DNA from: an uncultured Peptococcaceae bacterium
GTDB taxonomy: Bacteria > Bacillota > Limnochordia > Darwinibacteriales > Darwinibacteriaceae
Length of the DNA: 64,000 nucleotides
NCBI GenBank assembly: GCA_937988745.1
Contig: CALKAR010000207.1
Span: 3,394-67,393 of the forward strand
Reading direction: 5' to 3'
Shown: positions 1-64,000 of the stretch, piece after piece
Position numbering within the stretch: position 1 is the stretch's first letter
Layout: the number at the start of each line of letters is the position of its first letter
Notes under the pieces: generated by a model
The model's database searches: none
Told to the model about the DNA's origin: nothing
The model's input: the letters and a program-made list of their open reading frames with translations, nothing else
Program-made: the position numbers and the translations under genes

Positions 1-701
1 ATCCCTGCTGTGATGCTCAGACCCACATACATAACCAAATCATAATTGAGACCTAGGTTGACAGCATGATCTTTGCCCATACCAGCAATGGTGAACTTGT
101 CCGCCCACAAGAAGGCAATGACCACTAAGGGAATCACAAGATATAGAAGTTCATAACGTCCCTGCGTCACCATGGCGAAGTTGCCCATGAGCCATGTGGA
201 AACACTCTGGACAAGATCAAAACGGTACGCAATCAGAGTGGTCGCCGCGTTAACCACACTGCCAAGCATCAAGCCGATTAATGGCACAAAAATAGCATCT
301 TTCATTCTCAAACGCTGCAAGATGCCGAGGAATAAGAATGCGCCGAACATAGCGAAGGCAAAAACAATCACCATTTTCCCGAAGGAACTAGCTTGGGGAA
401 TAAGCATTAGTGAAACGAGTACACCTAAGCGGGCAAAATCGGCTGTGCCAGCGGTTGTAGGCGAAACAAAGCGATTGCGGCTCAGCTGCTGCATTATTAG
501 ACCACTGATACTCATACCTATCCCGGTCAGTACCACTGCAGCCATCCGGGGGATGCGGCTGATGATCAATATCTGGGCCACAAGATCATTGCCGGCCAAG
601 AGCTCAGCTAAGCTGAAATTAGATACTCCGACAATTAAGGATATAAAGCTGAGTATGATTAGTGCTGCCAATAAACCTGAAGTTTTTAAGATAGAAGTGA
701 T
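1..701 (-). CDS. FecCD-family iron-chelate/siderophore ABC transporter permease, N-terminal part only (gene runs off the left edge)
   Basis: The ORF track lacks it because it has no stop codon in the window. My reverse-strand translation is open from 767 down to 1. It reads ..LKTSGLLAALIILSFISLIVGVSNFSLAELLAGNDLVAQILIISRIPRMAAVVLTGIGMSISGLIMQQLSRNRFVSPTTAGTADFARLG...GKDHAVNLGLNYDLV, which is typical of FecCD/FeuB-type polytopic permeases. An in-frame stop at 768-770 bounds the start. The start codon itself is unclear: ATC at 701 lies 6 nt after GGGGAAGGGGGA, or TTG at 671. Confidence 0.75.
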   Translation of the reverse strand, partial: MTSILKTSGLLAALIILSFISLIVGVSNFSLAELLAGNDLVAQILIISRIPRMAAVVLTGIGMSISGLIMQQLSRNRFVSPTTAGTADFARLGVLVSLMLIPQASSFGKMVIVFAFAMFGAFLFLGILQRLRMKDAIFVPLIGLMLGSVVNAATTLIAYRFDLVQSVSTWLMGNFAMVTQGRYELLYLVIPLVVIAFLWADKFTIAGMGKDHAVNLGLNYDLVMYVGLSITAG

Positions 702-851
702 TTGACAGTCCCCCTTCCCCTTTGCTAAGATCGAGATGGTATGAGAATGACTCTCAGTTTCACCTGTTTATCATAGCATGATTGGGTGGAAATGTCTTGC
801 ATTAAGTTGAACTGATTCGCACAATATTTAGATCTCTTGGAGGGCTTACTT

Positions 852-1601
852 ATGATGGCACCGGAAATCAGCAAACACATTAAAGAAACTGTGGAGACAT
901 TTACAGCATGTACGTCACTGCCTGCTGCAGCCATCACGGGTCACGGTAGCCTCACCGCCTATGCAGGCGAAAGTCTGCCGCATGCCCTAGCTGTAAATGC
1001 CCTGCAGAAGATTCCTGTACAGATTATAGAAATATCAGCGAGCACAAAACTGCGAGTTGATCATATTGCGCTTCCCATAGAAGGAAGTAATGATCTACAG
1101 GTGATTGCGGTTCCCTTAGTAGAAAAATCTTTTAGGCAGGGCATGTACATCATTGGCCCTTTCTCAAAGTCCCAACTGCAGACCTGTGTTCATTTCCTCG
1201 TCGATCTACTCCGCAATATTGAAGGAACTGGCCTGAGCAGATCTCTGCAGTTCCCTGCAAACCTGCATGTTCGGCGCGCAGTACGCTACGTTCATCAACA
1301 CTACAGCGAAACACTCTCTCTAGAGGATATAGCGGAGCACTTAGGGATAAACAAGTGCTATCTGGCAAACGTCTTTCGAAATGAGATGGGAGAGACATTT
1401 ACTGAGTTCGTCAACCGCTTCCGGGTTGAAACGAGCAAGCAGGCTCTGCGGGAAACCGATGAACCCATACTCAACATCGCTCTACAGCACGGTTTTGCCA
1501 GCCAAAGTTACTATGGCAGGGTATTTAAAAAACTCACCGGGGTCACCCCCAGTGAGTTTCGCAGACAAGCTAAGCTGCAGTTGGTCAGTCTAGCACAGTA
1601 G
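852..1601 (+). CDS. AraC-family transcriptional regulator (unknown N-terminal sensor domain plus C-terminal double HTH)
   Basis: The C-terminus RRAVRYVHQHYSETLSLEDIAEHLGINKCYLANVFRNEMGETFTEFVNRFRVETSKQALRETDEPILNIALQHGFASQSYYGRVFKKLTGVTPSEFRR is a canonical AraC HTH_18 domain. The start was moved from TTG 837 to ATG 852, because GGAGGG at 839-844 lies 7 nt upstream of it. Confidence 0.85.
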   Translation: MMAPEISKHIKETVETFTACTSLPAAAITGHGSLTAYAGESLPHALAVNALQKIPVQIIEISASTKLRVDHIALPIEGSNDLQVIAVPLVEKSFRQGMYIIGPFSKSQLQTCVHFLVDLLRNIEGTGLSRSLQFPANLHVRRAVRYVHQHYSETLSLEDIAEHLGINKCYLANVFRNEMGETFTEFVNRFRVETSKQALRETDEPILNIALQHGFASQSYYGRVFKKLTGVTPSEFRRQAKLQLVSLAQ

Positions 1602-3174
1602 CCTGCAGCCAGTTTCCAATTAGCTCGAACAAACTCGGTTCTAGCTTCCATGGATTTGTTGGATCATATTCTGGATTGTCTAACGGAAAGAGCGTAAAAT
1701 AGTGGGTTGTCTTGGGCAGCATATGGACTTCTACACGCTCGTTGCCTGCCTCACGAAGTGCATCAGCTAAAGCCTCTGCGTGATAAGGCAGAACCTTCAG
1801 GTCGGCATCGCCATGGATGATCAGTACCGGCTGTTCAACGAGTTTGACAGCCTCAAGGGGATCATGTGCCATGTGCTGCCGGAGCCAGTCGAGGTTGTAA
1901 GGCAGGACGCTTGCCTCCTTCCCTGCTGCCGCATCGTCAATCAACTGCTGGATCATAGGCTGTAACGACCGGATGGATTGGCGTTCAACCTCAGAAAGAA
2001 TATCTAGACTGGCCTGATACTCCAGCTGCTCGATTAATATTTCATCGAGCGGTGTGCTTGGCCCAGCTAAGAGCACAATGCCCGCCAGTTCTGTGTCCTC
2101 TCCTGCAATGATAGGAGCAATCACTGCACCTTCACTGTGACCCAGCATAACAATGCGCTCACTATCGATCTTAGGATGGTTCTTCAGGTAAGCAATCAGT
2201 GCCCGCACATCATCCACCAAGTCCTGCAGAGTTGCAGCGTTGTAATCTCCGGTGCTTTCACCTACTCCCCGCTCGTCATAGCGCAGGACTGCCACACCTA
2301 GGCCGCTGAAATACTCAGCCATCAACTTAAACATATCTGTCATGAACTCAGGCGGCGTATTACCGTCTCTGTCCTGCGGCCCCGAACCTGAGTTGAGCAG
2401 AACAGCTGGGAAGGGCCCATCTCCTTCGGGCAATGTGAGCGTACCGGCTAAGGTTACTTCCCCTGATGATACCTGGAAATCCTCGCTGTAGCCTGCCTGC
2501 TTTCCATCGGTTTCAGCTTGGGCTGGTGTCAAGTCAATATAATTCTCATGAACAGCCTGAGCGCCCTGAGCAGGCACATCCACTACAACTAGTTTCCCGT
2601 CGTGGGATAAAAGCTTGATATACACAACGCCATCGAAAATAATACCTGATTCTTCAAGCAGCACGGTATCTCCGTCAACATGATAGAGTGACTCGCCCAC
2701 CTGCAGAATCTGCCCTGGCATGACAGGGTCTTGGCTCATCAGCACCAGAAGAGGAGATACTATTGTTACGTCTTCTACTCCGGCCAAGGCCAAGTCAACT
2801 ACTTGCTGATACTGGGCAAACACATTATTATCGAGAACAACGTACGGATCACCGATCTCATAAGTGAGCCGAACGGGACCGGCCTCAGCTTGGAATTCAC
2901 CGTCCTTAAAGGACCCTTTGACAGAGATTCCCATCTGGTTCAAAACATACGAATCATCTTTTAGTTCAGAGTTCAGCTGGATAGTCTGGCCCATTACGGT
3001 CAAGGAGCCGCTGGTAGCGATGCTTCCATCAGAGATGGTGAACTCCTCAGCTCCGATTTCTTGACCACCGAGGTAAATGATGAATCGGCCCTCATAGACT
3101 TCAGACCCGTGGACCACACCCACTGCGCTGAACAAGACTAAGAACAGCAGACCAACTAATGCCAGACGCTTCAC
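1585..3174 (-). CDS. Secreted alpha/beta-fold hydrolase (S9/dienelactone-hydrolase-like) with a beta-rich N-terminal domain of about 230 aa
   Basis: It has an N-terminal signal peptide, MKRLALVGLLFLVLFSAVGVVHG. The nucleophile elbow is GHSEGA, followed by ..IIHGDADLKV.. and ..TTHYF. The start is GTG 3174, and it overlaps the stop of the upstream small ORF by 4 nt (GTGA). Confidence 0.75.
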   Translation of the reverse strand: MKRLALVGLLFLVLFSAVGVVHGSEVYEGRFIIYLGGQEIGAEEFTISDGSIATSGSLTVMGQTIQLNSELKDDSYVLNQMGISVKGSFKDGEFQAEAGPVRLTYEIGDPYVVLDNNVFAQYQQVVDLALAGVEDVTIVSPLLVLMSQDPVMPGQILQVGESLYHVDGDTVLLEESGIIFDGVVYIKLLSHDGKLVVVDVPAQGAQAVHENYIDLTPAQAETDGKQAGYSEDFQVSSGEVTLAGTLTLPEGDGPFPAVLLNSGSGPQDRDGNTPPEFMTDMFKLMAEYFSGLGVAVLRYDERGVGESTGDYNAATLQDLVDDVRALIAYLKNHPKIDSERIVMLGHSEGAVIAPIIAGEDTELAGIVLLAGPSTPLDEILIEQLEYQASLDILSEVERQSIRSLQPMIQQLIDDAAAGKEASVLPYNLDWLRQHMAHDPLEAVKLVEQPVLIIHGDADLKVLPYHAEALADALREAGNERVEVHMLPKTTHYFTLFPLDNPEYDPTNPWKLEPSLFELIGNWLQATVLD

Positions 3175-3347
3175 ATGCTTTCCTCCATTTCTGTCAATAA
3201 ATTAAGCACCCATGTAAGTTCATCGATTGCTCGGTCTAAGACCTCTTCCCTAATGCGGTCAGACTCGATGTAAGGGCGCAGATGCACTTTCTCAAAACGC
3301 AGCTCATTAATGCGCGTTGCAATTGCTTCTCTTAATTCGTTATACAT
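3171..3347 (-). CDS. Small acidic helical protein of unknown function (58 aa), translationally coupled to the secreted hydrolase
   Basis: This is track ORF 3171..3362. I prefer ATG 3347 (MYNELREAIATRINEL...) because GAGGT lies 6 nt upstream, and the first ATG has no RBS. I recognise no family. Confidence 0.45.
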   Translation of the reverse strand: MYNELREAIATRINELRFEKVHLRPYIESDRIREEVLDRAIDELTWVLNLLTEMEESM

Positions 3348-3474
3348 CGCATGACCTCGCATATCTGTTTTGATGATTTTATTCTATCATTCCCATCCCA
3401 GCGACACAACTAAAAGGGTTCCTTCTTCAAGTAAAGAAGTATGTGTGGTAAGAACTAACTAGAGAGGTGAAGAA

Positions 3475-4362
3475 ATGCTGCAGGTGATAACAGACAGCGC
3501 ATGTGATCTCCCCCAACATGTGGCCGACGATCACAATATTGATATAGTACCATTTATCGTACATATCGATGGCAGGGAATTTATCGATGGAAAGACCATT
3601 CAACCTGATGATGTCTTTCAAGCCCTGCGAGAAGGCAAGAAACCAACCACGAGCCAGGTTCCGGCTAAGTTCTTCTGGGAAACCTTCACCAAATATGCTG
3701 AAAAAGGTATCCGCTGCATCTACGTAGCTTTTTCCTCCAAGCTCTCCGGCACGTATAACACTGCCCGCATGGTCGCTGAAGAGGTGAAGAAACGCTATCC
3801 CAATTTCCAGCTCACAATCTGCGACTCCCTTGGTGGCTCTCTTGCACAAGGCCTAATTGCTCTGGAAGCCGCGCAGCTCGGAGCTGCCGGTGCTGAATAC
3901 GACGAAGTGATCGAAAGAGTAAGGCGCCGTTCAAACAATAATGTGGAACATATTTTTACTGTTGACGACTTAGGCCATCTGCATCGCGGCGGCCGCATTG
4001 GCTGGGCCAGTGCAGTGATGGGCAGTGTACTCAAGGTCAAACCCATACTCCACGTGCTCGACGGTCAAATGCTATTACTTCAGAAAGCCCGGGGCAAGAC
4101 CGCCGCACTTAAGCGCATTGTAGAGGTTGTCAAAGAGCGGTCCCTTGGGCATGTCGAACAGTTGATTGGGATCACCCACGCTGCTGACGGAGAAACAGCT
4201 GAAAAACTTCAGGATATGTTGGAGAACGCTCTCGGTTATAAGAACTTCATCGTGAACACCATCGGCAGTGTCCTTGGCTGCCATATCGGTCTGGGAGGCG
4301 TAGCAGCCTTCTTTGTGAACAAAAATGTCGACATCCCTAACCTACCCCTGGAAACTAGTTAA
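3475..4362 (+). CDS. DegV-family fatty-acid-binding protein
   Basis: The sequence is MLQVITDSACDLP..VPFIVHIDGREFIDG...SSKLSGTYNTA...GHLHRGGRIG, the typical DegV/FakB signature at 295 aa. The RBS is GAGAGGTG. Confidence 0.9.
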   Translation: MLQVITDSACDLPQHVADDHNIDIVPFIVHIDGREFIDGKTIQPDDVFQALREGKKPTTSQVPAKFFWETFTKYAEKGIRCIYVAFSSKLSGTYNTARMVAEEVKKRYPNFQLTICDSLGGSLAQGLIALEAAQLGAAGAEYDEVIERVRRRSNNNVEHIFTVDDLGHLHRGGRIGWASAVMGSVLKVKPILHVLDGQMLLLQKARGKTAALKRIVEVVKERSLGHVEQLIGITHAADGETAEKLQDMLENALGYKNFIVNTIGSVLGCHIGLGGVAAFFVNKNVDIPNLPLETS

Positions 4363-4393
4363 ACATAGGTTTATAATATAAACAGACCATTAA

Positions 4394-5785
<1,392 letters not shown>

Positions 5786-5793
5786 TGAGATTC

Positions 5794-5832
5794 CGAGCCC
5801 TCCAGCTTCTGCAGCGGAGGGCTCGTTTTTTG
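5794..5832. terminator. Bidirectional intrinsic terminator between convergent tpl and the FAD oxidoreductase gene
   Basis: A 10-bp stem pairs CGAGCCCTCC (5794-5803) with GGAGGGCTCG (5816-5825). A TTTTTT run follows at 5826-5831. Confidence 0.8.
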
Positions 5833-5843
5833 TCCTGCTTATA

Positions 5844-7304
5844 TTATTCCTGAGAGTTAAGAAACTCGATTAGTTCTGATCTTTCCACCCGGCTGACGCC
5901 GCTGTGTTCAATGTCAAAGGAAGGATCAATTGGTTCGCCATACTCCCTTTCCATCACTTCCGCAATCCGACTGCGGCAGAAGCCTCCCTGGCACCAGCCC
6001 ATCGAAGCCCGCGTGCGGCGCTTAACGGCATCGATGGTCTTCAGCTTAATCCCCCGGTGCAGGGCATCCACGATCTCACCCTCAGTTACCTGTTCACAGC
6101 GGCAGATAACCTTCTCCGGTGACGACGGGATATGGAGCAGAGGCTCTATTTCACTGCGGGGCCGCAGTTCTTTCCTCTGTATAATCGGCGGTCTGTAGGG
6201 ATCGAAATCGGTCTTTTCTACCAGTTTAAGACCGGCCTTCTCCAAAATGTCCATCACCATATCAGCGATGGCAGGCGCTGCCGTCAGTCCTGGTGACTGG
6301 ATGCCTGCCACGTTTACAAAGCCAGACACCCTACTCTCTTCGATGATAAAATCGTTCGTCGAACTTCGGGCTCTAATGCCGGTGAAGCTTCTGATGAACT
6401 GACGGGGATCAATCTTGTCGTACAGCTCACGGCACTGGTGGTAAATGGCCGCAATCCGCGCCACATCAGTTGAGGTATCCTCTTTAGACGATTCGTCGCT
6501 CGCATCAGGCCCAATCATCAAATTGCCATAATAGGTCGATGTAAGAACAACACCTTTCCCCTTATCGGTTGGTAGCTGAAAAATCACTGAATTGATCGGT
6601 TTCCCACTTCCCCGAACGAAGAGAAGGTACTGACCGCTGCGCGGAAGGATTTCAAAGTCATCGATTCCCACCATGCGAGCGATTTGGTCTGCATAAACCC
6701 CTGCCGTATTAATCACGAACCGACTCCGAATTTCACCCTGATTCGTCTCGATAATGAAATCCTGCTGCTCTTTCTGGATTCCGACAACCTCGTGTTCGAG
6801 GAGAAGAGTGACCCCGTTGGCGATTGCATTTTCAGCAAGCGCAATTGCCATTTCATATGGAGAGCAAATCCCTGCTCCTCGGCAGTAAAGTGCCCATTTT
6901 AGATCAGGATTAAGAGCTGGTTCCATCTCCCGCAGCCTGTCCTGGCCAATGATCTCCAAGTCATCTAAACCATTTGCTCTCCCCTGTTCCAAGAGGCGCT
7001 GCAGCGGAGCAGGGTCATCTTCCATCGTAACCACTAAGGAACCGGTTTCGTCAAATCCGAAGTTGAGCTCCTCATTAAGTCTCTTAAACTGCAGCCTGCC
7101 CGGATAACAAAGCCTCCCGCGCAGAGTCGCACCACTCTCAGCATAACCTCCGTGCACAATTGCACTGTTGGCTTTCGTGGCCCCCATGGATACATCATTA
7201 CCTTTATCTATAAGAGCGACATTGAGATCATAGCGGCTGAGCCAGCGGGCAACTGCCGTTCCCACTATACCCGCCCCAATGATGGCCGCATCGTATTTCT
7301 GCAA
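5844..7304 (-). CDS. FAD-dependent oxidoreductase of the GlpA / L-2-hydroxyglutarate oxidase type with a C-terminal BFD-like [2Fe-2S] domain
   Basis: The N-terminal dinucleotide fold is YDAAIIGAGIVGTAVA. The C-terminal motif is CRCEQVTEGEIVDALHRG...KRRTRASMGWCQGGFC, with BFD-like Cys spacing. Confidence 0.8.
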   Translation of the reverse strand: MQKYDAAIIGAGIVGTAVARWLSRYDLNVALIDKGNDVSMGATKANSAIVHGGYAESGATLRGRLCYPGRLQFKRLNEELNFGFDETGSLVVTMEDDPAPLQRLLEQGRANGLDDLEIIGQDRLREMEPALNPDLKWALYCRGAGICSPYEMAIALAENAIANGVTLLLEHEVVGIQKEQQDFIIETNQGEIRSRFVINTAGVYADQIARMVGIDDFEILPRSGQYLLFVRGSGKPINSVIFQLPTDKGKGVVLTSTYYGNLMIGPDASDESSKEDTSTDVARIAAIYHQCRELYDKIDPRQFIRSFTGIRARSSTNDFIIEESRVSGFVNVAGIQSPGLTAAPAIADMVMDILEKAGLKLVEKTDFDPYRPPIIQRKELRPRSEIEPLLHIPSSPEKVICRCEQVTEGEIVDALHRGIKLKTIDAVKRRTRASMGWCQGGFCRSRIAEVMEREYGEPIDPSFDIEHSGVSRVERSELIEFLNSQE

Positions 7305-7335
7305 GTTGTAAACTCCTTTCCCAAGCGCTCTCAGC

Positions 7336-8040
7336 TCAATTAAGCAGTCCCAAAAAGTACTGGAAGTGACCAGTGAGCATTAAAACACCGATCAGCACCA
7401 GCAGTCCACCTGAGATGCGCTGGATGTACTTAAGATTCTGCTTGATAAAACCCAATACGCCCTGCAGCTTATGCCACAGAAGAGCCGTCAAAATGAAAGG
7501 TATACCTAGCCCTATTCCAAAAACAAACAGGAGCGCCATGCCCGCACGCAGTGTCTGCGTGTGAGATGCCAGCAGCAGTGCGGTTCCCAAAAACGCCCCG
7601 AGACATGGTGTCCATGCCACTGAGAAGGCTCCTCCAAAGACTAAGCTAGACACAAAACCTAAATCGGAGGTCTTGGCCTGCACACTGCTGCTGCGGTTTA
7701 ACAATCCAATTCGGATCAGCCCTAAGAAATTGAGGCCAAAGAGAATGACTACAATACCGCTGACCCTGATCAGTGCCTGTCGGTACTCAACCAACAGGCT
7801 GCCTATCGTAGAGGCCGTAGCTCCAAGAAGCACAAACACTACGGTAAATCCCAGCACAAAGCCTACTACATTCCGAAACAAGCGGCTTCGGTCTACCGTC
7901 TCTGGATCGCTGCCAGCCAGGTACATCAAGTAGACTGGCAGAAGAGGTAGAATGCACGGCGATAGGAAGGCCAAGAGGCCTTCGACAAAGATCAGGCCGA
8001 ATAAGGCTGGAGTCACCTCAGGTAGTGCCTGTGCAAACAT
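7336..8040 (-). CDS. ccdA: Cytochrome c biogenesis / thiol-disulfide electron transporter CcdA (DsbD family)
   Basis: It is a six-TM protein with LSPCILPLLPVYL and WTPCLGAFLG Cys motifs. Its ATG overlaps the stop of the upstream thioredoxin gene by 1 nt (TAATG). Confidence 0.85.
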   Translation of the reverse strand: MFAQALPEVTPALFGLIFVEGLLAFLSPCILPLLPVYLMYLAGSDPETVDRSRLFRNVVGFVLGFTVVFVLLGATASTIGSLLVEYRQALIRVSGIVVILFGLNFLGLIRIGLLNRSSSVQAKTSDLGFVSSLVFGGAFSVAWTPCLGAFLGTALLLASHTQTLRAGMALLFVFGIGLGIPFILTALLWHKLQGVLGFIKQNLKYIQRISGGLLVLIGVLMLTGHFQYFLGLLN

Positions 8041-8549
8041 TATTTTGCCTCCTCAATCAAGTGCTTAACCGCAGCATAACTAGCGGGGCCGATGATGTAG
8101 TTATCCATATAACCATCAGGATCAATTACAACGGTCACGGGAATTCCGGGAAGCCCGAATATCCGTCCCCCTACCGTTCCATCATCATGCAAGTTGAGGA
8201 ATGTAAAGCCGTTGTCCGTCAGATACTTCTCGCCGCTGGCGACGGTTTCCCTGAACCCATCGATCTGGTTCAGCATTAGAAGCACTGCCTCACCCGTTTC
8301 CTCCAGCTCCTCATGGAGTCTCTGGAAATCAGGCATTTCAGCCCGGCAGGGTGGACACCAGCTTGCCCAGAAGTTCAGGACCACTACCTTACCTGCATAG
8401 TCAGAGAGAGAGACTGGTTCACCACGGTTGGACATCAGTGTGAAGTTCGGTACCAGCGGCTTCTCCGTTTCGGCCGCAGCCTGATAAGGAAGTAGAACAA
8501 GCCCAACCAACAGGCAAATTCCCAGCACAATCCCGATATTCCACCTCAT
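8040..8549 (-). CDS. Membrane-anchored TlpA/ResA-like thiol-disulfide oxidoreductase
   Basis: It has an N-terminal anchor, MRWNIGIVLGICLLVGLVLLP. The thioredoxin motif is NFWASWCPPCRAEMP. Confidence 0.85.
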   Translation of the reverse strand: MRWNIGIVLGICLLVGLVLLPYQAAAETEKPLVPNFTLMSNRGEPVSLSDYAGKVVVLNFWASWCPPCRAEMPDFQRLHEELEETGEAVLLMLNQIDGFRETVASGEKYLTDNGFTFLNLHDDGTVGGRIFGLPGIPVTVVIDPDGYMDNYIIGPASYAAVKHLIEEAK

Positions 8550-8635
8550 CTGTACGCCCCCTTAATTATAAGTATCAAACTTCTTTTATGGGTATTTCTA
8601 CGGTCTTGATAAATTTCCTCCAAAATATAAAACGC

Positions 8636-8674
8636 TTGACAACGGATGTCTCTGTGATACATTATTTCTGTATC
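8636..8674 (+). promoter_or_regulatory. Candidate sigma-A promoter with an overlapping MarR-type operator upstream of marR-ftsH-cls
   Basis: The -35 is TTGACA (8636-8641). After a 16-nt spacer comes an extended -10, TGaTACATT (8655-8663). An inverted repeat GATACA-N7-TGTATC (8656-8674) overlaps the -10. Confidence 0.5.
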
Positions 8675-8696
8675 ATAAATATTATTGGAGGAAAAT

Positions 8697-9146
8697 ATGG
8701 AGCTCATTGAATTTCGCGATGCCCTTTGGGATTACGTCCGCTTTCTTCGTACAAGCCTGGACTGCCTGTTTCGTCCCATGGTCGAAGATTTAGGCCTGAC
8801 CATGCTTCAGGCAAGGATTCTGCTGGAGATACAAGCGGAAGGTGAGATAACTGTCGGCGATTTAGGCGAACACCTCGGTACCGGCAGCGGTAATGTATCT
8901 ACGATGTGTAAGAAGCTTGAACAGCTGGGCTATGTTAATCGAGAACGTGCCCGCCACGACGAACGAGTCGTATTCATTTCTCTAACCGATGACGGGCGCA
9001 GAATTCTGACTCAGCTAGAAAAGGATATTGCATCTCGTTATGAAGAAGTAATTAGTAATTGGCCTAAAGAAGATTTTGAACTCATCTACGCAGGTCATGA
9101 GAAAATCAGAGAAATTCTCAAAGCTATGCTTGAACAATCACAGTGA
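8697..9146 (+). CDS. MarR-family transcriptional regulator
   Basis: The winged HTH reads LTMLQARILLEIQAEGEITVGDLGEHLGTGSGNVSTMCKKLEQLGYVNRERARHDERVVFISLTDDG. The start was moved to ATG 8697, 5 nt after GGAGG. Confidence 0.85.
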   Translation: MELIEFRDALWDYVRFLRTSLDCLFRPMVEDLGLTMLQARILLEIQAEGEITVGDLGEHLGTGSGNVSTMCKKLEQLGYVNRERARHDERVVFISLTDDGRRILTQLEKDIASRYEEVISNWPKEDFELIYAGHEKIREILKAMLEQSQ

Positions 9147-9161
9147 AAAGGAGGCAGCCGT

Positions 9162-10985
9162 ATGGAAGAAACCCCTAACGCAAGGAAACCTTTAATATTC
9201 TACTACATCGTTTCTCTCATCCTGATTCTGCTGTTTAACGCATTTGTTTTTCCGATGTTGATGCGAGCACGTCTTGTCGAAGTCGAATATTCCACCTTTC
9301 TAAAAATGGTAGAATCAGGCTCTGTTCAGCAGGTAGAAATTGATACGAGTGGTGAGCGGATAGTATTTACCGCGCGGGACGAAAGAGGGTTTGAGCAGAC
9401 ATACGTCACTGGAGCGATGGATGACCCGGACCTCGTCAACAGGCTGCTTGCTAGCGACAGCAGCATCCGCTTCTCGAAGGTACTCCCGCATCCAAGTTCA
9501 CCCCTGATCAGCTTTTTGCTGAGCTGGATTGTTCCCGTACTCATCTTTGTGGGACTCGGTCAGCTCTTTCAGCGGCAGATGCGAAGTCGGATGGGCAATG
9601 CCCTGGCTTTTGGTAAAAGCAACGCACGCGTCTACGTGAAAGCAGAAACAGGCATCACCTTCGATGATGTTGCTGGTCAAGATGAGGCGAAGGAAGCACT
9701 CACCGAAATCGTAGATTTCCTGCATAATCCCGAACGTTACGCAGAGATCGGAGCGGTCCTGCCTAAAGGAGCACTCCTCGTAGGCCCTCCCGGTACCGGT
9801 AAGACCCTGCTCGCCAAAGCTGTTGCCGGTGAGGCAAATGTCCCTTTCTTCTCCATTTCCGGCTCTGAGTTCGTAGAGATGTTTGTTGGTTTGGGAGCCG
9901 CAAAAGTACGGGATCTATTTAAACAGGCTGAGGAAAAAGCACCGTGCATAGTGTTTATCGATGAAATTGATACGATCGGGAAAAAGCGCGGCGACGGAGG
10001 CCTAGGCGGCCACGATGAACGGGAGCAGACACTAAACCAGCTCTTAACTGAAATGGACGGCTTCGACAGCCGCAAAGGTGTTGTACTCCTGGCTGCTACC
10101 AACCGGCCCGAGTCACTCGATCCCGCACTCCTCAGACCCGGTAGATTTGACCGGCGTATTCCAGTGGAATTGCCTGACCTTGCCGGCCGGATTGCAATTT
10201 TGAAGGTCCATGCAAAGAAGATCAAGACAGAAGGCCCGATCGACTTTGCTCCCATCGCGCGCGCGACAGCAGGAGCTTCCGGAGCCGACCTAGCAAACAT
10301 CATCAATGAAGCGGCGCTGCGTGCAGTGCGTCAAGGACGCAGTGCTGTTCGGCAGATTGACTTAGAAGAAAGCGTGGAAGTTGTACTGGCAGGTTACGAA
10401 CGCAAGAATACTACTCTATCACCTAGAGAACGAGAAATGGTCGCCTACCATGAGATTGGGCATGCCATTGTGGCGGCAAAACAAGGTGATCAGGCTCCAG
10501 TGCATAAAATCACCATAGTGCCCCGTACTTCGGGAGCCCTGGGCTACACCCTACAGATCGATGAAAGTGATCGCTATCTCGTTACCAAGGAAGAAGCTTT
10601 CGCCCGATTAGCTACCCTTACAGGCGGACGAGCAGCAGAAGAGCTAGTCTTCAATACTGTAACTACTGGAGCAGCTAATGATATCGAACAGGCCACCAAT
10701 ATTGCACGAGCGATGGTAACCCGCTTCGGGATGAGCGAGCGCTTCGGAATGATCGCCCTCGAAGCTGAAACAAGTCCCTATCTTGGGGGAACCACGCAGA
10801 TGACTTGTTCCAGCGAAACAGCTGCTCAGATCGATCAAGAAGTGATGAATATCATCAACAGAGCGCACGAGAGGGCAATCGCTATACTAAAGGATAACAT
10901 AGAGAAACTGCATGAATTAGCGAGACATCTGTTGGAGAAGGAGACAATCTCTGGCGAAGAATTTCTCCGTATACTAAACGGATAG
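9162..10985 (+). CDS. ftsH: ATP-dependent zinc metalloprotease FtsH
   Basis: Motifs are Walker A GPPGTGKT, Walker B VFIDEID, the second region of homology (SRH) [20 protein letters not shown], and the zinc site HEIGHA. It has two N-terminal TM segments. Confidence 0.95.
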
Positions 10986-11004
10986 CAAGGATGGATGCAC
11001 CGCT

Positions 11005-12537
11005 ATGAAAAAACTACTGAACCTGCTGTTTCATCGTGCTGTACTAGTTGCGGCGGCAATAGTCATGCAAGTTGCCGCCCTGATTCTCATGATCAACCGG
11101 TTCTCGGCCTATTTTTCTGTGTTTTATGGAATTACATTGGCAGCCAGTATTGTGGCAGTTCTGGCTATTGCCAACGGTAAAGGGAATGCTGGATACAAAA
11201 TCGCCTGGATCATTCTGATTTTGTCATTTCCCATCTTTGGAGGACTTTTCTATCTGATGTTCGGCGGCAGCCGTATGGGCACCTATCTTAAGAAGCGTAT
11301 GGACAGCATGCGGCAGCAGCTAATTGATGCACTGCCACCAGATGACTCCATTCTGGAGGAACTAAATGAAGAAAACCCAGATGCGGCCCGGCAAGTACAC
11401 TATCTGATGCACCATGCTCACTGCCCACCTTACAAAAACACGTTTACCAAGTATCTACCCCTCGGAGAAGACAAGTTTGAGGCACTTGTGGAAGAACTGA
11501 AAAAAGCCGAACGATATATCTTCCTAGAGTATTTCATTGTCGAAGAAGGCATCATGTGGAACACCATCCTCGAAATCCTTAAGGAAAAGGCCGCGGCTGG
11601 TGTCGATGTGCGCATGATCTACGATGACGTGGGCTGCATTATGAAGCTGCCCTATCGTTATGACAAAAAGCTCGAGAAAATGGGGATCAAATGCTGCCGA
11701 TTCAACCCCTTTATTCCGGTCCTTTCCGCCCGTCTAAACAACCGTAACCATCGCAAAATTGCTGTAATTGACGGTCATACGGCCTTTACAGGTGGAATCA
11801 ATCTAGCAGACGAATACATTAACGCCTATGAAAAATATGGGCACTGGAAAGACTCAGCCATAATGGTGAAGGGCCCTGGTGCCTGGAGCCTCACTGTAAT
11901 GTTCCTTACCATGTGGAACTACCTGAGGGGAACCAATGAAGATCTTTCTGCATTTCAACCAGAGAAGTTACCGGAGATTCCCCCTTCGAAGGGAATTGTA
12001 CAGCCGTATCATGATAATCCTCTCGATGAAGACCCGGTGGGCGAAACAGTCTATCTAAATATGATTGGCCGGGCAAAACGGTATATTTACATTAATACGC
12101 CCTATCTCATTCTGGATAGCGCTATGCAGACCGCCCTTTGTACAGCGGCCGAGTCGGGAGTAGATGTGCGTATCGTAACACCTCACATCCCCGACAAATG
12201 GTACGTTCACGCTGTCTCCCGCTCGTACTACCAAGTGCTGATGGAAGCCGGTGTGAAAATCTACGAGTATACTCCCGGCTTTATGCACTGCAAGACCTTC
12301 GTGGTAGACGACGAGTTTGCAGTTGTGGGAACGATCAATTTAGATTACCGCAGCCTATACCAGCACTTCGAATGTGGAGTATGGCTGTACAATACATGCA
12401 GCGTGGAGGAAATCCGCGATGACTTCCTCAAGACCTTGGACCAGTGCCATGAGTTTGATCTAGACGCATACTTAAACCGCAGTCTCTACAAGCGCATCGG
12501 CACTGCCATACTGAGGCTGTTTGCACCGCTCATGTAG
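11005..12537 (+). CDS. cls: Cardiolipin synthase (two PLD/HKD motifs)
   Basis: It has N-terminal TM helices. The HKD motifs are NHRKIAVIDGHTAFTGGINL and MHCKTFVVDDEFAVVGTINLD. Confidence 0.9.
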   Translation: MKKLLNLLFHRAVLVAAAIVMQVAALILMINRFSAYFSVFYGITLAASIVAVLAIANGKGNAGYKIAWIILILSFPIFGGLFYLMFGGSRMGTYLKKRMDSMRQQLIDALPPDDSILEELNEENPDAARQVHYLMHHAHCPPYKNTFTKYLPLGEDKFEALVEELKKAERYIFLEYFIVEEGIMWNTILEILKEKAAAGVDVRMIYDDVGCIMKLPYRYDKKLEKMGIKCCRFNPFIPVLSARLNNRNHRKIAVIDGHTAFTGGINLADEYINAYEKYGHWKDSAIMVKGPGAWSLTVMFLTMWNYLRGTNEDLSAFQPEKLPEIPPSKGIVQPYHDNPLDEDPVGETVYLNMIGRAKRYIYINTPYLILDSAMQTALCTAAESGVDVRIVTPHIPDKWYVHAVSRSYYQVLMEAGVKIYEYTPGFMHCKTFVVDDEFAVVGTINLDYRSLYQHFECGVWLYNTCSVEEIRDDFLKTLDQCHEFDLDAYLNRSLYKRIGTAILRLFAPLM

Positions 12538-12545
12538 AATTAAAA

Positions 12546-12575
12546 AAAGGCCCTGCACAAGGGCCTTTCTCTTAC
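12546..12575. terminator. Bidirectional intrinsic terminator between convergent cls and namA
   Basis: AAAGGCCC (12546-12553) pairs with GGGCCTTT (12561-12568). An A-run precedes it and a T-rich tail follows. On the minus strand the hairpin is followed by TTTTTTT. Confidence 0.8.
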
Positions 12576-13597
12576 CTCAATGCTGCCCGTCTATACTGTT
12601 CGGGCCACTTCTTCGCTTGATCTGTCATGGCCAGAAGCGGCCAATAAGGATTGCGCAGCAGCTCGCGACCAAGTGCGACAAAATCCGCTCGGCCATTCAG
12701 CAAAATCTCCTCGGCTAATTCCACCTGAGAAATTAAACCGACGGCAATCGTAGGAATATCCACTTCTCTGCGCACTGACTCAGCGTAAGTTACCTGGTAC
12801 CCTGGGCCAGTCTTAATCGGTGTAGGCAGCAGCCCACCTGAACTCACGTCGATCAGATCGACACCTCTTTTCTTCAGCTCCGCAGCAATAGCAATGGTAT
12901 CCTCAACTGTGAGGCCGCCATCCAAGTAATCGACAGCGGAGAGACGCACAGACAGAGGCTTCTCCTCTGGCCATTCTTTCTGCACTGCTTCCACGACCTC
13001 TAAGAGAAAGCGCAGGCGGCCTGCAAAATCTCCACCGTACTCATCATCACGCAGATTGCTCAATGGAGAAAGAAATTCATGGATCAGATATCCGTGGGCT
13101 GCATGAATCTGAAGCACATCGAAACCTGCTAGATCAGCCCGGCGAGCGGCGGCAGCCCATTTTTCAACCATCGCAGCAATCTCCTCTCGAGATAGGGCCT
13201 CCGGCATTGGCTTATCTGGTCCTGCTGGCAGCGCCGATGGTGCCACCAGCTCCGGTCCGCAGGCTTTTCGGCCTGCGTGCGCGATTTGGATTCCCATGAC
13301 TGTGCCCTGTGCACGGCAGAAATCTACCATCTGCCGCAGAGGATCAATGTGTGAATCATCCCAGAGGCCCAGATCCTGGCGGGAAATACGGCCCCGAGGC
13401 TCAACAGCAGTTGCTTCCACAATAATACAGCCTACTCCGCCAACCGCTCGCGTACCGTAGTGGACGAAGTGCCACTCATTGGCTACACCATCTTCGCCTG
13501 CCGAATACTGGCACATCGGTGGCATCACAATACGGTTTGGAAATGTTACTGATTTAAGTTCAAACGGTGTGAAAAGCATCTCTGCACCTCTGTTCAT
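12572..13597 (-). CDS. namA: NADPH dehydrogenase / NADH:flavin oxidoreductase, YqjM-type Old Yellow Enzyme
   Basis: The sequence is MLFTPFELKSVTFPNRIVMPPMCQYS...HAAHGYLIHEFLSP..N.R.DEYGG. Its start overlaps the stop of the upstream EEP gene by 4 nt (ATGA). Confidence 0.9.
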   Translation of the reverse strand: MNRGAEMLFTPFELKSVTFPNRIVMPPMCQYSAGEDGVANEWHFVHYGTRAVGGVGCIIVEATAVEPRGRISRQDLGLWDDSHIDPLRQMVDFCRAQGTVMGIQIAHAGRKACGPELVAPSALPAGPDKPMPEALSREEIAAMVEKWAAAARRADLAGFDVLQIHAAHGYLIHEFLSPLSNLRDDEYGGDFAGRLRFLLEVVEAVQKEWPEEKPLSVRLSAVDYLDGGLTVEDTIAIAAELKKRGVDLIDVSSGGLLPTPIKTGPGYQVTYAESVRREVDIPTIAVGLISQVELAEEILLNGRADFVALGRELLRNPYWPLLAMTDQAKKWPEQYRRAALR

Positions 13598-14361
13598 CGT
13601 ACTGGCAGTTGCAATCGAGCTCTAATTGGATAGTGATCCGACGGAAAACGTCCATCGACCTTGTCTCGAATGACTTCCGCGTCAAGAACTCCTACATTCG
13701 AAGACACAAAGATATAATCAATCCAACCACCGACGCCTAGTCCTGAAAACCCATGGAAAGTGGCACGCCCTGCACCCTTTTCTTGTAGAGCATCAGTCAG
13801 GTGCTCTCTTAGAAATTGAATGGGGATACTGGGGGGCTCGCAGTTAAAATCGCCCGTTAACACGCAGGGTAAATTGCGTTCCACAAACGGACGCATTCTC
13901 TCCCACACCAATTCAGCACCAAGGCGTCGGGCATCTTCCCCTTCGTGGTCGAGGTGAGTGTTGAACATCACAAACTCATGTCCCCCGTCTTTGGTGCGGA
14001 AATAGCCCCACGTGCAGATGCGAGGCAGCGAGCTGTCCCAAGATCTGCTGCCGGGGACCTCAGGAGTAGAAGAGAGCCAGAACTGGCCTTCCTCGACAAG
14101 CTCAAGGAGATCTGATCTGTAGTATATGGCGCAGAATTCATCAGCTTCATCTGAACCGCGTCCACGGCCAATTCGTCTGTATTCGGGTAGATCAGTGTCT
14201 AAATCGGCAAGCATAGCCGGGAGTCCTTCTTGAGTTCCTAAAACCTGTGGCGCAAACTTCTGAATCACAGATACCACCGCACTGCGGCGGTTAGGCCAGG
14301 CGTTACACCCATCTCCTTTGTTCCAATAGCGCAAGTTAAAAGACATCACATCGATATTCAC
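13594..14361 (-). CDS. Endonuclease/exonuclease/phosphatase (EEP) family protein
   Basis: The sequence is VNIDVMSFNLRYWN...GTQE...NTHLDHEG...TGDFN...SDHYPI. The track start at 14607 would overlap hcp. GTG 14361 lies 7 nt after AGGAGG, so I use that start. Confidence 0.8.
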   Translation of the reverse strand: MNIDVMSFNLRYWNKGDGCNAWPNRRSAVVSVIQKFAPQVLGTQEGLPAMLADLDTDLPEYRRIGRGRGSDEADEFCAIYYRSDLLELVEEGQFWLSSTPEVPGSRSWDSSLPRICTWGYFRTKDGGHEFVMFNTHLDHEGEDARRLGAELVWERMRPFVERNLPCVLTGDFNCEPPSIPIQFLREHLTDALQEKGAGRATFHGFSGLGVGGWIDYIFVSSNVGVLDAEVIRDKVDGRFPSDHYPIRARLQLPVR

Positions 14362-14440
14362 AGTACAGCCTCCTGATGCATTTGTGGCGGGGACGCCCTC
14401 CACCTTTATTAAACGCGTGGGATGGGTTCCCCTTCCAGTA

Positions 14441-14475
14441 TGGAAGAAAAGCGACCTCCATATTGGGGTCGCTTT
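14441..14475 (-). terminator. Probable intrinsic terminator after hcp
   Basis: On the minus strand AAAGCGACC-N10-GGTCGCTTT is followed by TCTTCC. A second small hairpin, CTTCCA-TAC-TGGAAG, follows. Confidence 0.5.
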
Positions 14476-14491
14476 ATGCTTTATCTCTATT

Positions 14492-16132
14492 TTAGCCCAA
14501 AAACAGCTCCAAGTCTCCTTCAACTGTGCTGATTGTTCCGATTCCAAACTGCTTGACAAGAACATCGGCCACATTAGGGGAAAGGAAAGCTGGTAGTGTT
14601 GGGCCAAGGTGGATGTTTTTCACACCCAGATATAAGAGGGCCAGTAGAACAATAACAGCCTTCTGCTCATACCAGGCAATGTTGTAAACAATTGGGAGCT
14701 CATTAATATCCTCGAGTCCGAAGACTTCTTTTAATTTCAAAGCAATCAGAGCTAATGAATAGGAGTCATTGCACTGTCCTGCATCCAGTACCCGCGGAAT
14801 TCCGCCAATATCACCCAAGGGAAGCTTGTTGTAGCGGTACTTGGCGCAGCCAGCAGTCAAGATAACAGTGTCTTCGGGAAGAGCCTCAGCAAATTCTGTG
14901 TAGTACGAGCGGCTCTTCATGCGGCCATCACAGCCTGCCATAACGAAGAATTTCTTAATGGCACCACTCTTTACCGCGTCGACAACCTGATCTGCCAGTG
15001 CGAAGACCTGCTCATGGGCAAATCCACCGACAATTGTGCCCGACTCTATTTCAGCAGGTGGTGGGCACTGTTTTGCCAGTTCAATGACTTCGCTGAAATC
15101 CTTCCAGCCGTCTTCGTCGGCTTCAATATGCTTGCAGCCCGGAAAGCCTGTGGCGCCACTCGTGAAGATGCGTTCCCTTACCTCTTCACTGCGAGGGGGC
15201 ACAATGCAGTTTGTGGTAAACACAATCGGGCCATTGAAAGACTCAAACTCGGTTACCTGCTGCCACCAAGCGTTACCGTAGTTTCCTGCAAAATGCTCAT
15301 ATTTCTTAAACGCTGGATAGTAGTGCGCCGGAAGCATTTCGCCGTGGGTATAAACGTCTACCCCTGTGCCTTCAGTCTGCTCCAAGAGCATTTCTAGATC
15401 CCGCAGGTCGTGACCGGAAATCAAAATCGCGGGGTTATTCCGCACACCGATGTTTACCTCGGAAATCTCAGGATTACCGTAAGTCTTTGTGTTAGCCTTA
15501 TCAAGGAGAGCCATGCCCTCAACACCAAACTTACCTGTCTCCAGGGTAAGCTGTGTAAGCTCATCGACAGTCAAGCTGTCATCTAAAGTAGCATTCAGCG
15601 CTTTATATATGAACCGATAAATGCCCTCATCTTCAAAACCTAGAACATAAGCATGGTGCAGATAAGCGGCCAAACCTTTGAGCCCGTAGGTAATCAATTC
15701 CCGCAGGGAACGAATGTCAGGATCAGAGGTAGCTAACACTCCTACAGTAAGGCCCTTTTCTTCCATCTCTTCCCGTGTTTCAACGGCAAATAGAGCTGCA
15801 TCGTGGAGGCCATCGGTATCTGCTCCATCAAGCAGATCATCTCTTACCGCCAATACATCTCTAATCTGTCTTTCTATGGCGGCATGATCAAAGTTAGCAT
15901 TGGTAATGGTCATAAAAAGGCTGTCAACCATCATCCGATGCAGTTCTAGACTGATTTCTTTGGTGCTGCGGCCTGACTCAACAATATTGGCGATGCCTTT
16001 GACGGCGTAGATCAAAAGATCCTGCAGGTTCGCCAGATCGGCATCCTTACCACATACACCTTTAATGGTACAGCCCGTTCCTCCCGCTGCTTCCTGGCAC
16101 TGGAAGCAGAACATGTTCATATTTGTACTCAT
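14492..16132 (-). CDS. hcp: Hybrid cluster protein / hydroxylamine reductase
   Basis: The N-terminal Cys cluster is [23 protein letters not shown], and the length is typical for Hcp. The start was moved to ATG 16132 ([11 protein letters not shown]), 6 nt after GAGGAGGAG. Confidence 0.95.
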
Positions 16133-16161
16133 TCCCAACTCCTCCTCACTCGAGACAATTA

Positions 16162-16178
16162 CTAAGTTACTCACTTAG
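16162..16178. promoter_or_regulatory. Palindrome CTAAGT-N5-ACTTAG in the hcp upstream region (candidate operator)
   Basis: It has perfect 6-bp arms and is centred 38 nt upstream of the hcp ATG. The regulator is unknown. Confidence 0.3.
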
Positions 16179-16197
16179 GTATTTCACAAAGACTAGT

Positions 16198-17163
16198 TTA
16201 CCCAGGGAGCTTGTCTCTGTCAAGAGGAGTTTGGCGGGTTTTCCAGTGATTAACAGCTCTGATCCCAAATGCTACCAGTGCGAGCGAAACTACGGCTGCA
16301 GGTGTAAGGCGTTCGTCCGGCAGCAGGAGCGCTGACAACACCGAACCAGAGACAGGGATCATAAAACGGTAAACTGTCACTTCACCAGCTCTATTGTATT
16401 TCAGGAGATAGTACCAAATAGAGAAGGCTGCCGCAGATAAGAACGCGGAATAAACAAACAGTCCCCAGAAAAGGCCCGATAAATGCACCTGTTTACCAAC
16501 CACGCCTGGCACGCCCACAAACAGCAGGACGAGAGAACCGAACAGCAGCTGATAAGCGTTAATCAGCACGGGATTGAGAGAGCGGCCCAGCTTCTTAGCC
16601 TGGAAGGTACCGACAACACCAGCAAGGCCAGATAGAACGAGAAACCCTTCCCCCCTAAAGGACATGGACCAAGAAAAGCCCGCTGCTCCATGCCAGTTGA
16701 TCAAAATAATTCCGGCAAATCCGGTGATTATTCCAATTATCTTACCGGGATTGAGGCGGTCGTCTTTATAAATGAAATGGGCGAAAATCACTACTAAGAA
16801 ATTGCCTAAAGCATTTAAGACCGCACCTTTAATCCCACCGGTAAAGGCAAGTCCGTTGTAGAAGAAGAAGTACTGCAGACCCGTCTGGAAAAGCCCTAAC
16901 GAAACGACAGGCACGATGTATTCGCCCTGCAGCCGAATAGACTGTCTAAATACCAACTTCAGCAGTACAAACAAAAGCAGGGCGGCTAATAAAAACCTTC
17001 CCCCTGCGAGAACTACGCGGCTGGCCGTATCGTCAGCTGTAAGCCCCAACTCCGCGTAGGTGATCTTCAATACCGGAAAGGCACTTCCCCACAAGATGCA
17101 GGCGATTGTCGCAGTCAGTGCCACGAAGTATTTGTTTGTCCATAGATTCTTTTGCTTCATCAT
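16198..17163 (-). CDS. DMT-superfamily (EamA-like) transporter
   Basis: It is a ten-TM hydrophobic protein with duplicated EamA-like halves (..CILWGSAFPVLK.. and ..AFLSAAAFSIWYYLLK..). Confidence 0.8.
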   Translation of the reverse strand: MMKQKNLWTNKYFVALTATIACILWGSAFPVLKITYAELGLTADDTASRVVLAGGRFLLAALLLFVLLKLVFRQSIRLQGEYIVPVVSLGLFQTGLQYFFFYNGLAFTGGIKGAVLNALGNFLVVIFAHFIYKDDRLNPGKIIGIITGFAGIILINWHGAAGFSWSMSFRGEGFLVLSGLAGVVGTFQAKKLGRSLNPVLINAYQLLFGSLVLLFVGVPGVVGKQVHLSGLFWGLFVYSAFLSAAAFSIWYYLLKYNRAGEVTVYRFMIPVSGSVLSALLLPDERLTPAAVVSLALVAFGIRAVNHWKTRQTPLDRDKLPG

Positions 17164-17193
17164 TCTTGCGTTTTGCTCCTTATAAACTTAATA

Positions 17194-17218
17194 GGTGAAG
17201 GGCAGAAGGCCCTTCACC
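17194..17218 (-). terminator. Hairpin terminator after the esterase-to-TIM-barrel gene run
   Basis: GGTGAAGGGC (17194-17203) pairs with GCCCTTCACC (17209-17218). On the minus strand an AT-rich tail, TATTAAGTTTAT, follows. Confidence 0.5.
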
Positions 17219-17220
17219 GC

Positions 17221-18096
17221 TTAGTAGACACTTGCCAAATACGACTTGAGGTTAGCTAACCCAATTTCGATGGCTTTGATCGGTTCCTCCATTCCCTCAA
17301 ACTCGATGGAAAGGACACCGTCGTAGCCATGGTCCTTCATGATCCGGAGACACTGAGTAATCGGTACTTCTCCGTGCCCAATTATCGCACCTCTGAGATA
17401 GTTTCCACCCCGACTTCTGAACCAACCCTCACCGGGATCAGGCAGCGAACCACACTTATAATGGAAGTCCTTAGCGTGTACATGGAATGCGTAAGGCATC
17501 AACCTGCCCACTGCCTGGGCCGGGTTCTCGTCGACACAGAGAAAGTTACCCATATCCACTAGTACACCGAAGTTAGGATGGTCCACCCCGTTTACTAGCT
17601 TCTCTACTCGTTCACTGTCCTGCGCAAAGAACCCGTGGTTTTCCACCATGGTCTTTACACCTAGGTCAGCAGCAAACTCAGTTACCGCACGGCAGCCTTT
17701 AATTAGAATCGGCAGGGCATCATCAAAGCCCTTAGCCCCCTGCGTCTCCTTGGGGAAACCCCAAGTGGCGTCATGGCGCATGGCTGGGCATCCCAAGACT
17801 TGTGCCACCCGCACCTCGTCTTTGAGACGCTCAACTTCTGCCTCCCAATCACCATTGGACCCATTCATAAAATCAGCCCAAATGGTATAGCTGGCCACTT
17901 TCAGCCCTACTTCATCACAGGCTTCCCTTACTCTTGGAGCGAAACTTAGAGGTGTTTCACCATCAGGGAGGTCCGGGAAACCAGCAAATTCAATCACATC
18001 AAAACCTAATTCCTTCGTCTTTTTAATGATCTCAAACGTACTCAGCCCAGCTTTGCTGAAGCTGTAAGAGCTTACCCCGATCAGCACTAACTCCAC
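17221..18096 (-). CDS. Sugar phosphate isomerase/epimerase (xylose-isomerase-like TIM barrel, AP_endonuc_2 family)
   Basis: It is 291 aa, with motifs ..GFDVIEF.., ..VENHG.., ..LVDMGNF.. and ..HVHAKD.. . The substrate is not inferable. Confidence 0.7.
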   Translation of the reverse strand: MELVLIGVSSYSFSKAGLSTFEIIKKTKELGFDVIEFAGFPDLPDGETPLSFAPRVREACDEVGLKVASYTIWADFMNGSNGDWEAEVERLKDEVRVAQVLGCPAMRHDATWGFPKETQGAKGFDDALPILIKGCRAVTEFAADLGVKTMVENHGFFAQDSERVEKLVNGVDHPNFGVLVDMGNFLCVDENPAQAVGRLMPYAFHVHAKDFHYKCGSLPDPGEGWFRSRGGNYLRGAIIGHGEVPITQCLRIMKDHGYDGVLSIEFEGMEEPIKAIEIGLANLKSYLASVY

Positions 18097-18102
18097 TCCA
18101 GT

Positions 18103-18588
18103 CTAGTAATCTTCCTGCAGGCCGAATTCAGCCGATTCTACCCACTGATCAGCCTTGCGCAGGTGTTCTACAATGTCTTGAAATACTTGCTTGTGACGCT
18201 TCTCTTCTTCAACTAAGAACTCAAATAGCTTCTTGTCTGTTTCAGATTGCGCCTCAGCCAGCATGTCCTGGTACAGTTTGATCGCATCGTCTTCAAATTT
18301 GATCGCGTGTTGGTACACATCTAACTGACTGGGTATTTCCTTTTCATCCAACTTGAACTCAGAAATATCTTCAAAGACGTTCTTAAACGTGCTGTATGCC
18401 CGGCCTTCAGTAAAATCGTAGGCGTGCTTCTCGGAATGCTGTTTGAGAAGGCGCGCATGTTCGCGCTCGTCTTCAGCCAGCATCAGAAACACCCGTTCAA
18501 GAGGAGTCCCTTTGGTGCGCTCAGCCTGTTCTAAGTAATACTTTTCCCCATCAAGCTCCATCTTGATTGCAAACTCCAGCGATTTCAT
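18103..18588 (-). CDS. Erythrin-like ferritin-fold diiron protein (rubrerythrin family without the rubredoxin domain)
   Basis: It is a four-helix pattern with two E..EXXH sites: MELDGEKYY..LAEDEREHARLL and FEDDAIKLY..LVEEEKRHKQVF. Confidence 0.7.
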   Translation of the reverse strand: MKSLEFAIKMELDGEKYYLEQAERTKGTPLERVFLMLAEDEREHARLLKQHSEKHAYDFTEGRAYSTFKNVFEDISEFKLDEKEIPSQLDVYQHAIKFEDDAIKLYQDMLAEAQSETDKKLFEFLVEEEKRHKQVFQDIVEHLRKADQWVESAEFGLQEDY

Positions 18589-18613
18589 CTTAACCCTCCT
18601 TGGAAAGCTGTGG

Positions 18614-19807
18614 TTATAAGAGACTTACAAACTCCCGGCCGAAGGATTTACACTGCTCCAAGACTTCTTCTGTTGGCTGCCAGGTAGTTTTAAATCCATC
18701 ATGAACGACTTCAAAACCACAGGCCTTCAGCTCTTCTGTCAGCAGCTTAACACTTTCACCGCTCCAACCATAGCTGCCGAAGGCAGCTGCCTTCTTCTTC
18801 TGAAACTTCAACCCTTTCACCATTTCTACCAGCCCGCCGATGGAAGACAAGAAGCGGTTGTTGATGGTAGGCGATCCCAGGAGTACTGCCTTAGATTTGA
18901 AAATCTCTGTCACGATGTCATTCTTATCCCTCTTGCCAGCATGGCAGACTCTAACCTGAACTTCTTTGTCTGCCTCTTGAATGCCTGCTGCGATCGCTTC
19001 AGCCATTCGCCGAGTACCGTTCCACATTGTGTCAAAGACAATGGCAATCTGGTTTTCTTGGTAATCCTCCGCCCATTCTAAGTACTTGTTAACGATCTGA
19101 AGCGGATTGTCACGCCAAATGACACCATGGCTGGTGCAGATCATGTCTACGGGCAGATTCAGAGCCAAGACTTCTTCGATCTTGCGTTTTACCAGCCGGC
19201 TGAACGGCGTCAAGATGTTGGCATAGTACTTGATCGCCTGGGCATATAGCTCACACTGGTCCACTGTGTCATTAAACAGTGATTCGGTCGCTAAGTGCTG
19301 ACCAAATGCGTCATTGCTGAAGAGAATATTCTCGCCAGTGTAGTAAGCGAACATCGTGTCAGGCCAGTGGAGCATGGGAGCTTCGACAAAGACCAACTGA
19401 TTGGAACCCAAATCAATGGTATCACCCGTCTTTACGGGAACGAAGTTCCAGTCGCCATGATAGTGTCCTTTAAGTGACTTCACACCATTGTTAGTGCAAT
19501 AGATAGGTGTGTCTGGAATTTCCCGCATTAGTTCAGGTAGGGCACCACTGTGATCCACTTCGCCATGGAGGATCACAATCGCGTCGATAGACTTCAGATC
19601 AACTTCATCCTTCAGGTTAGCGACATACTCTTTCGCGTACGGCAGCCAAACAGTATCGATCAAAATCGTTTTCTCGTCCCGGATGAGGTAAGAGTTATAC
19701 GTCGATCCTTCCCAAGTGGAGTATTCTTCACCGTGGAAAGTCTCCAATTCCCAGTCTACCTTACCGACCCAAGTTACCTTGTCCGTCACCCGTTTGCTCT
19801 GCTTCAT
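18614..19807 (-). CDS. fprA: FprA-family flavodiiron protein (metallo-beta-lactamase-like plus flavodoxin domains)
   Basis: The diiron motif is HGEVDHSG. The C-terminal flavodoxin-like segment is AIVFDTMWNGTRRMAEAI...LLGSPTINN. Length is 397 aa. Confidence 0.9.
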   Translation of the reverse strand: MKQSKRVTDKVTWVGKVDWELETFHGEEYSTWEGSTYNSYLIRDEKTILIDTVWLPYAKEYVANLKDEVDLKSIDAIVILHGEVDHSGALPELMREIPDTPIYCTNNGVKSLKGHYHGDWNFVPVKTGDTIDLGSNQLVFVEAPMLHWPDTMFAYYTGENILFSNDAFGQHLATESLFNDTVDQCELYAQAIKYYANILTPFSRLVKRKIEEVLALNLPVDMICTSHGVIWRDNPLQIVNKYLEWAEDYQENQIAIVFDTMWNGTRRMAEAIAAGIQEADKEVQVRVCHAGKRDKNDIVTEIFKSKAVLLGSPTINNRFLSSIGGLVEMVKGLKFQKKKAAAFGSYGWSGESVKLLTEELKACGFEVVHDGFKTTWQPTEEVLEQCKSFGREFVSLL

Positions 19808-19819
19808 GTTTGGTCCCCC

Positions 19820-20929
19820 TTATTTATCTATTCCGGCAGCTGTCTCTCGCCGGATCTCTCGCACTAGACTAACTAGATGAGTAATAAGGACTTTCCCTAC
19901 AGCAAAGACTGGCACACCTAAGATCATACCCACAATTCCCGCCATGCTTCCTGCTGTCAGCAGAGTCACGATGATGGTCACAGGATGCATATTGAGTTTT
20001 TTGCCAAGGACCAAGGGAGATATTAGATGGCTTTCCGCCTGCTGAGCAATGACAAACACAATTAGCACCTTAACTGCGGTCCACGGCGAAACCATCAAGC
20101 CAACGATCAGCGCCGGAATAGCCCCCGCCACCGGACCGAAGTACGGAATAATTTCCGTTACCATAGCCACCGCAGCAAACAGGAGCGCGTAGTCAAGGCC
20201 TATTATCCGAAGGCCAACATAGACAATCAGTCCGACAAATAGACAAACCACAATCATACCTTGGACGTAAGAGCTGATAGTCGTATGGATGCTGTAAAAA
20301 ACATCTATAACCTTCTGTCTGTAGGCTTGGGGAAAAGCCTTGGCCACAAAGTTTGGAAGTTTGTGACCATCCCGAAGCATATAAAACAAGAGGATCGGTA
20401 CTGTAAACAAAGCAACAGCAACATTGGCAACAGAACCGATAAAGCCAACGAGATTTGAGGCGATGCTCTCTAAGACTGTGTCAACAACCCCGATGTAATC
20501 AATTTCACTCCACTTGCGGAAGAACTCAAAGCGATGGAACTTTGAGAAGAACGTTGATTCTTGAAACTCCCGAATGTAAGTATCGAGCTGTCGCAGAATC
20601 GAAGGCGCATTAGTGGCCAAATTGGTTAGCTGCCGTTCCAATAGAGGCACAAGCCACAGCACTGCAAGGAGAATTAATCCACCTAAGAACACATAAACAG
20701 CTATAATGGCAGCTGTACGCGGCCAGCGCAGACGCTGCATGCCGGAGACAATGGGATCAGTCAGATAGAATAAGATCCCCGCCACCAAGAAAGGCAGAAA
20801 AATGGTCGTAATAAGCACAACTACAGGCTGAAAAACAAACGAGATCTGCTGCCCAAGCCAGATGACCGCAAAAAGCAGCAGCAGCCAAACCGTGCCTTGA
20901 AAGAGCCTATTATGCAGCAGTTTCACCAA
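19820..20929 (-). CDS. AI-2E family (PerM/UPF0118) transporter
   Basis: It is a polytopic protein with the characteristic C-terminal ..EIIPYFGPVAGAIPA..ISPLVLGKKLNMHPV.. . Confidence 0.85.
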   Translation of the reverse strand: MVKLLHNRLFQGTVWLLLLFAVIWLGQQISFVFQPVVVLITTIFLPFLVAGILFYLTDPIVSGMQRLRWPRTAAIIAVYVFLGGLILLAVLWLVPLLERQLTNLATNAPSILRQLDTYIREFQESTFFSKFHRFEFFRKWSEIDYIGVVDTVLESIASNLVGFIGSVANVAVALFTVPILLFYMLRDGHKLPNFVAKAFPQAYRQKVIDVFYSIHTTISSYVQGMIVVCLFVGLIVYVGLRIIGLDYALLFAAVAMVTEIIPYFGPVAGAIPALIVGLMVSPWTAVKVLIVFVIAQQAESHLISPLVLGKKLNMHPVTIIVTLLTAGSMAGIVGMILGVPVFAVGKVLITHLVSLVREIRRETAAGIDK

Positions 20930-20944
20930 ATCACTCCTACCCTC

Positions 20945-21616
20945 TTAGGGTAAACTCTGCTCAAGCAGCCATTCATACAGCTTTGGATTGGCATAAGTCT
21001 CGGTCCAAGAATCATGGTCAGCCTCTGGATAAACGGTAAACTTAACATTGCCGCCTACCTTCCGAAGCTCTTCTACTAGTATCTCCGATTCTTTAAGTGG
21101 CACAACCTCATCTTTGGCTCCGTGGAACACCCAAATCGGCACATCCTTCAAGACCCGCACACGCTGCGGAAAACCAAAGAACTTATGGCCGCCACCGCAG
21201 ATAGGAACAACAGCAGCAAAGCGCGTCGGATTATCGGCTGCCAAATGCCAAGAGCCATAGCCACCCATGCTCAAACCAGTGAGATAGATGCGCCTTGTGT
21301 CAACGCGATACTCAGCCTCTAGTTCGTCAAGCAGGAGTTCTAAAGCATCTACGTGCAGGTTCCACCAAGTATCTTCGGGGCACTGAGGCGCTGCAACAAT
21401 GAAGGGAAATTCTTCTCCCTCAGCAATCAGCCGAGGCGGTCCATGCTTCTTGAGGATTTCGAGATCGCTTCCCCGCTCCCCGGCACCATGCAGAAACAGC
21501 AGTAAAGGCCAAGTTTTATCTGGCTCATCATGATACCCAGCGGGCAGATAGAGCAGATAATCTAAAGCAACTTCTTTTTCAACTACTCTGCGAAATTTCT
21601 TTGCTTTCATTGTCAT
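20945..21616 (-). CDS. Alpha/beta hydrolase, carboxylesterase/phospholipase-like
   Basis: Motifs are LLLFLHGAGERG, the nucleophile elbow GLSMGG, and VFHGAKDEVVP..ADHDSW. Confidence 0.75.
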   Translation of the reverse strand: MTMKAKKFRRVVEKEVALDYLLYLPAGYHDEPDKTWPLLLFLHGAGERGSDLEILKKHGPPRLIAEGEEFPFIVAAPQCPEDTWWNLHVDALELLLDELEAEYRVDTRRIYLTGLSMGGYGSWHLAADNPTRFAAVVPICGGGHKFFGFPQRVRVLKDVPIWVFHGAKDEVVPLKESEILVEELRKVGGNVKFTVYPEADHDSWTETYANPKLYEWLLEQSLP

Positions 21617-21789
21617 AAACTCACCTCTCGCATAACCAATTTCGCCCCGGAGAAAAATTTCCCTTCTATAATGGTAGGATACACCATTAGTAAAAATTTC
21701 TACAATTCTAAGCAGGAGCTGATGGGTTTTTCAGGAATTATATTTAGTTAGGATATTTTGATGCTTATGATGTAGGAGGATTCGACGAC

Positions 21790-24700
21790 GTGCATGTTTT
21801 TCGAGTTGGAATCGACATTGGATCAACAACCGTCAAAACGGTCGTACTAGATCAAAATGGCGAAATGATCCATGCCGATTACCGCCGGCACTATTCTGAT
21901 GTGCGAACATCAGTGCTCAACTTATTGAAAATAACCTATGAAAAACTGGGCAATTTCCGCGCAACTTTCATGATTACCGGTTCTGGAGGCATTGGACTTG
22001 CCCAGGCCTGCGGTGCCGGCTTTATTCAGGAAGTTATCGCGGGTACTACTGCAATCAAAGCAGTCTGCCCCGAAACAGATGTGGCCATCGAACTTGGCGG
22101 TGAAGATGCCAAGATCATTTATCTCAGCGATGGTATGGAACAGCGTATGAATGGTACCTGCGCCGGAGGAACAGGCTCCTTTATCGATCAAATGGCCATC
22201 CTGCTGAATACAGATGCGCAGGGCCTAAATGAGCTGGCTAAGAATCATACCACGATCTACCCCATTGCAGCTCGATGCGGCGTATTTGCTAAGACCGATA
22301 TTCAACCCCTTCTCAATGAAGGTGCTGCTCAAGAAGATATAGCCGCCTCTGTCTTTCAGGCCGTTGTGATTCAAACCATCAGTGGTTTGGCCTGCGGTCG
22401 CCCAATTAGAGGCAACGTAGCATTTTTAGGCGGTCCTTTGTATTTTCTGTCAGAACTGCGCCAGCGATTCATTGAAACGCTGGAACTAACACCGAATCAG
22501 GTGATCTTCCCAGAAAATTCGCAGCTGATCAACGCTCTAGGCGCCGCTCTGTCCTCAGATGAAGAAGAGGCAGTCACCCTCGAAGAGTTCATCCAGAGAG
22601 CCGAAGCTGCAGCGGATGTTACCATGGAAGAAGCACCTCGTCTGGATCCCTTGTTTGAAAACGAAGCGGACTTAGAGGATTTCCGCAGCAGACAAGCTGC
22701 CCACAAAGTAAGACGAGGTGATCTTTCGCAGTTTTCCGGTGACTGTTATTTAGGTATCGACGCTGGTTCTACTACGACCAAATTAGCGCTGATCGACTCT
22801 GAAGGCAAGCTGCTCTATTCATACTACAGCAGCAACCACGGCAGTCCCTTAGATACCACAATCGAAGCCCTTCAGGATCTATACGCCAAGCTCCCTCCTG
22901 GAGCTGTAATCCGCGGTTCAACCGTGACCGGGTATGGTGAAGGGTTGATTAAAGCAGCGCTGCGCGTTGATATTGGCGAAATTGAAACAATAGCCCACTA
23001 TAAAGGCGCCGACTTCTTCTGTCCCGGTGTTGACTTCATCTTGGACATTGGCGGACAGGACATGAAATGTATGCGAGTTCGGGACGGAGTAATTGAAAGT
23101 GTTCTCTTGAATGAGGCGTGTTCCTCAGGATGCGGTTCATTCCTCGAAACGTTTGCTAAATCGCTGGACATGTCCATTGAGGAATTCGCCCAGGAAGCCC
23201 TGACAGCACAGCGCCCAGTAGATCTGGGTTCGCGCTGCACGGTGTTTATGAATTCCCGTGTCAAGCAGGCTCAGAAGGAAGGCGCCAGTGTGGCCGATAT
23301 TTCTGCCGGTCTGTCATATTCAGTCGTGAAGAATGCTCTTTTTAAGGTGATTAAGATCCGCAGGCCCGACGAACTCGGTGAAAAAATCGTTGTACAGGGC
23401 GGTACCTTTTACAACGATGCTGTCCTGCGTGCTTTCGAACGGCTCACCGGACGCACCCCCGTGCGGCCAGATATCGCAGGGATTATGGGAGCCTTCGGAG
23501 CTGCCCTCATTGCCAGAGAACGCTGCTCACAGAATCACCGCTCTACAATTTTAGGGCCGGATCAACTGGCTAACTTGGAAGTAAAAACATCTAAAGCCCG
23601 CTGCGGACTATGTGTAAACAATTGTCTGCTCACCATCAACCGTTTTGGAGAGGGCGAAAGGTTCATTTCAGGTAACCGCTGCGAGCGCGGCGCCGGCGGA
23701 AAACGTAATCCCAATAAACTAACCAACCTCTATGCAGCCCGTTATAAACGGCTGTTCGATTATGAACCGCTGCCGTTAGCGAAAGCACCCCGAGGAAAAA
23801 TTGGCATCCCACGGGTTCTTAATATGTATGAAGACTATCCGTTCTGGTTCACGTTCTTCACGAAGCTGGGTTTCCGTGTCGAACTCTCACCCGACTCTTC
23901 TAAGGCTGTCTATGAACAGGGTATCGAGACAATGCCCTCGGAGTCAGTCTGCTATCCAGGTAAGCTCACTCACGGGCATATCGTCAGCCTAATCGACCAG
24001 GGATGTACAACGATCTTTTATCCCTGTATCACTTTTGCGGCAGAGGAAGAGTCAAATGCGGACAATCACTTTAATTGTCCAATTGTCACATCGTATCCTG
24101 AAGTGCTGAAGAACAATGTGGAACGGCTGCGCGAGGAAAATATTAAGTTCCTAATACCCTTCCTTCCCCTGCACAATAAAGAAGGGCTTATTGAGCGCCT
24201 CATTGAAGAACTTGGCCCTGCTTTAGATCTTTCTAATGAGGAAATCGAGCAAGCTGTTGAAGCTGCTTGGGAAGAACAAAAACGCTTTAGAGCAGATATG
24301 CGGGCCATGGGCGAAGCAGCTTTGCAGCGCATTAAAGAAGAAGGTTTGACAGGGATTGTACTGGCGGGACGGCCATACCATATCGATCCTGAAATTAACC
24401 ATGGTATTCCTGAACTGATTAACTCGCTTGGAATGGCGGTTCTTTCAGAGGATTCTATTGCCCATCTCGGTCAAGTGGAACGACCATTGAGAGTGGTTGA
24501 TCAGTGGAGCTACCATTCCCGGCTATACGCAGCTGCCGACTTTGTCACAACCCAGCCTAATTTAGAACTAGTACAACTTAACTCCTTTGGCTGCGGCTTA
24601 GATGCGATCACCACCGATCAAGTCCAAGAGATCCTAGAAGCCAAGGGCAAGCTCTATACGGTGCTAAAAATCGACGAAGGCAGCAACTTAGGTGCCGCTC

Positions 24701-26031
24701 GCATCCGTCTGCGTTCTCTGCAGGCAGCAATCAGGGAACGGGCCAAAACACCAGAGCAGCTGGCCGAGAAATCGTATGCGTTCGAAAAACGCGTTTTTGA
24801 AAAATGGATGAAAGATGAACATACTATCTTGGCTCCCCAGATGTCGCCCATCCACTTCGACCTCATAGAGGCAGCTCTCCGCTGTTCAGGGTACAAGGTC
24901 GATGTACTGCCGTCAGTGGATCACGAATGTGTAGAAGAAGGCCTGAAATACGTCAATAACGATGCCTGCTATCCGGCCATCATTGTCATCGGACAAATCA
25001 TTTCAGCCCTGCGTTCTGGCAAGTACGATCTAAACAACACATCGGTTATGATTACGCAAACGGGAGGCCAATGCCGTGCCACAAACTACATCGGCTTGCT
25101 CCGCAAAGCCCTTCTCGAAGCCGGTTTTGGCCAAGTTCCAGTTATTTCACTGAGTGCACAGGGCTTAGAGAAGTCTGGGTTTAAGTTCACACCGTCTCTA
25201 ATTCACCGCGGCTTGATGGCAGCCGTTTATGGCGACGGTTTAATGCAGCTACTGCACCGGGTGCGGCCTTACGAAAAAGAACCTGGTTCGGCCAATAGAC
25301 TGTTCGAGAAGTGGAACGAAATCTGCAAGCGTTCTCTCTCAAGTCTCGATATAAAAACCTTCAAGCGCAACATCTATGAGATGGTACAGGAGTTCGACAA
25401 TCTGCCAATTATAAAGAAGGTAAAACCTCGAGTCGGAATTGTCGGTGAAATCTTAGTGAAGTACCATCCTACGGCCAACAATCAAGTGGTTGAAATCCTC
25501 GAAAAGGAAGGCGCTGAAGCTGTAGTACCGAACCTAATCGATTTCCTCAACTATTCCCTATTCGGGATGCAGTACAAGTACCGGTATTTAGCGGGACCGA
25601 AGCTGGATCAAGTATTGGCTCGTGCCGCAACCTCGGTCTTAGAGCTTTACAGAAAGCCGCTTAAGAACGCACTTGCTCAAAGCAAGCGTTTTACGCCGCC
25701 TCGCACCATCTACGAGCTGGCGCAAAAGGCAAAGAAAGTGCTTGCTTTGGGGCATCAGGCTGGAGAAGGCTGGTTCTTAACCGGTGAAATGGTTGACCTG
25801 ATCGAATCAGGCGTCGAAAACATCATCTGCATGCAGCCCTTTGCCTGCCTGCCAAACCACATTACAGGCAAGGGTATGATTAAGGAAATCAAGCGGCTCT
25901 ATCCACAGGCAAATATTGTGGCAATTGATTATGATCCAGGTGCAAGTGAGATCAACCAGTTAAACCGCATCAAGCTCATGCTATCAGCAGCGTTTGAAGC
26001 CATAGAATGTGAGAAAGCGGCCGCGTTTTAG
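21790..26031 (+). CDS. Giant fusion of two BcrAD/BadFG-type activase ATPase modules with a CoA-enzyme-activase (DUF2229) / dehydratase-like C-terminal region
   Basis: Two acetate/sugar-kinase-fold starts are present: [16 protein letters not shown] and [16 protein letters not shown]. Each is followed by a ..CGVFAK../..CTVFMNS.. Cys and GGP/GGT motifs. A Cys cluster CGLCVNNC...GNRCERG follows, and then a domain of about 800 aa. The start is GTG 21790 after AGGAGGA. Confidence 0.8.
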
Positions 26032-26049
26032 CACAGCTCAAAAAACGGC

Positions 26050-26081
26050 GAGGCTGCCCGAATGGGCAGCCTCTATTTGTT
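26050..26081. terminator. Bidirectional terminator between the activase gene and the convergent ABC permease gene
   Basis: GAGGCTGCCC (26050-26059) pairs with GGGCAGCCTC (26064-26073) around a GAAT loop. AAAAA lies upstream and TATTTGTT downstream. Confidence 0.8.
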
Positions 26082-26105
26082 GCGTAGGGGAAGTTTGTTT
26101 TCAGA

Positions 26106-26969
26106 TTAACCCTTCACAGCCCCGCCCAAGATTCCCCGAACAAAGTACTTCTGCAGTGAGAAGAATACAACCAAGGGAACAAACATGGACACAAAGGCTG
26201 CTGCCGTCAAAAGATGCCAGCTCTGACCATAAGAACCCACAAGACTCGAAAGGCGCACAGTAAGTGGGGCCACAGATTCATGTCCACCCAGATAAATTAG
26301 GGCCACCAACAGGTCATTCCAAATAAACAAAAATTGGAAAATTACCAGCGATGCAATGGCCGGCACTGAAAGCGGGATGGCCAGCCGTACAAATGTGGTC
26401 CACACAGACGCTCCATCGATATAAGCCGCCTCAAACAAGTCGTCTGGCAAAGAATCGAAAAAGTTGTGCAGCATAAACACAGCAAAAGGTAGGCCATAAC
26501 CAGTATGCACCAGCCACAAGCCAAAAAAGGTCCCGCTCAAACTCAGTTTATTATACAGCCGCAGTACAGGCACAAATGTCATCTGAGTTGGTACAACCAT
26601 CATCATTACAATTAGAGCATAAAAGAAAGCTCTGCCGCCAAAATACAGCCGGGACAGACCAAAGGCTGCGAGAGCAGCGATGAAAACAGATAAGAATGTT
26701 CCGCCAATGGTGATAATAAAGCTGTTGCGGAAAGAAGTGCTCATGCCGCCGGTGGACAGCACTGTCTGGTAGTTCTCAAGGGTATATTGAGTGAACTTCA
26801 GAGGGCTTGTCAAGACCGTCCACCAACCGGTACTTGAAACGTCACTGGCCGGACGGAACGAAGTGACGAATAAACCCAGCGTGGGTATAATCCAGATTAC
26901 CATGGCAAATATGACCAGCGCATTCAGCGCAATGCGGGGCATCATGCGTTTCAGTTTGGATCTACCCAT
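26106..26969 (-). CDS. Carbohydrate ABC transporter permease (MalG-like)
   Basis: It has a BPD_transp_1 EAA loop (LFEAAYIDGASVWTTFVRLAIP) and six TM segments. Confidence 0.85.
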   Translation of the reverse strand: MGRSKLKRMMPRIALNALVIFAMVIWIIPTLGLFVTSFRPASDVSSTGWWTVLTSPLKFTQYTLENYQTVLSTGGMSTSFRNSFIITIGGTFLSVFIAALAAFGLSRLYFGGRAFFYALIVMMMVVPTQMTFVPVLRLYNKLSLSGTFFGLWLVHTGYGLPFAVFMLHNFFDSLPDDLFEAAYIDGASVWTTFVRLAIPLSVPAIASLVIFQFLFIWNDLLVALIYLGGHESVAPLTVRLSSLVGSYGQSWHLLTAAAFVSMFVPLVVFFSLQKYFVRGILGGAVKG

Positions 26970-26971
26970 GC

Positions 26972-27838
26972 TTACGATTCTCCCTTCAGCTTCTCCCGGA
27001 CATTAGCAAACATGATCGGGATGATAATCAGAAACAAGACTACCGCGATGGCGCTTGCCCTGCCTGTATTAGCAAATTGGAACATCTCTTTGTACATACG
27101 GTTGGCAATCACTTCGGTACCATAATTGCCGTTCGTCATTACATAGATAATGTCAAATATCTTCAATACATTTACCAGCATCGTGGTAACCACCACAGAC
27201 AAAGCAGGTTTCATTTCGGGAATAATGACATGCCAAAAGAGCTGCAGATCATTAGCACCATCAACTTGACCTGCTTCCAGCAGTTCAGCGGGAATCCCTT
27301 TATACGCGGCTGATAAGATCACCATACAGTATCCAGTCCAAATCCAGAGTCCTACCGCGATTAAGGCGAAGTTATTGAGTGGTGATTCTAAGAGCCAACC
27401 TTTTGGCTCAAGGCCTAAGACCACGAGAATCTGATTCAACAGCCCGATCTGATTGGCTCCTGGTGGCCGGTAGTTATACATGAACTTCCAAACCACACCT
27501 GCCCCTACAAAAGAAACAGCCATGGGCATAAAGATCACTGACTTCGCCAAACTCTCATATTTAACCCGATCAACCAAAATAGCCAACAAGAGTCCAAAGC
27601 CGACAGTCCCTGCCGTAAAGAAAATTACCCACAATAGGTTGTTTTGAAAGGCCCGCAGCATCGTGGGTGAAGTAAACACATAACGGTAATTATCTAACCC
27701 CACGAACTTCTCGGACCGGCGATCCATAAAGCTGAGGATGATCGTATGTATCGCGGGATACACTTGATACACGAGTAAAAACAGCACGGCCGGACCCACG
27801 TATAGAATGGGCGCCAAACGCCCACCTCTGCGCTTCAT
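26972..27838 (-). CDS. Carbohydrate ABC transporter permease (MalF-like)
   Basis: The EAA loop is LLEAGQVDGANDLQLFWHVIIP. It lies adjacent to the partner permease. Confidence 0.85.
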   Translation of the reverse strand: MKRRGGRLAPILYVGPAVLFLLVYQVYPAIHTIILSFMDRRSEKFVGLDNYRYVFTSPTMLRAFQNNLLWVIFFTAGTVGFGLLLAILVDRVKYESLAKSVIFMPMAVSFVGAGVVWKFMYNYRPPGANQIGLLNQILVVLGLEPKGWLLESPLNNFALIAVGLWIWTGYCMVILSAAYKGIPAELLEAGQVDGANDLQLFWHVIIPEMKPALSVVVTTMLVNVLKIFDIIYVMTNGNYGTEVIANRMYKEMFQFANTGRASAIAVVLFLIIIPIMFANVREKLKGES

Positions 27839-27899
27839 TCCTTCACCCCTTCACAATGGCTGAAGGGGGCTGGCCGTTTGGCCAGCCCACCGATAAAAC

Positions 27900-29171
27900 T
27901 TAGTAAGCTTCCTGTGCTGCGGTTTCCAGATATTCTAAAACGCTGTCCAGATCTTCTCCGCCAATGTACATGACAAGGGCCTCGAAGAATGCACCGGAGC
28001 CAACAGCTGCAGGCATAGAGTCGGAACCATCGAAGCGGAATACTTCGGCTTGGTTCAGAGCTTCAGCCATATCTCTCGTCAGATCATCGGGATATACAGC
28101 TGGATCAATCTTATTGTTGGTACCAAGCTTACCCAGGCCGCCGACCCAGATGGACTGAGCTTCAGCAGAAGCCATGAACTTCATGAATTCAACAGCTTCA
28201 GGTGTCTCGTTGAAGAGAGCGAGCATATCACCAGCGCCAAGCATTGGATTGCCGTGTTCTTCCTTAATTGGTGGGAAGAGGAAGAAATCAACGTCTTCAC
28301 CGATGACTACATCAGGATTAGCTTCCCGAATAAAGCTAGTAATGAAGCTTGCCTGACGATGCATGTAAGCGTTAGGAGGATCGGTGAACAGTTCATTTAC
28401 AGAATCACCGAAGTTGGTAGAAAGAACGGTGATCGGACCGCCGTAAACCAGGTCGCTGTTCAAAACGATCTTGCCGAAAATCTCGAAAGCTTCTTTGACT
28501 CTTGGGTCTGTCCATGGAATCTCATGGTTAACCCACTGATCATAGACTTCTGGCCCGGCTGTGCGGAGCATAATGTCTTCGATCCAGTCGGTCGCTGGCC
28601 AGCCGCTGGCGGCACCAGATTCGACGCCAATTGCCCAAGGTGTATCGCCGTTGGCTACCATTTGTTCCATTAGAGCTTCCATTTCAGCCCAGGTTGTTGG
28701 AACTTCATAACCCTTGGCTGCGAACTGGTCAGGACGATACCAGACGAGGCTCTTCAGGTCTGCGGCGATCATAAGGCCGTAGAAGCCATCACCGTGGGAG
28801 CCAAGCTCGATCCAAGCAGGACCTAAGTCTGCTGCAATAACGTCCATGTCAAGGTGCTTGGACAGATCGACAAGCGCGTTCCGCTCAGCATACTGATGCA
28901 TCGCACCAGGTCCAGGAATAGCAGCGATGTCAGGTGGATTGCCAGCAGCCAAACGAGTCTCTAAAACTGTTGGCAGATCCCGGGTACCTTCGAACTGCAC
29001 GGTAATACCAGTCTTCTCAGTAAAGGCATCCATCACTTGCTGGAAGACCTCAAGCTCCTGGCCTCCCCACACACCAAGGATGGTGACAGTTCCCTGCGCC
29101 AGTGCGGCACTTGGAACTATCAAAGTTGCAATGAGTACAAAACTGAGTGCCCACAACCAACTTCTTTTCAT
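27900..29171 (-). CDS. Extracellular sugar-binding protein of the ABC transporter (SBP family 1)
   Basis: The signal peptide is MKRSWLWALSFVLIATLIVPSAALAQG. The start was moved to ATG 29171, 8 nt after GGGAGG. Confidence 0.8.
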   Translation of the reverse strand: MKRSWLWALSFVLIATLIVPSAALAQGTVTILGVWGGQELEVFQQVMDAFTEKTGITVQFEGTRDLPTVLETRLAAGNPPDIAAIPGPGAMHQYAERNALVDLSKHLDMDVIAADLGPAWIELGSHGDGFYGLMIAADLKSLVWYRPDQFAAKGYEVPTTWAEMEALMEQMVANGDTPWAIGVESGAASGWPATDWIEDIMLRTAGPEVYDQWVNHEIPWTDPRVKEAFEIFGKIVLNSDLVYGGPITVLSTNFGDSVNELFTDPPNAYMHRQASFITSFIREANPDVVIGEDVDFFLFPPIKEEHGNPMLGAGDMLALFNETPEAVEFMKFMASAEAQSIWVGGLGKLGTNNKIDPAVYPDDLTRDMAEALNQAEVFRFDGSDSMPAAVGSGAFFEALVMYIGGEDLDSVLEYLETAAQEAY

Positions 29172-29201
29172 TCTGTAAGACCTCCCTATCAAATAATTTG
29201 A

Positions 29202-29230
29202 AATGTAACCGGTTGTATTCGGGGCAACAA
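29202..29230 (-). promoter_or_regulatory. Candidate promoter (TTGTTG-17-TACATT) with an overlapping LacI-type operator AATACAACCGGTTACATT
   Basis: On the minus strand the -35 is the reverse complement of 29225-29230 and the -10 is the reverse complement of 29202-29207. The 18-bp imperfect palindrome has a perfect AACCGGTT core with a central CG (29202-29219). It lies 31-48 nt upstream of the SBP start, downstream of the LacI gene. Confidence 0.45.
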
Positions 29231-29294
29231 AATACAGCCCGGTCATTCTTGTAATTGGACACGAGCTGCTAATTTCCTGCTAAGTTTTGGAACT

Positions 29295-30329
29295 TTATTG
29301 AGATTGTTTGTGCATATTGGGTCCGGCTGTGTTGCCCGGGTTAACCAGCTCCACGGGCAGAGTTATTTTACGGCATCTTTTACCTTCTTCTAACACCCCT
29401 AATAGGGTATGAGCGACCTGTCGGCCTAATTCATTAATTGGCTGCTGTACCGTGGTGAGCGGCGGGGTGAGATATTTGCCGACTTCAACTCCGTCAAAAC
29501 CGATCACAGATACATCTTCAGGTATCCGCAGACCCTCTTCCTGGAGAGCCTGTATAGCACCAATCGCCATCAGATCGTTACTGGCAAAAATGGCGGTTGC
29601 TCCCAACGCTCGTTCTCCAGCCAGGCGCTGTTTAACCACTTGATAGGCACCTTCACGGGTAAAATCTCCCTGCCAGACTAAATCAGGATCAACATCAAGG
29701 CCAAGGTCAGTCATTGCTTTTTTATAACCCTGCCAGCGGTTAGCCGTTGAAACCAGTCCCTCTTCCCCTGTAATAATTGCGATGCGGCGATGCCCTAAAC
29801 GGAACAGCTCCTCGACGGCAGCATAAGCGCCACCTACGTTATCCCCGTCGACCCAGGACACATCTGAAACATTAGTGCTGCCTAGAAAAACAAACGGAAT
29901 ACCACTTTTCTTCAAGAAATCGATCCGAGGATCATCTAGACGCGGCTCGGTGAGGACAACACCGTCCACCCGGCCTTGAGCAGACAGCGATGTGATAGTC
30001 TCCTGCACATCATTGGGACTCACCTGGGGAAGAAGCATGCTGTAGCCGTGCTCAAAGAGGACGGAGCTCACCCCATTCAGATACTCAAGGAAAAAAGGAT
30101 CTGCGATCGTACGAGGTGCGGCCGGGAGCATCATCCCAATCGTTTTTGATCGCCCTCTGGCGAGGTTGCTGGCTACGGCATGCGGACGATAATTATAACG
30201 CCGCGCCACTTCTTTAATGTAAGCTTTAGTCTCGGCCTTAACCCGAGGATCGTCAGCGAGAGCGCGCGAAACCGTAGCCTTAGAAACCCCACATTTACGG
30301 GCGATTTCTGCCATGCTGATCTTCTTCAT
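29295..30329 (-). CDS. LacI-family transcriptional regulator
   Basis: The N-terminal HTH is MAEIARKCGVSKATVSRALADDPRVKAETKAYIKEVARRYNYRPHAVASNLA. A periplasmic-binding-protein-like core follows. Confidence 0.9.
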   Translation of the reverse strand: MKKISMAEIARKCGVSKATVSRALADDPRVKAETKAYIKEVARRYNYRPHAVASNLARGRSKTIGMMLPAAPRTIADPFFLEYLNGVSSVLFEHGYSMLLPQVSPNDVQETITSLSAQGRVDGVVLTEPRLDDPRIDFLKKSGIPFVFLGSTNVSDVSWVDGDNVGGAYAAVEELFRLGHRRIAIITGEEGLVSTANRWQGYKKAMTDLGLDVDPDLVWQGDFTREGAYQVVKQRLAGERALGATAIFASNDLMAIGAIQALQEEGLRIPEDVSVIGFDGVEVGKYLTPPLTTVQQPINELGRQVAHTLLGVLEEGKRCRKITLPVELVNPGNTAGPNMHKQSQ

Positions 30330-30745
30330 GCCAAATCCTTCTCCTCAGCAGCTAGCACAACCTGAACATGAACCTGGCGGGTGCGAGGGCCGTCAAACTC
30401 GCACAGATAGATCTCCTGCCAGCGCCCCAAACGGATCTGGCCATCAGAAATAATGACATGCAGACTGGTACCCATTAGTGAAGTCTTAAGATGGGCAGCC
30501 GTATTGCCTTCGTAATGCCTGTAATTAGGATCGTTCCAAGGCACAAGTTTGTCCAAGAGATAGAGCATATCATAAACAACATCCGGGTCTGCACCTTCAT
30601 TGATGGTTAGGCCGCAGGTAGTGTGGTCAGTCGTGATTATACACGCTCCTGCCTTTACCCCACTGCGGCGCACCACTTCTTCGACCAAGTGGGATATGGG
30701 TACAAATTCTGCGTTTTTGTTAGTACGAACTGTAATAGTTTGCAT
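30326..30745 (-). CDS. yjbQ: YjbQ/UPF0047 family protein (secondary thiamine-phosphate synthase enzyme)
   Basis: The sequence is MQTITVRTNKNAEFVPISHLVEE...TTDHTTCGLTINEGADPDV..D...L..LVP....YRH.EGN.AAHLK. The start was moved to ATG 30745 after AAGGGGGA. Its stop overlaps the lacI start by 4 nt. Confidence 0.8.
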   Translation of the reverse strand: MQTITVRTNKNAEFVPISHLVEEVVRRSGVKAGACIITTDHTTCGLTINEGADPDVVYDMLYLLDKLVPWNDPNYRHYEGNTAAHLKTSLMGTSLHVIISDGQIRLGRWQEIYLCEFDGPRTRQVHVQVVLAAEEKDLA

Positions 30746-30773
30746 ATTAGATCCCCCTTGCAGATACCAGAAC

Positions 30774-32588
30774 TTAATAGGCCTTGCGCAGTTCCTGGAC
30801 ATGGCGGGGACGACTCTCCCAGCTTCCATCGCGCACGAAAAATGTCTTATTTCGACAGGGGATGTCCAAAATCATCTTTGACCGGCCAATCTGCAGCCTA
30901 ACTCCGGGATAAAATATATCTGCGCTGATCATGCCACCTTCATCTACAGCAGCATATGTTGAGCCCATTCCAGGAGCACCCAAACTGTGAGCGCTGATTA
31001 CCTTGCCTGCCCAATACCTGCCAACACGGCAGTGTCCAGAAATAAAAATCGCTTCACCAGCCATAAATTCACAGTCATAAACAAGAGGCCCTGTCACCTC
31101 AATGACGCCCGATGCTTCGACGACGGAGTTTTGGCAGTATCGCATTCGAACATGTGCTCTTTCCAACATTACGTTAAGAGTGTAGCACGCATCTTCAAGT
31201 GCATGGATATCATCGGCAACAGCCTTCATGTTTTTATAACGCAGCGGCTCCGCTCCTACAAAGTTTTGGGAAGCTTGTTGAATCCGAATAAACAAGGAAT
31301 GGTAGTCGTCCAAAGTAGTCTGAGACTCAAGAAATTCCGCCCAACGAGCAAGCCGATGAAGCCGCTTCGGCAGATCTGGAAAGGATTTTTCCAGTACTGT
31401 TTTAACGAACACTCCCGGCTTTTCAAAATCAGAATCTGCCGTTTGTTCCACCCAAGGACTGATCATGTAATAGAGGTGTCTTAATTCAGGCTGAACCTCT
31501 TGGAGAAGCATCCCCAACTTTGCCAGCGCGGGATGCCGGTGTCCAGCGGTGATGTGACTGCCGATCGCTTTTCCGCGGATGACTACGTCTTTGCCCGCTG
31601 CAGTGCGTGCATGGTATACACTGCCTTTGATATCAAGCCAGCCACCTGCCTTGACCGTAAGAGTTTCTTCCACATTGCCTCCGATAGCGACATTGCCTTT
31701 GAAGCGCACGTTGCCAGTCGATACATTCACAGATGACGGCAGAGTCAAATGCCGCTTGACGCAGAGCCGATCATGTTCTATGATTGGCCTTCCGGCGGTG
31801 GCCGCAACGGCGATCCGGCGTCCTTCAATCAGTTTTACGCCTGAGCCGACACGAAAACGCGCCTCTTTAGGCGCTGGTGGAGCAACTCGTTCTCCGTAGA
31901 CATTCCAACCTGGTAGTCCCGGCACCGGCGGATGCCAGCGAGCAAGAACATCGCCTTCCTCCACCGAGTTAAACTGTTCCCTTTCGAGAAGGTTAATCCG
32001 ATCCCAATCTTCTAGATTTGTAATCGGCGAATAGCGAGGCTTCAGATCACAAATGATTTCCACCCGCCCGTCGATCGGCGGAATGGGCGGCCTGCCCCGC
32101 AGCACCACAACCGAAGCATTTTCTAAGCTAGTGCAAACAGAAATAACCGCTGCCTGATCAAGTTCACCTTTAAAACCCTTTTGATTAAGAACGTGAAAGA
32201 CAGCTTCCGGATTAATCGGTGCAGGAGGAACTTCCTCACCTTTCTCAGCAATCAGTCTGAAGCGGCGGGAAAACCCCTGCGCTTTTAGCCGGTAAGTCTC
32301 ACCGGCTTCAAACTTGGTGTGAAGAATAACCTCCATTCCGTCCTCAGAAACTGTCAGCTGAAAGGTGCTGACAGGAGCCTTGTTTTTCGGAACAGCCACC
32401 AGATCCTCTACCGATTCAACTACAGATGGTTCGAGAAGTTCTTCGCCCTTGTGGAACGTGACCACGTTCGCAGATGGTTCTATAACCGGCCAAGATCCCT
32501 CCCCCTTCGGCTTAATCATAAGAAATTGGCCATCCATGTAGGCCAATTTTCCACATACATCATTCAACTGCAAAATCCCAACCCCCAT
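30774..32588 (-). CDS. DUF342 / FapA-family protein
   Basis: A central PPVPGLPGWNVYGERV..P..P motif is followed by a beta-helix-like repeat (VSTGNVRFKGNVAIGGNVEETLTVKAGGWLDIKGSVYHA..AGKDVVIRGKAIGSHITAG). A second such segment sits near the C-terminus. The start was moved to ATG 32588, because the upstream gene ends at 32620. Confidence 0.65.
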   Translation of the reverse strand: MGVGILQLNDVCGKLAYMDGQFLMIKPKGEGSWPVIEPSANVVTFHKGEELLEPSVVESVEDLVAVPKNKAPVSTFQLTVSEDGMEVILHTKFEAGETYRLKAQGFSRRFRLIAEKGEEVPPAPINPEAVFHVLNQKGFKGELDQAAVISVCTSLENASVVVLRGRPPIPPIDGRVEIICDLKPRYSPITNLEDWDRINLLEREQFNSVEEGDVLARWHPPVPGLPGWNVYGERVAPPAPKEARFRVGSGVKLIEGRRIAVAATAGRPIIEHDRLCVKRHLTLPSSVNVSTGNVRFKGNVAIGGNVEETLTVKAGGWLDIKGSVYHARTAAGKDVVIRGKAIGSHITAGHRHPALAKLGMLLQEVQPELRHLYYMISPWVEQTADSDFEKPGVFVKTVLEKSFPDLPKRLHRLARWAEFLESQTTLDDYHSLFIRIQQASQNFVGAEPLRYKNMKAVADDIHALEDACYTLNVMLERAHVRMRYCQNSVVEASGVIEVTGPLVYDCEFMAGEAIFISGHCRVGRYWAGKVISAHSLGAPGMGSTYAAVDEGGMISADIFYPGVRLQIGRSKMILDIPCRNKTFFVRDGSWESRPRHVQELRKAY

Positions 32589-32619
32589 TATTGCAAACCT
32601 TCTCAGCTGACAACTGATA

Positions 32620-35022
32620 TTACTGAGAAGGCCCCCCAATCGCTACTTCATCAGCAGCAAGTCTCGGTAATACTTTTTCAAGAAAGACTTCAACAAGCCG
32701 CGGATCAAACTGAGTACCAGCGTTGTCTCGCAGCTCGGCGGCGGCCTCTTCAATGCTCAAAGCATGTCGATAAGGCCGCGGACTTGTCATGGCCGCCCAT
32801 GCATCAGCCACGGCTACGATACGAGAATAATACGGGATTTGTCTGCCCCGCAATCCTCTTGGATAACCGGTTCCATCATAGCGCTCATGGTGTGCAAGAA
32901 TATATTCAGCGATATCCACCATTTCGCTCATGGCCCCGATGATGCGGTAGCCGAGTTCAGCGTGGCGCTGAACATGGGCGTACTCGTCTTTGGTGAGTGG
33001 TCCAGGCTTCTCCAAGATCTCTCGATCGATGGATATCTTGCCGATATCGTGCAGCATACCGATCGTGTGCAGTTTCTCGATCTGCTCCAAATCCATGTCA
33101 AGTGCTTCACCCAGCAGCTCACAGATGTGGGCAACCCGCAAACTGTGCTCTTCTTCCTGCGGTATTCTGTCATACAAGGATTGAAGAATGACAGCGATGG
33201 CTCGAGCACGGTAAACCGGTTGGTCCAGAAGCTTGTGCTTGTACATGTCATCTTCGGCCTTCTTCATCACATCGTTGATCGATTTTTCAAGGCTTTCCCG
33301 CGTCTCGAAACCGAGTGAAACAGATATAGTCAACCCAGCCACCTGACGCTTGGTCGCGGCCTCCTTAATGCGGTGAACAAGGTCTTGAGCGGTTTGACGA
33401 TCAATGTTTGGCAGCAGAACAATAAACTCGTCGCCACCTAGACGGGCACATACTCCCAAATCGGCAATTACTTCTCGGAGAACCTCAGCGGTAGACTTCA
33501 AGAGCTCATCTCCCACCGCATGTCCAAAGGCATCATTGGTAAGTTTCAAGCCGTTCATATCGGCCATGATGACACTAAATGGCAGAAAAGCAGGATCGTC
33601 GAAGCGCTCAATCTCCAGCTGAACCCAGCGCCGATTATAAAGTCCAGTCAGAGAATCACAGTAGCTCAAGTACTCAATATGCCGCTGCGATTCAACTTGA
33701 GCAGTAATGTCACGAAAAACTACGATTCCGCCCCGCACCTGGCTGCCTTGATCCAAAATAGGTGCAAACGTACCTGCCACCATAAGTTCCTGTCCGTCAC
33801 GGGCGAGAAGACACTCTTCTTCAATTTCCATGGAACACTCATTAGTGAGCACATGATGCAGAGGATCGAGGCCAGAAGCAAGGTGGAACACTTCATGAAA
33901 GTCCCTGCCGATCGCCTGCTCGGAAGACCAACCTGTTAAAGACTCCGCAGCAGGATTAAACATTATGATCGAGCCCAGACAATCTGTGACGATTACGGCC
34001 TCACCAACAGAAAGCAAGGTGGTGCGCAGCAGATCCTTCTCGCCGGCCAGATCCTGTTCAGTTTTCTTCAAGAGTTCGAATTGAGAACTGAGCTGCAGGT
34101 TCACCGTTTCTAGGTCTCGGGTGCGGCGCTCAACTGCCCGCCGGAGAGAGGCAACCCAGCTGAATCCAATCACTGCCAGCGCTGCCAAGATGCCTATTAC
34201 GATCCCATAGCGCCGTAGAGCATCCCTAAAAGGACTCGGCTCATGTACGCTGATCCACTTCTGATATATATCAGCATACCGGCCAGTGGCATTTAAGGCC
34301 TGCAGGCCCTCATTCAGCGCCAGGAGAAGCGCCGTATCTCCTTTGCGTACAGCCATGCTGTAATCATATTCGCCCAAGATAAGCCCACTGCCCCGAAGAT
34401 TCGTTAGGTTATATTCTGCGATGCTGTAGTAGCCAGGAACCCTAAGCACTGCAGCGTAATCAACCTCGCCCTCGGCAACCAGCCGGAGAGCTTCGACAAC
34501 CGTCGGACGAGGCACGAACTCAATATCCAAGTTTTGGGCGCGCAAATATTCGTGGACGATATCACCTTCCTGCACAGCCACGCGCTGACCGCGCAGGTCT
34601 TCCAAGGTACGCACCCCGTCCCCATCCCTGCTGAAGACATCTCCACTGGCCACTGCATGGCGGATAGCAAAGTCAAATAACTCCGCCCGCTCGGGTGTAT
34701 AAAACATGCCGGCCACTACATCAATCTCACCAGTTTCCAGCTTCTCCTTCACCCGAACCCAGTGATCAAGGTCGAATCGAACTTCCCAACCCATCAGCTC
34801 ACCAACAGCCATAGCCAGCTCCACCGAAAACCCAGCAGGCTGGCCTTGGGCATCGCGAAAGCTGAATGGTGGATAGTGCAGATCATCGCCGAAGACCACC
34901 ACAGTTCGATCGCCAGTCTGCCCGGAAGGGACAACTTGCGCGAAGCAAGCGCCCGCCAGCAGTAGGATGAATGTGATGACCATCAGCAACCCCCAACGTA
35001 CATGCACAGCTAGATCATCCAC
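32620..35022 (-). CDS. Multidomain c-di-GMP signalling protein: periplasmic SBP_bac_3 sensor, TM, PAS, GGDEF and HD-GYP domains
   Basis: After a signal/TM segment comes an amino-acid-binding-protein-like domain (YPPFSFRD..G.PAGFSVEL), then a second TM and a PAS domain (LLSVGEAVIVTD..G.IIMFNPAAESLTGW). The GGDEF motif is RLGGDEFIVLL. The HD-GYP motifs are HDIGKISI...HHERYDGTGYPRGL. Confidence 0.9.
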   Translation of the reverse strand: MDDLAVHVRWGLLMVITFILLLAGACFAQVVPSGQTGDRTVVVFGDDLHYPPFSFRDAQGQPAGFSVELAMAVGELMGWEVRFDLDHWVRVKEKLETGEIDVVAGMFYTPERAELFDFAIRHAVASGDVFSRDGDGVRTLEDLRGQRVAVQEGDIVHEYLRAQNLDIEFVPRPTVVEALRLVAEGEVDYAAVLRVPGYYSIAEYNLTNLRGSGLILGEYDYSMAVRKGDTALLLALNEGLQALNATGRYADIYQKWISVHEPSPFRDALRRYGIVIGILAALAVIGFSWVASLRRAVERRTRDLETVNLQLSSQFELLKKTEQDLAGEKDLLRTTLLSVGEAVIVTDCLGSIIMFNPAAESLTGWSSEQAIGRDFHEVFHLASGLDPLHHVLTNECSMEIEEECLLARDGQELMVAGTFAPILDQGSQVRGGIVVFRDITAQVESQRHIEYLSYCDSLTGLYNRRWVQLEIERFDDPAFLPFSVIMADMNGLKLTNDAFGHAVGDELLKSTAEVLREVIADLGVCARLGGDEFIVLLPNIDRQTAQDLVHRIKEAATKRQVAGLTISVSLGFETRESLEKSINDVMKKAEDDMYKHKLLDQPVYRARAIAVILQSLYDRIPQEEEHSLRVAHICELLGEALDMDLEQIEKLHTIGMLHDIGKISIDREILEKPGPLTKDEYAHVQRHAELGYRIIGAMSEMVDIAEYILAHHERYDGTGYPRGLRGRQIPYYSRIVAVADAWAAMTSPRPYRHALSIEEAAAELRDNAGTQFDPRLVEVFLEKVLPRLAADEVAIGGPSQ

Positions 35023-35108
35023 AATTCAAACTCCTTTGGGCAAAGACAAAGTATTCCATCCCATGTAATATTTACCACAATTTCAGGAACTCCTGCAAGT
35101 TAGATCCT

Positions 35109-36983
35109 TTATAAATCTTTCGGTAAGCGAAACCGTCCCACTAAGTCCTGAAGAAGTGCAGCCATTTCCGTCAAACCCTGAGCGGCGTGGGATACCTCAG
35201 ATGTCGAAGCTGCTTGCTCCTGAGTTACGCTGGCAATGTCAGCGCCTCCCAGGTTGAGTTCTTCCAGCCCTTTTGAGATATGCTGCACATCTTCCACAAT
35301 AGTGCGGACGGAAGCCAGAATCTCCCTCAATATCTGACTGCTGCTCGTTACCTGGCCTAAGGCCTGCTCAGCTTCCTCGGCTCCCTCATTCATGCCAGCA
35401 ACAGCTTTGGCAATGCCACTTTGAATCTCTTGAATCAGATCTGTTATTTCGGCAGCAGCCTGCGACGATTCTTCTGCAAGTTGACGAACCTCTTCAGCAA
35501 CCACCGCAAAGCCTCTGCCCTGTTCGCCAGCACGAGCGGCTTCAATGGCCGCGTTTAATGCCAAGAGATTAGTCTGGTCAGCAATACCTGTAATAGTGCT
35601 TACAATTATACCAATTTCCTGCGATATTTGTCCCAAATGAGAAATGTTATCAGACAATGATTGCGAATTATCGCGCACCACTGTGAGCTGATTAAGAATT
35701 TCTCGCAGAGCTCCCTCACCGGCAGCCGCCCGATCAGAGATTTCCTCAGCCCGCTGCCGCACCCCAATTGCGCGCGCGTTTACCGCTTCTAAAGTGGCTG
35801 AAAACTGATTCGTGGTACTGGCCACTTCTTCCGTTGAAGCGCTGACTTCTTGTGATGCTGCTGCCATTTCTTGACTCATACGAGCCAGAGTTTGCGCAGA
35901 TTCCGCCACCTCCTGCAGAACACCTGCTATTCGCTCCACGGCCGCGTTTAGGGCACTGATGGTAAAACCTACCTCGTCCTTAGATTTGACCGCGACCTGC
36001 ACCGAGAGATCGCCTGTGGCGATGTCTTCTACCGCAGCCCTAACCTCCTCCAATGGACGACTTACGCCCCGCCCGAGAATCAACGATGCTCCAATCCCTA
36101 GGGCAATAAACACGACCGAAACAGTCAGCATAACAGTGCGGAGACGATAGACATTGGACAGCATCTCACTCTCTAAGGCACTAACGGCTAAAGTCCAATC
36201 AGTGAGCCCAACCGGGACGAGTGCATCGACGCGCCGAGCTCCGTCATTTGTTTGATAGCTTGCGGTTCCTCTCTGCCGAAGGCCCAGCGTCTGAATGGCT
36301 GCACCTGCGGGAGCAAAATCACCGGTTTTATCATAGATGCTGCTGCGTTTTAGAACCATTTCTTGAACAGGGTGAGCCATGATGGTGCCAGCTCCACTAA
36401 CGATATAGGCCCAACCGTCATCAGCAAATTGGAGATCGCGCACTGCTGCGCTGAGAAATTCCTGATCAAGCTGACCGACTAAAACACCTACCACAGCGCC
36501 TAATCGGTTGATAGGGACGGCAAAATATAAAGAAAGCTCCCCATCTAAGGGACTTACGACTAAGTCAGAAACTGCCGCTTCCCCGGCTAAAGCTTTCTCC
36601 ACAAAGGGCCTTCCACTAAAGTCTAGGGTTGTCCCGTTGGTAAAGCGAATCCGCCCTGTTTGATCAGCTGAACCGAAGTACTCGAAGGTCTTGAGACGTT
36701 CAATTTCCGCCAAGAGGACAGGCCGCTGCATGTCCCAATTCATTCCTGTCATCTCTGGCCGGGCAGCGATCGCTTCAAGGACATCAAATTGTGCCTGCAG
36801 TTTGCTTTCCAAGTGCCGTGCTGCTTCATCGGCATAAGCGGTTAGGGCCTTGTCTACCTCTTCTAAAACCGCCTTAGTTCCTTGAGTGTAGGCAAAATAC
36901 GCGAACGCTAAACAAGTGACAGCCAGAAGAACAACGGCGTAGACGGCGATTCTTGTTGAGACTCTTCGAAATTCAATTCTCAT
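35109..36983 (-). CDS. Methyl-accepting chemotaxis protein with an extracellular dCache-type sensor and HAMP
   Basis: An N-terminal TM is followed by a periplasmic domain of about 260 aa, a second TM and HAMP ([19 protein letters not shown]). The conserved signalling hairpin is [39 protein letters not shown]. Confidence 0.9.
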
Positions 36984-37105
36984 AATACCACCTCGAAAAA
37001 GGCCCTCTTTGCGTTGTTAACCAGTTCGCCACAAAAAAAGAAAGTCCTGCTAACACTGGCTTAACCATTAAGGCAGGGGTCTGAGTCGGAAAAAGCGAAG
37101 TTGTG

Positions 37106-37119
37106 ATAGTCAGAACTAT
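37106..37119. promoter_or_regulatory. Palindrome ATAGT-N4-ACTAT immediately upstream of the rubrerythrin RBS (candidate operator)
   Basis: It has 5-bp perfect arms and lies 23 nt upstream of the rbr ATG. A TTGTGA half-site abuts it at 37101-37106. Confidence 0.25.
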
Positions 37120-37141
37120 TTCTATGGAGGGAAATATTATT

Positions 37142-37735
37142 ATGAAGAGCTTGAAGGGCACACGCACTGCACAAAACTTGCTCACAGCATTTGCAGGAGA
37201 ATCGCAAGCCCGCAATCGCTACACTTTCTATGCATCAACAGCGGACAAAGAAGGCTACAAACAGATCCGCAATATCTTTTTGGAAACTGCCGACAACGAA
37301 AAGGAACACGGTAAGCGTTTCTACAAATTCCTTCTCGCCGGTTTAGGTGATGAACTGCCAGCCCACATCGAGATCAACGCCAGCTTCCCTGTTGCCCAAG
37401 GCACGACCGTCGAAAACCTCGAGGCGGCTGCAAGTGGCGAGTATGAGGAATGGGCTGAAATGTATCCTGAATTTGCCGACATCGCTGACGAAGAAGGCTT
37501 CCCTGAAATTGCTGAAGCATTCCGTCGCATTGCTGATGCGGAGAAGAACCACGAAATCCGCTTCAAGAAGCTGGCTGAAAATATCACGAACGGTACTGTA
37601 TTCAAGAGAGATCAGCCCGTCCGCTGGAAATGCGGCAACTGCGGCTACATTCATGAAGGAACAGAAGCACCTGAAGAGTGCCCTGCCTGTGTCCATGCCC
37701 GGGCCCACTTCGAGTTGTTTGTTGAAACATACTAA
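37142..37735 (+). CDS. rbr: Rubrerythrin
   Basis: The sequence is MKSLKGTRTAQNLLTAFAGESQARNRY..ETADNEKEHGKRF...ADAEKNHEIRF. The C-terminal rubredoxin-like motif is CGNCGYIHEG..APEECPAC. The start was moved to ATG 37142 after GGAGGG. Confidence 0.95.
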   Translation: MKSLKGTRTAQNLLTAFAGESQARNRYTFYASTADKEGYKQIRNIFLETADNEKEHGKRFYKFLLAGLGDELPAHIEINASFPVAQGTTVENLEAAASGEYEEWAEMYPEFADIADEEGFPEIAEAFRRIADAEKNHEIRFKKLAENITNGTVFKRDQPVRWKCGNCGYIHEGTEAPEECPACVHARAHFELFVETY

Positions 37736-37754
37736 GAACACATAGGTGACATGG

Positions 37755-37790
37755 AAACGCAGCGCTTAACTACGGCGCTGCGTTTTGCAT
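37755..37790 (+). terminator. Intrinsic terminator after rbr
   Basis: CGCAGCGC (37758-37765) pairs with GCGCTGCG (37775-37782). TTTTGCATTT follows. Confidence 0.7.
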
Positions 37791-37810
37791 TTATTGCCTA
37801 GAGCTGGGAA

Positions 37811-37859
37811 TTTGGGATTGGAGAGCAATATTTTGGGATTGAGAATGAGAATCACTTGC
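37811..37859 (+). promoter_or_regulatory. sod upstream region: direct repeat TTTGGGATTG x2 (21-bp spacing) and a Fur-family-like box GAGAATGAGAATCACTTGC
   Basis: The repeats lie at 37811-37820 and 37832-37841. The box at 37841-37859 matches the classic GATAATGATAATCATTATC Fur consensus at 14 of 19 positions, by my own alignment. Confidence 0.35.
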
Positions 37860-37918
37860 AATTCTTTTCCGGGTGTGCTAGACTTAAGTCAGAACAGATT
37901 CCGAGAGGAGTTGAGCAT

Positions 37919-38545
37919 ATGTTTGAACAGATAAAGCTCACATATGACTTCAATGCTCTAGAACCGCACATCGACACTTTGACAATGGAAACTCACTATG
38001 GAAAGCATCATGCGGCTTACACCGCTAATCTAAACAAAGCCGTTGAACAGCTCCCAGAGCTGAAAGGCAAGACTATCGAAGAGATTCTTACTAACTTAGA
38101 CGATATTACCGATGCAGCCCTGCGTACTACCGTCCGGAACAATGGTGGTGGCTTCTACAACCACAACCTGTACTTCGCCATTATGGCACCCGGCGGAAGC
38201 AAAGAACCGACCGGGGAACTGCTTGAGAAAATAAACGCCCATTTTGGCAGCTTTGATCAGCTTAAAGAAGAGCTGACTGCAGCAGCAAATGGGCAATTCG
38301 GTTCGGGATGGGCATGGCTGTCTAGCGACGCCCAAGGTAATCTGCAAGTTAGCAAAACTCCGAATCAAGACAACCCACTGATGGTTAACGGAGGCAAATT
38401 CACCCCGATTCTCGGGATTGACGTATGGGAACACGCCTATTATCTGAAGTATAAAAACCTCAGAGGCGAATATGTAAAAGCCTTTTTCGAGGTAGTTAAC
38501 TGGGATGAAGTGGCTGCCCGCTATGCAAGGGTAGTTAACTCATAA
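37919..38545 (+). CDS. sodA: Superoxide dismutase, Mn-type signature
   Basis: Motifs are LEPHID..TMETHYGKHH, RNNGGGFYNH, TPNQDNPL and DVWEHAYYL. The GGG..NH and NQD patterns resemble Mn/cambialistic enzymes rather than Fe-SOD. The start was moved to ATG 37919 after GAGAGGAG. Confidence 0.85.
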   Translation: MFEQIKLTYDFNALEPHIDTLTMETHYGKHHAAYTANLNKAVEQLPELKGKTIEEILTNLDDITDAALRTTVRNNGGGFYNHNLYFAIMAPGGSKEPTGELLEKINAHFGSFDQLKEELTAAANGQFGSGWAWLSSDAQGNLQVSKTPNQDNPLMVNGGKFTPILGIDVWEHAYYLKYKNLRGEYVKAFFEVVNWDEVAARYARVVNS

Positions 38546-38619
38546 ATCCTCCTCACTCTCAATTCCATTCCCAACTTCTCACTCCTAGGCATGTGCCGCT
38601 AGACGGCAGAAATGGCAAA

Positions 38620-38654
38620 GGCAGAAGGCTCATTACGAGTCTTCTGCCTTTTTT
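38620..38654. terminator. Shared convergent terminator of sodA and nanE, with its 3' arm inside the nanE coding end
   Basis: GGCAGAAG (38620-38627) pairs with CTTCTGCC (38641-38648). TTTTTT follows at 38649-38654. The nanE stop is at 38633-38635, inside the loop. Confidence 0.65.
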
Positions 38655-39319
38655 ACGGTCTGTAACGCTCGTACGAACCGAGCGGTTATATCTTGAGGCC
38701 TTGTGATTGCACTGCCCACAACCACCGCCCACGCACCTACTTCCAGAGCCTTGATAGCCTGCTCAGGATACCAGATGCCCCCCTCAGCAATACAGGGCAC
38801 GGGCAATCTTGCCATCTCTTCGATTACCTCGAAATTAGGCTCCGCTCCCCAATTCCCTTCCCGGAAAGCAAAAGTGGAGGCTACCAAATCTGCTCCGTAT
38901 GCCACTGCCTGTTCCGCATCAGCCACAGTGCGGCAGTCAGCCATAACTAGTACACCTAATCGTTCCTTGAGAGCCGGAATTAGTTCCGCAAGCGAGTCTC
39001 CAAAAGGACGCTCCTGGCGGCAGTCCACAGCAATGATGCTGGCTCCTGCTTGCGCTAAAGGTTCTGCCGCTGCATATGTGGGCGTAATACACAGCTCACC
39101 TTCTTCGGAGACTTCCTTCTGTATTCCGATAACAGGCAAACCAGTAATCTTGCTGCATACTTCGACGTCTTGTACACCGTTTGTGCGGATACCAACTGCT
39201 CCTCCAAGGGCTGCTGCACGAGCCATGGCCGCCATGAGCATAGGGCCATGCAGCGGCTCATCTTCCAGCGCCTGACAAGATGCAATCAGACCGCCACGCA
39301 GGCTTTCTAGAATATCCAA
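38633..39319 (-). CDS. nanE: N-acetylmannosamine-6-phosphate 2-epimerase
   Basis: The sequence is MDILESLRGGLIASCQALEDEPLHG...GAVGIR..G...ADCRT...A.EGG.W.PEQA. Length is 228 aa. Confidence 0.8.
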   Translation of the reverse strand: MDILESLRGGLIASCQALEDEPLHGPMLMAAMARAAALGGAVGIRTNGVQDVEVCSKITGLPVIGIQKEVSEEGELCITPTYAAAEPLAQAGASIIAVDCRQERPFGDSLAELIPALKERLGVLVMADCRTVADAEQAVAYGADLVASTFAFREGNWGAEPNFEVIEEMARLPVPCIAEGGIWYPEQAIKALEVGAWAVVVGSAITRPQDITARFVRALQTVKKAEDS

Positions 39320-39334
39320 AGTATCTTCGTCTCC

Positions 39335-40195
39335 TTATTCTACCTCGGCAAGGAGCTGCTCTACATACGCAGGCAGGGCAAAAGCACCTTTGTGAAGAGC
39401 AGTTGTATAATACCGGGTTTCGAGCCCTAAACTCTCCCAAGCTTCTGCCTGCAGATCCCTTACCGGATGATATTTCTTCGAAGCAAACCCAAACAGCCAG
39501 TGCCCCGAGGCGTAGGTAGGAATATTCGCCTGATAAACGCGGCTGATGGGGAAAACCTCTACAATACGGGCGTGAGCACGCTGACACGCTCGGGCATCTT
39601 CTTCGTAAAATGGACCTTCGTGCTGATTGACCATGATGCCATCGTGACTTAGAGCGTCAAAACAGCCCTGATAAAATTCACGCGTAAACAACCCTTCACC
39701 AGGACCGATAGGATCAGTAGAATCAACAATTATCAAATCGTATTTAGTGCTGCAGTTCTTAATATACTCGACTCCATCCTGAAAATACAGGGTTACTCTT
39801 GGATCTGTCAGCGCACTTGATGTGAACGGAAGCAGCTCCTTTGACACTTCCACCACAAGCTCGTCAATTTCAACCATGTCAATCTTTTCTATCTGCTCAT
39901 AGCGGCACAATTCACGCACAGTTCCGCCATCGCCGCCTCCTACAACCAGCACACGGCGGACAGCGGGGTGCACAGCCATAGGCACGTGAGTGATCATTTC
40001 ATGATAAATGAACTCATCGCGTTCGGTAGTCATTAGAAAGCCATCGATCACTAAGACCCTGCCGAATTCAACAGTGTCAAAGACGTCGATCTTTTGAAAT
40101 GGACTCTCGCCGCTGTACAGATGACGGGTCACCCGCATCGACAATCGCACATGGTTAGACAGATTCTCCGTATACCACAGTTCCAACCAATCCAC
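39335..40195 (-). CDS. speE: Spermidine synthase (polyamine aminopropyltransferase)
   Basis: The sequence is WYTE....H.R......L.S..S.FQKIDVFDT.EFGRVLVIDG..MTTERDEFIYHEM..H....HP...RVLVVGGGDGG..RE. The catalytic segment is VDSTDPIGP. Confidence 0.9.
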   Translation of the reverse strand: MDWLELWYTENLSNHVRLSMRVTRHLYSGESPFQKIDVFDTVEFGRVLVIDGFLMTTERDEFIYHEMITHVPMAVHPAVRRVLVVGGGDGGTVRELCRYEQIEKIDMVEIDELVVEVSKELLPFTSSALTDPRVTLYFQDGVEYIKNCSTKYDLIIVDSTDPIGPGEGLFTREFYQGCFDALSHDGIMVNQHEGPFYEEDARACQRAHARIVEVFPISRVYQANIPTYASGHWLFGFASKKYHPVRDLQAEAWESLGLETRYYTTALHKGAFALPAYVEQLLAEVE

Positions 40196-40200
40196 TCCTT

Positions 40201-40959
40201 TTAATAAACATTGCGTCCACTGAAAATCTCAATCATTTCGCGCCTTAAATTAGCTGCAATTTCCATACGTTCCTTAGGAGGCAGCTCGTAGGCATCTGTA
40301 TTAAATAGGTAGTTCTGCAGGTCTAGTTCCTTAATCAAGAGTTTTGTGTGGAACAGATTGGTTTCGTAGACATTGATATCTACTGCATCATATTTTTCCA
40401 GAATTTCGGGACTGATGAAGTCCTGAATAGAAGTGATTTTGTGGTCAATAAACAATTTGCTTCCATCAACTGCACGGGTGAAACCGCGCACCCGATAGTC
40501 AATGGTAATAATGTCTGAGTCAAATGAGTTGATCAAATAGTCTAGAGTTGATAAAGGGGTGATTTCCCCACAGGTGGCCACATCAATATCCACGCGGAAA
40601 GTAGCCAAACTTGTTTCGGGGTGATACTCGGGATAGGTGTGTACGGTTAAATGGCTCTTATCGAGGTGGGCCACAATCGTGTCGCCTACAGGAACTAACT
40701 CATCCTCCGCAATCAACACCGTAACCGAGGCGCCCTGAGGTTCAAAGTCCTGCGTTGAGATGTTAAGAACCTTAGCACCGATCATATCTACCATTTCTGT
40801 AAGAATGCTGGTCAAACGCTCTGAATTATACTGTTCATCAATGTATTGGATATAGTCTTGTCTTTCTCGTTCCGTTTTTGCATAGCATACATCGTAAATA
40901 TTGAAGCTCAGCGCCTTAGTAAGGTTGTTAAAACCATACAACCGCAGTTTTTCTTTCAA
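40201..40959 (-). CDS. speD: S-adenosylmethionine decarboxylase proenzyme (E. coli SpeD type)
   Basis: [29 protein letters not shown]..., [15 protein letters not shown] and DYRVRGFTR closely parallel E. coli SpeD as I recall it. The start is TTG 40959 after GAGGGGGG. Confidence 0.9.
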
Positions 40960-40977
40960 TTATCGTACCCCCCTCAT

Positions 40978-41025
40978 TTAAAAGACGCAAGCTGCTGGCC
41001 CGCGCTGCGCCGGCACTTGCGTCTG
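40978..41025 (-). terminator. Hairpin with a short U-tract between the lipase-like hydrolase gene and speD (terminator or leader attenuator)
   Basis: On the minus strand AGACGCAAG-N25-CTTGCGTCT is followed by TTTTAAAT. It ends about 20 nt before the speD RBS. Confidence 0.45.
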
Positions 41026-41097
41026 CCAGACTATTGAATACCATTATGTACAACCACTTTTTGGCTGCCTTAAGAATAGCAAAATGCCCACTAACTG

Positions 41098-41931
41098 TCA
41101 ACCTCCACGACACTGGTCTAACCATGCTGTAATGGTATCTAGGACGTGGTCTTTGTCCAATTCGTTGTGAAGCTCGTGGTAAGCACCTTCCCACAGCTTG
41201 AAAATACAGGTAGAACCAATGTTTTCTGCTAGACTGCGGCTCGCTTCTGGGTCAGTAATATTATCCGCACTGCCGTGCATTAAGAGCAGCGGACTTCTAA
41301 TATTTTGTGGATTTGCCATCACCCACTCTGCTGCTTTTGTCAATTCCACAAATGTCTGCACTGTGATCAGGTTATGCACAAGAGGATCTGCTTCGTAGTC
41401 TGCCGCAACCTGTTTGTCTCGGCTGAGATTCGTGCTTGCTAACCCGTTAGGCCTGGCCAGCGCCGGTTTAACACGGACTAACAGCTGCATCAGCCCAACA
41501 GCAACCCGCGGAATCGGACTTGTTAGTTGAAGCCAAGGACTAGTTACGACGGCTCCAGCCAATGAAGGCTTCCTGCGCGCCAAGTAATTCAGTACGATGT
41601 TGCCACCCATACTGTGCCCATATAGGAACAATGGGGCACTCGGAAACATCTCATCAGCCCTCTTCAGCAGTTCACCGACTTGTTCCATGATATGTTCGTA
41701 CTTCCCCACATGTCCCCTCTCTCCAGGAGAGCGGCCGTGGCCAAGGAGATCTACTCCCAAGAACGCATATCCATGGCTGCTGAAGTGCTCAGCTGTATGC
41801 TCATAGCGGCCGATATGCTCTCCTAAACCATGAACTAAACAAATAGCGCCTCGAACCTCGTTCTTCGGCTCCCACAGCAAGCCTCTCAGTGACTGGCCCT
41901 GCCAGTTCAGAACCCATTCCCTTCCTGCCAT
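41098..41931 (-). CDS. Alpha/beta hydrolase, monoacylglycerol-lipase/lysophospholipase-like
   Basis: Motifs are VHGLGEHIGRYEH...LGHGRS, the nucleophile elbow GHSMGG, and MHGSADNITD...YHELHNE. Confidence 0.8.
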   Translation of the reverse strand: MAGREWVLNWQGQSLRGLLWEPKNEVRGAICLVHGLGEHIGRYEHTAEHFSSHGYAFLGVDLLGHGRSPGERGHVGKYEHIMEQVGELLKRADEMFPSAPLFLYGHSMGGNIVLNYLARRKPSLAGAVVTSPWLQLTSPIPRVAVGLMQLLVRVKPALARPNGLASTNLSRDKQVAADYEADPLVHNLITVQTFVELTKAAEWVMANPQNIRSPLLLMHGSADNITDPEASRSLAENIGSTCIFKLWEGAYHELHNELDKDHVLDTITAWLDQCRGG

Positions 41932-41957
41932 CTTCCTTCCCTCCCAATCAGCTCAGC

Positions 41958-42326
41958 TCAAAGCCGGCTTCCGCAGTGAGGACAGAACTGGAACTCAGCG
42001 CGCAATCGCGCACCACAGTTCTGACAGATTGGCTCCGCATAAGAAGATGTCTGCCTCACAATATGTTCAGGCCGCAGCTGAACAACCTCCCCGCGAGCAA
42101 AGCGCTCACCCACCGCAGGATCTAATTCCAACGCACGCCGGCAGCACCGTGTCTGCACAACATAGCGCCTATTCCACTTCCAAATAGGAATAAAGAAGAA
42201 ATGTAAGTAAGTATAAGCATGTATTACTTTAAACCGGTCAAACGACTCACAGCTTGGGCACACTCCACTTCCCTCATAAAGGTCTTTCCGCCCTGGCTGT
42301 ACACCAAAGATTCCTACAAAGAACAA
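41958..42326 (-). CDS. Zinc-ribbon domain membrane-associated protein
   Basis: The sequence is MFFVGIFGVQPGRKDL..CPSCESF...HAYTYLHFFFIPIWKWNRRY.V.T.CC. The C-terminal zinc ribbon is CQNCGARL....FCPHCGSRL. Confidence 0.6.
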   Translation of the reverse strand: MFFVGIFGVQPGRKDLYEGSGVCPSCESFDRFKVIHAYTYLHFFFIPIWKWNRRYVVQTRCCRRALELDPAVGERFARGEVVQLRPEHIVRQTSSYAEPICQNCGARLRAEFQFCPHCGSRL

Positions 42327-42410
42327 ACTGCACTTCCCCTTTCAGTTCAACCAAATCTTGGGCAGGAAACCCCCTATCCCAAGTGGAACACATGGGATGA
42401 GGTGACTAGC

Positions 42411-44567
42411 ATGAGTGATGCTCGGATATTTGCTTTAGATATCGGCACCCATAAAATCGCTGGGCTCTTGATGAGCCGTTCTCCTCAAGGTTATGTCATC
42501 GAACATGCCGTTATGTTTGATCAACTGCCCCAAGCCATGCGCGATGGACAGATCCACCAAATTGCCAGTGTGGCCCAAGTGGTGCGCGCGGTCAAGGCTT
42601 ATCTGGAAGAGGCCAGCGGCATTGCTTTAGAGGAAGCCGCGGTCGCGGCAGCTGGCCGTTCTCTAATAACGCGCAAGGCGAAAGCTGCCCGGACTCTGCA
42701 CCCGGCCGAACCCCTTTCCAGTGACGATGTGAAAAGCCTAGAACTTCAGGCAGTAGCTCATGCCATGGAGGAGCTCACCGCAATCTCGGGCCAAGGTGCC
42801 TTAGATAGCTACCTCTGTGTGGGCTACAGTGTGGTCCAATACTGGCTGGACGGTGCTCCGATCGGGTCCTTAGTCGGACACAGAGGTCTGAATGCTGAGG
42901 TAGAAGTGATCGCTACTTTCCTGCCCCGGGTAGTAATTGATTCTTTGACCATGGCGCTGGAAATGGCAGAGCTCAGAATGGCATCAATCACACTCGAACC
43001 AATCGCTGCTATGCATGTAATTGTTCCGCCCACAATGCGCATGCTTAACATTGCACTCGTAGATATCGGTGCTGGCACAAGTGACATTGCCCTAGCTGCC
43101 GACAGTACCATCAAGGCATACGGTATGGTAGCGGCGGCAGGCGATGAAATAACCGAGCAGATTGCCCACCGTTTCTTGTTAGATCTCACTACGGCTGAGA
43201 AAGTCAAGCAAAGAGCCAATCCAGAAACAAACGTGCAGTGCCAAGATGTCTTTGGCAATGCGCTTTCCCTCAGCTATGAGGATATTCTCGAAGCTATGCT
43301 TCCCAATGTAGAGAAGCTGGCGGATGAAATCGCCGACCAGATCACTTCGCTAAACGCGGGGCCCCCAAGCGGTGTACTGCTGGTCGGTGGAGGGAGCCAA
43401 ACGCCTAAGTTGGCGGAGCTTATTCAAGAGCGTCTTCAGCTGCCTGCGAACCTAGTACGCCTGCGCGATCGCACTAGCATAGCCAATGTAACTGGCTGCC
43501 CTGAGTTCACGGGCCCACAGGTGATTACCCCAGTCGGAATCGGCTGCGCCCATTTGGATGGCATTACTATGCAGTTTATTAACGCAGCCATCAACGAACG
43601 CCGCATTCAGTTCTTGAAAATGCCCGGGTCCTCTGTAGGTGACGCCTTGATTCAGGCAGGATACACCCAAGCAGACTTAATGGGAGCCGACGCCGGTTAC
43701 ATCAACGTGAAAATCGGCGGCCGTTCTCTCGAACTGCCCCGCATACAGGGCACCACTGCCCGGGTCATAGTAAATGGACAGGAAGCCGATTTGTCAACAC
43801 CGATTTCGGATAACGCTATAGTAGAAGTCCGCCCAGCTGATCCGCAAAATCTCATCCCGATCCGCTTAGCGGATCTCCTAGACTCCGATGCGGCCTGCTT
43901 TGGCGTGAAGCTAAATGGCGAACCCATTACGATTGAACCCTTAGTTTTGGTAAACGGAAAACGGCAGAGCATGGATTATGAGCTAAACGACGGCGACGAA
44001 GTCGAAGTGGTTCCGATTCAGACCATCGGCGAACTTCTTGAAACGCGCGGGATTGAACTCTATTACCAAGTGAGCTACTTCCTAAACGGCGAAGCCCGCA
44101 CCGTATCGCGGCCGCTGGCAATCACCGTCGCCGGTCAAGCTGTAAGCCATCACACTGGCCTTATTCCTGATATGGAAATATGGTATGAAGTGCCCCGGAT
44201 CACCCTGAAGGACATTCTGCCGGATAATTTAGCTCAACCGATTACGGTCACAGTCAACGGTCAATCGGTGACTTTGGAGCCAGAAGACATCAAAGCTCAT
44301 GTGAATGGTGAGCTCCAATCCCTCGACTACACGATTCGGGACGGGGACCAGATTGCATATGATGAAAAGAGCTTTTCCTTCATCGTCACGGATATCTTCC
44401 GCGTATACGAACCTGATCCCCAGTTTACTGCTGCGGGCGGTCAAATCACAGTCAACGACAAAATGGTCGGCTTTACTGCACCTTTAAAAGACGGTGATGT
44501 TATAGAACTTATTCCACAACCTGATAACCATGCCGTTCGAAGGCTTCCTTTACATCGTCCAGATTAA
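42411..44567 (+). CDS. FtsA/PilM-like actin-fold ATPase with a C-terminal array of about 330 aa of beta-grasp (ThiS/MoaD-like) repeats
   Basis: The actin-fold motifs are FALDIGTHKIAG, LVDIGAGTSDIAL and LLVGGGSQTPKL. The C-terminus carries repeated ..V.VNG..v.L..p..DGD.vEvvP segments. The start was moved to ATG 42411 after GAGGTG, because the track start would overlap the divergent gene. Confidence 0.65.
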   Translation: MSDARIFALDIGTHKIAGLLMSRSPQGYVIEHAVMFDQLPQAMRDGQIHQIASVAQVVRAVKAYLEEASGIALEEAAVAAAGRSLITRKAKAARTLHPAEPLSSDDVKSLELQAVAHAMEELTAISGQGALDSYLCVGYSVVQYWLDGAPIGSLVGHRGLNAEVEVIATFLPRVVIDSLTMALEMAELRMASITLEPIAAMHVIVPPTMRMLNIALVDIGAGTSDIALAADSTIKAYGMVAAAGDEITEQIAHRFLLDLTTAEKVKQRANPETNVQCQDVFGNALSLSYEDILEAMLPNVEKLADEIADQITSLNAGPPSGVLLVGGGSQTPKLAELIQERLQLPANLVRLRDRTSIANVTGCPEFTGPQVITPVGIGCAHLDGITMQFINAAINERRIQFLKMPGSSVGDALIQAGYTQADLMGADAGYINVKIGGRSLELPRIQGTTARVIVNGQEADLSTPISDNAIVEVRPADPQNLIPIRLADLLDSDAACFGVKLNGEPITIEPLVLVNGKRQSMDYELNDGDEVEVVPIQTIGELLETRGIELYYQVSYFLNGEARTVSRPLAITVAGQAVSHHTGLIPDMEIWYEVPRITLKDILPDNLAQPITVTVNGQSVTLEPEDIKAHVNGELQSLDYTIRDGDQIAYDEKSFSFIVTDIFRVYEPDPQFTAAGGQITVNDKMVGFTAPLKDGDVIELIPQPDNHAVRRLPLHRPD

Positions 44568-44733
44568 TGCGGCGCATTCGGGCACCCTTGGGAATGGTCA
44601 TCACCCGGCCAACTGTGCCCAGCATGCCCGGCTTTGTGATTTCAGAAAAACCCACTTCTGCCAAGATCGCCACCGCTTCGGGGTGTTCTTGGCAGATTTC
44701 ATATACCGACTTCTTAAGGTCGACAATCTTCAT
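44509..44733 (-). CDS. DUF1858 domain protein
   Basis: MKIVDLKKSVYEICQEHPEAVAILAEVGFSEITKPGMLGTVGRVMTIPKGARMRRINLDDVKEAFERHGYQV matches my memory of clostridial stand-alone DUF1858 proteins. The RBS is GAGGAGG. Its 3' end overlaps the convergent FtsA-like gene by 59 nt. Confidence 0.6.
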   Translation of the reverse strand: MKIVDLKKSVYEICQEHPEAVAILAEVGFSEITKPGMLGTVGRVMTIPKGARMRRINLDDVKEAFERHGYQVVE

Positions 44734-44744
44734 GGGAGCCTCCT

Positions 44745-45269
44745 CTAATCCTGTCTAGGCGCGCAGTTCCAGCTCACCATTTCTTCGAATTCTCTGCGCG
44801 GCCGCGCTTTTTGCTCCTCCTCTGCTGGATAACCCATGGGAAGCAGCGCTACTACCTCTAAATGCTCTGGTAGTTCAAGGACTTTATGTGCGAGTTCTGC
44901 GTCAAATGCACATACCCAACAGGTTCCAAGGCCCAGTGCTGTGGCGGCCAGAGTCATATGGTCAACCGCAATAGCCACGTCGATGTCGCAGTGGTCTTTG
45001 CCATCAGCTCGCTTCCACGATAGACTGTGATCGCCGATAGCTGCGATAACAACCGGGGCCTTCTTGAACCAATCCCGCGAATACGCCTGAGAAATCCTCT
45101 CTTTCAGTTCAGGATCTGTTATCACAATAAAATGCCGAGGCTGATAGTTCACCGCCGAAGGTGAAACACGAGCAGCCTCTAATACCTGCATAATCTTTTC
45201 TTTTTCCACTGGGCGGTCGGCGAATTTCCGCACCGACCGTCTCTGTTTTAGTACTTCAAACAGCTCCAT
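44745..45269 (-). CDS. Nitroreductase-family FMN oxidoreductase
   Basis: The sequence is MELFEVLKQRRSVRKFADRPVEKEKI..VLEAARVSPSAVNYQP..F.V. The start was moved to ATG 45269 after GAGGAGG. Confidence 0.85.
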   Translation of the reverse strand: MELFEVLKQRRSVRKFADRPVEKEKIMQVLEAARVSPSAVNYQPRHFIVITDPELKERISQAYSRDWFKKAPVVIAAIGDHSLSWKRADGKDHCDIDVAIAVDHMTLAATALGLGTCWVCAFDAELAHKVLELPEHLEVVALLPMGYPAEEEQKARPRREFEEMVSWNCAPRQD

Positions 45270-45355
45270 CAACGAACCTCCTCTGCAGCACCAATTAGTG
45301 CCAAAATGTGGTTGTGCCAAATTTCTTCGCCTCATGAGGTATTATTCCTTCATAT

Positions 45356-45398
45356 AAAAAAACCATGGCTCGGGTTCAAATTACCTCAAGCCATGGTT
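45356..45398 (-). terminator. Strong intrinsic terminator after the single-domain FMN_bind gene
   Basis: A perfect 10-bp stem pairs AACCATGGCT (45361-45370) with AGCCATGGTT (45389-45398). On the minus strand TTTTTTT follows. Confidence 0.8.
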
Positions 45399-45417
45399 TT
45401 TACTATTTTTCACTATA

Positions 45418-45942
45418 TTACTCAGCGACCTTGGCAGCCTCGACAATAGCTCTCAGATAGCCGTCAGTGTCAACCAGGGTAGCGCCGGTTACAGTGTCAA
45501 CAAGGTCAGTCTTGCTGTAAGAAGCAAGAATGTTTTCCAGTTCGGCAATGGTCTTGCCTTCAGCGAAAGCTTCGATAGCTCTGAAGTTATCAGCGATGGA
45601 TACGGTGGAACCTGCTCTAGCCATGTTGTTGCTGTAGTAGTCGCTGTTAACCTTCTTGGAGGCCAAAACGCGCTCAGGGTTAGCAAAATCAGCAGCAAAA
45701 CCGTTGGCTACATCAGAGTTGGGAACACCAACTGCTTCAGCAGCAGGCAGGAACTGATACTCATCAATGTATGCACGAATGATTGTGTCGCCTTCAAGAA
45801 CAACAAAAGCAATAGTAAAGCATTTGTTGCCGTGAGCAGCCCATTCAACTTTACCAACCTTCAGATCAGCAGCCAGAGCGCTGGAAGCAAAAATGCCAAA
45901 TACGAGTACTGCAGCGAGTACAAGATTAAGAGCCTTTCTCAT
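45418..45942 (-). CDS. Secreted protein with a C-terminal FMN_bind-type flavinylation motif
   Basis: The signal peptide is MRKALNLVLAAVLVFGIFASSALA. The C-terminal DTVTGATLVDTDG matches the D..[ST]GA[TS] covalent FMN attachment motif. Confidence 0.6.
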   Translation of the reverse strand: MRKALNLVLAAVLVFGIFASSALAADLKVGKVEWAAHGNKCFTIAFVVLEGDTIIRAYIDEYQFLPAAEAVGVPNSDVANGFAADFANPERVLASKKVNSDYYSNNMARAGSTVSIADNFRAIEAFAEGKTIAELENILASYSKTDLVDTVTGATLVDTDGYLRAIVEAAKVAE

Positions 45943-45985
45943 GTGAAACCCCTTCCTGGAATTGGTATCAATATAAACTAGTTTA

Positions 45986-46061
45986 GATAAACGCGTTTAT
46001 CCTTTGCTCATTATATAGGGGGATCTTGATAAAGTCAATAGGGAATGTGCGTGCAATCACA
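45986..46061 (-). promoter_or_regulatory. Near-consensus promoter TTGACT-17-TATAAT flanked by a 16-bp perfect palindrome and a CRP/FNR-like box
   Basis: On the minus strand the -35 is the reverse complement of 46033-46038, and the -10 is the reverse complement of 46010-46015 after a 17-nt spacer. The perfect palindrome GATAAACGCGTTTATC (45986-46001) lies just downstream of the -10. TGTGCGTGCAATCACA (46046-46061) lies just upstream of the -35. Confidence 0.6.
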
Positions 46062-46100
46062 TTTTGGTGAAAACAATTAATACCAGGGTTTGTGCCTGGT

Positions 46101-47066
46101 TTATTGCCGCTCCAGCGACAGTTCCCTGATGATTTCACCGATGGTTTCAGCACTGCGCCGGAAAGCCCGCCGCTCCTCCTCACTAATGTTGAGCTCAATT
46201 AAGCGCTGTACTCCACGTCTGTTTAGAACAGCCGGCACTGACAAATAAAGATCAGAAACACCTAGGTGTCCATCCAACAGCGTTGAGACGGTAAGCACTG
46301 AGTTTTCATGCCGAAGAATCGTTTCACAGATTTCAACCAGTGCTAAACCAATGGCATAGTAGGTAGCCCGTTTCTTCTCAATGATGTGGTATGCAGCATC
46401 CCGCACCTGAGTAAAAATAGCGTCACGCTCGTCTTGATGACAGGCGCGCTCACAAGCAAGGCAGTATTGGTCGAATTTCATTCCAGCCACGTTCGCCAGG
46501 CTCCACAGAGGAACCTCGGTGTCGCCATGTTCACCCACAATATAGGCATGTACGTTTTTCACATCAACTCCACAGTGCTGACTGAGCAAAAAACGAAAGC
46601 GAGCAGTGTCAAGCACTGTACCTGAACCAATAACCTGATGGGCTGGCATTCCAGATAACTTGTAGGCGACATAAGCCATCACGTCGACCGGATTAGTTAC
46701 AATCAGCAGAATAGCTTCCTTAGTATACCGAGTGATTTCTGGGATAATCTGTTTGTATATTTCCACATTGCGGTGCACCAGGTCCAGCCGAGTTTCATCT
46801 GGCTTCTGCGCAGCACCTGCGGTTACGACCACGATATCTGCCCCAGTACAGTCCGCATAGGTCCCGGTCCGAATCTGCGCGGGTTGAGTAAAAGCCATAC
46901 CATGGTTCAAATCCATAGATTCACCTTCGGCCCGGTCTGCATTCTGGTCGATCAGCACGATTTCAGAACATACTCCTCTGATCATGAGCGCATAAGCGAA
47001 GGTCGCACCGACAAAACCGGTTCCTACTATTACTACTTTCCCCCGAGTTCTTGGGATATCAGTCAC
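46101..47066 (-). CDS. ldh: L-lactate dehydrogenase
   Basis: Motifs are KVVIVGTGFVGATFAYAL, DLNHG, VTAGA.QKPGETRLDL, GEHGD and RDAAY.IIE.KRATYYAIG. The start was moved to GTG 47066, 5 nt after AGGAGGG. Confidence 0.9.
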   Translation of the reverse strand: MTDIPRTRGKVVIVGTGFVGATFAYALMIRGVCSEIVLIDQNADRAEGESMDLNHGMAFTQPAQIRTGTYADCTGADIVVVTAGAAQKPDETRLDLVHRNVEIYKQIIPEITRYTKEAILLIVTNPVDVMAYVAYKLSGMPAHQVIGSGTVLDTARFRFLLSQHCGVDVKNVHAYIVGEHGDTEVPLWSLANVAGMKFDQYCLACERACHQDERDAIFTQVRDAAYHIIEKKRATYYAIGLALVEICETILRHENSVLTVSTLLDGHLGVSDLYLSVPAVLNRRGVQRLIELNISEEERRAFRRSAETIGEIIRELSLERQ

Positions 47067-47228
47067 CGGATTCCCTCCTAAAGTGTCTAAGTTAGCAATT
47101 CCTAAGTTTGTCACTAATGTTTTCTGCAAACGCTGAAAATTTCCTTCCTATCTGCCCAAAAGTAGGATTTAGCTGGGAGAACATAGAAGTAATTAGACAA
47201 AAACTCTGCTGCAAAGGGGAGTCTAGAC

Positions 47229-47999
47229 ATGGGAAGTTCAATTAATATCTTGAACTTTGATAATGTCTACCTCAGTCAGCGATTCTACGAAACCGCCAGC
47301 ACAACATGGGTAGACCTAACCGATCTTAGAAACATAAACCGCTGCTGTGAGCTGGCGTCTTTAAAAAAGATAGACGGTCGTTTACAACAAGCGCGGCACC
47401 GCGTTACTTTCATAGGGAGCGGTAATTATCACTACGTCACCCTGCTCTTCCTCAGGCGGGTGAAAGTTCCCTTTACTCTCATTTTGATTGACAACCACAC
47501 AGACCTAGATCCGCTCCTGAGTGACTCCTTGGTCAGCTGTGGCTCTTGGGTAACCCTAGCATTGAGAACGCTGCCGCTGCTGAAAAAAGTCATCTTAGTC
47601 GGAACCGCTGATCATTATGCGGCTGAAATACCGCTAGGTGTACGTGATAGGGTGGCTGTCTTTTCGCAAACACAGCTCCGTAGGCGTCCCTGGCTGAAAC
47701 ATGCTATCGCCCGTGCTACACCCACACAGGCTGTTTATATAAGCATTGACAAAGACGTGCTTCATGATACAGAAGTTTTCACTAATTGGGACCAAGGAAA
47801 CTTGACCTTGACCGAACTTCTAGCCATCCTTTACAGCCTGCGCAGGGCTAAGAAAGTATGGGGTATGGACGTCTGCGGTGAATACGAAAGCGATCCTCTA
47901 AAAGCCCTCAGTTTGGAAATCAGGTACTGGGCACAAAAAAACAGCCAGGTGAACCGTGCTCTCCTGGCTGCTGCCGCTAATCTCTCACAAGCAAGCTGA
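47229..47999 (+). CDS. Short arginase/ureohydrolase-fold protein (256 aa)
   Basis: Metal-ligand-like motifs appear in the right order: GSGNYH, LIDNHTDLD (DxHxD), YISIDKDVL (SxDxD) and MDVCGE. It is much shorter than canonical arginases or agmatinases. Confidence 0.5.
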   Translation: MGSSINILNFDNVYLSQRFYETASTTWVDLTDLRNINRCCELASLKKIDGRLQQARHRVTFIGSGNYHYVTLLFLRRVKVPFTLILIDNHTDLDPLLSDSLVSCGSWVTLALRTLPLLKKVILVGTADHYAAEIPLGVRDRVAVFSQTQLRRRPWLKHAIARATPTQAVYISIDKDVLHDTEVFTNWDQGNLTLTELLAILYSLRRAKKVWGMDVCGEYESDPLKALSLEIRYWAQKNSQVNRALLAAAANLSQAS

Positions 48000-48000
48000 T

Positions 48001-48030
48001 TCCCCAGGAAAAACCTGGGGAATTCTTTTA
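48001..48030. terminator. Bidirectional hairpin between the arginase-fold gene and the convergent MCP gene
   Basis: TCCCCAGG-AAAAA-CCTGGGGA is followed by ATTCTTTT. The tail overlaps the MCP stop codon. Confidence 0.6.
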
Positions 48031-49605
48031 TGCAATCCTAAACTGACCAACCAGCGCGTCCAATCTTTGGGCCAGATCATGCAATTGGCTGGTGATGTGG
48101 GCCAGCTCCTGCGTCGAAGCCGACTGCTCTTCTGTAATGGCGGCAATCTGCTGGCTGCTCGAACCGATCGTTTGGATTCCATCTACAATCGACTGAATCT
48201 GAACGATCATATGCTCTACAGAACGAAGGACATTCTCCAGTACCTCACCGCTTTCCTGGATAGCCTGACTGTTTTCCCTAGCTTTATCGGCACCAATGCG
48301 CATGTTTTCGATAGCAGCACTGGTATCAGCTTGAATTTCCCGAATCAGCTGGGCTATGTCAGTCGCGGCCCTGCCCGACTGCTCAGCAAGTTCCCGTACT
48401 TCCTCTGCAACGACTGCAAAGCCGCGGCCCTGTTCACCAGCACGCGCTGCCTCGATGGCAGCATTTAGAGCAAGCAGGTTTGTCTGGTCTGCAATACCAG
48501 AAATCACGCTGATAATCTGTTCAATTTGACCAGAACGCTGCCCCAGGTCTGCCACTACATCAGCCAGCTGGCTGATGGCAGTATGCAGTTCCTCACTCTT
48601 CGCTATGCTGTTCTCCAGAGCACTGCGGCCTCGATTTGTTTCATCAGAGACTGCGCGCGCAACTGCCGCAACATCCTGCGAATCACTGGAAACCGCATCT
48701 GTTACAGAGGCTAATTCATTCATGGTGCTGGCCACTTCTTCAATAGCAGCACTCGATTCTTGAGCCGCATCATGAAGATGGCGACTGACGCCCTCGACCT
48801 CTCCAGAACCATCCATCACTCTCTTAATCAGCTCTCTCAAGTTGCTCAGCGTGGCGTTCAGCGCTGAGGCCATTTGGCCTACCTCGTCGCCCCGATCTAG
48901 TTCTGCCTTCTGGGTCAGATCACCGCTGGCCATGGCGCGTAGCACTGTCAGAAGCTCAGCAACGGCCTTCGACAGAGATGTTGACATAAAAACTGCCGTT
49001 GTGATTGCGATCACGATCGCAGAAAAGCCGCCAAAGACCATCACGCGCGACGTAATTTCTTGAAGGGAAGCACTGCGCGCAGTGCGTTCTTCTAAGAGGG
49101 CCATTTCGGCTGCAGAGATATCAGCAATCAGGGCCTGCATCGCATCCATCTGCGCTTTGCCCTCTTCCCTCCCGAGAAATTCTGCAATTTCACTCAGAGA
49201 CCGGCCAGTGGTAGTCAAGACAAAAGCTGGTTCCACAAATGCCCTATCCCACTCTTCATGAATACGCCACAACTCCTCGAGGCGGGCCAGCTGGTCCGGA
49301 TTGTCATGATACCGTTCCCTTGCCAGTTCCACCTGGTTCTGAAACTCAATCTGACCCTCGCTGTAGGGTTTCAAAATGGGCGAGGCTCCTGTAATCACAT
49401 AACCCCGCATACCCGTTTCCATTTTAAGCAGACTGATAAGCATTTCATCAATGTCTCGAACTGCTTCGAAGCTGTCATTGTTAAGCGCAATGGCTTTTGT
49501 TTGGTTCTGAAGTACAGCGTATGATATTCCTAAAACCACTGCGTTGATAAAGATAATGATGCCGAATACAACAAAAAGCTTAGTTCTCAGCGTCCAATGC
49601 TTCAT
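48028..49605 (-). CDS. Methyl-accepting chemotaxis protein with a CHASE3-like sensor and HAMP
   Basis: An N-terminal TM is followed by ..[18 protein letters not shown]....L.PY..G (CHASE3-like), a second TM, HAMP and the signalling hairpin [39 protein letters not shown]. Confidence 0.85.
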
Positions 49606-49746
49606 ACTCTATCCCTCCCTGGCTCTATTTTCGAGACTACATTATCATCTTCGTCACTTCCAACAATTTCCCTGCGTCACAATAATACCATTGCGCTGGG
49701 CAAAAGCCTGGGTTACAATGTATTCATACGGTTGGAGGTTAGCATA

Positions 49747-50532
49747 ATGCGTAAAGGTCTATTCTACTTCATAGGTTGGACATATGTGGTGTTAGGCACA
49801 CCCCTATTACTAATAGCTCTGCTTATACGCAGGCTTGGCCGTGCAGAACTAAGCGCCAGCATTACACAGAAGTATATGTCCTGCTTGGCTTCGCTTCTGC
49901 TTAGGCTTGCCGGTGCAAAGGTGACCGTGGAAGGCAAAGAAAATCTTCCCGATGATCTTCCCGTCGTGTTTATAAGCAGCCATCAAGGGCACTTTGACAG
50001 CGCTGTTATTCTTGCTAACATCAAAGTGCCGATGAGCTTTGTGGCTACTACAAATGCTTCGAAGTTCCCTATTATCAGCCGGTGGTTTGACTTAGGATAC
50101 ACCGTTTATATGGAACGCGGGAATATGCGCCAAAACTATGAAGCCATCAAACAGGCAGAAGAAGTAATTAAGAACGGTAGAAGCATGGTGATTTATCCTG
50201 AGGGCATCATCAGCAATGGCCCCGAGATAGGCGAATTTAAACGGGGCAGCTTCAGACTCGCAACAAATACCGGAGCAGCTATTGTGCCACTGGCCATTGA
50301 TGGTTCCTGGCAGATCATGGGCACGGAGAACAACACAATTCAACCAGCTGATATCGTTATGCGGATCCTTCCGCCTGTCCCAACCAAAGGGCTCTCTCGC
50401 CAAGAAATCCAAGAACTCCATCAGCAGGTTTTTGAGCTGATTAAGGCCAATCTCGCCGAGATACAAGCTGACGGACAGCGCTTCCGCAGCTTTTCGAGCA
50501 ACCACAACCAGCGTCACACAATCTCAAGTTGA
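49747..50532 (+). CDS. plsC: 1-acyl-sn-glycerol-3-phosphate acyltransferase (LPLAT family)
   Basis: It has an N-terminal TM, the HX4D motif SSHQGHFD, and YPEGIIS. The start was moved to ATG 49747 after GGAGG. Confidence 0.8.
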   Translation: MRKGLFYFIGWTYVVLGTPLLLIALLIRRLGRAELSASITQKYMSCLASLLLRLAGAKVTVEGKENLPDDLPVVFISSHQGHFDSAVILANIKVPMSFVATTNASKFPIISRWFDLGYTVYMERGNMRQNYEAIKQAEEVIKNGRSMVIYPEGIISNGPEIGEFKRGSFRLATNTGAAIVPLAIDGSWQIMGTENNTIQPADIVMRILPPVPTKGLSRQEIQELHQQVFELIKANLAEIQADGQRFRSFSSNHNQRHTISS

Positions 50533-50547
50533 GACTTAGAAAACGAT

Positions 50548-50586
50548 CAAGCGTCTGGCACCAAAGTGCCGGGCGCTTGTTTTTTG
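50548..50586 (+). terminator. Intrinsic terminator after plsC
   Basis: A 14-bp stem spans 50548-50561 and 50566-50579 (two G-U pairs) with a CAAA loop. TTTTTT follows. Confidence 0.8.
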
Positions 50587-50596
50587 CCAAGGAAAG

Positions 50597-50626
50597 AAAA
50601 AACCCACCACCTTGTTTGGTGATGGG
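50597..50626 (-). terminator. Intrinsic terminator after the double FMN_bind gene
   Basis: On the minus strand CCCATCACC-AAACAA-GGTGGTGGG is followed by TTTTTT. Confidence 0.75.
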
Positions 50627-50640
50627 CTGACTTGTACTTT

Positions 50641-51225
50641 TTAGAGACCGAGAGCATCGTTTACAGCAGCGATAATACCTTTGCTGGTGCCGGTTGCACC
50701 ACTGACTGTATCGACATCGGTGGATTGAGCAGCGATAATGGCTTCAGGAATAGCCTCATATGCTGCATCAGAAAGGACAGGAGTCTCGTCTTGGCTGACG
50801 ATGGTGATGCTTGCAATCTTACCGTCTTTAACTTCTACCTCAACAACGATCTCGCTCTTGAAGCCCTGGCCTTTGCCGGTGTATGTACCATCTTGGAAAC
50901 CAAGAGCGTTCTGAACCGCAGCAATGATAGCCTTGCTGGTTACGGTAGCACCAGACACGGAGTCGACTGTCAAGCTCTGCTCAGCAATGATGCTTTCCCG
51001 AACGGTCAGACCATGGTCAAACAAACCAGGAGTCTCACTGTGCTCCACAACTTCAATTGCGCTGATCTTACCATCAACCACAACCACTTCTACTGTGAGA
51101 GGACCATTGTGGCCGTCAGCGGTTCCTGTGTAAGTTCCATCGTTCCATGCCAGAACACCGATGGACAGAACGCTGATGATGGCGAGGGACAGCACTGTTA
51201 CAACAAGTGCTCTAAACTTCTTCAT
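50641..51225 (-). CDS. Secreted or anchored protein with two tandem FMN_bind domains (PplA-like flavin carrier)
   Basis: The signal/anchor is MKKFRALVVTVLSLAIISVLSIGVLA. Two repeats of about 85 aa each start with DGTYTG and end in a flavinylation motif: DSVSGATVTSKAI and DTVSGATGTSKGI. Confidence 0.75.
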   Translation of the reverse strand: MKKFRALVVTVLSLAIISVLSIGVLAWNDGTYTGTADGHNGPLTVEVVVVDGKISAIEVVEHSETPGLFDHGLTVRESIIAEQSLTVDSVSGATVTSKAIIAAVQNALGFQDGTYTGKGQGFKSEIVVEVEVKDGKIASITIVSQDETPVLSDAAYEAIPEAIIAAQSTDVDTVSGATGTSKGIIAAVNDALGL

Positions 51226-51268
51226 CTCATCACCTCATCAAATTTTTTGTGAATAAGAGCATAACCAC

Positions 51269-51297
51269 AGTTTACATGCCTTACCTTATCTTGTCAA
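51269..51297 (-). promoter_or_regulatory. Candidate promoter TTGACA-17-TAAACT for the double FMN_bind gene
   Basis: The -35 is the reverse complement of 51292-51297. The -10 is the reverse complement of 51269-51274. The spacer is exactly 17 nt. Confidence 0.5.
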
Positions 51298-51488
51298 GAA
51301 GTTCGACTGATAAATAACAATCAATTTCCGCGGTTTCTCGGCACGAGTTTATCAGCCATACGATTTTCGCACACAAGGCACCTTTTCAAGCCGCGCATGC
51401 CACTGATAGTAGTTTAACACAGTTGATTCATCAAACTCCTTTGATTCAAGGGTCTTGGCGGAGATATATGTGTTAATTTATATGTGAA

Positions 51489-51504
51489 AGTGATTGCAAT
51501 CACG
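51489..51504. promoter_or_regulatory. CRP/FNR-like box aGTGATTGCAATCACg (perfect 14-bp palindrome) upstream of the flavoprotein reductase gene
   Basis: GTGATTGCAATCAC at 51490-51503 fits TGTGA-N6-TCACA. It shares 12 of 14 positions with the box at 46047-46060. Confidence 0.4.
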
Positions 51505-51614
51505 CGTATATTGATATTTTTTTGTCAATCAGCAGGGTTCGACAACGAGTCCATAGAAATACGTGAAGGCCTAGGCAAAAAAATGGAATTACAGCAAAAT
51601 CAGGAGGTTTGTAA

Positions 51615-53042
51615 GTGAAGCACAATTTGAAGAGCATCGTAACAGCAGTTGTCGCACTACTAGTCTTATCCGGATTTGCTGCAGCAGCTGAAGTCTGGAG
51701 TACTGACATTGTAATTGTTGGCGGAGGAGCCGCGGGTCTTTCTGCAGCCGTTGAGGCGAGTCAAGCAGGGGCCGACGTTATGCTCTTTGAAAAACTCCCC
51801 ATCGTAGGCGGTTCTACCATGGTTTCCGGCGGAGGTATGAGTGGTGCCGGTCACAGATTCCAGCTTGCGGCTGGTATCACCAATGACAGCCCTGAGATTC
51901 ATCTGCAAGATATGCTCCGCGAAGGATACTACGAAAACGATCTAAGATTGGCGAAGCGGTTTACCGAAAACGCTGGCGCAGCCATTGACTGGCTTGCTGA
52001 CCTGGGATGTCAGTTTGAATTCCAGCCCAATTACCAAGAACACACTATACAGAGATTTGTCCGGTCTCATCCATATCCAGGTACCGGAATTGCCATTATC
52101 CAAACCTTAGAGAAGGCTGCCAAGGAAGCTGGAGCTAAAATCTATACCAATCATCTTGTAACTGAGCTCATTACCGATACTTCCGGTGCAGTCATCGGCG
52201 TTCAAGTTACCAAAAAAGACGGCAGCACCTTAAACGTTCTTGCTGATAGAGTGATTTTAGCAACCGGTGGGTTTGTGGGCAACGATGAGCTGCTCCACAA
52301 GTTTGCACCTGATATCATGGCTATGAATCCTAAAGTCGCTGGTGACACAAGACTCCAAGGTGAGGGCTTCTACCTTGCCCAAAAAGTCGGAGCATCTCTC
52401 CAAAACATGCACCACATCAAAGTCTATCCAACAGGATCGACAACAAAATCTGGTAAAGATGTTTACACCCGATTCTACGTAGCTTGCCTAGAAGGTGGTA
52501 TTCTTGTAAACAGAGAAGGTAAGCGTTTTGTAGACGAAAAAGCGGCCTTTGCCAGAGTTTATGACGAACTGGTTAAACAAACCGACGGCCGCATGTTCGT
52601 TATCTTTGACAGCAAGCAAGCCGAACGTGTTCTCCAAGCTGATACTCCCTTTATCCTAGGCTGGAGCAACGAACAAGTGGCAAAGGATATGGAAGAGAAC
52701 ACCCTAATCGGCCGCTTTGATGCAGTTTCCGACCTGGCAGCTGCTTACAATATTGATGCTGACGCATTAGCAGAAACCATTGCCAACTCGGAACTCTCCG
52801 AAGCGCCATTTTACGCTGTTGAAATCGGACCTAACATGATGTTCACTCTTGGTGGCATTCGCATCGATGATGATGCTCGGGTCCTTGATGTAAACGGTCA
52901 AGTTATTCCTGGCCTTTACGCTGCTGGTGAAGTTGCTGGAGCTGGACACGGCGGCAACTACATGAGCGGAAACTACGTAGCTTACGCTGTCGTATTTGGA
53001 CGGATCGCTGGTATTAATGCCGCAAATGACATCTTAAACTAA
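51615..53042 (+). CDS. Secreted FAD-dependent reductase of the flavocytochrome-c / fumarate-urocanate reductase family (FAD_binding_2)
   Basis: The signal peptide is MKHNLKSIVTAVVALLVLSGFAAAAEV. Motifs are DIVIVGGGAAGLSAA and, at the C-terminus, GLYAAGEVAGAGHGGNYMSGN. The start is GTG 51615, 7 nt after CAGGAGG. Confidence 0.8.
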   Translation: MKHNLKSIVTAVVALLVLSGFAAAAEVWSTDIVIVGGGAAGLSAAVEASQAGADVMLFEKLPIVGGSTMVSGGGMSGAGHRFQLAAGITNDSPEIHLQDMLREGYYENDLRLAKRFTENAGAAIDWLADLGCQFEFQPNYQEHTIQRFVRSHPYPGTGIAIIQTLEKAAKEAGAKIYTNHLVTELITDTSGAVIGVQVTKKDGSTLNVLADRVILATGGFVGNDELLHKFAPDIMAMNPKVAGDTRLQGEGFYLAQKVGASLQNMHHIKVYPTGSTTKSGKDVYTRFYVACLEGGILVNREGKRFVDEKAAFARVYDELVKQTDGRMFVIFDSKQAERVLQADTPFILGWSNEQVAKDMEENTLIGRFDAVSDLAAAYNIDADALAETIANSELSEAPFYAVEIGPNMMFTLGGIRIDDDARVLDVNGQVIPGLYAAGEVAGAGHGGNYMSGNYVAYAVVFGRIAGINAANDILN

Positions 53043-53051
53043 TCTTACATT

Positions 53052-53086
53052 GAAGAGACTGCATCGTGCAGTCTCTTCGCTTTTTT
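53052..53086 (+). terminator. Intrinsic terminator after the flavoprotein reductase gene
   Basis: A 12-bp perfect stem pairs GAAGAGACTGCA with TGCAGTCTCTTC around a TCG loop. GCTTTTTT follows. Confidence 0.85.
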
Positions 53087-53163
53087 GAAAGCAGGGTTGC
53101 AGTGGCTGATGGTGAAGTATGTAGATGACTTCATGACTTATTTTGTGCAAAGGATGGATGTGA

Positions 53164-53910
53164 TTGACTGCACGTTATCGTGTACTAGCTCTTGATCTCG
53201 ATGGAACAACACTGCTTCCCGATGGAACCATTGCCCCCGAAACAAAACACTGGATAGATAAGGCTGCCCAAGCAGGAGTGTTGGTGATATGCGCCACTGG
53301 GCGAGGCCGGCCAAATGCAGAGTCGATCTGGATGGAACTCTGCCCTAACTCACCTGCTGTGCTGGCTAACGGCGCAGACATCTGGCTTAACCTCGATACC
53401 CCGTTGGAACGCCGCTACATGAAAGCGGAGTATGTTTTTAAATTATATGAACTGGCACAAGAGGTCGGTGGCTTCTACTGGGCCTACAGCGCCAATGGTT
53501 CAATCCAGGACGGAGATGATATCTTCCAGCACGAACCTGGTGAAGGCTGGTTTAAGTTTGGAATCCATCATCCCGATCCTGCTGTCATCACGCATGTTTG
53601 GAATACGGCCTCGGCTTGGAAAGAAATCACCGTAACAAGCTCCCACCCATCGAACGTGGAAGTGTCCGCGCATGGAGTATCGAAAAAATCAGGTGTAGAA
53701 CGAATCTGTCAGGAGTTTGGTTGGTCTCTAGATGAAGTGATGGCTGTCGGTGACAGTCACAATGATTTGGAACTGCTCACAGCCGCAGGCTTAGGAGTTG
53801 CAGTAGCTAACGCGACCAAAGAAGTACAAAAAGCTGCAGATAAACTCACCAAATCGAATGCGGAAAATGGCGTGGCTTATGCCATTCAGCATTTTCTGCT
53901 ACAAAATTAG
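53164..53910 (+). CDS. Cof-type HAD-IIB family phosphatase
   Basis: Motifs are LALDLDGTTL, ATGR and GDSHNDLELL. The start is TTG 53164 after AAGGATGG. Confidence 0.8.
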   Translation: MTARYRVLALDLDGTTLLPDGTIAPETKHWIDKAAQAGVLVICATGRGRPNAESIWMELCPNSPAVLANGADIWLNLDTPLERRYMKAEYVFKLYELAQEVGGFYWAYSANGSIQDGDDIFQHEPGEGWFKFGIHHPDPAVITHVWNTASAWKEITVTSSHPSNVEVSAHGVSKKSGVERICQEFGWSLDEVMAVGDSHNDLELLTAAGLGVAVANATKEVQKAADKLTKSNAENGVAYAIQHFLLQN

Positions 53911-53998
53911 CTGAGTTCAAGGAAAACGTTGGTACATCAAGAATATATAATACGGCACATGCCTAAAATTCAACCTTCAAGAAGGGATGGATGTTTTT

Positions 53999-55141
53999 AT
54001 GAAGCGCTTTTTTCCCACGCTGGTGCTAGCCCTGGTCTTCTGTCTAGCATTAGGGGCACTAGCTGGGGCACAGGATGCTGTCGTCATTGAAGGAAACATT
54101 GCAGAAGTAGACAAGTATGGCAACGTCACACTCGATCTGAAAACTCAAGTGCTTCTGGATGCAGGCTTGGAGTTTGGAGACATGCTAACCGTTACAGTAG
54201 ACGGACATGAATTCGAAGCTCCATTTGTAACTGCTTACAGCGATGTCGATGTAGGAACCGAACTGGTAAGAGCTCCAGGCGGCGATGGTGAAAGAAACAT
54301 CATTGTCGCAATCAACATGGGGAACTTCTCGGAGACCTACAGCGCTGATGCAGGTGACTCCATCACTCTTACCCTGCTTGAAAAAGGTGCCTACCTCAAC
54401 GAATGGCTCATCCGCCAGCTCGTACGGACCAACGAACGGGAAGACTACGCGAGCGATGCAATCTTCGCTAACTTCCGCAATGTAGCAGTGGGCAATATGG
54501 GAGCCGGTACTTACTTCCGAAGCAGCAGCCCAGTGAACAACGAATTGTGTCGTGCGCCTTATGCCGATGCACTGGCCAAAGAAGCAGGTATCCGCACCGT
54601 GATCAACCTTGCAGACTCTGCTGAGGAGCTGGAAAGCTACTTCGCCCAAGACGATTTCAATTCTCCTTATTACAAAGAACTTTATGAGCAGGGCAGGGTT
54701 GTCTTCTTAAACATGGGTGTTGACTACCGCTCTGACGATTTCAAGGCGAAACTGAAGACTGGACTCGAATTTCTCATCGCTAACGAAGGTCCATACCTCA
54801 TCCACTGCAACGAAGGTAAAGACCGAGCTGGATTCGTCTCTGGCCTTCTCGAAGCTTTAGTAGGTGCAACTGTCACCGAAATCAAGGAAGATTACATGCA
54901 GACCTACATCAACTACTACGGTGTTGAGTATGGTTCTGACCAGTACGAAAAGATCGCCGAAAGCAACATTCTGGAAGCTCTGCGGGAAATCGCCGGACTG
55001 CCCAAGGGTGCGGACCTCACTGGCGTAGACCTTGAGACAGCAGCCGAAAACTATCTGATGGGCATCGGCCTCTCGGCAGAACAGGTCCAGCTTCTAAAAG
55101 AAAGACTCACAACTAACACAGCAGTTTCTGACGCTGCTTAA
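53999..55141 (+). CDS. Secreted protein-tyrosine-phosphatase-like enzyme (CX5R) with an N-terminal beta-barrel domain
   Basis: The signal peptide is MKRFFPTLVLALVFCLALGALAGAQD. The C-terminal half has the P-loop HCNEGKDRAG. The start may instead be ATG 53987, as in the track. Confidence 0.65.
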   Translation: MKRFFPTLVLALVFCLALGALAGAQDAVVIEGNIAEVDKYGNVTLDLKTQVLLDAGLEFGDMLTVTVDGHEFEAPFVTAYSDVDVGTELVRAPGGDGERNIIVAINMGNFSETYSADAGDSITLTLLEKGAYLNEWLIRQLVRTNEREDYASDAIFANFRNVAVGNMGAGTYFRSSSPVNNELCRAPYADALAKEAGIRTVINLADSAEELESYFAQDDFNSPYYKELYEQGRVVFLNMGVDYRSDDFKAKLKTGLEFLIANEGPYLIHCNEGKDRAGFVSGLLEALVGATVTEIKEDYMQTYINYYGVEYGSDQYEKIAESNILEALREIAGLPKGADLTGVDLETAAENYLMGIGLSAEQVQLLKERLTTNTAVSDAA

Positions 55142-55163
55142 AAACAAACGCACAGCAACAAAC

Positions 55164-55193
55164 AAGAGGCTGTTCACTAATGAACAGCCTCTT
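55164..55193. terminator. Hairpin between convergent phosphatase and NYN genes
   Basis: A 13-bp perfect stem pairs AAGAGGCTGTTCA with TGAACAGCCTCTT around a CTAA loop. On the minus strand a T-rich tail, TTGTTTGTTGCTGTGCGTTTGTTTT, follows. Confidence 0.7.
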
Positions 55194-55252
55194 GACGCGT
55201 CTTCTCTCTTCGGTAAGTGCGCCCCGTTGGGATTTATTCCGATACCGGTCTG

Positions 55253-55969
55253 TTATTGCCTCAACCAACTCTTAACTTGCTCATGGTCATAATTAATACG
55301 CAACCTTCTTACCTTTTTCCCTTCGATATCCTCCACTACCTGCCAGAGGCAGCCCTCTTTAAGCAGTTCCTTGAGTGCCTGCGCCACTTCGTCGCGAGGC
55401 GCTTGAGTATAAACCCGGAGGGTGGAGCCAAAGGTCAATATCTTACCCATCGAATCACCGCTCTGCATAAAGCGGATTAATGATTGATAATCGAACTCTG
55501 CAATTGCTTCAGAACCATCAAGCGTCCGTACCTCAGCAGTACGCAGTTTAGACGAAATTGTTCCATCCACACCAACGATCACAACGGTCTTTCCGTGGCG
55601 GATGCGCAGGCGGTTTACAAGTTCACTAAAATGCCCATCACCTGAACCAAGCACATAAGTAGTCACCGAATCATCATCGATCAAAGTCTGATAGATGTGG
55701 TTCAGCATGTTGAAATCCGTAAACTCTTTAAACTTGCCATTTCGTTCAACAGAAGGTTCGCTGATGATATCAAATGTGTTAGCCTTAAAGCGATTCTCAT
55801 ATTCCTTAAGCCCGGGATTCGTAAAGTCACCAAAACACTTATAATATTTGACAGTGCCATACTCATTGGCAATCTCTACTAGTTTTCCGGGGTCAAGCTT
55901 TGCACGAAACCTGTTAAGATAGCCATACACTAAATTTTCGGCGTCAACAAATAGACCCACAACTGACAT
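55253..55969 (-). CDS. NYN/LabA-like (DUF88) domain protein with a C-terminal extension of about 85 aa
   Basis: The sequence is VGLFVDAENL....L........L.......G.V.....FGDF.....K........F......VLGSGDGHF..LV..L...GK.VVIVG. The start was moved to ATG 55969, 7 nt after GAGAGGAG. Confidence 0.65.
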   Translation of the reverse strand: MSVVGLFVDAENLVYGYLNRFRAKLDPGKLVEIANEYGTVKYYKCFGDFTNPGLKEYENRFKANTFDIISEPSVERNGKFKEFTDFNMLNHIYQTLIDDDSVTTYVLGSGDGHFSELVNRLRIRHGKTVVIVGVDGTISSKLRTAEVRTLDGSEAIAEFDYQSLIRFMQSGDSMGKILTFGSTLRVYTQAPRDEVAQALKELLKEGCLWQVVEDIEGKKVRRLRINYDHEQVKSWLRQ

Positions 55970-56077
55970 TGCCGATCTCCTCTCGGAGGCTGACACTTAC
56001 CTGTTCTAAAATTTTTCTGAGTACCGGTATCGTTTCAAGTTTATCAGATATTCATTGAAAAAGATAGACCAAAGATA

Positions 56078-56103
56078 AATCCCAGGCCGATTACCCTGGG
56101 ATT
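56078..56103 (-). terminator. Weak hairpin terminator overlapping the 3' end of the DUF4382 gene
   Basis: On the minus strand AATCCCAGG-N8-CCTGGGATT is followed by TATCTTTGG. The stop codon lies in the loop. Confidence 0.4.
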
Positions 56104-56945
56104 TCTTTGCTCCACAAATTAGAACCTGGTTCCACAATAATCTTTTCGGCCTCCAGCTCCCAATGGAATTGATCCTTATATCTAACAAATGCTGATACCT
56201 CGTATGTGCCGGGTAGGAGGCGTTCGAGAGAAAATTCCAAGATACCGTTTTCAAAAACCAGTTCGGCGAAGGGCCGTGCGACACCATTTCGTCTCACGGA
56301 GAAACCAACTGTTAGATCACCAAGCACTCCATCGAGTTCTTCCAGTATGAATCTGGGCAGCTCAAGGCGGAAATCCAGCGATCCGAGCAAGTCACCATCT
56401 AATATCTTCAGCACCTGCGCCGGGTTCACAATAAACCCATTTTCACCCCGGGCGACAAACTGAGCCGCGTTGATATCAAAGATGAGCTCCACAACTGTAT
56501 CAGCCTGAACGACTATATCCACGTTCTTTACCTGCAGCTTGCCGCTGGGTACTTTCAGCACTGCCTCGGTGCCATCCCTGAGCACAACATAGTTCGCTCC
56601 AGCATCCTCGTTTAGGACTAAGCGAAATTCACTGTAACGGCCGGCAGGAATGGACTTTTCAACGAGTAATTGAGCCTGTGCTTGCAGATCGAACAAATTG
56701 ACCTTGGCACCGCCGCTTAGTTTTGCGATTACTTCCCAGTGCCCATCACGCTTGGCTTCGATCCGATTAATCGTCACCCAAATCTCGTCAATCTGCGAGA
56801 CGTCAGCCTCGGCACTCAAGGGCATCAAGCCATGAGTATCAGCCATGTACAAGCCTACCGTAGCCGTTGGTGATCCGCCTGTTCCTCCAAGGCAGCCTGT
56901 GAAGAGAAAGGCAGCTAGGAACAGAGCTATCCATTTAAGCTTCAC
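56091..56945 (-). CDS. DUF4382-family lipoprotein
   Basis: The lipobox is LFTGC, within MKLKWIALFLAAFLFTGCLGG. The DUF4382-like pattern is VGLYMAD...IDEIWVTINRIEAKRDGHWEVI......VNLFDLQ...LLVEKSIPAGRYSEFRLVL.....VVLRDG....LKVPSG. The start is GTG 56945, 8 nt after GGGGAG. Confidence 0.65.
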   Translation of the reverse strand: MKLKWIALFLAAFLFTGCLGGTGGSPTATVGLYMADTHGLMPLSAEADVSQIDEIWVTINRIEAKRDGHWEVIAKLSGGAKVNLFDLQAQAQLLVEKSIPAGRYSEFRLVLNEDAGANYVVLRDGTEAVLKVPSGKLQVKNVDIVVQADTVVELIFDINAAQFVARGENGFIVNPAQVLKILDGDLLGSLDFRLELPRFILEELDGVLGDLTVGFSVRRNGVARPFAELVFENGILEFSLERLLPGTYEVSAFVRYKDQFHWELEAEKIIVEPGSNLWSKEIPG

Positions 56946-57043
56946 AACATACACTCCCCGCATTGTAAGATACCCTACAATATACGGTGGGAGACGGTGA
57001 AACATTAGAGCAGGTAAACAGAACAATAAGTGTTACTTTTTTC

Positions 57044-57193
57044 CTATTTGGTCTTAGGACCCGATGCTGCTACCGCCAATTCCTCCAATACCTCGAGCTG
57101 TTGTTCCAGTTTCTTCTGCTGGACGTGCACGTAGCCTGTATACCCTAGAAGCAGCAGCCATACAATGCTGTATCCGACTACAAAGTAGACCAT
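57044..57193 (-). CDS. ccmD: CcmD-like small membrane protein (49 aa), absent from the ORF track
   Basis: My translation is MVYFVVGYSIVWLLLLGYTGYVHVQQKKLEQQLEVLEELAVAASGPKTK. It is one TM helix plus a charged coiled tail. ATG 57193 lies 6 nt after GGGGAG, and the gene sits directly downstream of ccmC. Confidence 0.65.
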   Translation of the reverse strand: MVYFVVGYSIVWLLLLGYTGYVHVQQKKLEQQLEVLEELAVAASGPKTK

Positions 57194-57218
57194 ACTGTTC
57201 TCCCCTTTTGCACTGAGC

Positions 57219-57890
57219 TTAATAGACCAGATTTTCCTTTAGCGCTTCTATCCTCTTTCGCAGGCGCAGTACGCGCAGCCGCATTCCCATCAGATATGCG
57301 TACAGTGCTGAGAAAGTAATAATGCTAGCAAATAAAGCGGTTTTCATCCTAGGATCCAGATTCATTCCCTCGCTAGTTACGACAACAGGATGGATCGAGC
57401 GCCACCATCTCGCAGAATAAAAAACCAGCGGCACATTAACAAAAGCGATAATCCCATAAACGGCTGCAAACCGCCGCCTACTGTCTGACACTCCCCCGCC
57501 CTGCAGTGCGATATATGCCACATACATAAACCACAGAACAAGAGTGGTCGTAAGCCGTGGATCCCAAGTCCACCAGGTATTCCAAATCGGATAGGCCCAG
57601 ATAGGCCCTGTCAGAAGTGTGCAGCTTATAAACACTACGCCGATCTCTGCTGAAGCAACCGCCACTTGGTTTACTTCTTCGCTGCGGCGCCACAAGAAGA
57701 GAATGCTGCAGATGAACACCACCACAAATGCGAGCATCCCTATCCATGCGGAACCAACATGGAAATAGAATACCTTCTGCACCACGCCCATAGTGCGTTC
57801 GATAGGCGCGTAGATACCTATGATGTAAATATTAGCTAGAATCAATCCAGCAAGAACAAGAAAACCAACATTTCTCCGATCAAATTCCAT
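57219..57890 (-). CDS. ccmC: Haem exporter / haem-handling protein CcmC
   Basis: Motifs are FYFHVGSAW (His), the WWD motif WNTWWTWDPRLT, and the second His in ARWWRSIHP. Confidence 0.9.
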   Translation of the reverse strand: MEFDRRNVGFLVLAGLILANIYIIGIYAPIERTMGVVQKVFYFHVGSAWIGMLAFVVVFICSILFLWRRSEEVNQVAVASAEIGVVFISCTLLTGPIWAYPIWNTWWTWDPRLTTTLVLWFMYVAYIALQGGGVSDSRRRFAAVYGIIAFVNVPLVFYSARWWRSIHPVVVTSEGMNLDPRMKTALFASIITFSALYAYLMGMRLRVLRLRKRIEALKENLVY

Positions 57891-57892
57891 GT

Positions 57893-58573
57893 CTAGCCCT
57901 CCAACACAAACTCAAACATGATAAGGGGCAGCACTGTAAAGAGAAGGTCATAAGCCCCTAGAAAGTAGACCCATCCCAAGGCACTTCTTCCCACTCCCAT
58001 AAGTGCTGAGTCTGAACAGCGCACCACCCCGATAAACAGAGGTATCAAGAGAGGAAACATCAATATCGGCAGCAGCATCCTAGCGTTCGGGATCTGAACG
58101 GTCATGGCCGACAGCATAGTGCCCACAGACGCCAATCCCCAACTGCCCAGCACAAGAGCAGTCAGGAGAAGCCCGATGTTCGCTCCCGAACAAGAAACAT
58201 CTGAAAAGATCCAAAGTACAGGCAGAATGATCAATTCAAGGACCAAGAGAACCGTGAAGTTGACCAGCGTCTTCGCAGTAAAGATTATACCTTTATCGCC
58301 CACGGCAATTAATAGTGCATCAATCGCACTGTTTTCGTTTTCGCGCGTAAACGAACGCTGTACCGCAAGTACTGCTGCAAAAAAGATTGTCACCCACAGT
58401 ACTGCCGGTAGAACCCGGCTCGTATCCACGTCTGTAAGCTGAAAAGCAAAGCTTGTGATAAATACAAGCATGATCCCAAAAACGACGGTGGAGAGAAAGT
58501 CATCGAGTTGGCGCAGTTCCTGCTTAAGATCTCTGAAGTATATAACCTTAGTTTTTTGCATGTATCTTCTCAT
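57893..58573 (-). CDS. ccmB: Haem exporter membrane protein CcmB
   Basis: It is a six-TM protein between ccmA and ccmC. Its start overlaps ccmA by 4 nt. Confidence 0.8.
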   Translation of the reverse strand: MRRYMQKTKVIYFRDLKQELRQLDDFLSTVVFGIMLVFITSFAFQLTDVDTSRVLPAVLWVTIFFAAVLAVQRSFTRENENSAIDALLIAVGDKGIIFTAKTLVNFTVLLVLELIILPVLWIFSDVSCSGANIGLLLTALVLGSWGLASVGTMLSAMTVQIPNARMLLPILMFPLLIPLFIGVVRCSDSALMGVGRSALGWVYFLGAYDLLFTVLPLIMFEFVLEG

Positions 58574-59202
58574 CGCGCACCTCTCCGGTTGACCTTACCT
58601 TCCGCTAATTCTAAATGTTCGTAGCGAAGGTCACCCAACAGATGAGGGTCATGGCTCACCACAATCTGTAAAGTTCTTGAGCGCAGCTCGCTCAAAACAC
58701 TGCGCAGCAGCTCCTGACCGCTGAAATCAAGTCCGGTGAAGGGTTCATCATACAAAATCAGCTTGGGCTCAATTAGAAGTGCCCGAGCCAGTACTAGTCT
58801 CTGCTGCATTCCTCGGGATAGAATCTTCGCACGCTCATGCCGGAATATCCAAAGGTCCATCAGCCGTAAGAGATTTTCAATGCGTCCTAAAGGCTTATCA
58901 TACAGCTCAGCAAAAAACTGCATGTTTTCCAGCACTGTTAGACTTTCGTACAGCATCGGCTCATGAGCCACATAACTGATAGACCCATGTTCAATACTGT
59001 AGGGGGATCCATTCCACAAAACCTGACCGCTGGTCGGTCTACTTAACCCCGCCAGTATGCGCAGCATTGTGGTCTTACCCCCGCCGTTTGCACCAGTCAC
59101 CACGATCAAATCACCAGTCGCAGCACTGAATGAAACGTCACGCAGAACCATACGGCTTCCCAATCTCTTTGAGAGGTTCAAGACTTCAAGCCGATCCGAC
59201 AT
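58570..59202 (-). CDS. ccmA: Haem ABC exporter ATP-binding protein CcmA
   Basis: Motifs are Walker A GANGGGKTT, the signature LSRGMQQR and Walker B LILYDEP. It overlaps the ccmF end by 17 nt. Confidence 0.9.
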   Translation of the reverse strand: MSDRLEVLNLSKRLGSRMVLRDVSFSAATGDLIVVTGANGGGKTTMLRILAGLSRPTSGQVLWNGSPYSIEHGSISYVAHEPMLYESLTVLENMQFFAELYDKPLGRIENLLRLMDLWIFRHERAKILSRGMQQRLVLARALLIEPKLILYDEPFTGLDFSGQELLRSVLSELRSRTLQIVVSHDPHLLGDLRYEHLELAEGKVNRRGAR

Positions 59203-61042
59203 TTTTATCCCCCTTTAAAAGGAGAAGTACACCAAGAAATACAACTGCGGCACCGGCCCAAATCCAGCTCACAAAAGCCAAACGTTTGATGTGAAGCTGT
59301 GCCGTTTGACCCTGCCACCCAGCCAAGTTGAGGTATAAATCTTCAAAAGGCGTGCTGAAGATCCCAACCTCTGTATAAGGCTGATCATCTGTTCCATAAA
59401 AGGTCTTGGAAGATACTAATGTGCCTGCCTTTTCTCCTCCCCGCATAATTTGGAGCGCCGTCTGCACGTTGTAGTAGTCTACACCCCACTGCACTTGAAG
59501 CCCGGGATATTCTAAAGCGTATCCGCCAAACTCGATGGTTTCACCTGGTTCTACCGTACGATAGACCTCCTCTACAAATATGGAAGAGCCAGTGATGCCA
59601 ATCAGCATAACGATTATGCCAATGTGGACCACAATACCACCTACCTGGCGCATCTTTGGCTGCCTGAGGAGGGCAATAGCTTGGCCTGCCAGAGCCCAAC
59701 CTGCCGCGGTAAAGCTGATGCTGCCTAATAGATGGCCGCCGCTGGCCCGATATGAAACCACACCCGCTGTGAGTCCTAGAAGAAATCTACCGATAAACCT
59801 ACGCCTTTCTACAGCAGGATAAGCACCCATCAGGAATACTAGGATGATAAAAAGCGGCACTGAAATGGCGTTGAAGAAACCTTCATCAAGGATCACTTCA
59901 CGTTTTAAGAAAGTGCGGGAGATTAAAGGGAACATCGTTCCCAGAAATACACCAGCAAAGATCAACATGAGGAGAATGATATTGACAAACAAGAACGCGG
60001 CTCTTCTTTGTCCATCTGCAGTGCGAGAAGCGGCTCCCAGAAGAACTCTCCGCCGGCTAATTCCGAGCCCAATAATGAAAATCGCCATGATGAGCAGCGC
60101 ACCGAGGAACACATTCCCCATTGTCTCATTAGAAAAGGCATGGACTGAATCAAGTACACCGCTGCGCGTTAGGTAGGTTCCAAAGATGGTCAGCAAGAAT
60201 GTGATTCCCGCCAGGCTGTAAGAGAGAAGTTCCTTTCCATAGAAATCATTTGGAACAAGCATTGCATGCAGGAACGCGGTAGCTGTCAGCCAAGGGAAGA
60301 GAGAGGCATTTTCCACCGGATCCCAAGCCCAATATCCACCCCATCCCAGTTCGTTATAGGCCCACCACCCTCCAGTGACGATGCCCAGTGTGAGCATGCC
60401 CCAGGCAAAAAGCGCCCAAGAGCGGCACTGCTTCATCCAAGTACCGTGTCCGGGGCTCCATATAAGCTCAGCAGCAGCTAAGGCAATCGGAATTAGACAA
60501 CCGCTGAAACCTAGGAAGAGAATGGGTGGATGGACGATCATCCCCACGCTCTGGAGCATGGGGTTAAGACCTGCCCCATCCCTAGGAATGGGATGAGTGG
60601 CCGCAAAAGGCTGAGACAAAAACAGCAGGATCACAGTGAACAGCACCCGCACTGTGTTGATCATTATATTGAGCTTAATATCCAAATGACCAGTCCGATA
60701 CTTTTTCGCTCCGTGTATATACCATAGAAACAGCGAAATAATCAGGTGCCACAGCAAGAGAGATCCTGCCTGGCCAGCCCAAAAAGCGCTGATTTTATAA
60801 ATAAGCGGCAGACTCCGCTGTGAAGAGCGAGCCACGTAAGCCAAACTGAAATTATCTGTCACGAACGCTATCATCAGAAGGCCTGCGGCAGCAGTGATGC
60901 TCCAAATAGAGACAAGGGACAACCATCGGCTCTGTCTCGATAGTACTTCTTTCTGCTTGTTGATGCCCCAAATGCCGAATAGGATTGCTCCAGAACCCGA
61001 AAAAAAGGTCAGCCACAGAAGGGCTGATCCAACGATGCTCAT
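59186..61042 (-). CDS. ccmF: Cytochrome c haem lyase subunit CcmF
   Basis: It is a 618-aa polytopic protein with the WWD motif WGGYWAWDPVENASLFPWL. Confidence 0.9.
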   Translation of the reverse strand: MSIVGSALLWLTFFSGSGAILFGIWGINKQKEVLSRQSRWLSLVSIWSITAAAGLLMIAFVTDNFSLAYVARSSQRSLPLIYKISAFWAGQAGSLLLWHLIISLFLWYIHGAKKYRTGHLDIKLNIMINTVRVLFTVILLFLSQPFAATHPIPRDGAGLNPMLQSVGMIVHPPILFLGFSGCLIPIALAAAELIWSPGHGTWMKQCRSWALFAWGMLTLGIVTGGWWAYNELGWGGYWAWDPVENASLFPWLTATAFLHAMLVPNDFYGKELLSYSLAGITFLLTIFGTYLTRSGVLDSVHAFSNETMGNVFLGALLIMAIFIIGLGISRRRVLLGAASRTADGQRRAAFLFVNIILLMLIFAGVFLGTMFPLISRTFLKREVILDEGFFNAISVPLFIILVFLMGAYPAVERRRFIGRFLLGLTAGVVSYRASGGHLLGSISFTAAGWALAGQAIALLRQPKMRQVGGIVVHIGIIVMLIGITGSSIFVEEVYRTVEPGETIEFGGYALEYPGLQVQWGVDYYNVQTALQIMRGGEKAGTLVSSKTFYGTDDQPYTEVGIFSTPFEDLYLNLAGWQGQTAQLHIKRLAFVSWIWAGAAVVFLGVLLLLKGDKNVGSA

Positions 61043-61045
61043 ACT

Positions 61046-61429
61046 CTATTCCCCTTCATATTTCGATGGACACTGCAGCATAAGCTTATTGGCGGAAAGG
61101 CCCGCCTCAGATAGAACACCTTCCAAAATGACCTCTTGAGCATGACTGAAGTTATCCGGTATCACACCCTGGTATCTGACGGGAAGTTCCGAATCCCCAT
61201 CAGACAGAGAGAAGCTCAGGAGGGGTTTTTGAGGGTCGTAGACTACAGTATCTTGGAGTACTTCACCCTTAATCCGGATTTTTTGACCATTCATTTGCAA
61301 CGAAGCTGCTTCTGAGATGGTGTAATAATAGACCGCCGCATTTTCAAGAGCCTGGAACGCCAAGAAACCGAGAAGCAGCATGGCACATACAGATGCGGCA
61401 ATAACTACAGGCTTCTTTCTCATCAGCAT
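61046..61429 (-). CDS. ccmE: Haem chaperone CcmE, variant with CxxxY (CPSKY) in place of HxxxY
   Basis: It has an N-terminal anchor, the OB-fold pattern IRIKGEV......YDP....L.F.L.D.......V.Y.G.IPD.F....EVILEG.L, and the C-terminal LMLQCPSKYEGE (codons 61058-61072). The start may be the third codon, ATG 61423, which has better RBS spacing. Confidence 0.85.
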   Translation of the reverse strand: MLMRKKPVVIAASVCAMLLLGFLAFQALENAAVYYYTISEAASLQMNGQKIRIKGEVLQDTVVYDPQKPLLSFSLSDGDSELPVRYQGVIPDNFSHAQEVILEGVLSEAGLSANKLMLQCPSKYEGE

Positions 61430-61461
61430 GACCCCCTATTGTCATGACGATAAACACGAGA

Positions 61462-61490
61462 GAGGAAAGTGCCTCAAAAGCACTTTCCTC
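61462..61490 (-). terminator. Intercistronic hairpin between the dihaem protein gene and ccmE (partial terminator or mRNA stabiliser)
   Basis: An 11-bp perfect stem pairs GAGGAAAGTGC with GCACTTTCCTC around a 7-nt loop. On the minus strand a weak U-tract, TCTCGTGTTTAT, follows. Confidence 0.45.
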
Positions 61491-61500
61491 AGCTCTATAA

Positions 61501-62247
61501 TTAATGACCCTCGTGGCAGGGCGCGCAGTCCATCTTGCCGATGGTGTCATCTGCGTAGCCGCCTACGTGACATTCGTAGCAAGCCTTTGTCTCTTCACTC
61601 ATGGCTATGGTTGGTACAAATGTACCAGCTAAAACTTCGTTCATGTAAAGAGCTGTCTGTGCTGCCACATCACCAGTGAGAGCTCCGCAGCGTGGTCCCC
61701 GCTGACTGGCTTTCAAGCCAGAAGCCTTAACCCAGCGAGAAATAGAAACATGACACAAGGGAGAATCCGCGACGCTCTGCACTTCAGCGTTGAGCGGCAG
61801 AGGAGTCTGAGAATACCAGCCCATGACTTCATTAATAATAGCTGTCGCCTGCTGACTGCGGCCAAATACAAGGCCAACCGCCGCGGCGGCACCGTTTAAT
61901 GCACCACAAAGAGAACCCCAACCGGCAACGCCAGCTTTGCCAAAGTTCATCATCTCAGCCGGGATGTAGCAGAAAGGTTCACCTAATTCGGTAGTAAGGG
62001 CCCGGAAAGCAGCCTCACAGCAGCCCTGACCTTCACCGAAGAACTGGACACCAAGTTCCCTCACCTTTTCTACGTCCAAAGGCTTGTCAAAATACTCAAC
62101 CCAAGGATACTCAGGAAGTTCACGTCCTGCTGCTCCTGCCTTAGGTGCTAAAACCCCTAATCCCGAGCTAGCCAAAGCCAAACCGGCAGCCGCTCCACCT
62201 GCACTTACCAAGAACTCACGACGACTGATACGCTTCTTGTTATCCAT
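61501..62247 (-). CDS. Twin-arginine-signal, C_GCAxxG_C_C-type Cys-rich protein with two C-terminal CXXCH haem c sites (split-Soret cytochrome c-like)
   Basis: The Tat signal is MDNKKRISRREFLVSAGGAAAGLALASSGLGVLAPKAGAA. The Cys motifs are GQGCCEAAF, SLCGALNGA, PLCHVS and PRCGALTGD. The last 30 residues carry CYECH and CAPCH. At 248 aa it is close to the roughly 247 residues I recall for the Desulfovibrio desulfuricans split-Soret cytochrome. Confidence 0.7.
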   Translation of the reverse strand: MDNKKRISRREFLVSAGGAAAGLALASSGLGVLAPKAGAAGRELPEYPWVEYFDKPLDVEKVRELGVQFFGEGQGCCEAAFRALTTELGEPFCYIPAEMMNFGKAGVAGWGSLCGALNGAAAAVGLVFGRSQQATAIINEVMGWYSQTPLPLNAEVQSVADSPLCHVSISRWVKASGLKASQRGPRCGALTGDVAAQTALYMNEVLAGTFVPTIAMSEETKACYECHVGGYADDTIGKMDCAPCHEGH

Positions 62248-62296
62248 GTAGACTGTCCCTCCTTAGATTTCGATCCCTGAAGCACTCTGCACAGAA

Positions 62297-63043
62297 CTAC
62301 TGCTTCTTATCCTTTTTTCTAACCACCACCTTTCCCAAGAGGATGCTGAGCTCATACAACAGGAGCATCGGCCCAGCCATCAGCGTTTGAGAAATCACAT
62401 CAGGTGGCGTAAAAATTGCTGCAGCAACAAAAACCCCAAGAATTATGAACCTGCGATAGCGAATCAGCGTCTGCGGCGTCAGGATGCCTGCCCAGCAGAG
62501 CAGAACTACCACTAACGGCATTTGAAAGACTACACCAAAAGGCAGAATAATTCCTAAAACAAAGGACACATAGCTGCCAATAGAAATGACAGGCTGCAGT
62601 GTTCCACTGCCAAAACTCATAAAAAAACGGTAAGCTATTGGGACAATCACCTGATAGGCAAAGACTACGCCCCCTGCAAACATCAGGGCTGCAAAAGGAA
62701 TGCCAACAAACAGTGCCCACTTTTCCACATCATTTAAAGCTGGTGTAACAAAACCCACCAACTGGTACAGGATTACAGGCGATGCTGCTGCCAATCCGAA
62801 GACAAGAGCCAATTTAAGGTGAACAAAAAAGGCCTCGCCTGGATACAAGTACACCAGCGGACCTGGAAGTTCTGCTATGTACGCTACTATCCGGTCAGAT
62901 AAATAAAAGCCAACTACCACGGCAATAGCAACAGCCAGCAGCGTAATAATGATTCTCCGCCGCAGCTCAGTAAGGTGTTCTACCAAAGTCATGTCAGACT
63001 GTTGGTTCGCTTTTCTGCGCAACCTCTGGAGCATATCCACCAA
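62297..63043 (-). CDS. tatC: Sec-independent translocase subunit TatC
   Basis: The sequence is MTLVEHLTELRRRII.. followed by six TM segments (..FLSPGL-like, ..TPPDVISQ..). The exact start is uncertain: GTG 63043, ATG 63034 or ATG 62992. Confidence 0.9.
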   Translation of the reverse strand: MVDMLQRLRRKANQQSDMTLVEHLTELRRRIIITLLAVAIAVVVGFYLSDRIVAYIAELPGPLVYLYPGEAFFVHLKLALVFGLAAASPVILYQLVGFVTPALNDVEKWALFVGIPFAALMFAGGVVFAYQVIVPIAYRFFMSFGSGTLQPVISIGSYVSFVLGIILPFGVVFQMPLVVVLLCWAGILTPQTLIRYRRFIILGVFVAAAIFTPPDVISQTLMAGPMLLLYELSILLGKVVVRKKDKKQ

Positions 63044-63064
63044 CCTATCAAGACTGCGTTATTG

Positions 63065-63241
63065 TTATTCCTTGTTAGAAGCTTCTGAAGGGGAATCATC
63101 TGTAATTCCCTTGGCGGCGTCTCTAAATTCCCTCATCGCATTACCCACCGCTTTACCCATTTCAGGCAGCTTCGATGGCCCGAAAACAAGCAGGGCGATG
63201 ATCAGGATAACGACTAATTCGCCAAATCCAATTCTACCCAA
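63065..63241 (-). CDS. tatA: Sec-independent translocase subunit TatA/E
   Basis: MGRIGFGELVVILIIALLVFGPSKLPEMGKAVGNAMREFRDA has the canonical TatA N-terminus. The start was moved from the track ATG 63277 to TTG 63241, 8 nt after GGGAGG. Confidence 0.85.
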   Translation of the reverse strand: MGRIGFGELVVILIIALLVFGPSKLPEMGKAVGNAMREFRDAAKGITDDSPSEASNKE

Positions 63242-63388
63242 CTGTATTTCCTCCCTTGTGATCGTTTTATCATTCACATATTAAATTACCACTAATTAAC
63301 ATGCAAGTCAAGGAAATGCCCAGCTGTTCTGATTTTTGCAGGGTTCTTTCTTTTTGCGGAGAACTTACCGAAAACAGGAGGGGATCAT

Positions 63389-64000
63389 TTGAAGCTGATT
63401 TCATGGAATGTCAACGGATTGCGGGCCTGTGTGAAGAAAGGTTTCCTCGATTTCTTTCATGAAATTGATGCGGACTTCTTCTGTGTACAGGAAACAAAGC
63501 TTCAGGAAGGCCAGATTGAGCTGGATCTACCTGGATATGAGCAGTACTGGAACTATGCGGAGAAGAAAGGCTATTCTGGAACAGCCATTTTCACAAAACA
63601 TCAGCCTCTTGCTGTTCAAATGGGGTTAGGAATCGCAGAACATGACCAAGAAGGGCGCGTCATCACTCTAGAATACGACTCCTTCTATTTGATGACTGTC
63701 TACACTCCCAACTCTCAGCGGGGTTTAGCAAGGCTTGATTATCGGATGCGCTGGGAAGATGATTTCCGAGCATTTCTAGTTGACCTCGCCAACGATAAGC
63801 CTGTTATCGTGTGCGGCGATCTGAATGTGGCTCACAAGGAAATCGACTTAAAAAATCCTGACACCAACAGGAAAAATGCAGGCTTTACTGATGAAGAGCG
63901 GCAGAAATTCACTGAGCTCTTAGAAGCAGGCTTTATAGATACCTTCCGCCACTTCTACCCCGACAAGACTGATGCCTATACTTGGTGGTCGTACTTCGCC
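63389..64000 (+). CDS. xth: Exodeoxyribonuclease III (Xth/ExoA), truncated by the right edge
   Basis: My translation from TTG 63389 (5 nt after CAGGAGGGG) is [20 protein letters not shown]......[10 protein letters not shown]......L...[18 protein letters not shown]....V..G.......EGRVITLE.....L..VYTPNSQ..L.RL.YR..WE..F......L...[20 protein letters not shown]....GFT.EER. Confidence 0.9.

What the first reader, a model, noticed from the sequence alone, without database searches (positions are those of the whole stretch)
56091..63241. One-strand cassette joining TatAC, a Tat-signal dihaem protein, a variant System I (ccmEFABCD) and a DUF4382 lipoprotein
Ten minus-strand genes are tightly packed. 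The junctions are a 21-nt gap, a 49-nt gap, a 71-nt gap, a 3-nt gap, a 17-nt overlap, a 4-nt overlap, a 2-nt gap, a 25-nt gap and a 98-nt gap. A minimal TatA/TatC translocase sits directly upstream of an apparent Tat cargo, a twin-arginine protein with two C-terminal CXXCH sites. That cargo sits directly upstream of a complete haem-delivery machinery in the order E-F-A-B-C-D. As far as I recall, three features here match the natural variant System I characterised in Desulfovibrio desulfuricans and predicted in archaea: this gene order, the absence of ccmH and ccmG, and a CxxxY CcmE. The rest of the window looks Bacillota-like, and in that group System II (ResBC/CcsBA) is the norm. I do not know of a self-contained export, cargo and maturation cassette being described as a functional unit. 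It also raises the question of what the terminal lipoprotein does.
Basis: partly seen in the sequence, partly recalled or inferred. Interest (0 to 1): 0.75.

Follow-up and report, generated by a model that had tools for sequence, protein, structure and literature searches.

The report
Tat, cytochrome and haem-attachment gene cassette
An uncultured biogas-reactor bacterium keeps, in one conserved nine-gene block, a small iron-sulfur/two-haem protein together with the export machine and the haem-attachment machine that protein should need, which offers a compact system for testing how such a doubly matured protein is made.

Summary
Ten co-oriented minus-strand genes lie at 56091-63241: tatA, tatC, a split-Soret-type cytochrome c (Ssc), ccmE (CPSKY), ccmF, ccmA, ccmB, ccmC, ccmD and a DUF4382 lipoprotein.

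The first nine genes form a conserved unit. All 14 related species genomes found keep them colinear, although the flanking genes differ. These genomes are biogas-digester Bacillota, including 'Ca. Darwinibacter acetoxidans' of the MBA03 lineage. All share a promoter upstream of tatA and a covarying 13-bp hairpin between ssc and ccmE.

DUF4382 is not conserved and is not part of the unit.

In other lineages ssc independently sits beside tat genes, beside System II genes (resB-ccsA) or beside archaeal ccm genes. This supports a two-step maturation: Tat exports the FeS-loaded domain, then haem is attached outside the membrane.

- The nearest CcmF relatives with a source name outside the clade are Halanaerobiales, so nothing points to recent transfer from Desulfovibrio.
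- A CcdA plus TlpA/ResA-like pair lies 48 kb away, so "no CcmG function" is unproven.

Each pairwise link has precedents (phoD-tatAdCd, nrfA-nrfEFG). I found no description of the triple combination. Whether Ssc is the only client could not be tested.

Verdict: new variant of known kinds, moderate interest.

The parts
63283..63311 (-). Promoter upstream of tatA: -35 TTGACT (63311-63306), 14 nt, then an extended -10 TGGTAATTT (63291-63283).
   Evidence: The pattern TTGAC[AT]-N14-TG[GA]TAnnnT occurs at the same distance upstream of tatA in all 13 related loci that have upstream sequence, and in the window. The simple promoter scan missed it because the -10 hexamer is weak.
63065..63241 (-). tatA, 58 aa, with a TTG start preceded by a GGGAGG ribosome-binding site at 63255-63250.
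   Evidence: PF02416 at 1.5e-20; NF011430 at 84.2 bits against a cutoff of 62. Public gene calls give the same 58-aa product. RBS shown.
62297..63043 (-). tatC
   Evidence: PF00902 at 7e-62; TIGR00945 at 201 bits against a cutoff of 132.7.
61501..62247 (-). ssc, the split-Soret-type cargo. It has a twin-arginine signal (SRREFL, likely cleaved near A39/A40), a C_GCAxxG_C_C domain with four invariant Cys (76, 114, 165, 187), and a C-terminal tail carrying CYECH (223) and CAPCH (241).
   Evidence: PF09719 at 50.7 bits. NF047622 'split-Soret cytochrome c' at 145.8 bits, below its equivalog cutoff of 400. PDB 1H21 by sequence at E=1.3e-29. Foldseek finds 1H21 as the only significant hit, E=1.6e-10. 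Invariant residues come from a 27-sequence alignment.
61462..61490 (-). Conserved stem-loop between ssc and ccmE. It is the probable leaky intrinsic terminator or attenuator, or a 3' stabiliser of the tatAC-ssc message.
   Evidence: It is present at the same junction in all 15 loci. 95% of cells are paired, six pairs show compensatory changes, and 0 of 500 shuffles reach the observed score. It is unique in the window and has no Rfam match. A covariance model finds it only at this junction in 540 kb.
61046..61429 (-). ccmE, a membrane-anchored haem chaperone with the CPSKY motif (Cys120) in place of HxxxY.
   Evidence: PF03100 at 85.9 bits. The C-terminal sequence KLM[LFT]QCPSKYE is kept in all relatives. 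It matches the D. vulgaris CcmE structure 2KCT.
59186..61042 (-). ccmF, the haem lyase, with HPP at residue 171 and WGGYWAWDP at residue 234.
   Evidence: PF01578 plus PF16327. Motifs shown.
58570..59202 (-). ccmA, the ABC ATPase.
   Evidence: TIGR01189 at 144.8 bits against a cutoff of 131.6.
57893..58573 (-). ccmB
   Evidence: PF03379 at 100.4 bits.
57219..57890 (-). ccmC, with FHV at residue 43, WTWDP at 107 and IHP at 166.
   Evidence: PF01578. TIGR01191 at 131.6 bits, below its cutoff of 186. Motifs shown.
57044..57193 (-). ccmD (alternative family), 49 aa.
   Evidence: TIGR04391 at 33.2 bits against a cutoff of 24. Homologues follow ccmC in the relatives.
56091..56945 (-). DUF4382 lipoprotein. 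It is adjacent and co-oriented but is not a conserved member of the cassette.
   Evidence: PF14321 at 68.4 bits. The lipobox is FTGC, and the GTG start has a GGGGAG ribosome-binding site. No homologue is found in any related species locus.
56077..56104 (-). Terminator-like hairpin overlapping the DUF4382 stop codon.
   Evidence: Ten base pairs, five of them G-C.
7336..8549 (-). Possible accessory genes 48 kb from the cassette: a secreted TlpA/ResA-like thioredoxin (8040-8549, WCPPC motif) overlapping the start of a CcdA/DsbD_TM protein (7336-8040). Together they are a candidate thiol-reducing (CcmG-like) pathway.
   Evidence: AhpC-TSA/Redoxin, and DsbD_TM at 69 bits. TlpA, ResA and StoA models hit below their cutoffs. 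The pair is not linked to the cassette in relatives.

Best explanation
This is a conserved, largely self-contained biogenesis operon for one periplasmic redox protein, a distant split-Soret cytochrome c (Ssc) homologue. It is a hallmark of a clade of uncultured biogas-digester Bacillota that includes 'Ca. Darwinibacter acetoxidans' (order Darwinibacteriales, formerly MBA03).

Transcription:
- A conserved sigma-70-type promoter with an extended -10 drives tatA-tatC-ssc.
- A conserved hairpin right after ssc stops or stabilises most transcripts.
- Read-through past the hairpin supplies lower amounts of ccmEFABCD.

Maturation of the protein:
- The Ssc precursor folds its N-terminal C_GCAxxG_C_C domain in the cytoplasm and receives an iron-sulfur cluster on four invariant cysteines.
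- The minimal TatAC translocase exports it through its twin-arginine signal.
- Its roughly 30-residue C-terminal tail carries two CXXCH motifs. That tail receives two haems on the outer face of the membrane.
- The haem path is CcmABCD loading haem onto Cys120 of CcmE, then CcmF acting as lyase without CcmH. A separately encoded CcdA/TlpA-like pair may keep the cysteines reduced.
- The protein then probably dimerises into the stacked-haem form.

What is shown:
- Gene content and protein family membership.
- Conservation of order, promoter and hairpin.
- Independent linkage of ssc to Tat genes and to haem-ligation genes in other lineages.

What is inferred:
- Co-transcription with attenuation.
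- The sequential Tat-then-Ccm order.
- The presence of the FeS cluster.
- Exclusivity of the machinery for Ssc.
- The physiological role, which is probably low-potential periplasmic electron transfer.
For: Gene identities rest.

Conservation in relatives:
- All 14 species loci with Ssc at 63% identity or more keep tatA-tatC-ssc-ccmE-F-A-B-C-D colinear.
- The genes on either side differ between loci.

Transcription signals:
- The promoter upstream of tatA is conserved.
- The hairpin is conserved with compensatory changes and is specific to this junction.
- In the window about 30 nt lie between the hairpin and the ccmE start, and the relatives have similarly short gaps. The simple scan finds no promoter-like site there.

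Protein features:
- R9 and the four Cys are invariant, and R10 is at least 90% conserved, across 27 diverse Ssc homologues.
- In the AlphaFold model the core (residues 41-215) has block-mean pLDDT mostly 86-98, with one dip to 62 around residues 101-110. The CXXCH tail falls to 37-59.

Independent linkages of ssc elsewhere:
- Rectinema subterraneum and a Spirochaetia MAG: ssc-resB-ccsA.
- A Spirochaetaceae MAG: tatC divergent from ssc-resB.
- An Archaeoglobales MAG: ccmC-E-A-(B)-ssc.
- 'Ca. Acetocimmeria': ssc-tatA-tatC.

A comparison case: a more distant ccmEFABCD operon sits behind Sec-type multihaem clients and has no tat genes.

Scans for other clients: Ssc is the only ORF with both CXXCH and a signal peptide in the 64-kb window and in 224 kb of clade loci.

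Published work already predicts Tat signals on archaeal Ssc proteins.
Against: - No expression data were available.
- In some relatives (L023, L025) the hairpin is followed by a full T-run. It may therefore terminate efficiently there, and ccm may have a promoter inside ssc.
- Whole genomes could not be scanned. Other cytochromes c, other Tat substrates, a second Tat system, System II, or ccmG/ccmH elsewhere are not excluded.
- Two other RR-like signals appear in clade flanks (L007 18247, L016 1800).
- The Ssc match to the Desulfovibrio equivalog model is far below its cutoff (145.8 against 400 bits).
- Haem and FeS content are unproven.
- Tat export of a protein with an unfolded tail is assumed, not shown.
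- Neighbourhoods of distant ssc genes show no conserved redox partner, so the function stays open.
Confidence: 0.65

Rival explanations
1. The link is historical and not dedicated. TatAC and CcmEFABCD are the cell's general Tat and System I machineries and serve several clients. They merely sit beside ssc because an ancestral operon was inherited intact.
For: - Only one Tat locus and one ccm locus are seen, which is what a general system would also look like.
- The same ccmEFABCD order occurs without any adjacent cytochrome in L094.
- Two further RR-like signal peptides occur in clade flanks.
- Whole genomes could not be inspected.
Against: - Flanking genes differ among the loci while the nine genes stay colinear across Ssc identities of 63-91%.
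- ssc has become linked to Tat genes and to either type of haem-ligation system independently in Spirochaetia, Archaeoglobales and another lineage.
- No other CXXCH protein with a signal peptide was found in about 290 kb sampled from the clade.
- The order's metabolic reconstruction paper lists no cytochrome-dependent complexes.
Confidence: 0.25
2. There are two separate transcription units that are merely adjacent. tatAC-ssc ends at an efficient terminator, and ccmEFABCD is expressed from its own promoter within the 3' end of ssc.
For: - The hairpin is a strong G+C-rich stem.
- In L023 and L025 a run of 6-8 T follows it.
- A marginal hit of the hairpin model lies just after ssc in an unrelated Bacillota genome (L067, E=0.14), where there is no ccm gene downstream.
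Against: - The window's T-tract is interrupted (TCTCGTGTTT).
- In the window about 30 nt separate the hairpin from the ccmE start, and the relatives have similarly short gaps.
- No promoter-like site is found on the minus strand in the 3' part of ssc.
- The stem sequence is more conserved than a plain terminator needs.
- The gene order is invariant.
Confidence: 0.2
3. The cassette is a recently acquired island, transferred from Desulfovibrionales or archaea into a Bacillota genome that otherwise uses System II.
For: - The CxxxY CcmE and the absence of CcmH are best known from Desulfovibrio and archaea.
- Ssc was first described in D. desulfuricans.
Against: - GC content of the cassette (0.47-0.50) matches the rest of the window.
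- The cassette is present in all 14 related species found.
- After unnamed metagenomic proteins, the best CcmF matches outside the clade that carry a source name are Halothermothrix (41%) and Selenihalanaerobacter (37%), not Desulfovibrio. No tree was built.
- Ssc is only 33% identical to the Desulfovibrio protein.
Confidence: 0.05
4. The twin-arginine motif is vestigial. Ssc is exported unfolded by Sec like ordinary cytochromes c, carries no FeS cluster, and the tat genes are unrelated neighbours.
For: - Classical c-type cytochromes are Sec substrates.
- The Pfam TAT_signal match is below its threshold (17.5 against 22.7 bits).
Against: - R9 is invariant and R10 at least 90% conserved, within an S/T-R-R-x-F-L context, across 27 homologues from many phyla.
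- The four Cys that align with Cys in the 1H21 structure (whose title names a novel iron centre) are also invariant.
- tat genes are repeatedly adjacent to ssc in unrelated lineages.
- The comparison cassette with Sec-type cytochromes has no tat genes.
Confidence: 0.05

Closest known systems
Split-Soret cytochrome c of Desulfovibrio desulfuricans ATCC 27774 (PDB 1H21; NCBIfam NF047622)
   Same: - It has the same domain plan: a twin-arginine signal, a C_GCAxxG_C_C domain with four conserved Cys, and two C-terminal CXXCH motifs.
- 1H21 is the only significant sequence match (E=1.3e-29) and the only significant fold match (E=1.6e-10) in the PDB.
   Different: - Identity is only about 33%, and the score is far below the equivalog cutoff (145.8 against 400 bits).
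- The protein is shorter, because it lacks loop insertions seen in most homologues.
- Here the gene is embedded between tatAC and ccm genes. Whether that is also true in Desulfovibrio was not examined.
[quoted passage not shown]
   Same: - CcmE carries CPSKY.
- CcmA, CcmB, CcmC, CcmD and CcmF are all present.
- No CcmH-like ORF is found in the cassette or the window.
- CcmD is present, as in the bacterial form of the variant.
   Different: - The host is a clade of Bacillota, and the nearest CcmF relatives with a source name are Halanaerobiales.
- The operon is fused behind a client gene and its Tat translocase.
- A CcdA/TlpA-like pair elsewhere in the window may supply the CcmG-type function.
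Cytochrome genes in operons with dedicated haem lyases: E. coli nrfA-nrfEFG, Wolinella nrfHAIJ (NrfI), and CcsA1 for the CX15CH haem site (PMC12285233). Also haloarchaeal thiosulfate dehydrogenase homologues arranged with ccm genes (PMC4429474).
   Same: A c-type cytochrome gene is kept beside the genes that attach its haem.
   Different: - In the nrf and Wolinella cases the linked lyase is an extra paralogue specialised for a non-standard motif. Here the motifs are standard CXXCH.
- Here the whole haem-delivery pathway (CcmABCDE plus CcmF) is linked, and so is the protein-export machine.
Substrate-linked minimal TatAC systems of Bacillota, such as phoD-tatAd-tatCd in Bacillus subtilis (PMC3827258)
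   Same: A two-component TatA/TatC translocase is encoded in the same operon as a twin-arginine cargo.
   Different: - Here the cargo gene lies downstream of tatAC.
- The cargo needs a second, extracytoplasmic cofactor step, and that machinery is encoded in the same block.

Membership tests
Split-Soret cytochrome c (Ssc) | C_GCAxxG_C_C domain with four conserved cysteines (candidate FeS ligands) | tested here: met
   PF09719 scores 50.7 bits against a cutoff of 27. C76, C114, C165 and C187 are invariant in 27 homologues and align with Cys in 1H21.
Split-Soret cytochrome c (Ssc) | Two CXXCH haem-binding motifs near the C-terminus | tested here: met
   CYECH at residue 223 and CAPCH at residue 241, both invariant.
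Split-Soret cytochrome c (Ssc) | Twin-arginine signal peptide | tested here: met
   The motif is SRREFL followed by a hydrophobic stretch. R9 is invariant and R10 is at least 90% conserved. The Pfam TAT_signal match is sub-threshold.
Split-Soret cytochrome c (Ssc) | Score above the NCBIfam equivalog cutoff for NF047622 | tested here: not met
   145.8 bits against a cutoff of 400. It is a distant family member, not an equivalog of the Desulfovibrio protein.
Split-Soret cytochrome c (Ssc) | The same three-dimensional fold as 1H21 | tested here: met
   Foldseek gives E=1.6e-10, probability 1.00 and TM about 0.6, with no other significant hit.
Split-Soret cytochrome c (Ssc) | Split Soret band, stacked haems in a dimer, and an iron-sulfur centre | not testable with these tools
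   This needs purified protein, UV-visible spectroscopy and EPR.
Variant System I (CxxxY CcmE, no CcmH) | CcmE with Cys replacing the haem-binding His (CxxxY) | tested here: met
   CPSKY at residue 120, conserved in all relatives.
Variant System I (CxxxY CcmE, no CcmH) | CcmA, CcmB, CcmC (WWD motif), CcmD and CcmF (WWD motif plus periplasmic His) all present | tested here: met
   CcmA and CcmD-alt score above their NCBIfam cutoffs. CcmB, CcmC and CcmF score above their Pfam cutoffs.
Variant System I (CxxxY CcmE, no CcmH) | No CcmH | tested here: inconclusive
   No LRCxxC ORF and no CcmH profile hit in the cassette or the 64-kb window.
Variant System I (CxxxY CcmE, no CcmH) | No CcmG or dedicated thiol-reduction partner | tested here: inconclusive
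   None is in the cassette. However, a secreted TlpA/ResA-like thioredoxin plus a CcdA protein lie at 7336-8549.
Variant System I (CxxxY CcmE, no CcmH) | Haem actually attached to a client protein by this gene set | not testable with these tools
   This needs heterologous expression and haem staining.
Minimal TatAC translocase | One TatA-family protein and one TatC, with no TatB | tested here: met
   TatA and TatC score above curated cutoffs. There is only one TatA-family gene in the cassette. A TatB elsewhere in the genome cannot be excluded.
Minimal TatAC translocase | Transports the adjacent twin-arginine cargo | not testable with these tools
   This is inferred from conserved adjacency and from independent ssc-tat linkages in other lineages.

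The most novel reading that the evidence does not exclude
In this clade the entire Tat system and the entire cytochrome c maturation system exist to make a single protein. Ssc would be the only Tat substrate and the only c-type cytochrome of these otherwise fermentative or syntrophic bacteria. It would also be the extracytoplasmic electron outlet behind the long-suspected, molecularly unexplained interspecies electron transfer of the MBA03 group in biogas reactors.
Probability: 0.15. Interest if true: 0.75.

Novelty: new variant of a known kind. Interest (0 to 1): 0.5.

Why it matters
How is a protein matured when it needs a cofactor inserted in the cytoplasm, which calls for Tat export of a folded domain, and also covalent haem attached outside the membrane, which is normally done on unfolded Sec substrates? 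I found no experimental study of this question.

Here evolution has packed the cargo, the exporter and the whole haem-delivery pathway into about 6.3 kb. Other lineages have independently linked the same cargo to Tat genes and to System II. This gives comparative evidence that both pathways act on one polypeptide. It also gives a small cassette that could be moved into a host lacking tat and ccm to test the order of events.

The cassette is also the first specific c-type cytochrome module pointed out for the MBA03/Darwinibacteriales group. That group is abundant in industrial anaerobic digesters and is repeatedly proposed to exchange electrons with methanogens, but the proposal rests on correlations only.

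Tried and rejected
1. DUF4382 as a conserved terminal member was rejected. tblastn finds it in no related species locus, and the genes downstream of ccmD vary.

2. I suspected the 174-aa secreted protein that replaces DUF4382 in six loci was an FMN-binding redox partner, because of a TGAT motif. This was not supported:
- No Pfam, NCBIfam or PDB sequence hit.
- The AlphaFold model is confident (pLDDT 90.6), but its best PDB fold match is ISCU at E=1.6e-3 and TM 0.34, which is unconvincing.

3. The hairpin as a dispersed repeat or a known RNA family was rejected.

4. Looking for a conserved redox partner around 66 distant ssc genes gave only regulators (MarR, sigma-54 activators, histidine kinases) and scattered ArsC/ArsR, SufC-like and YeeE genes.

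5. A genome-wide census of cytochromes, Tat substrates and System II genes was not possible. The MBA03 paper has no held supplements and does not mention cytochromes.

6. Fetching the Halothermothrix orenii CcmF locus failed, because the protein is not on record by exact sequence.

7. One literature search was mis-specified and returned nothing useful.

8. Abreu et al. 2003, on the Ssc iron centre, is not held. The identity of the FeS ligands therefore rests on alignment and invariance only.

Full report
**1. The observation**

The ORF table shows ten co-oriented minus-strand ORFs between 56091 and 63277.

Profile searches identify the genes:
- TatA: PF02416; NF011430 above cutoff.
- TatC: TIGR00945, 201 bits against 132.7.
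- A 248-aa protein with a C_GCAxxG_C_C domain: PF09719, 50.7 bits.
- CcmE: PF03100.
- CcmF: PF01578 plus PF16327.
- CcmA: TIGR01189 above cutoff.
- CcmB: PF03379.
- CcmC: PF01578.
- An alternative-family CcmD: TIGR04391 above cutoff.
- A DUF4382 protein: PF14321.

The expected motifs are present:
- CcmE has CPSKY at residue 120.
- CcmF has HPP and WGGYWAWDP.
- CcmC has FHV, WTWDP and IHP.
- The cargo has RREF at residue 9 and CXXCH at residues 223 and 241.

The tatA TTG start at 63241 and the DUF4382 GTG start at 56945 both have good ribosome-binding sites.

**2. The cargo**

The 248-aa protein matches the split-Soret cytochrome c of Desulfovibrio desulfuricans (PDB 1H21) at E=1.3e-29. It matches the NCBIfam model for that protein at 145.8 bits, well below the equivalog cutoff of 400.

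An alignment of 27 homologues from many phyla shows these residues to be invariant: R9, four Cys (76, 114, 165, 187) and both CXXCH motifs. R10 is at least 90% conserved.

An AlphaFold model built on that alignment is confident for most of the core (residues 41-215; block-mean pLDDT mostly 86-98, with a dip to 62 around residues 101-110). It is poor for the signal peptide and for the CXXCH tail, where pLDDT falls to 37-59. The only significant PDB fold match is 1H21, at E=1.6e-10.

So this is a distant member of the Ssc family and not an equivalog. Published work already predicts Tat signals on archaeal Ssc proteins.

**3. Host and conservation**

The identical Ssc protein occurs on many metagenomic contigs with the same neighbours.

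A scan of one genome per species with the Ssc alignment returned 80 loci. tblastn of the ten window proteins against them gave a clean split.
- All 14 loci with Ssc at 63% identity or more keep tatA-tatC-ssc-ccmE-F-A-B-C colinear on one strand. ccmD was found after a closer look in the two loci where tblastn had missed it.
- Two of the 14 loci are cut short by contig ends. The other 12 hold all nine genes.
- None of the 66 loci with Ssc at 34-46% identity has the full set.

The 14 genomes are biogas-digester MAGs. They include 'Peptococcaceae bacterium 1109' and 'Ca. Darwinibacter acetoxidans', which belongs to Ca. Darwinibacteriales, formerly MBA03. The placement of the window's own organism in that order is inferred from these relatives; no marker-gene classification was done.

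The genes on either side of the cassette differ between loci. The paper describing the order mentions neither cytochromes, ccm nor Tat.

One paper refers to the "MBA03 group of Limnochordia". It cites Taib et al. 2020 for outer-membrane markers in all 46 uncultivated Limnochordia genomes analysed, and reports a double-membrane envelope by electron microscopy in two new isolates. If that applies here, a periplasm is plausible. NCBI files the order under Clostridia, and I did not test envelope type.

**4. Regulatory anatomy**

Upstream of tatA, every locus with sequence there has TTGAC[AT]-N14-TG[GA]TAnnnT. In the window these are the -35 at 63311-63306 and the extended -10 at 63291-63283.

Between ssc and ccmE every locus has a strong stem-loop.
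- On a 15-sequence alignment a 13-bp helix is 95% paired.
- Six pairs show changes on both sides.
- No shuffle out of 500 reaches the observed covariation.
- The element is unique in the window and matches no Rfam family.
- A covariance model built from it finds it only at this junction in 540 kb.

In the window about 30 nt separate the hairpin from the ccmE start, and the relatives have similarly short gaps. The promoter scan finds nothing on that strand in the 3' part of ssc.

I infer one operon with an internal leaky terminator or attenuator. This would give more tatAC-ssc message than ccm message. A full T-run follows the hairpin in L023 and L025, so a two-unit reading stays open.

**5. 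Independent linkages elsewhere**

Among the distant ssc loci, Pfam-checked neighbours show the following:
- Rectinema subterraneum (L056): ssc followed by ResB and CcsA.
- A Spirochaetia MAG (L078): ssc followed by ResB and CcsA.
- A Spirochaetaceae MAG (L036): TatC divergent from ssc, which is followed by ResB.
- An Archaeoglobales MAG (L072): ccmC, CcmE, CcmA and a CcmB-like ORF followed by ssc.
- 'Ca. Acetocimmeria' (L048): ssc followed by TatA and a TatC fragment, with a full TatC 3 kb upstream.

A more distant ccmEFABCD operon (L092, CcmF 42% identical) is preceded by three genes: a small monohaem protein, a cytochrome with about nine haem motifs, and a rhodanese with an N-terminal hydrophobic signal-like sequence. 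It has no tat genes.

So ssc has repeatedly become a neighbour of Tat genes and of whichever haem-ligation system the lineage uses. In the one comparison cassette whose clients lack RR signals, tat genes are absent. This is the best comparative support for a two-step maturation of one polypeptide.

**6.

- DUF4382 has no homologue in any related species locus.
- In six loci (five distinct species, since L007 and L024 are identical there) ccmD is followed by an unrelated 174-aa secreted protein. Its window homologue lies at 45418-45942. In the other relatives the downstream genes are assorted.
- A secreted TlpA/ResA-like thioredoxin (8040-8549, WCPPC) overlaps the start of a CcdA/DsbD_TM gene (7336-8040) in this window. 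A CcmG-like thiol-reducing function therefore cannot be called absent.
- After unnamed metagenomic proteins at 38-69% identity, the best CcmF matches that carry a source name are Halothermothrix orenii (41%) and Selenihalanaerobacter (37%). These belong to Halanaerobiales. No tree was built.
- GC content is even across the window. Nothing points to a recent transfer from Desulfovibrio or archaea.

**7. Is the machinery dedicated?**

In the 64-kb window and in 224 kb of clade loci, Ssc is the only ORF with both CXXCH and a signal peptide. Only two other weak RR-like signals appear. That is about a tenth of one genome's worth of sequence, so it is suggestive only. A whole-genome census was not possible with the caps available.

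**8. Comparison with what is known**

- CxxxY CcmE systems without CcmH are established in archaea and D. desulfuricans.
- Cytochromes encoded with dedicated lyases are known: nrfA-nrfEFG, NrfI and CcsA1.
- Haloarchaeal thiosulfate dehydrogenase homologues lie in operon-like arrangements with ccm genes.
- TatAC pairs encoded with their cargo are known in Bacillota, for example phoD-tatAdCd.

What I did not find described is the combination of exporter, cargo and complete haem-delivery pathway in one conserved operon, or its occurrence in this order.

**9. Verdict**

The finding is real and conserved. It is best read as a biogenesis operon for one FeS/dihaem protein. It is a new variant of known kinds. 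Its function remains open.

Interest is moderate, at 0.5. It makes the dual-pathway maturation question testable with a small cassette. It also gives the MBA03 group its first concrete cytochrome module.

Noticed in passing
window 7336-9146: A secreted TlpA/ResA-like thioredoxin (8040-8549, WCPPC) is translationally coupled to a CcdA/DsbD_TM protein (7336-8040). A MarR regulator (8685-9146) is transcribed divergently from them. This is a classic extracytoplasmic thiol-reduction pair and could serve cytochrome c maturation. MarR genes also sit directly upstream of ssc in 11 distant loci.
   Followed up: partly
window 45418-45942 (minus strand); L007 15375-15899; L010 15446-15970: A 174-aa secreted protein with no Pfam, NCBIfam or PDB match follows ccmD in six related loci (five distinct species). 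In the window it lies 10 kb away, between a nitroreductase (44745-45335) and a lactate/malate dehydrogenase (46101-47129). Its family has about 155 unannotated Bacillota members. The AlphaFold model is confident (pLDDT 90.6), but only a weak IscU/SufU-like fold match was found (TM 0.34).
   Followed up: yes
window 61462-61490 and the same junction in L007-L025: The hairpin stem is conserved in sequence (GGAAAGCG / CGCTTTCC), not only in pairing, across genomes whose proteins are 45-70% identical. That is more than a plain terminator needs, so a protein-binding or RNA-processing role is possible.
   Followed up: partly
L016, L018, L020, L021, about 5-30 nt upstream of the tatA -35 element: A CRP/FNR-like palindrome (TGTnA-N6-TCACA, seen as TTTCACAAAA) precedes the promoter in four relatives. 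The window and L012 instead have CCTGCAAA-type repeats. This hints at lineage-specific redox or stress regulation.
   Followed up: no
L092 4312-10954: A more distant ccmEFABCD operon (also with CPSKY CcmE) is preceded by three genes: a 66-aa monohaem protein, a 328-aa cytochrome with about nine CXXCH motifs, and a rhodanese with an N-terminal hydrophobic signal-like sequence. A [NiFe] hydrogenase lies downstream. This is another client-plus-maturation cassette, and it has no tat genes.
   Followed up: partly
L036 1677-5054; L056 8748-11666; L078 3059-5943: In Spirochaetia, ssc is followed by the System II genes resB and ccsA. In L036 it is also flanked by a divergent tatC. This is a convergent export-cargo-ligation cluster built with System II.
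   Followed up: yes
L072 1-2991: An Archaeoglobales MAG has ccmC, ccmE, ccmA and a ccmB-like ORF immediately upstream of a Tat-signal ssc gene. Its CcmE ends in CPSKE, not CPSKY.
   Followed up: partly
window 14492-16174: A hybrid cluster protein (Prismane family, 601 bits) lies in the same window. In D. desulfuricans both ssc and hcp respond to nitric oxide. No link was tested here.
   Followed up: no
L025 11584-14505: In 'Ca. Darwinibacter acetoxidans', a putative lipoprotein and two large ORFs lie about 1.5 kb downstream of the cassette. By eye they look like Rnf-complex genes, but they were not checked against profiles.
   Followed up: no
L026-L091 (distant ssc loci): In Ignavibacteria and Bacteroidota, ssc is usually flanked by sigma-54 activators (16 loci), histidine kinases (14 loci) and MarR regulators (11 loci). 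It is not flanked by respiratory genes. This suggests a regulated, possibly stress-related role in those phyla.
   Followed up: partly

Follow-up and report, generated by a model that had tools for sequence, protein, structure and literature searches.

A Cys-type CcmE encoded beside a split-Soret-like cytochrome in a Bacillota MAG

We analyzed a stretch of 64,000 nucleotides (the window) from a Bacillota MAG and found that the ORF at 61046..61429 very probably encodes a functional CcmE of System I*, that is, a membrane-anchored OB-fold haem chaperone that uses Cys120 as haem carrier in a CcmH-independent pathway. Its most probable client is the split-Soret-like cytochrome (Ssc) encoded just upstream. 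The assignment draws on what was observed for the CcmE system: its homology and fold, the equivalence of key residues, the gene content of the operon, and how the system is conserved and distributed; a covalent Cys-haem bond and independence from CcmH are inferred by analogy with work on Desulfovibrio and Methanosarcina. [quoted passage not shown] The genes concerned lie on the minus strand and are listed from upstream to downstream.

63065..63277, minus strand: tatA (Pfam TatA_B_E, 72.6 bits)
62297..63043, minus strand: tatC (Pfam TatC, 209 bits)
61501..62247, minus strand: ssc, split-Soret-like dihaem cytochrome c, 248 aa (matches to NF047622, PF09719 and TAT_signal)
61462..61490, minus strand: strong hairpin of 11-13 bp in the ssc-ccmE spacer, the top terminator-like site in a scan of the region
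61046..61429, minus strand: ccmE, predicted Cys-type (System I*) haem chaperone (Pfam PF03100, alignment with E. coli CcmE, AF2 model)
59186..61042, minus strand: ccmF, haem lyase / holocytochrome c synthase subunit, 618 aa, unsplit (Pfam CcmF_C and Cytochrom_C_asm; TIGR00353)
58570..59202, minus strand: ccmA, ABC ATPase (TIGR01189, 144.8 bits against a cut-off of 131.6)
57893..58573, minus strand: ccmB, ABC membrane subunit (Pfam CcmB PF03379, 100.4 bits)
57219..57890, minus strand: ccmC, haem loading onto CcmE (TIGR01191, 131.6 bits, below the 186-bit cut-off)
57044..57193, minus strand: 49-aa ccmD from the alternative CcmD family, having a single TM helix plus a charged tail (TIGR04391 CcmD_alt_fam, 33.2 bits against a cut-off of 24)

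According to the ORF list and a reading of the reverse strand, the ccmE ORF encodes 127 aa, MLMRKKPVVIAASV...ANKLMLQCPSKYEGE-TAG, with ...KLMLQCPSKYEGE at its C-terminal end. The initial annotation had read the tail as LMLQ-C-PSK-Y-EGE, with Cys at the place of the haem-binding His; the reverse-strand sequence bears this reading out, and the CPSKY codons occupy 61072..61058. The protein matched Pfam CcmE PF03100 at 85.9 bits (cut-off 24.6) over model positions 2-97 of 99. The alignment set consisted of the window protein, E. coli K-12 CcmE taken from NC_000913, the His-type CcmE of contig C216 and seven database homologues. MAFFT placed Cys120 and Tyr124 opposite His130 and Tyr134 of E. coli CcmE, and Phe94 and Met117 opposite Phe103 and Leu127. 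In a phmmer search against the PDB, this residue was matched to the Cys in 2KCT, the CcmE of Desulfovibrio vulgaris. The two comparisons agree that the Cys is homologous to His130, as had been proposed, and the protein is one of the CxxxY type. The residues C-P-S-K-Y-E were invariant across 39 aligned CcmE homologues.

Two circumstances that could have undermined this reading were examined. A His/Tyr pair further downstream does not align in place of Cys120 and Tyr124: only three residues follow Tyr124, and the alignment is unambiguous. Truncation by a sequencing error is likewise ruled out. All 53 homologues compared (53/53) end 1-5 residues past CPSKYE, and ccmF starts 3 nt past the ccmE stop; because of these two observations, the short tail is judged from sequence comparison to be natural. 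The start codon is probably ATG 61423 (Met3), because the GGGGG ribosome-binding site lies 2 nt before ATG 61429 and 8 nt before ATG 61423, and because the near-identical database protein P0001 has 125 aa. The haem Cys would then be Cys118; the numbering of the 127-aa ORF is kept here.

The AF2 model of CcmE (pLDDT 87) contained a helix at residues 6-29, corresponding to an N-terminal membrane anchor, OB-fold strands within residues 50-119, and a low-confidence tail at residues 120-127, in which C120-P-S-K-Y124-EGE is flexible. The best fold match in the PDB was 8ce8_E (TMq 0.81), followed by 1j6q, 1sr3 and 2kct, all of which are CcmE structures. The anchor, OB-fold and flexible tail expected of a CcmE are thus all present in the model. 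The [H/C]xxxY motif required at the His130/Tyr134 position occurs as C120/Y124, and the gene is linked to ccmC, ccmF and ccmAB, as is required of a ccmE. We also observed a His at position 96 (61142-61144), two residues past the Phe103 equivalent of the haem platform. It was almost invariant in the close clade, Halothermothrix orenii included, where the surrounding motif is DNFxHAxEV, and was missing in E. coli CcmE, in the Chloroflexi homologue P0051 and in most phylum-wide copies. From this pattern, His96 could be a clade-specific additional haem contact.

We propose that CcmE would face the outer side of the cytoplasmic membrane, where CcmC, with CcmD and the CcmAB ATPase, would offer haem. 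Cys120 in the flexible CPSKY tail would take the haem covalently, presumably by a thioether linkage to a haem vinyl, with Tyr124 as the ligand of the haem iron. CcmAB would then let holo-CcmE go, and CcmF, working without CcmH, would move the haem to the CxxCH motifs of the apocytochrome, here the Tat-exported split-Soret-like dihaem cytochrome encoded just upstream. The Cys might instead not be the covalent haem site, the haem being carried non-covalently or the Cys having a redox or disulfide role. The thioether of haem-CcmE, in its nature and reversibility, has been deemed chemically puzzling (PMC3601427), and a covalent bond is not provable from sequence. However, the Cys is invariant exactly at the His130 position with a Tyr ligand four residues on. 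The Cys-CcmE of D. desulfuricans binds haem covalently and functions without CcmH (reviewed in PMC3601427). In M. acetivorans, Gupta et al. 2022 found that the CXXXY Cys (C120) of CcmE is required for haem binding, which was abolished by C120A (PMC9084895). D. desulfuricans and M. acetivorans are the only organisms for which covalent attachment to the Cys, with holocytochrome formation relying on it, is known (PMC3601427, PMC9084895). We therefore consider a non-covalent or redox role very unlikely and retain Cys120 as the putative covalent haem carrier.

The ccmE gene is the first of a compact ccmE-F-A-B-C-D operon with gaps or overlaps of at most 25 nt. Alignment with the E. coli proteins showed that His171, His259, His301 and His473 of CcmF correspond to His173, His261, His303 and His491, and that His44 and His167 of CcmC correspond to His60 and His184. 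The WWD motifs are kept as WGGYWAWD in CcmF and WNTWWTWD in CcmC, so that the catalytic His and WWD residues are complete in both proteins. The NCBIfam proteobacterial equivalog models match CcmE with scores below their cut-offs, and CcmC and CcmB also fall under such cut-offs, because these proteins diverge from the proteobacterial models. Classical CcmD (PF04995) gave no match; the 49-aa ORF fits the alternative family TIGR04391 instead. A DUF4382 lipoprotein was excluded as a member of the system because it is not syntenic in the four nearest MAGs, and System II (ResB) was rejected as another pathway since the genome gave no match above the cut-off. Two further genes with a possible connection to cytochrome maturation occur at the other end of the window.

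8040..8549: membrane-anchored TlpA/ResA/CcmG-like thioredoxin with a WCPPC motif (Redoxin and AhpC-TSA, 74-77 bits)
7336..8040: distal ccdA-like gene (PF02683, 69 bits)

These two genes, likewise on the minus strand, overlap by one base and lie approximately 53 kb from the ccm operon. The pair likely serves extracytoplasmic thiol reduction, which makes both genes candidates for the thiol-reduction branch of cytochrome maturation.

In a genome-wide search, contig C216 (6477 bp) proved to encode the sole CcmH and, with it, another CcmE, which reads HDENY. This contig carries a canonical proteobacterial ccmE(HDENY)-ccmF-ccmG-ccmH-ccmI array and a DsbD_TM gene (loci L001, L002, L120). We considered whether the array is an additional Ccm system of this organism, canonical in type, and reject it as bin contamination. 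C216 looks like an Alcaligenaceae contaminant because its CcmH is approximately 75% identical to Alcaligenaceae CcmH (Pusillimonas, Allopusillimonas, Paenalcaligenes), because in tetranucleotide composition it correlates with the genome core at 0.41, compared with at least 0.78 for native 6.5-kb chunks (170/170), and because CcmH is rare among relatives. CcmH scored above the cut-off in one of 40 relatives, a genome of another family whose CcmE locus (L032) is without the CPSKY motif, and the canonical Ccm set was missing from 38 of the 40; no relative within the family or the order had a CcmH. Annotators of this MAG should accordingly read its apparent second, canonical Ccm system as bin contamination.

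No native CcmH was found in the MAG, which is 95.7% complete and contaminated, so that a native CcmH/CcmI may have escaped the assembly. Canonical System I is recognized by His130 within HxxxY and by CcmG and CcmH in the system; the window system has Cys at that position, no native CcmH was found for it, and the canonical set on C216 is foreign. Of the features of System I*, it has Cys in place of the haem-binding His, in the typical form CPSKY, and CcmH is absent within the limits of 95.7% completeness.

The contamination also bears on whether the ccm operon or the CcmE ORF itself could be an artefact, namely a contaminant contig, a decaying relic or a sequencing-error truncation. The bin has 5.5% contamination by a CheckM-type estimate, contains the foreign C216 and includes many small contigs of deviant composition. 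On the other hand, the 97-kb contig C207 that carries the operon has a tetranucleotide correlation of 0.98 with the genome core, and the same cassette occurs in a genus-mate (CcmE 80% identical) and in 15 of the family's 24 genomes. No catalytic residue is lost, and the C-terminus is equally long in all homologues. An artefact is thus extremely improbable, and we treat the operon as native and functional. Regarding the bin as a whole, 190 further contigs of under 40 kb (0.86 Mb) had a tetranucleotide correlation lower than the 1st percentile for native 6.5-kb chunks, a count inflated by their shortness, and the bin measures 3.15 Mb versus 2.3 Mb in the genus-mate. Its contamination may therefore exceed the quoted 5.5%.

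The distribution of the motif was surveyed at three levels. The pattern [MLQ][LVT][QK]CPSKYE was matched by CcmE relatives from at least 573 species-representative genomes. The best 80 of these include, within Bacillota, digester MAGs, Limnochordia, Halanaerobiales, Desulfosporosinus, Cytobacillus, Terrihalobacillus and Veillonellaceae, and, outside it, Chloroflexota, KSB1, Acidobacteriota, Desulfovibrionaceae, Bacteroidota and more. The genomes that carry CPSKY include those of cultured Desulfosporosinus, Cytobacillus, Terrihalobacillus and Halothermothrix. Among the 40 relatives, 25 have a CcmE gene, and CPSKY was present in 24 of 26 matches to the window CcmE (G000 and relatives). For the phylum, 400 genomes were drawn evenly, and all 105 CcmE copies in them were retrieved. 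CcmE was present in 93 of the 400 genomes and was Cys-type in every one (93/93) and His-type in none (0/93). Exact CPSKY accounted for 80 of the 105 copies and near variants (CPSRY, CPTKY, CPSSY, CPSTY, CVSKY, CASKY, CPDHY, CPTRY, CPTRF) for 23; the remaining two were extra paralogues without the motif, and His occurred in none (0/105). The two paralogues (G222:C281:10657-10914 and G187:C202:1081-1323; L223, L226) have no C/HxxxY, end in ...WTASSKQDHYER and lie approximately 2-3 kb from CcmH genes, and the same genomes also hold normal CPSKY copies.

Within the sampled phylum, the supposed minority variant is therefore the sole form of CcmE found, and the initial view that the variant is unusual in a Gram-positive-like context does not stand; Firmicutes were already represented in the literature (PMC3601427). 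Its association of the variant with systems lacking CcmH stands in part: the native genome shows no CcmH, but CcmH occurs in 49 of the 93 CcmE-bearing phylum genomes. CcmH loss is common, yet it is uncoupled from the Cys, because these 49 Cys-type genomes keep CcmH. Stevens et al. 2011 described System I* in archaea, Desulfovibrio and other bacteria (PMC3601427). Most of their Cys-CcmE examples were from delta-proteobacteria, with Chloroflexi and Firmicutes also represented; CPSKY was found in 25 of 36 variant CcmEs, about one third kept CcmH, and the absence of CcmH was frequent but non-defining for System I* (PMC3601427). The CcmE itself is thus an ordinary finding, as publications from 2006-2011 onwards cover Cys/CPSKY, its presence in Firmicutes and its partial CcmH independence.

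In a CcmF tree (a quick IQ-TREE run with SH-aLRT support only), the window protein grouped with those of four Bacillota digester MAGs at 100% support, with Halanaerobiales as the sister group, apart from the Desulfosporosinus/Bacillaceae clade and from Desulfovibrionaceae. Because CcmF sits in this Bacillota MAG clade beside Halanaerobiales, the Ccm system is, on phylogenetic grounds, to be regarded as resident in the lineage and not as a recent import, and a recent transfer from Desulfovibrio is unsupported for the same reason.

The description of the host as Gram-positive-like may not fit its envelope. BamA (Omp85 with POTRA domains) with an adjacent Skp/OmpH is encoded on contig C253 (13278-15278), and a second Skp on contig C134 (8255-8584), both of native composition; LpxC and TamB, searched for as outer-membrane markers, were not found in the genome. 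These gene contents suggest a Bacillota lineage with an outer membrane, possibly LPS-less, and the host may not be a classical monoderm.

The cassette context is more interesting than CcmE itself. The genes tatA, tatC and ssc lie immediately upstream of ccmE, and the four nearest named MAGs share the syntenic block tatA-tatC-ssc-ccmEFABCD. Ssc combines a Tat signal (SRREFL) with a C_GCAxxG_C_C domain and a C-terminal pair of CxxCH motifs, and it scored 145.8 bits against the split-Soret model NF047622, below the 400-bit equivalog cut-off. Tat signals on split-Soret cytochromes were noted earlier in archaea (PMC4429474), and Ssc has been reported from a Natranaerobiia isolate (PMC8359318). A CxxCH census of the 3.15-Mb MAG, based on crude calling of ORFs of at least 60 aa, gave Ssc alone with two or more motifs; as the MAG is 95.7% complete, more cytochromes are conceivable. 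The 24 ORFs with a single CxxCH resembled radical-SAM activases, thymidine kinase, ribosomal protein L31 and similar non-cytochromes. Among the 24 genomes of family f1, full-length Ssc and CcmE* were both present in 15, adjacent in 15/15, and both absent from 9, although these genomes are related and not independent, so that the counts overstate the strength of the association. Divergent second Ssc paralogues of 40-43% identity were also observed in two relatives (G007:C87:17899-18627 and G024:C172:232-963). Each contains one in-frame TGA, which is consistent with selenocysteine members of the C_GCAxxG_C_C '(seleno)protein' family.

These observations indicate that Ssc is most probably a client, and perhaps the sole client, of the Ccm system. 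A more specific proposal is that the minimal System I* (CcmABCDEF with Cys-CcmE, without CcmH/CcmI) would be a dedicated single-client machine, combined with its own TatAC in one cassette, for an Ssc that is exported by Tat, presumably pre-folded around a cytoplasmic Fe-S centre, and then receives two haems. We put this forward tentatively, at a little short of an even chance. Alternatively, the operon could serve general cytochrome c maturation with several clients, the adjacency of ssc being incidental. CcmE* occurs without Ssc in other families of the order (G026, G034, G036, G037), which indicates that the machinery is not intrinsically Ssc-specific, and monohaem clients are poorly recognizable by CxxCH alone. 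Against this, Ssc is alone in the 3.15 Mb in having more than one CxxCH motif, the 24 ORFs with just one resemble non-cytochromes, and the match between Ssc and CcmE* in f1, adjacency included, is exact (15 genomes with both, 9 with neither). General maturation is thus possible but rather unlikely. If the dedicated single-client proposal is true, the cassette would provide a natural minimal system for Ccm haem hand-off to a pre-folded Tat substrate and for the role of the Cys-haem bond. The compact tatAC-ssc-ccmEFABCD arrangement is also a handy minimal construct for heterologous study of System I*.

Because a conserved hairpin lies between ssc and ccmE, co-transcription of the two genes is uncertain. 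The stem GGAAAGCG/CGCTTTCC was kept in the ssc-ccmE spacers of all relatives examined, with a two-sided, compensatory change to GTGC/GCAC in the window's genus g1, and a T-run followed the hairpin in some copies only. The conservation is compatible with an intra-operon attenuator or mRNA stabiliser, which may set the ratio of cytochrome to machinery expression.

Compared with known systems, the window CcmE resembles that of the Desulfovibrio System I* in having Cys for His130, CPxxY, a short tail and an OB-fold (D. vulgaris 2KCT), and Desulfovibrionaceae loci share the gene order ccmE-F-A-B-C. The Desulfovibrio system works in E. coli without CcmH or CcmG (PMC3601427). The two differ in that identity is approximately 33%, CcmF falls in a separate clade and the window host is a Bacillota MAG. 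They also differ in clients, with dozens of multihaem cytochromes in Desulfovibrio versus apparently one dihaem protein in the window organism.

E. coli CcmE (1SR3; 8CE8 chain E, CcmABCDE) shares the TM anchor, the OB-fold, the flexible haem tail and the equivalents of Phe103, Leu127 and Tyr134, and its partners CcmABCD and CcmF have the same conserved His and WWD residues. In contrast, His130 is replaced by Cys in the window protein, the C-terminal extension of approximately 25 residues is missing, identity is 29%, and the window operon is without CcmG/H. The streamlined CcmABCEF system of Methanosarcina acetivorans (PMC9084895) is alike in CXXXY, with an essential Cys120, and in the absence of CcmH/CcmI. 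It is unlike the window system in being without CcmD and in having a split CcmF1/F2 and dispersed genes, whereas the window has CcmD_alt, a single 618-aa CcmF and one operon.

Within Bacillota, CcmE of Halothermothrix orenii has the same KLMLQCPSKYE tail and is 44% identical, and the CcmF of Halanaerobiales forms the sister clade. The tail KLMLQCPSKYE is also found in the CcmEs of Desulfosporosinus, Cytobacillus and Terrihalobacillus. The operons of Desulfosporosinus and Bacillaceae carry CcmH between ccmF and ccmA, whereas those of the window's family are without it and have tatAC-ssc upstream.

What the first reader, a model, noticed from the sequence alone, without database searches (positions are those of the whole stretch)
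61501..62247. Tat-exported C_GCAxxG_C_C protein that also carries two haem c attachment sites (split-Soret-like)
The N-terminus has an unambiguous twin-arginine signal (SRREFL plus an Ala/Gly-rich h-region, codons about 62209-62226). The body has the C...CGAxxG...C...C pattern of the C_GCAxxG_C_C redox family. The last 30 residues contain CYECH and CAPCH (61504-61590). The Tat pathway implies cytoplasmic folding and cofactor loading, probably of an Fe-S centre. Ccm-dependent haem attachment normally acts on unfolded Sec substrates outside the membrane. This protein therefore seems to need both: a folded Fe-S domain exported by the adjacent TatAC, and a flexible C-terminal tail haemylated afterwards by the adjacent Ccm set. 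The size and layout match what I remember of the Desulfovibrio desulfuricans ATCC 27774 split-Soret cytochrome c, which has about 247 aa, two C-terminal haems and a [2Fe-2S] centre. Its physiological role is still unclear to my knowledge.
Basis: partly seen in the sequence, partly recalled or inferred. Interest (0 to 1): 0.65.

Follow-up and report, generated by a model that had tools for sequence, protein, structure and literature searches.

The report
Split-Soret cytochrome with own Tat/Ccm genes
This gene encodes a bacterial relative of the Desulfovibrio "split-Soret" cytochrome, a protein that needs an iron-sulfur cluster fitted inside the cell and two haems fitted outside it, and here it sits in one operon with exactly the two machineries (Tat export and Ccm haem attachment) needed to do that.

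Summary
ORF 61501-62247(-) encodes 248 aa with an SRREFL twin-arginine motif, a C_GCAxxG_C_C domain and two C-terminal CXXCH sites.

The interpretation also holds.
- It is a homologue of the D. desulfuricans split-Soret cytochrome c: PDB 1H21, E 1.3e-29, and the only structural match to the model (TM about 0.7).
- R9 and R10, four non-haem Cys and both CXXCH motifs are invariant in 40 homologues from many phyla.
- Desulfovibrio precursors about 95% identical to the crystallised protein also start with GRRDLI. So "Tat signal plus haem c" is a family trait, already noted in the literature for archaea and Shewanella.

What is new is the setting. The gene lies in a nine-gene minus-strand cluster, tatA-tatC-ssc-(conserved hairpin)-ccmE-F-A-B-C-D, and the Ccm set is the variant "System I*" (Cys-type CcmE, no CcmH or CcmG).
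- This order is kept in 14 of 15 related biogas-reactor Bacillota species, including Ca. Darwinibacter.
- It is absent around 63 other distant homologue loci.
- It recurs in a different order in two Bathyarchaeia loci.

Best model: Fe-S loading in the cytoplasm, Tat export, then haem attachment to the tail outside.

Verdict: new member of a known family, in an informative arrangement not found in the papers searched.

The parts
63065..63277 (-). tatA. The longest ORF is 70 aa. Gene calls on an identical contig start at 63241, giving 58 aa.
   Evidence: Pfam TatA_B_E 72.6 bits. NCBIfam NF011430 84.2 bits against a cut-off of 62. Gene call on L001.
62297..63043 (-). tatC
   Evidence: Pfam TatC 209 bits. 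TIGR00945 201 bits against a cut-off of 132.7.
61501..62247 (-). ssc: split-Soret-type dihaem cytochrome c precursor, 248 aa
62128..62247 (-). Twin-arginine signal peptide, about residues 1-40. SRREFL lies at 62209-62226. The putative AGA|A cleavage site was not tested.
   Evidence: Direct reading of the sequence. R9 and R10 are invariant in 40 homologues. The generic HMMs are below threshold.
61654..62022 (-). C_GCAxxG_C_C domain, residues 76-198, with four invariant Cys (C76, C114, C165, C187) inferred to ligate a [2Fe-2S] cluster.
   Evidence: PF09719 50.7 bits. Invariance. All four align to Cys of 1H21 and P0268.
61567..61581 (-). Haem c attachment motif 1, CYECH (residues 223-227)
61513..61527 (-). 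Haem c attachment motif 2, CAPCH (residues 241-245)
61462..61490 (-). Conserved 13-bp hairpin between ssc and ccmE. It is probably an intra-operon attenuator, terminator or mRNA-stabilising element.
   Evidence: Terminator-like hit. Fold -24.4 kcal/mol, z -3.4. Present in all 16 loci, 95.7% of cells paired, 6 pairs with compensatory change, 0 of 500 shuffles reach the observed value.
61046..61429 (-). ccmE, the Cys-type variant (C-P-S-K-Y in place of H-x-x-x-Y), with an N-terminal membrane anchor.
   Evidence: Pfam CcmE 85.9 bits. Sequence LMLQCPSKYEGE. System I* literature: PMC3601427, PMC9084895.
59186..61042 (-). ccmF (haem lyase, CcmF/NrfE family)
   Evidence: Pfam Cytochrom_C_asm plus CcmF_C. 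TIGR00353 E 7.5e-107.
58570..59202 (-). ccmA (ABC ATPase)
   Evidence: Pfam ABC_tran. Its position is conserved in the clade.
57893..58573 (-). ccmB
   Evidence: Pfam CcmB 100.4 bits.
57219..57890 (-). ccmC
   Evidence: Pfam Cytochrom_C_asm. TIGR01191 E 3e-38.
57044..57193 (-). ccmD (49 aa, a single transmembrane helix)
   Evidence: TIGR04391 CcmD_alt_fam 33.2 bits against a cut-off of 24. Conserved after ccmC in 10 other clade loci.

Best explanation
The gene encodes a split-Soret-type cytochrome c: an extracytoplasmic, low-potential redox protein carrying one [2Fe-2S] cluster and two c-type haems. It is made by a two-compartment assembly line encoded in the same operon.

Proposed steps:
1. 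In the cytoplasm, the helical C_GCAxxG_C_C domain folds and receives its cluster on C76, C114, C165 and C187.
2. The SRREFL signal peptide takes this folded domain through the co-encoded minimal TatAC translocase. A hydrophilic, haem-free C-terminal tail of about 35-40 residues trails behind it.
3. Outside the membrane, the co-encoded System I* machinery attaches haem to CYECH and CAPCH. CcmABCD loads haem onto the Cys of CcmE, and CcmF is the lyase.
4. The tail then packs onto the core. H227 and H245 are the proximal haem ligands. The conserved H166 and H248 are probably the distal ones.
5. The protein probably dimerises, as in 1H21.
6. A conserved hairpin after ssc probably sets a higher output of tatAC-ssc than of the ccm genes.

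What is shown: homology, fold, motif conservation and gene linkage.
What is inferred: cluster binding, the export route, the order of events, the distal ligands, and the physiological role. I take that role to be electron shuttling at the outer face of the membrane, with partners unknown.
For: Homology and fold:
- 1H21 matches by sequence and is the only fold match to the model.
- The RR pair, four non-haem Cys, two CXXCH, H166 and H248 are invariant or nearly so.
- Desulfovibrio precursors 92-95% identical to the crystallised Fe-S/dihaem protein carry GRRDLI signals. A protein of this family known to hold both cofactors is therefore RR-targeted.
- The model core has pLDDT above 90, while the haem tail (about residues 215-248) has pLDDT 58-81. 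This fits a tail that needs haem to fold.

Gene linkage:
- tatA-tatC-ssc-ccmEFABC(D) is kept in 14 of 15 species-level relatives at only 46-73% identity of the biogenesis proteins (91-65% in the near-identical L005).
- ccm, tatC, tatA and ssc are clustered independently, in a different order and orientation, in two Bathyarchaeia loci.
- tatA lies next to ssc in a Halobacteriota archaeon.
- ssc is the only RR or CXXCH ORF in the window.

Topology:
- CcmE has an N-terminal anchor with RKK on the inside, so its haem-handling domain faces outward.

Literature:
- System I* from Desulfovibrio matures cytochromes c without CcmH or CcmG (PMC3601427).
- Tat requires Fe-S insertion for NrfC, NapG and QcrA export, and tolerates hydrophilic unstructured segments up to about 100-120 aa (PMC6708511).
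Against: - There is no experimental evidence for this protein.
- The generic Tat-signal HMMs score below threshold, and no TatP or SignalP run was possible.
- Tat quality control rejected an scFv with an unstructured tail in E. coli (PMC6708511), so a floppy Cys-rich tail might be a liability.
- A cytochrome c fused to a Tat signal was exported only after haem insertion (Sanders et al. 2001, as cited in PMC6708511).
- One clade member (L014) has no tatAC directly upstream.
- 63 other distant loci, and the Desulfovibrio locus, show no tat or ccm linkage. Adjacency is therefore not a family-wide rule.
- I could not check whether this tatAC serves other clients elsewhere in the genome.
Confidence: 0.7

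Rival explanations
1. The cassette is not dedicated to Ssc. On this view the tatAC and ccm genes are the organism's general, housekeeping Tat and cytochrome c maturation systems, serving several clients encoded elsewhere. They sit beside ssc for co-regulation or by descent. The two-compartment maturation of Ssc would still hold, but the "one client, own machinery" reading would not.
For: - Only 64 kb of the genome is visible.
- In Desulfovibrio, ssc is unlinked to tat and ccm, and those organisms make many cytochromes.
- L014 keeps ssc-ccm without an adjacent tatAC.
- The Natranaerofaba genome encodes Ssc alongside other c-type cytochromes (PMC8359318).
Against: - The nine genes stay together as a unit in 14 of 15 species, while all flanking genes change.
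- The same three functions cluster independently in Bathyarchaeia.
- No other RR or CXXCH ORF occurs in the window.
- The papers read on this biogas lineage report no cytochrome c.
Confidence: 0.35
2. The four conserved Cys do not bind an Fe-S cluster in this lineage. They might form disulfides, bind another metal or act as a thiol redox site. Tat would then be used only because the helical domain folds too fast for Sec.
For: - The biochemical function of the wider C_GCAxxG_C_C family is unknown, and some members are annotated as selenoproteins (names; PMC9312934 lists the family).
- Cluster binding cannot be computed here.
Against: - All four Cys align one-to-one with the non-haem Cys of 1H21, whose title reports "a novel iron centre".
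- They are invariant across phyla.
- Tat targeting is the usual hallmark of cytoplasmic cofactor insertion (PMC6708511).
Confidence: 0.07
3. The RR motif is not functional and the protein is exported unfolded by Sec like ordinary apocytochromes c, or haem is attached in the cytoplasm before Tat export.
For: - Tat-signal HMM scores are below their cut-offs.
- Sec is the rule for cytochromes c.
- An engineered Tat-cytochrome c needed haem attached before export (PMC6708511).
Against: - The RR pair is invariant in 40 diverse homologues, in an S/T-R-R-x-F-L context, with a weakly hydrophobic Gly/Ala h-region and a basic c-region.
- tatAC lies immediately upstream.
- No system is known that assembles Fe-S clusters outside the membrane (general knowledge).
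- The CcmE and CcmF active sites face outward, and no cytoplasmic haem lyase is encoded in the window.
Confidence: 0.05

Closest known systems
Split-Soret cytochrome c (Ssc) of Desulfovibrio desulfuricans ATCC 27774 (PDB 1H21; NCBIfam NF047622)
   Same: - Same fold: the only PDB match, TM about 0.7.
- 33-34% identity over the mature protein.
- Four aligned non-haem Cys and two C-terminal CXXCH.
- A conserved C-H dipeptide (C165-H166).
- An RR signal peptide on close Desulfovibrio precursors.

   Different: - It scores 145.8 bits against the equivalog cut-off of 400.
- The mature part is about 40 residues shorter, lacking an insertion of about 20 residues after the PLPL segment, and it ends three residues after the last haem His instead of in a 14-residue tail.
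- The Desulfovibrio gene stands alone, with no tat or ccm neighbours.
- The host is a Bacillota bacterium from biogas reactors, not a sulfate reducer.
C_GCAxxG_C_C family (Pfam PF09719 / TIGR01909)
   Same: It passes the Pfam gathering score. The four Cys are in the family positions, with the CGAxxG motif.
   Different: - It falls below the TIGR01909 cut-off, 35.7 against 47.4.
- It carries an RR signal and a dihaem tail, which the typical family members of about 140 aa lack.
Variant cytochrome c maturation System I* (ccmEFABCD of Desulfovibrio and archaea; Allen 2006 and Goddard 2010 as cited in PMC3601427 and PMC9084895)
   Same: - CcmE has CxxxY instead of HxxxY.
- No ccmH, ccmG or ccmI in the cluster.
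- ccmD is present, as in Desulfovibrio.

   Different: - It is found here in Bacillota.
- It is fused into one transcription unit with tatAC and one client cytochrome.
[quoted passage not shown]
Bacillus subtilis phoD-tatAd-tatCd (a minimal TatAC translocase encoded with its client; general knowledge; minimal TatAC systems reviewed in PMC6708511)
   Same: A two-component TatAC translocase of a Bacillota organism is encoded in an operon with a client protein.
   Different: The client here is a redox protein that needs a second, post-export cofactor machinery, which is also in the operon.
Tat substrates that finish cofactor loading outside the membrane, such as clade I nitrous oxide reductase NosZ with copper inserted in the periplasm, and Rieske proteins (general knowledge)
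   Same: Export by Tat is followed by a further maturation step on the outer side of the membrane.
   Different: Here the outside step is covalent haem attachment by Ccm, which normally acts on Sec-exported unfolded apocytochromes.

Membership tests
Split-Soret cytochrome c family (archetype PDB 1H21) | Significant sequence similarity over the whole mature protein | tested here: met
   phmmer against the PDB: E 1.3e-29, residues 66-247 against 36-235. BLASTP against precursor P0268: 34% identity, E 8e-36.
Split-Soret cytochrome c family (archetype PDB 1H21) | Passes NCBIfam equivalog model NF047622 | tested here: not met
   145.8 bits against a cut-off of 400. The model is named for Desulfovibrio sequences (SptSoretCytCDesul) and its high cut-off suggests a narrow scope. 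This is a distant family member, not an equivalog.
Split-Soret cytochrome c family (archetype PDB 1H21) | Same three-dimensional fold | tested here: met
   AlphaFold2 model with pLDDT 83.4. Foldseek against the PDB gives 1h21_A as the only hit with E below 0.001 (3.1e-10, TM 0.69/0.71).
Split-Soret cytochrome c family (archetype PDB 1H21) | Two CXXCH haem c sites near the C-terminus | tested here: met
   C223-H227 and C241-H245, invariant in 40 homologues.
Split-Soret cytochrome c family (archetype PDB 1H21) | Four further Cys that ligate the non-haem iron centre | tested here: met
   C76, C114, C165 and C187 align with the four non-haem Cys of 1H21 and are invariant. Actual cluster binding is not testable here.
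Split-Soret cytochrome c family (archetype PDB 1H21) | Split Soret absorption band, stacked haems in a dimer | not testable with these tools
   This needs purified protein, or a multimer model with haem.
C_GCAxxG_C_C (PF09719 / TIGR01909) | Profile match above the curated cut-off | tested here: inconclusive
   Pfam 50.7 against 27, which passes. TIGR01909 35.7 against 47.4, which fails.
Tat (twin-arginine) substrates | S/T-R-R-x-F-L-K consensus, weakly hydrophobic h-region, basic c-region | tested here: met
   S-R-R-E-F-L at residues 8-13, a Gly/Ala-rich h-region, and K35 in the c-region. The RR pair is invariant in 40 homologues.
Tat (twin-arginine) substrates | Recognised by generic Tat-signal profile models | tested here: not met
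   PF10518 17.5 against 22.7. TIGR01409 10 against 16.7. These short models are weak, and no TatP or SignalP was available.
Tat (twin-arginine) substrates | Export depends on TatC and on the RR pair | not testable with these tools
   The only support is genetic linkage: tatA-tatC lie immediately upstream in 14 of 15 relatives and in Bathyarchaeia.
Cytochrome c maturation System I* (variant Ccm) | CcmE with Cys (CxxxY) in place of the haem-binding His | tested here: met
   ...LMLQCPSKYEGE at the CcmE C-terminus. The Bathyarchaeia CcmE has the same CPSKYEGE.
Cytochrome c maturation System I* (variant Ccm) | No CcmH or CcmG | tested here: inconclusive
   Neither is in the cassette or among the window ORFs that were scanned against family libraries. 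The rest of the genome is not visible.

The most novel reading that the evidence does not exclude
In these uncultured biogas-reactor Bacillota, which are relatives of Ca. Darwinibacter (MBA03/DTU010, proposed syntrophic acetate oxidisers), the nine-gene tatAC-ssc-ccmEFABCD cassette would be a self-sufficient, one-client module. Ssc would be the only c-type cytochrome and the principal or only Tat client. The cell would keep eight biogenesis genes for this single 25-kDa Fe-S/dihaem protein because it is the cell's extracytoplasmic electron outlet, for example towards partner methanogens or external acceptors. A corollary is that the cassette would be a natural minimal system showing that Ccm can attach haem to a folded protein exported by Tat.
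Probability: 0.2. Interest if true: 0.7.

Novelty: new member of a known kind. Interest (0 to 1): 0.45.

Why it matters
Split-Soret cytochromes are the clearest natural case of one polypeptide that needs a cofactor inserted in the cytoplasm (Fe-S, hence Tat) and a cofactor attached outside (haem c, by Ccm). This dual requirement is visible in annotations. To my knowledge it has never been dissected experimentally, and the physiological role of the family is still unknown.

The cassette found here puts the client and both machineries into about 6.2 kb. That gives a compact construct for asking three questions:
- Does Ccm act on a Tat-exported folded substrate?
- What does Tat quality control accept?
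- In what order are the cofactors loaded?

It also flags a conserved c-type cytochrome, absent from the papers read here, in a lineage that can dominate anaerobic digesters. This bears on how those bacteria dispose of electrons.

Tried and rejected
- Abreu et al. 2003, the 1H21 paper, could not be read because it is not held. The identity of the cluster ligands therefore rests on alignment to the only four non-haem Cys in the aligned part of 1H21.
- I looked for conserved redox-partner genes around the cassette. In the close clade nothing beyond the nine genes is conserved. The DUF4382 protein, the NYN protein, the phosphatase and the exported FAD reductase of the window do not recur.
- In distant phyla the recurrent neighbours are regulators (MarR, sigma-54 activator, histidine kinase). 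In Ignavibacteria and Kryptonia they are an NrfC-like ferredoxin, NrfD and a GcvH-like protein. This is suggestive of a quinol-linked module but is not present here.
- I considered recent horizontal transfer of the cassette. Its G+C content (0.48-0.51) matches that of the window (0.49), so there is no compositional signal.
- I considered that the Bathyarchaeia cluster is a transferred copy. Its proteins are only 24-35% identical and the gene order differs, so independent assembly is more likely.
- An Rfam scan of the ssc region gave only a sub-threshold chance hit to STnc420 (22 against 70 bits) over the hairpin.
- Pfam did not recognise the 49-aa ORF as CcmD, giving only a FUN14 artefact. NCBIfam TIGR04391 did recognise it.
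Cys-Cys and His-haem geometry could not be measured.
- A whole-genome census of cytochromes and Tat clients was not possible with the tools.
Full report
**1. The observation**

The minus-strand ORF 61501-62247 is real. It has an ATG start preceded by AAGGAGG, ends in TAA, and encodes 248 aa.
- Residues 8-13 are S-R-R-E-F-L (62209-62226).
- They are followed by a Gly/Ala-rich hydrophobic stretch and a basic c-region (PKAGAA).
- Pfam C_GCAxxG_C_C matches residues 76-198 at 50.7 bits against a cut-off of 27.
- The short generic Tat-signal models are below threshold: PF10518 gives 17.5 against 22.7, and TIGR01409 gives 10 against 16.7.
- The Tat assignment therefore rests on the motif, its conservation and the context.

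**2. What the protein is**

- phmmer against all PDB sequences finds 1H21 at E 1.3e-29, aligned over residues 66-247. Nothing else is significant.
- The NCBIfam split-Soret model NF047622 matches at E 1.6e-42. The score of 145.8 bits is far below that model's equivalog cut-off of 400.
- An AlphaFold2 model built on a 40-sequence alignment has mean pLDDT 83.4. The core is above 90, and the last 35 or so residues, which carry the haem sites, are at 58-81.
- Foldseek against the PDB returns 1h21_A as the only match: E 3.1e-10, TM 0.69/0.71, 33% identity over 230 columns.

The alignment covers 40 homologues named in their sources as Bacillota, Planctomycetota, Calditrichia, Hydrogenedentes, spirochaetes, Thermoanaerobaculaceae and a Halobacteriota archaeon.
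- Invariant columns are R9, R10, C76, C114, C165, H166, C187, C223, C226, H227, C241, C244 and H245.
- H248 is kept in at least 90% of sequences.
- The four non-haem Cys align one-to-one with the four non-haem Cys in the aligned part of 1H21, whose PDB title reports a novel iron centre.

At 50% clustering the family comprises 357 clusters at E ≤ 1e-10.

**3. The Tat-plus-haem feature belongs to the whole family**

I reconstructed residues 36-235 of 1H21 from the printed alignment and searched with them.
- The search retrieves Desulfovibrio precursors 92-95% identical to the crystallised protein.
- These are 279 aa long and begin MNIGRRDLICGLGG...AKA/AGQ.
- Close relatives (92-95% identical) of the crystallised Fe-S/dihaem protein are therefore themselves made with a twin-arginine signal.

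Across three retrieved sets, 79-84% of full-length homologues show both an RR motif and at least two CXXCH, even with a strict regular expression. Most of the "failures" are motifs such as SRRDCL, or a subgroup with T-R-K-E-F.

This has been noted in print.
- SO0939 is listed among predicted Tat substrates of Shewanella oneidensis (PMC3623810).

I found no experimental treatment of how the two pathways cooperate. That is a statement about the searched library and my own knowledge.

**4. The surroundings**

The gene sits in a tight minus-strand cluster:

| Gene | Coordinates |
|---|---|
| tatA | 63065-63277 |
| tatC | 62297-63043 |
| ssc | 61501-62247 |
| ccmE | 61046-61429 |
| ccmF | 59186-61042 |
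| ccmA | 58570-59202 |
| ccmB | 57893-58573 |
| ccmC | 57219-57890 |
| ccmD (49 aa; TIGR04391, 33.2 bits against 24) | 57044-57193 |

- Gaps between genes are 2-71 nt, or the genes overlap.
- CcmE ends ...LMLQCPSKYEGE. It is the Cys-type (CxxxY) variant, and no ccmH or ccmG is present.
- This is the "System I*" described for archaea and Desulfovibrio. It was shown to mature cytochromes c in E. coli without CcmH and CcmG (PMC3601427; PMC9084895).
- Within the 64 kb window, ssc is the only ORF with two CXXCH or with an N-terminal RR motif.

**5. Is the linkage meaningful?**

A scan of one genome per species (GTDB representatives) returned 80 loci.
- The 15 closest loci (62-91% Ssc identity) are all Bacillota metagenome bins. 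Most come from biogas reactors. They include Peptococcaceae bacterium 1109 and Ca. Darwinibacter acetoxidans.
- All 15 keep ssc-ccmE-F(-A-B-C) as far as their contigs reach, and 14 have tatA-tatC directly upstream.
- The biogenesis proteins are mostly only 46-73% identical.
- ccmD follows ccmC in ten of these loci.
- None of the other flanking genes of the window is conserved.

The 65 more distant loci (below 46% identity, many phyla) show no tat or ccm neighbour, with one exception.
- Two Bathyarchaeia loci carry ccmF, ccmC, ccmE (again CPSKYEGE), ccmA, ccmB, tatC, tatA, an Lrp regulator and an RR-bearing ssc.
- The order and orientation differ, and the proteins are 24-35% identical.

A Halobacteriota archaeon has tatA 530 nt downstream of ssc. 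The Desulfovibrio gene stands alone.

Recurrence of the same three functions in unrelated lineages, in different arrangements, is good comparative evidence that Ssc needs both machineries. The window's G+C content is uniform across the cassette.

**6. A conserved RNA hairpin**

Directly after the ssc stop codon lies a 13-bp hairpin (61462-61490).
- It is terminator-like in the scan, folds at -24.4 kcal/mol, and has a z-score of -3.4.
- All 15 related loci have the equivalent CTGAGGAAAGCG-loop-CGCTTTCCTCAG element.
- On the alignment, 95.7% of cells pair and six pairs show compensatory changes. No shuffle out of 500 reaches the observed values, and slid controls pair at only 42-57%.
- Some copies are followed by a U-run, others are not.
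- I read it as an intra-operon attenuator or 3' stabiliser that lets the cell make more tatAC-ssc message than ccm message. This is an inference.

**7. Mechanism**

The best-supported model is sequential.
- The Fe-S cluster is inserted into the folded helical domain in the cytoplasm.
- The domain is exported by the co-encoded TatAC, with the hydrophilic tail of about 35-40 residues still free of haem.
- Haem is then attached covalently to the two CXXCH sites outside the membrane by CcmABCD-CcmE-CcmF.
- The tail then docks, with H166 and H248 as likely distal ligands.

Supporting general knowledge, as reviewed in PMC6708511:
- Tat refuses NrfC, NapG and QcrA that lack their Fe-S clusters.
- Tat tolerates hydrophilic unstructured segments up to about 100-120 residues.

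Cautions from the same review:
- An scFv with an unstructured tail was rejected.
- An engineered Tat-cytochrome c was exported only once haem was attached.

The CcmE membrane anchor has RKK at its N-terminus, which places haem handling outside. No cytoplasmic haem lyase is encoded nearby. Whether the signal peptide is cleaved at AGA/A or kept as an anchor is open. The physiological role is not established for any family member.
- Context in other phyla includes an NrfC-like ferredoxin plus NrfD in Ignavibacteria and Kryptonia.
- In Pyrodictium a cytochrome b is associated with ssc (PMC8105010).
- These point to an electron carrier linked to membrane quinol modules.
- No such partner is encoded beside the cassette here.

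**8. Comparison, novelty and score**

- The protein is a new, fairly distant (34%) and shorter member of a known, structurally characterised family.
- The Ccm set is a known variant.
- A minimal TatAC encoded with its client has a precedent in B. subtilis phoD-tatAdCd (general knowledge).
- What I did not find described is the fusion of all three into one conserved cassette, and its presence in the MBA03/DTU010 ("Ca. Darwinibacteriales") type of biogas bacteria. The papers read on that lineage do not mention cytochromes c.
- That the window organism belongs to this order is suggested only by Ssc-locus similarity (91% to bin AS20ysBPTH_44, 66% to Ca. Darwinibacter). It was not tested with marker genes.
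- I rate it a new member of a known kind, with interest 0.45. Its main value is a compact, testable natural system for Tat-then-Ccm maturation, plus a lead on the electron-transfer equipment of an abundant uncultured lineage.

Noticed in passing
window 61462-61490 (-); equivalents in L005-L019: A hairpin directly after the ssc stop codon is conserved in sequence and structure (CTGAGGAAAGCG-loop-CGCTTTCCTCAG) in all 16 loci. It has 6 compensatory pairs. Its stem sequence is more conserved than expected for a plain terminator. It matches no Rfam family.
   Followed up: yes
L053 1265-8786 and L056 (Bathyarchaeia MAGs): ccmF, ccmC, ccmE (Cys-type), ccmA, ccmB, tatC, tatA, an Lrp-type regulator and an RR-bearing ssc are clustered independently, in a different order and orientation from the Bacillota cassette.
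   Followed up: partly
window 51615-53042 (+): A 475-aa FAD_binding_2 flavoprotein, like a fumarate reductase or flavocytochrome flavin subunit, has a Sec-type signal peptide (VKHNLKSIVTAVVALLVLSGFAAAA) and lies 8.5 kb from ssc. It is a possible extracytoplasmic redox partner, but it does not lie next to the cassette in other species.
   Followed up: partly
homologues P0033, P0040, P0043, P0046, P0049, P0079, P0122, P0134 (Calditrichia and unnamed metagenome sequences): A subgroup of about 370-aa Ssc homologues carries C-terminal PF18962 (type IX secretion sorting) and PF13860 domains. It has T/S-R-K-E/D-F instead of R-R in the signal, which suggests a cell-surface-displayed form with a variant Tat motif.
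   Followed up: no
L062, L067, L068, L051, L082, L084 (Ignavibacterium, Ca. Kryptonia): ssc lies within about 1-4 kb of genes for an NrfC/HybA-like four-cluster ferredoxin, an NrfD-type membrane subunit and GcvH-like proteins. In the Ignavibacterium loci a MarR regulator lies directly upstream. This hints at a quinol-linked partner module in those phyla.
   Followed up: partly
L087 7968-8399 (Halobacteriota archaeon): A tatA gene lies about 530 nt downstream of the archaeal ssc homologue P0041.
   Followed up: no
window 56091-57026 (-): A DUF4382 protein with a lipoprotein-like N-terminus (…LFTGCLGG) lies directly downstream of ccmD on the same strand. It is not conserved in the other clade loci.
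   Followed up: partly
window 14492-16174 (-) and 21790-26031 (+): The window also encodes a hybrid-cluster protein (Prismane family, 601 bits) and a 1413-aa BcrAD/BadFG-type CoA-enzyme activase fused to DUF2229. Both are typical of strict anaerobes.
   Followed up: no
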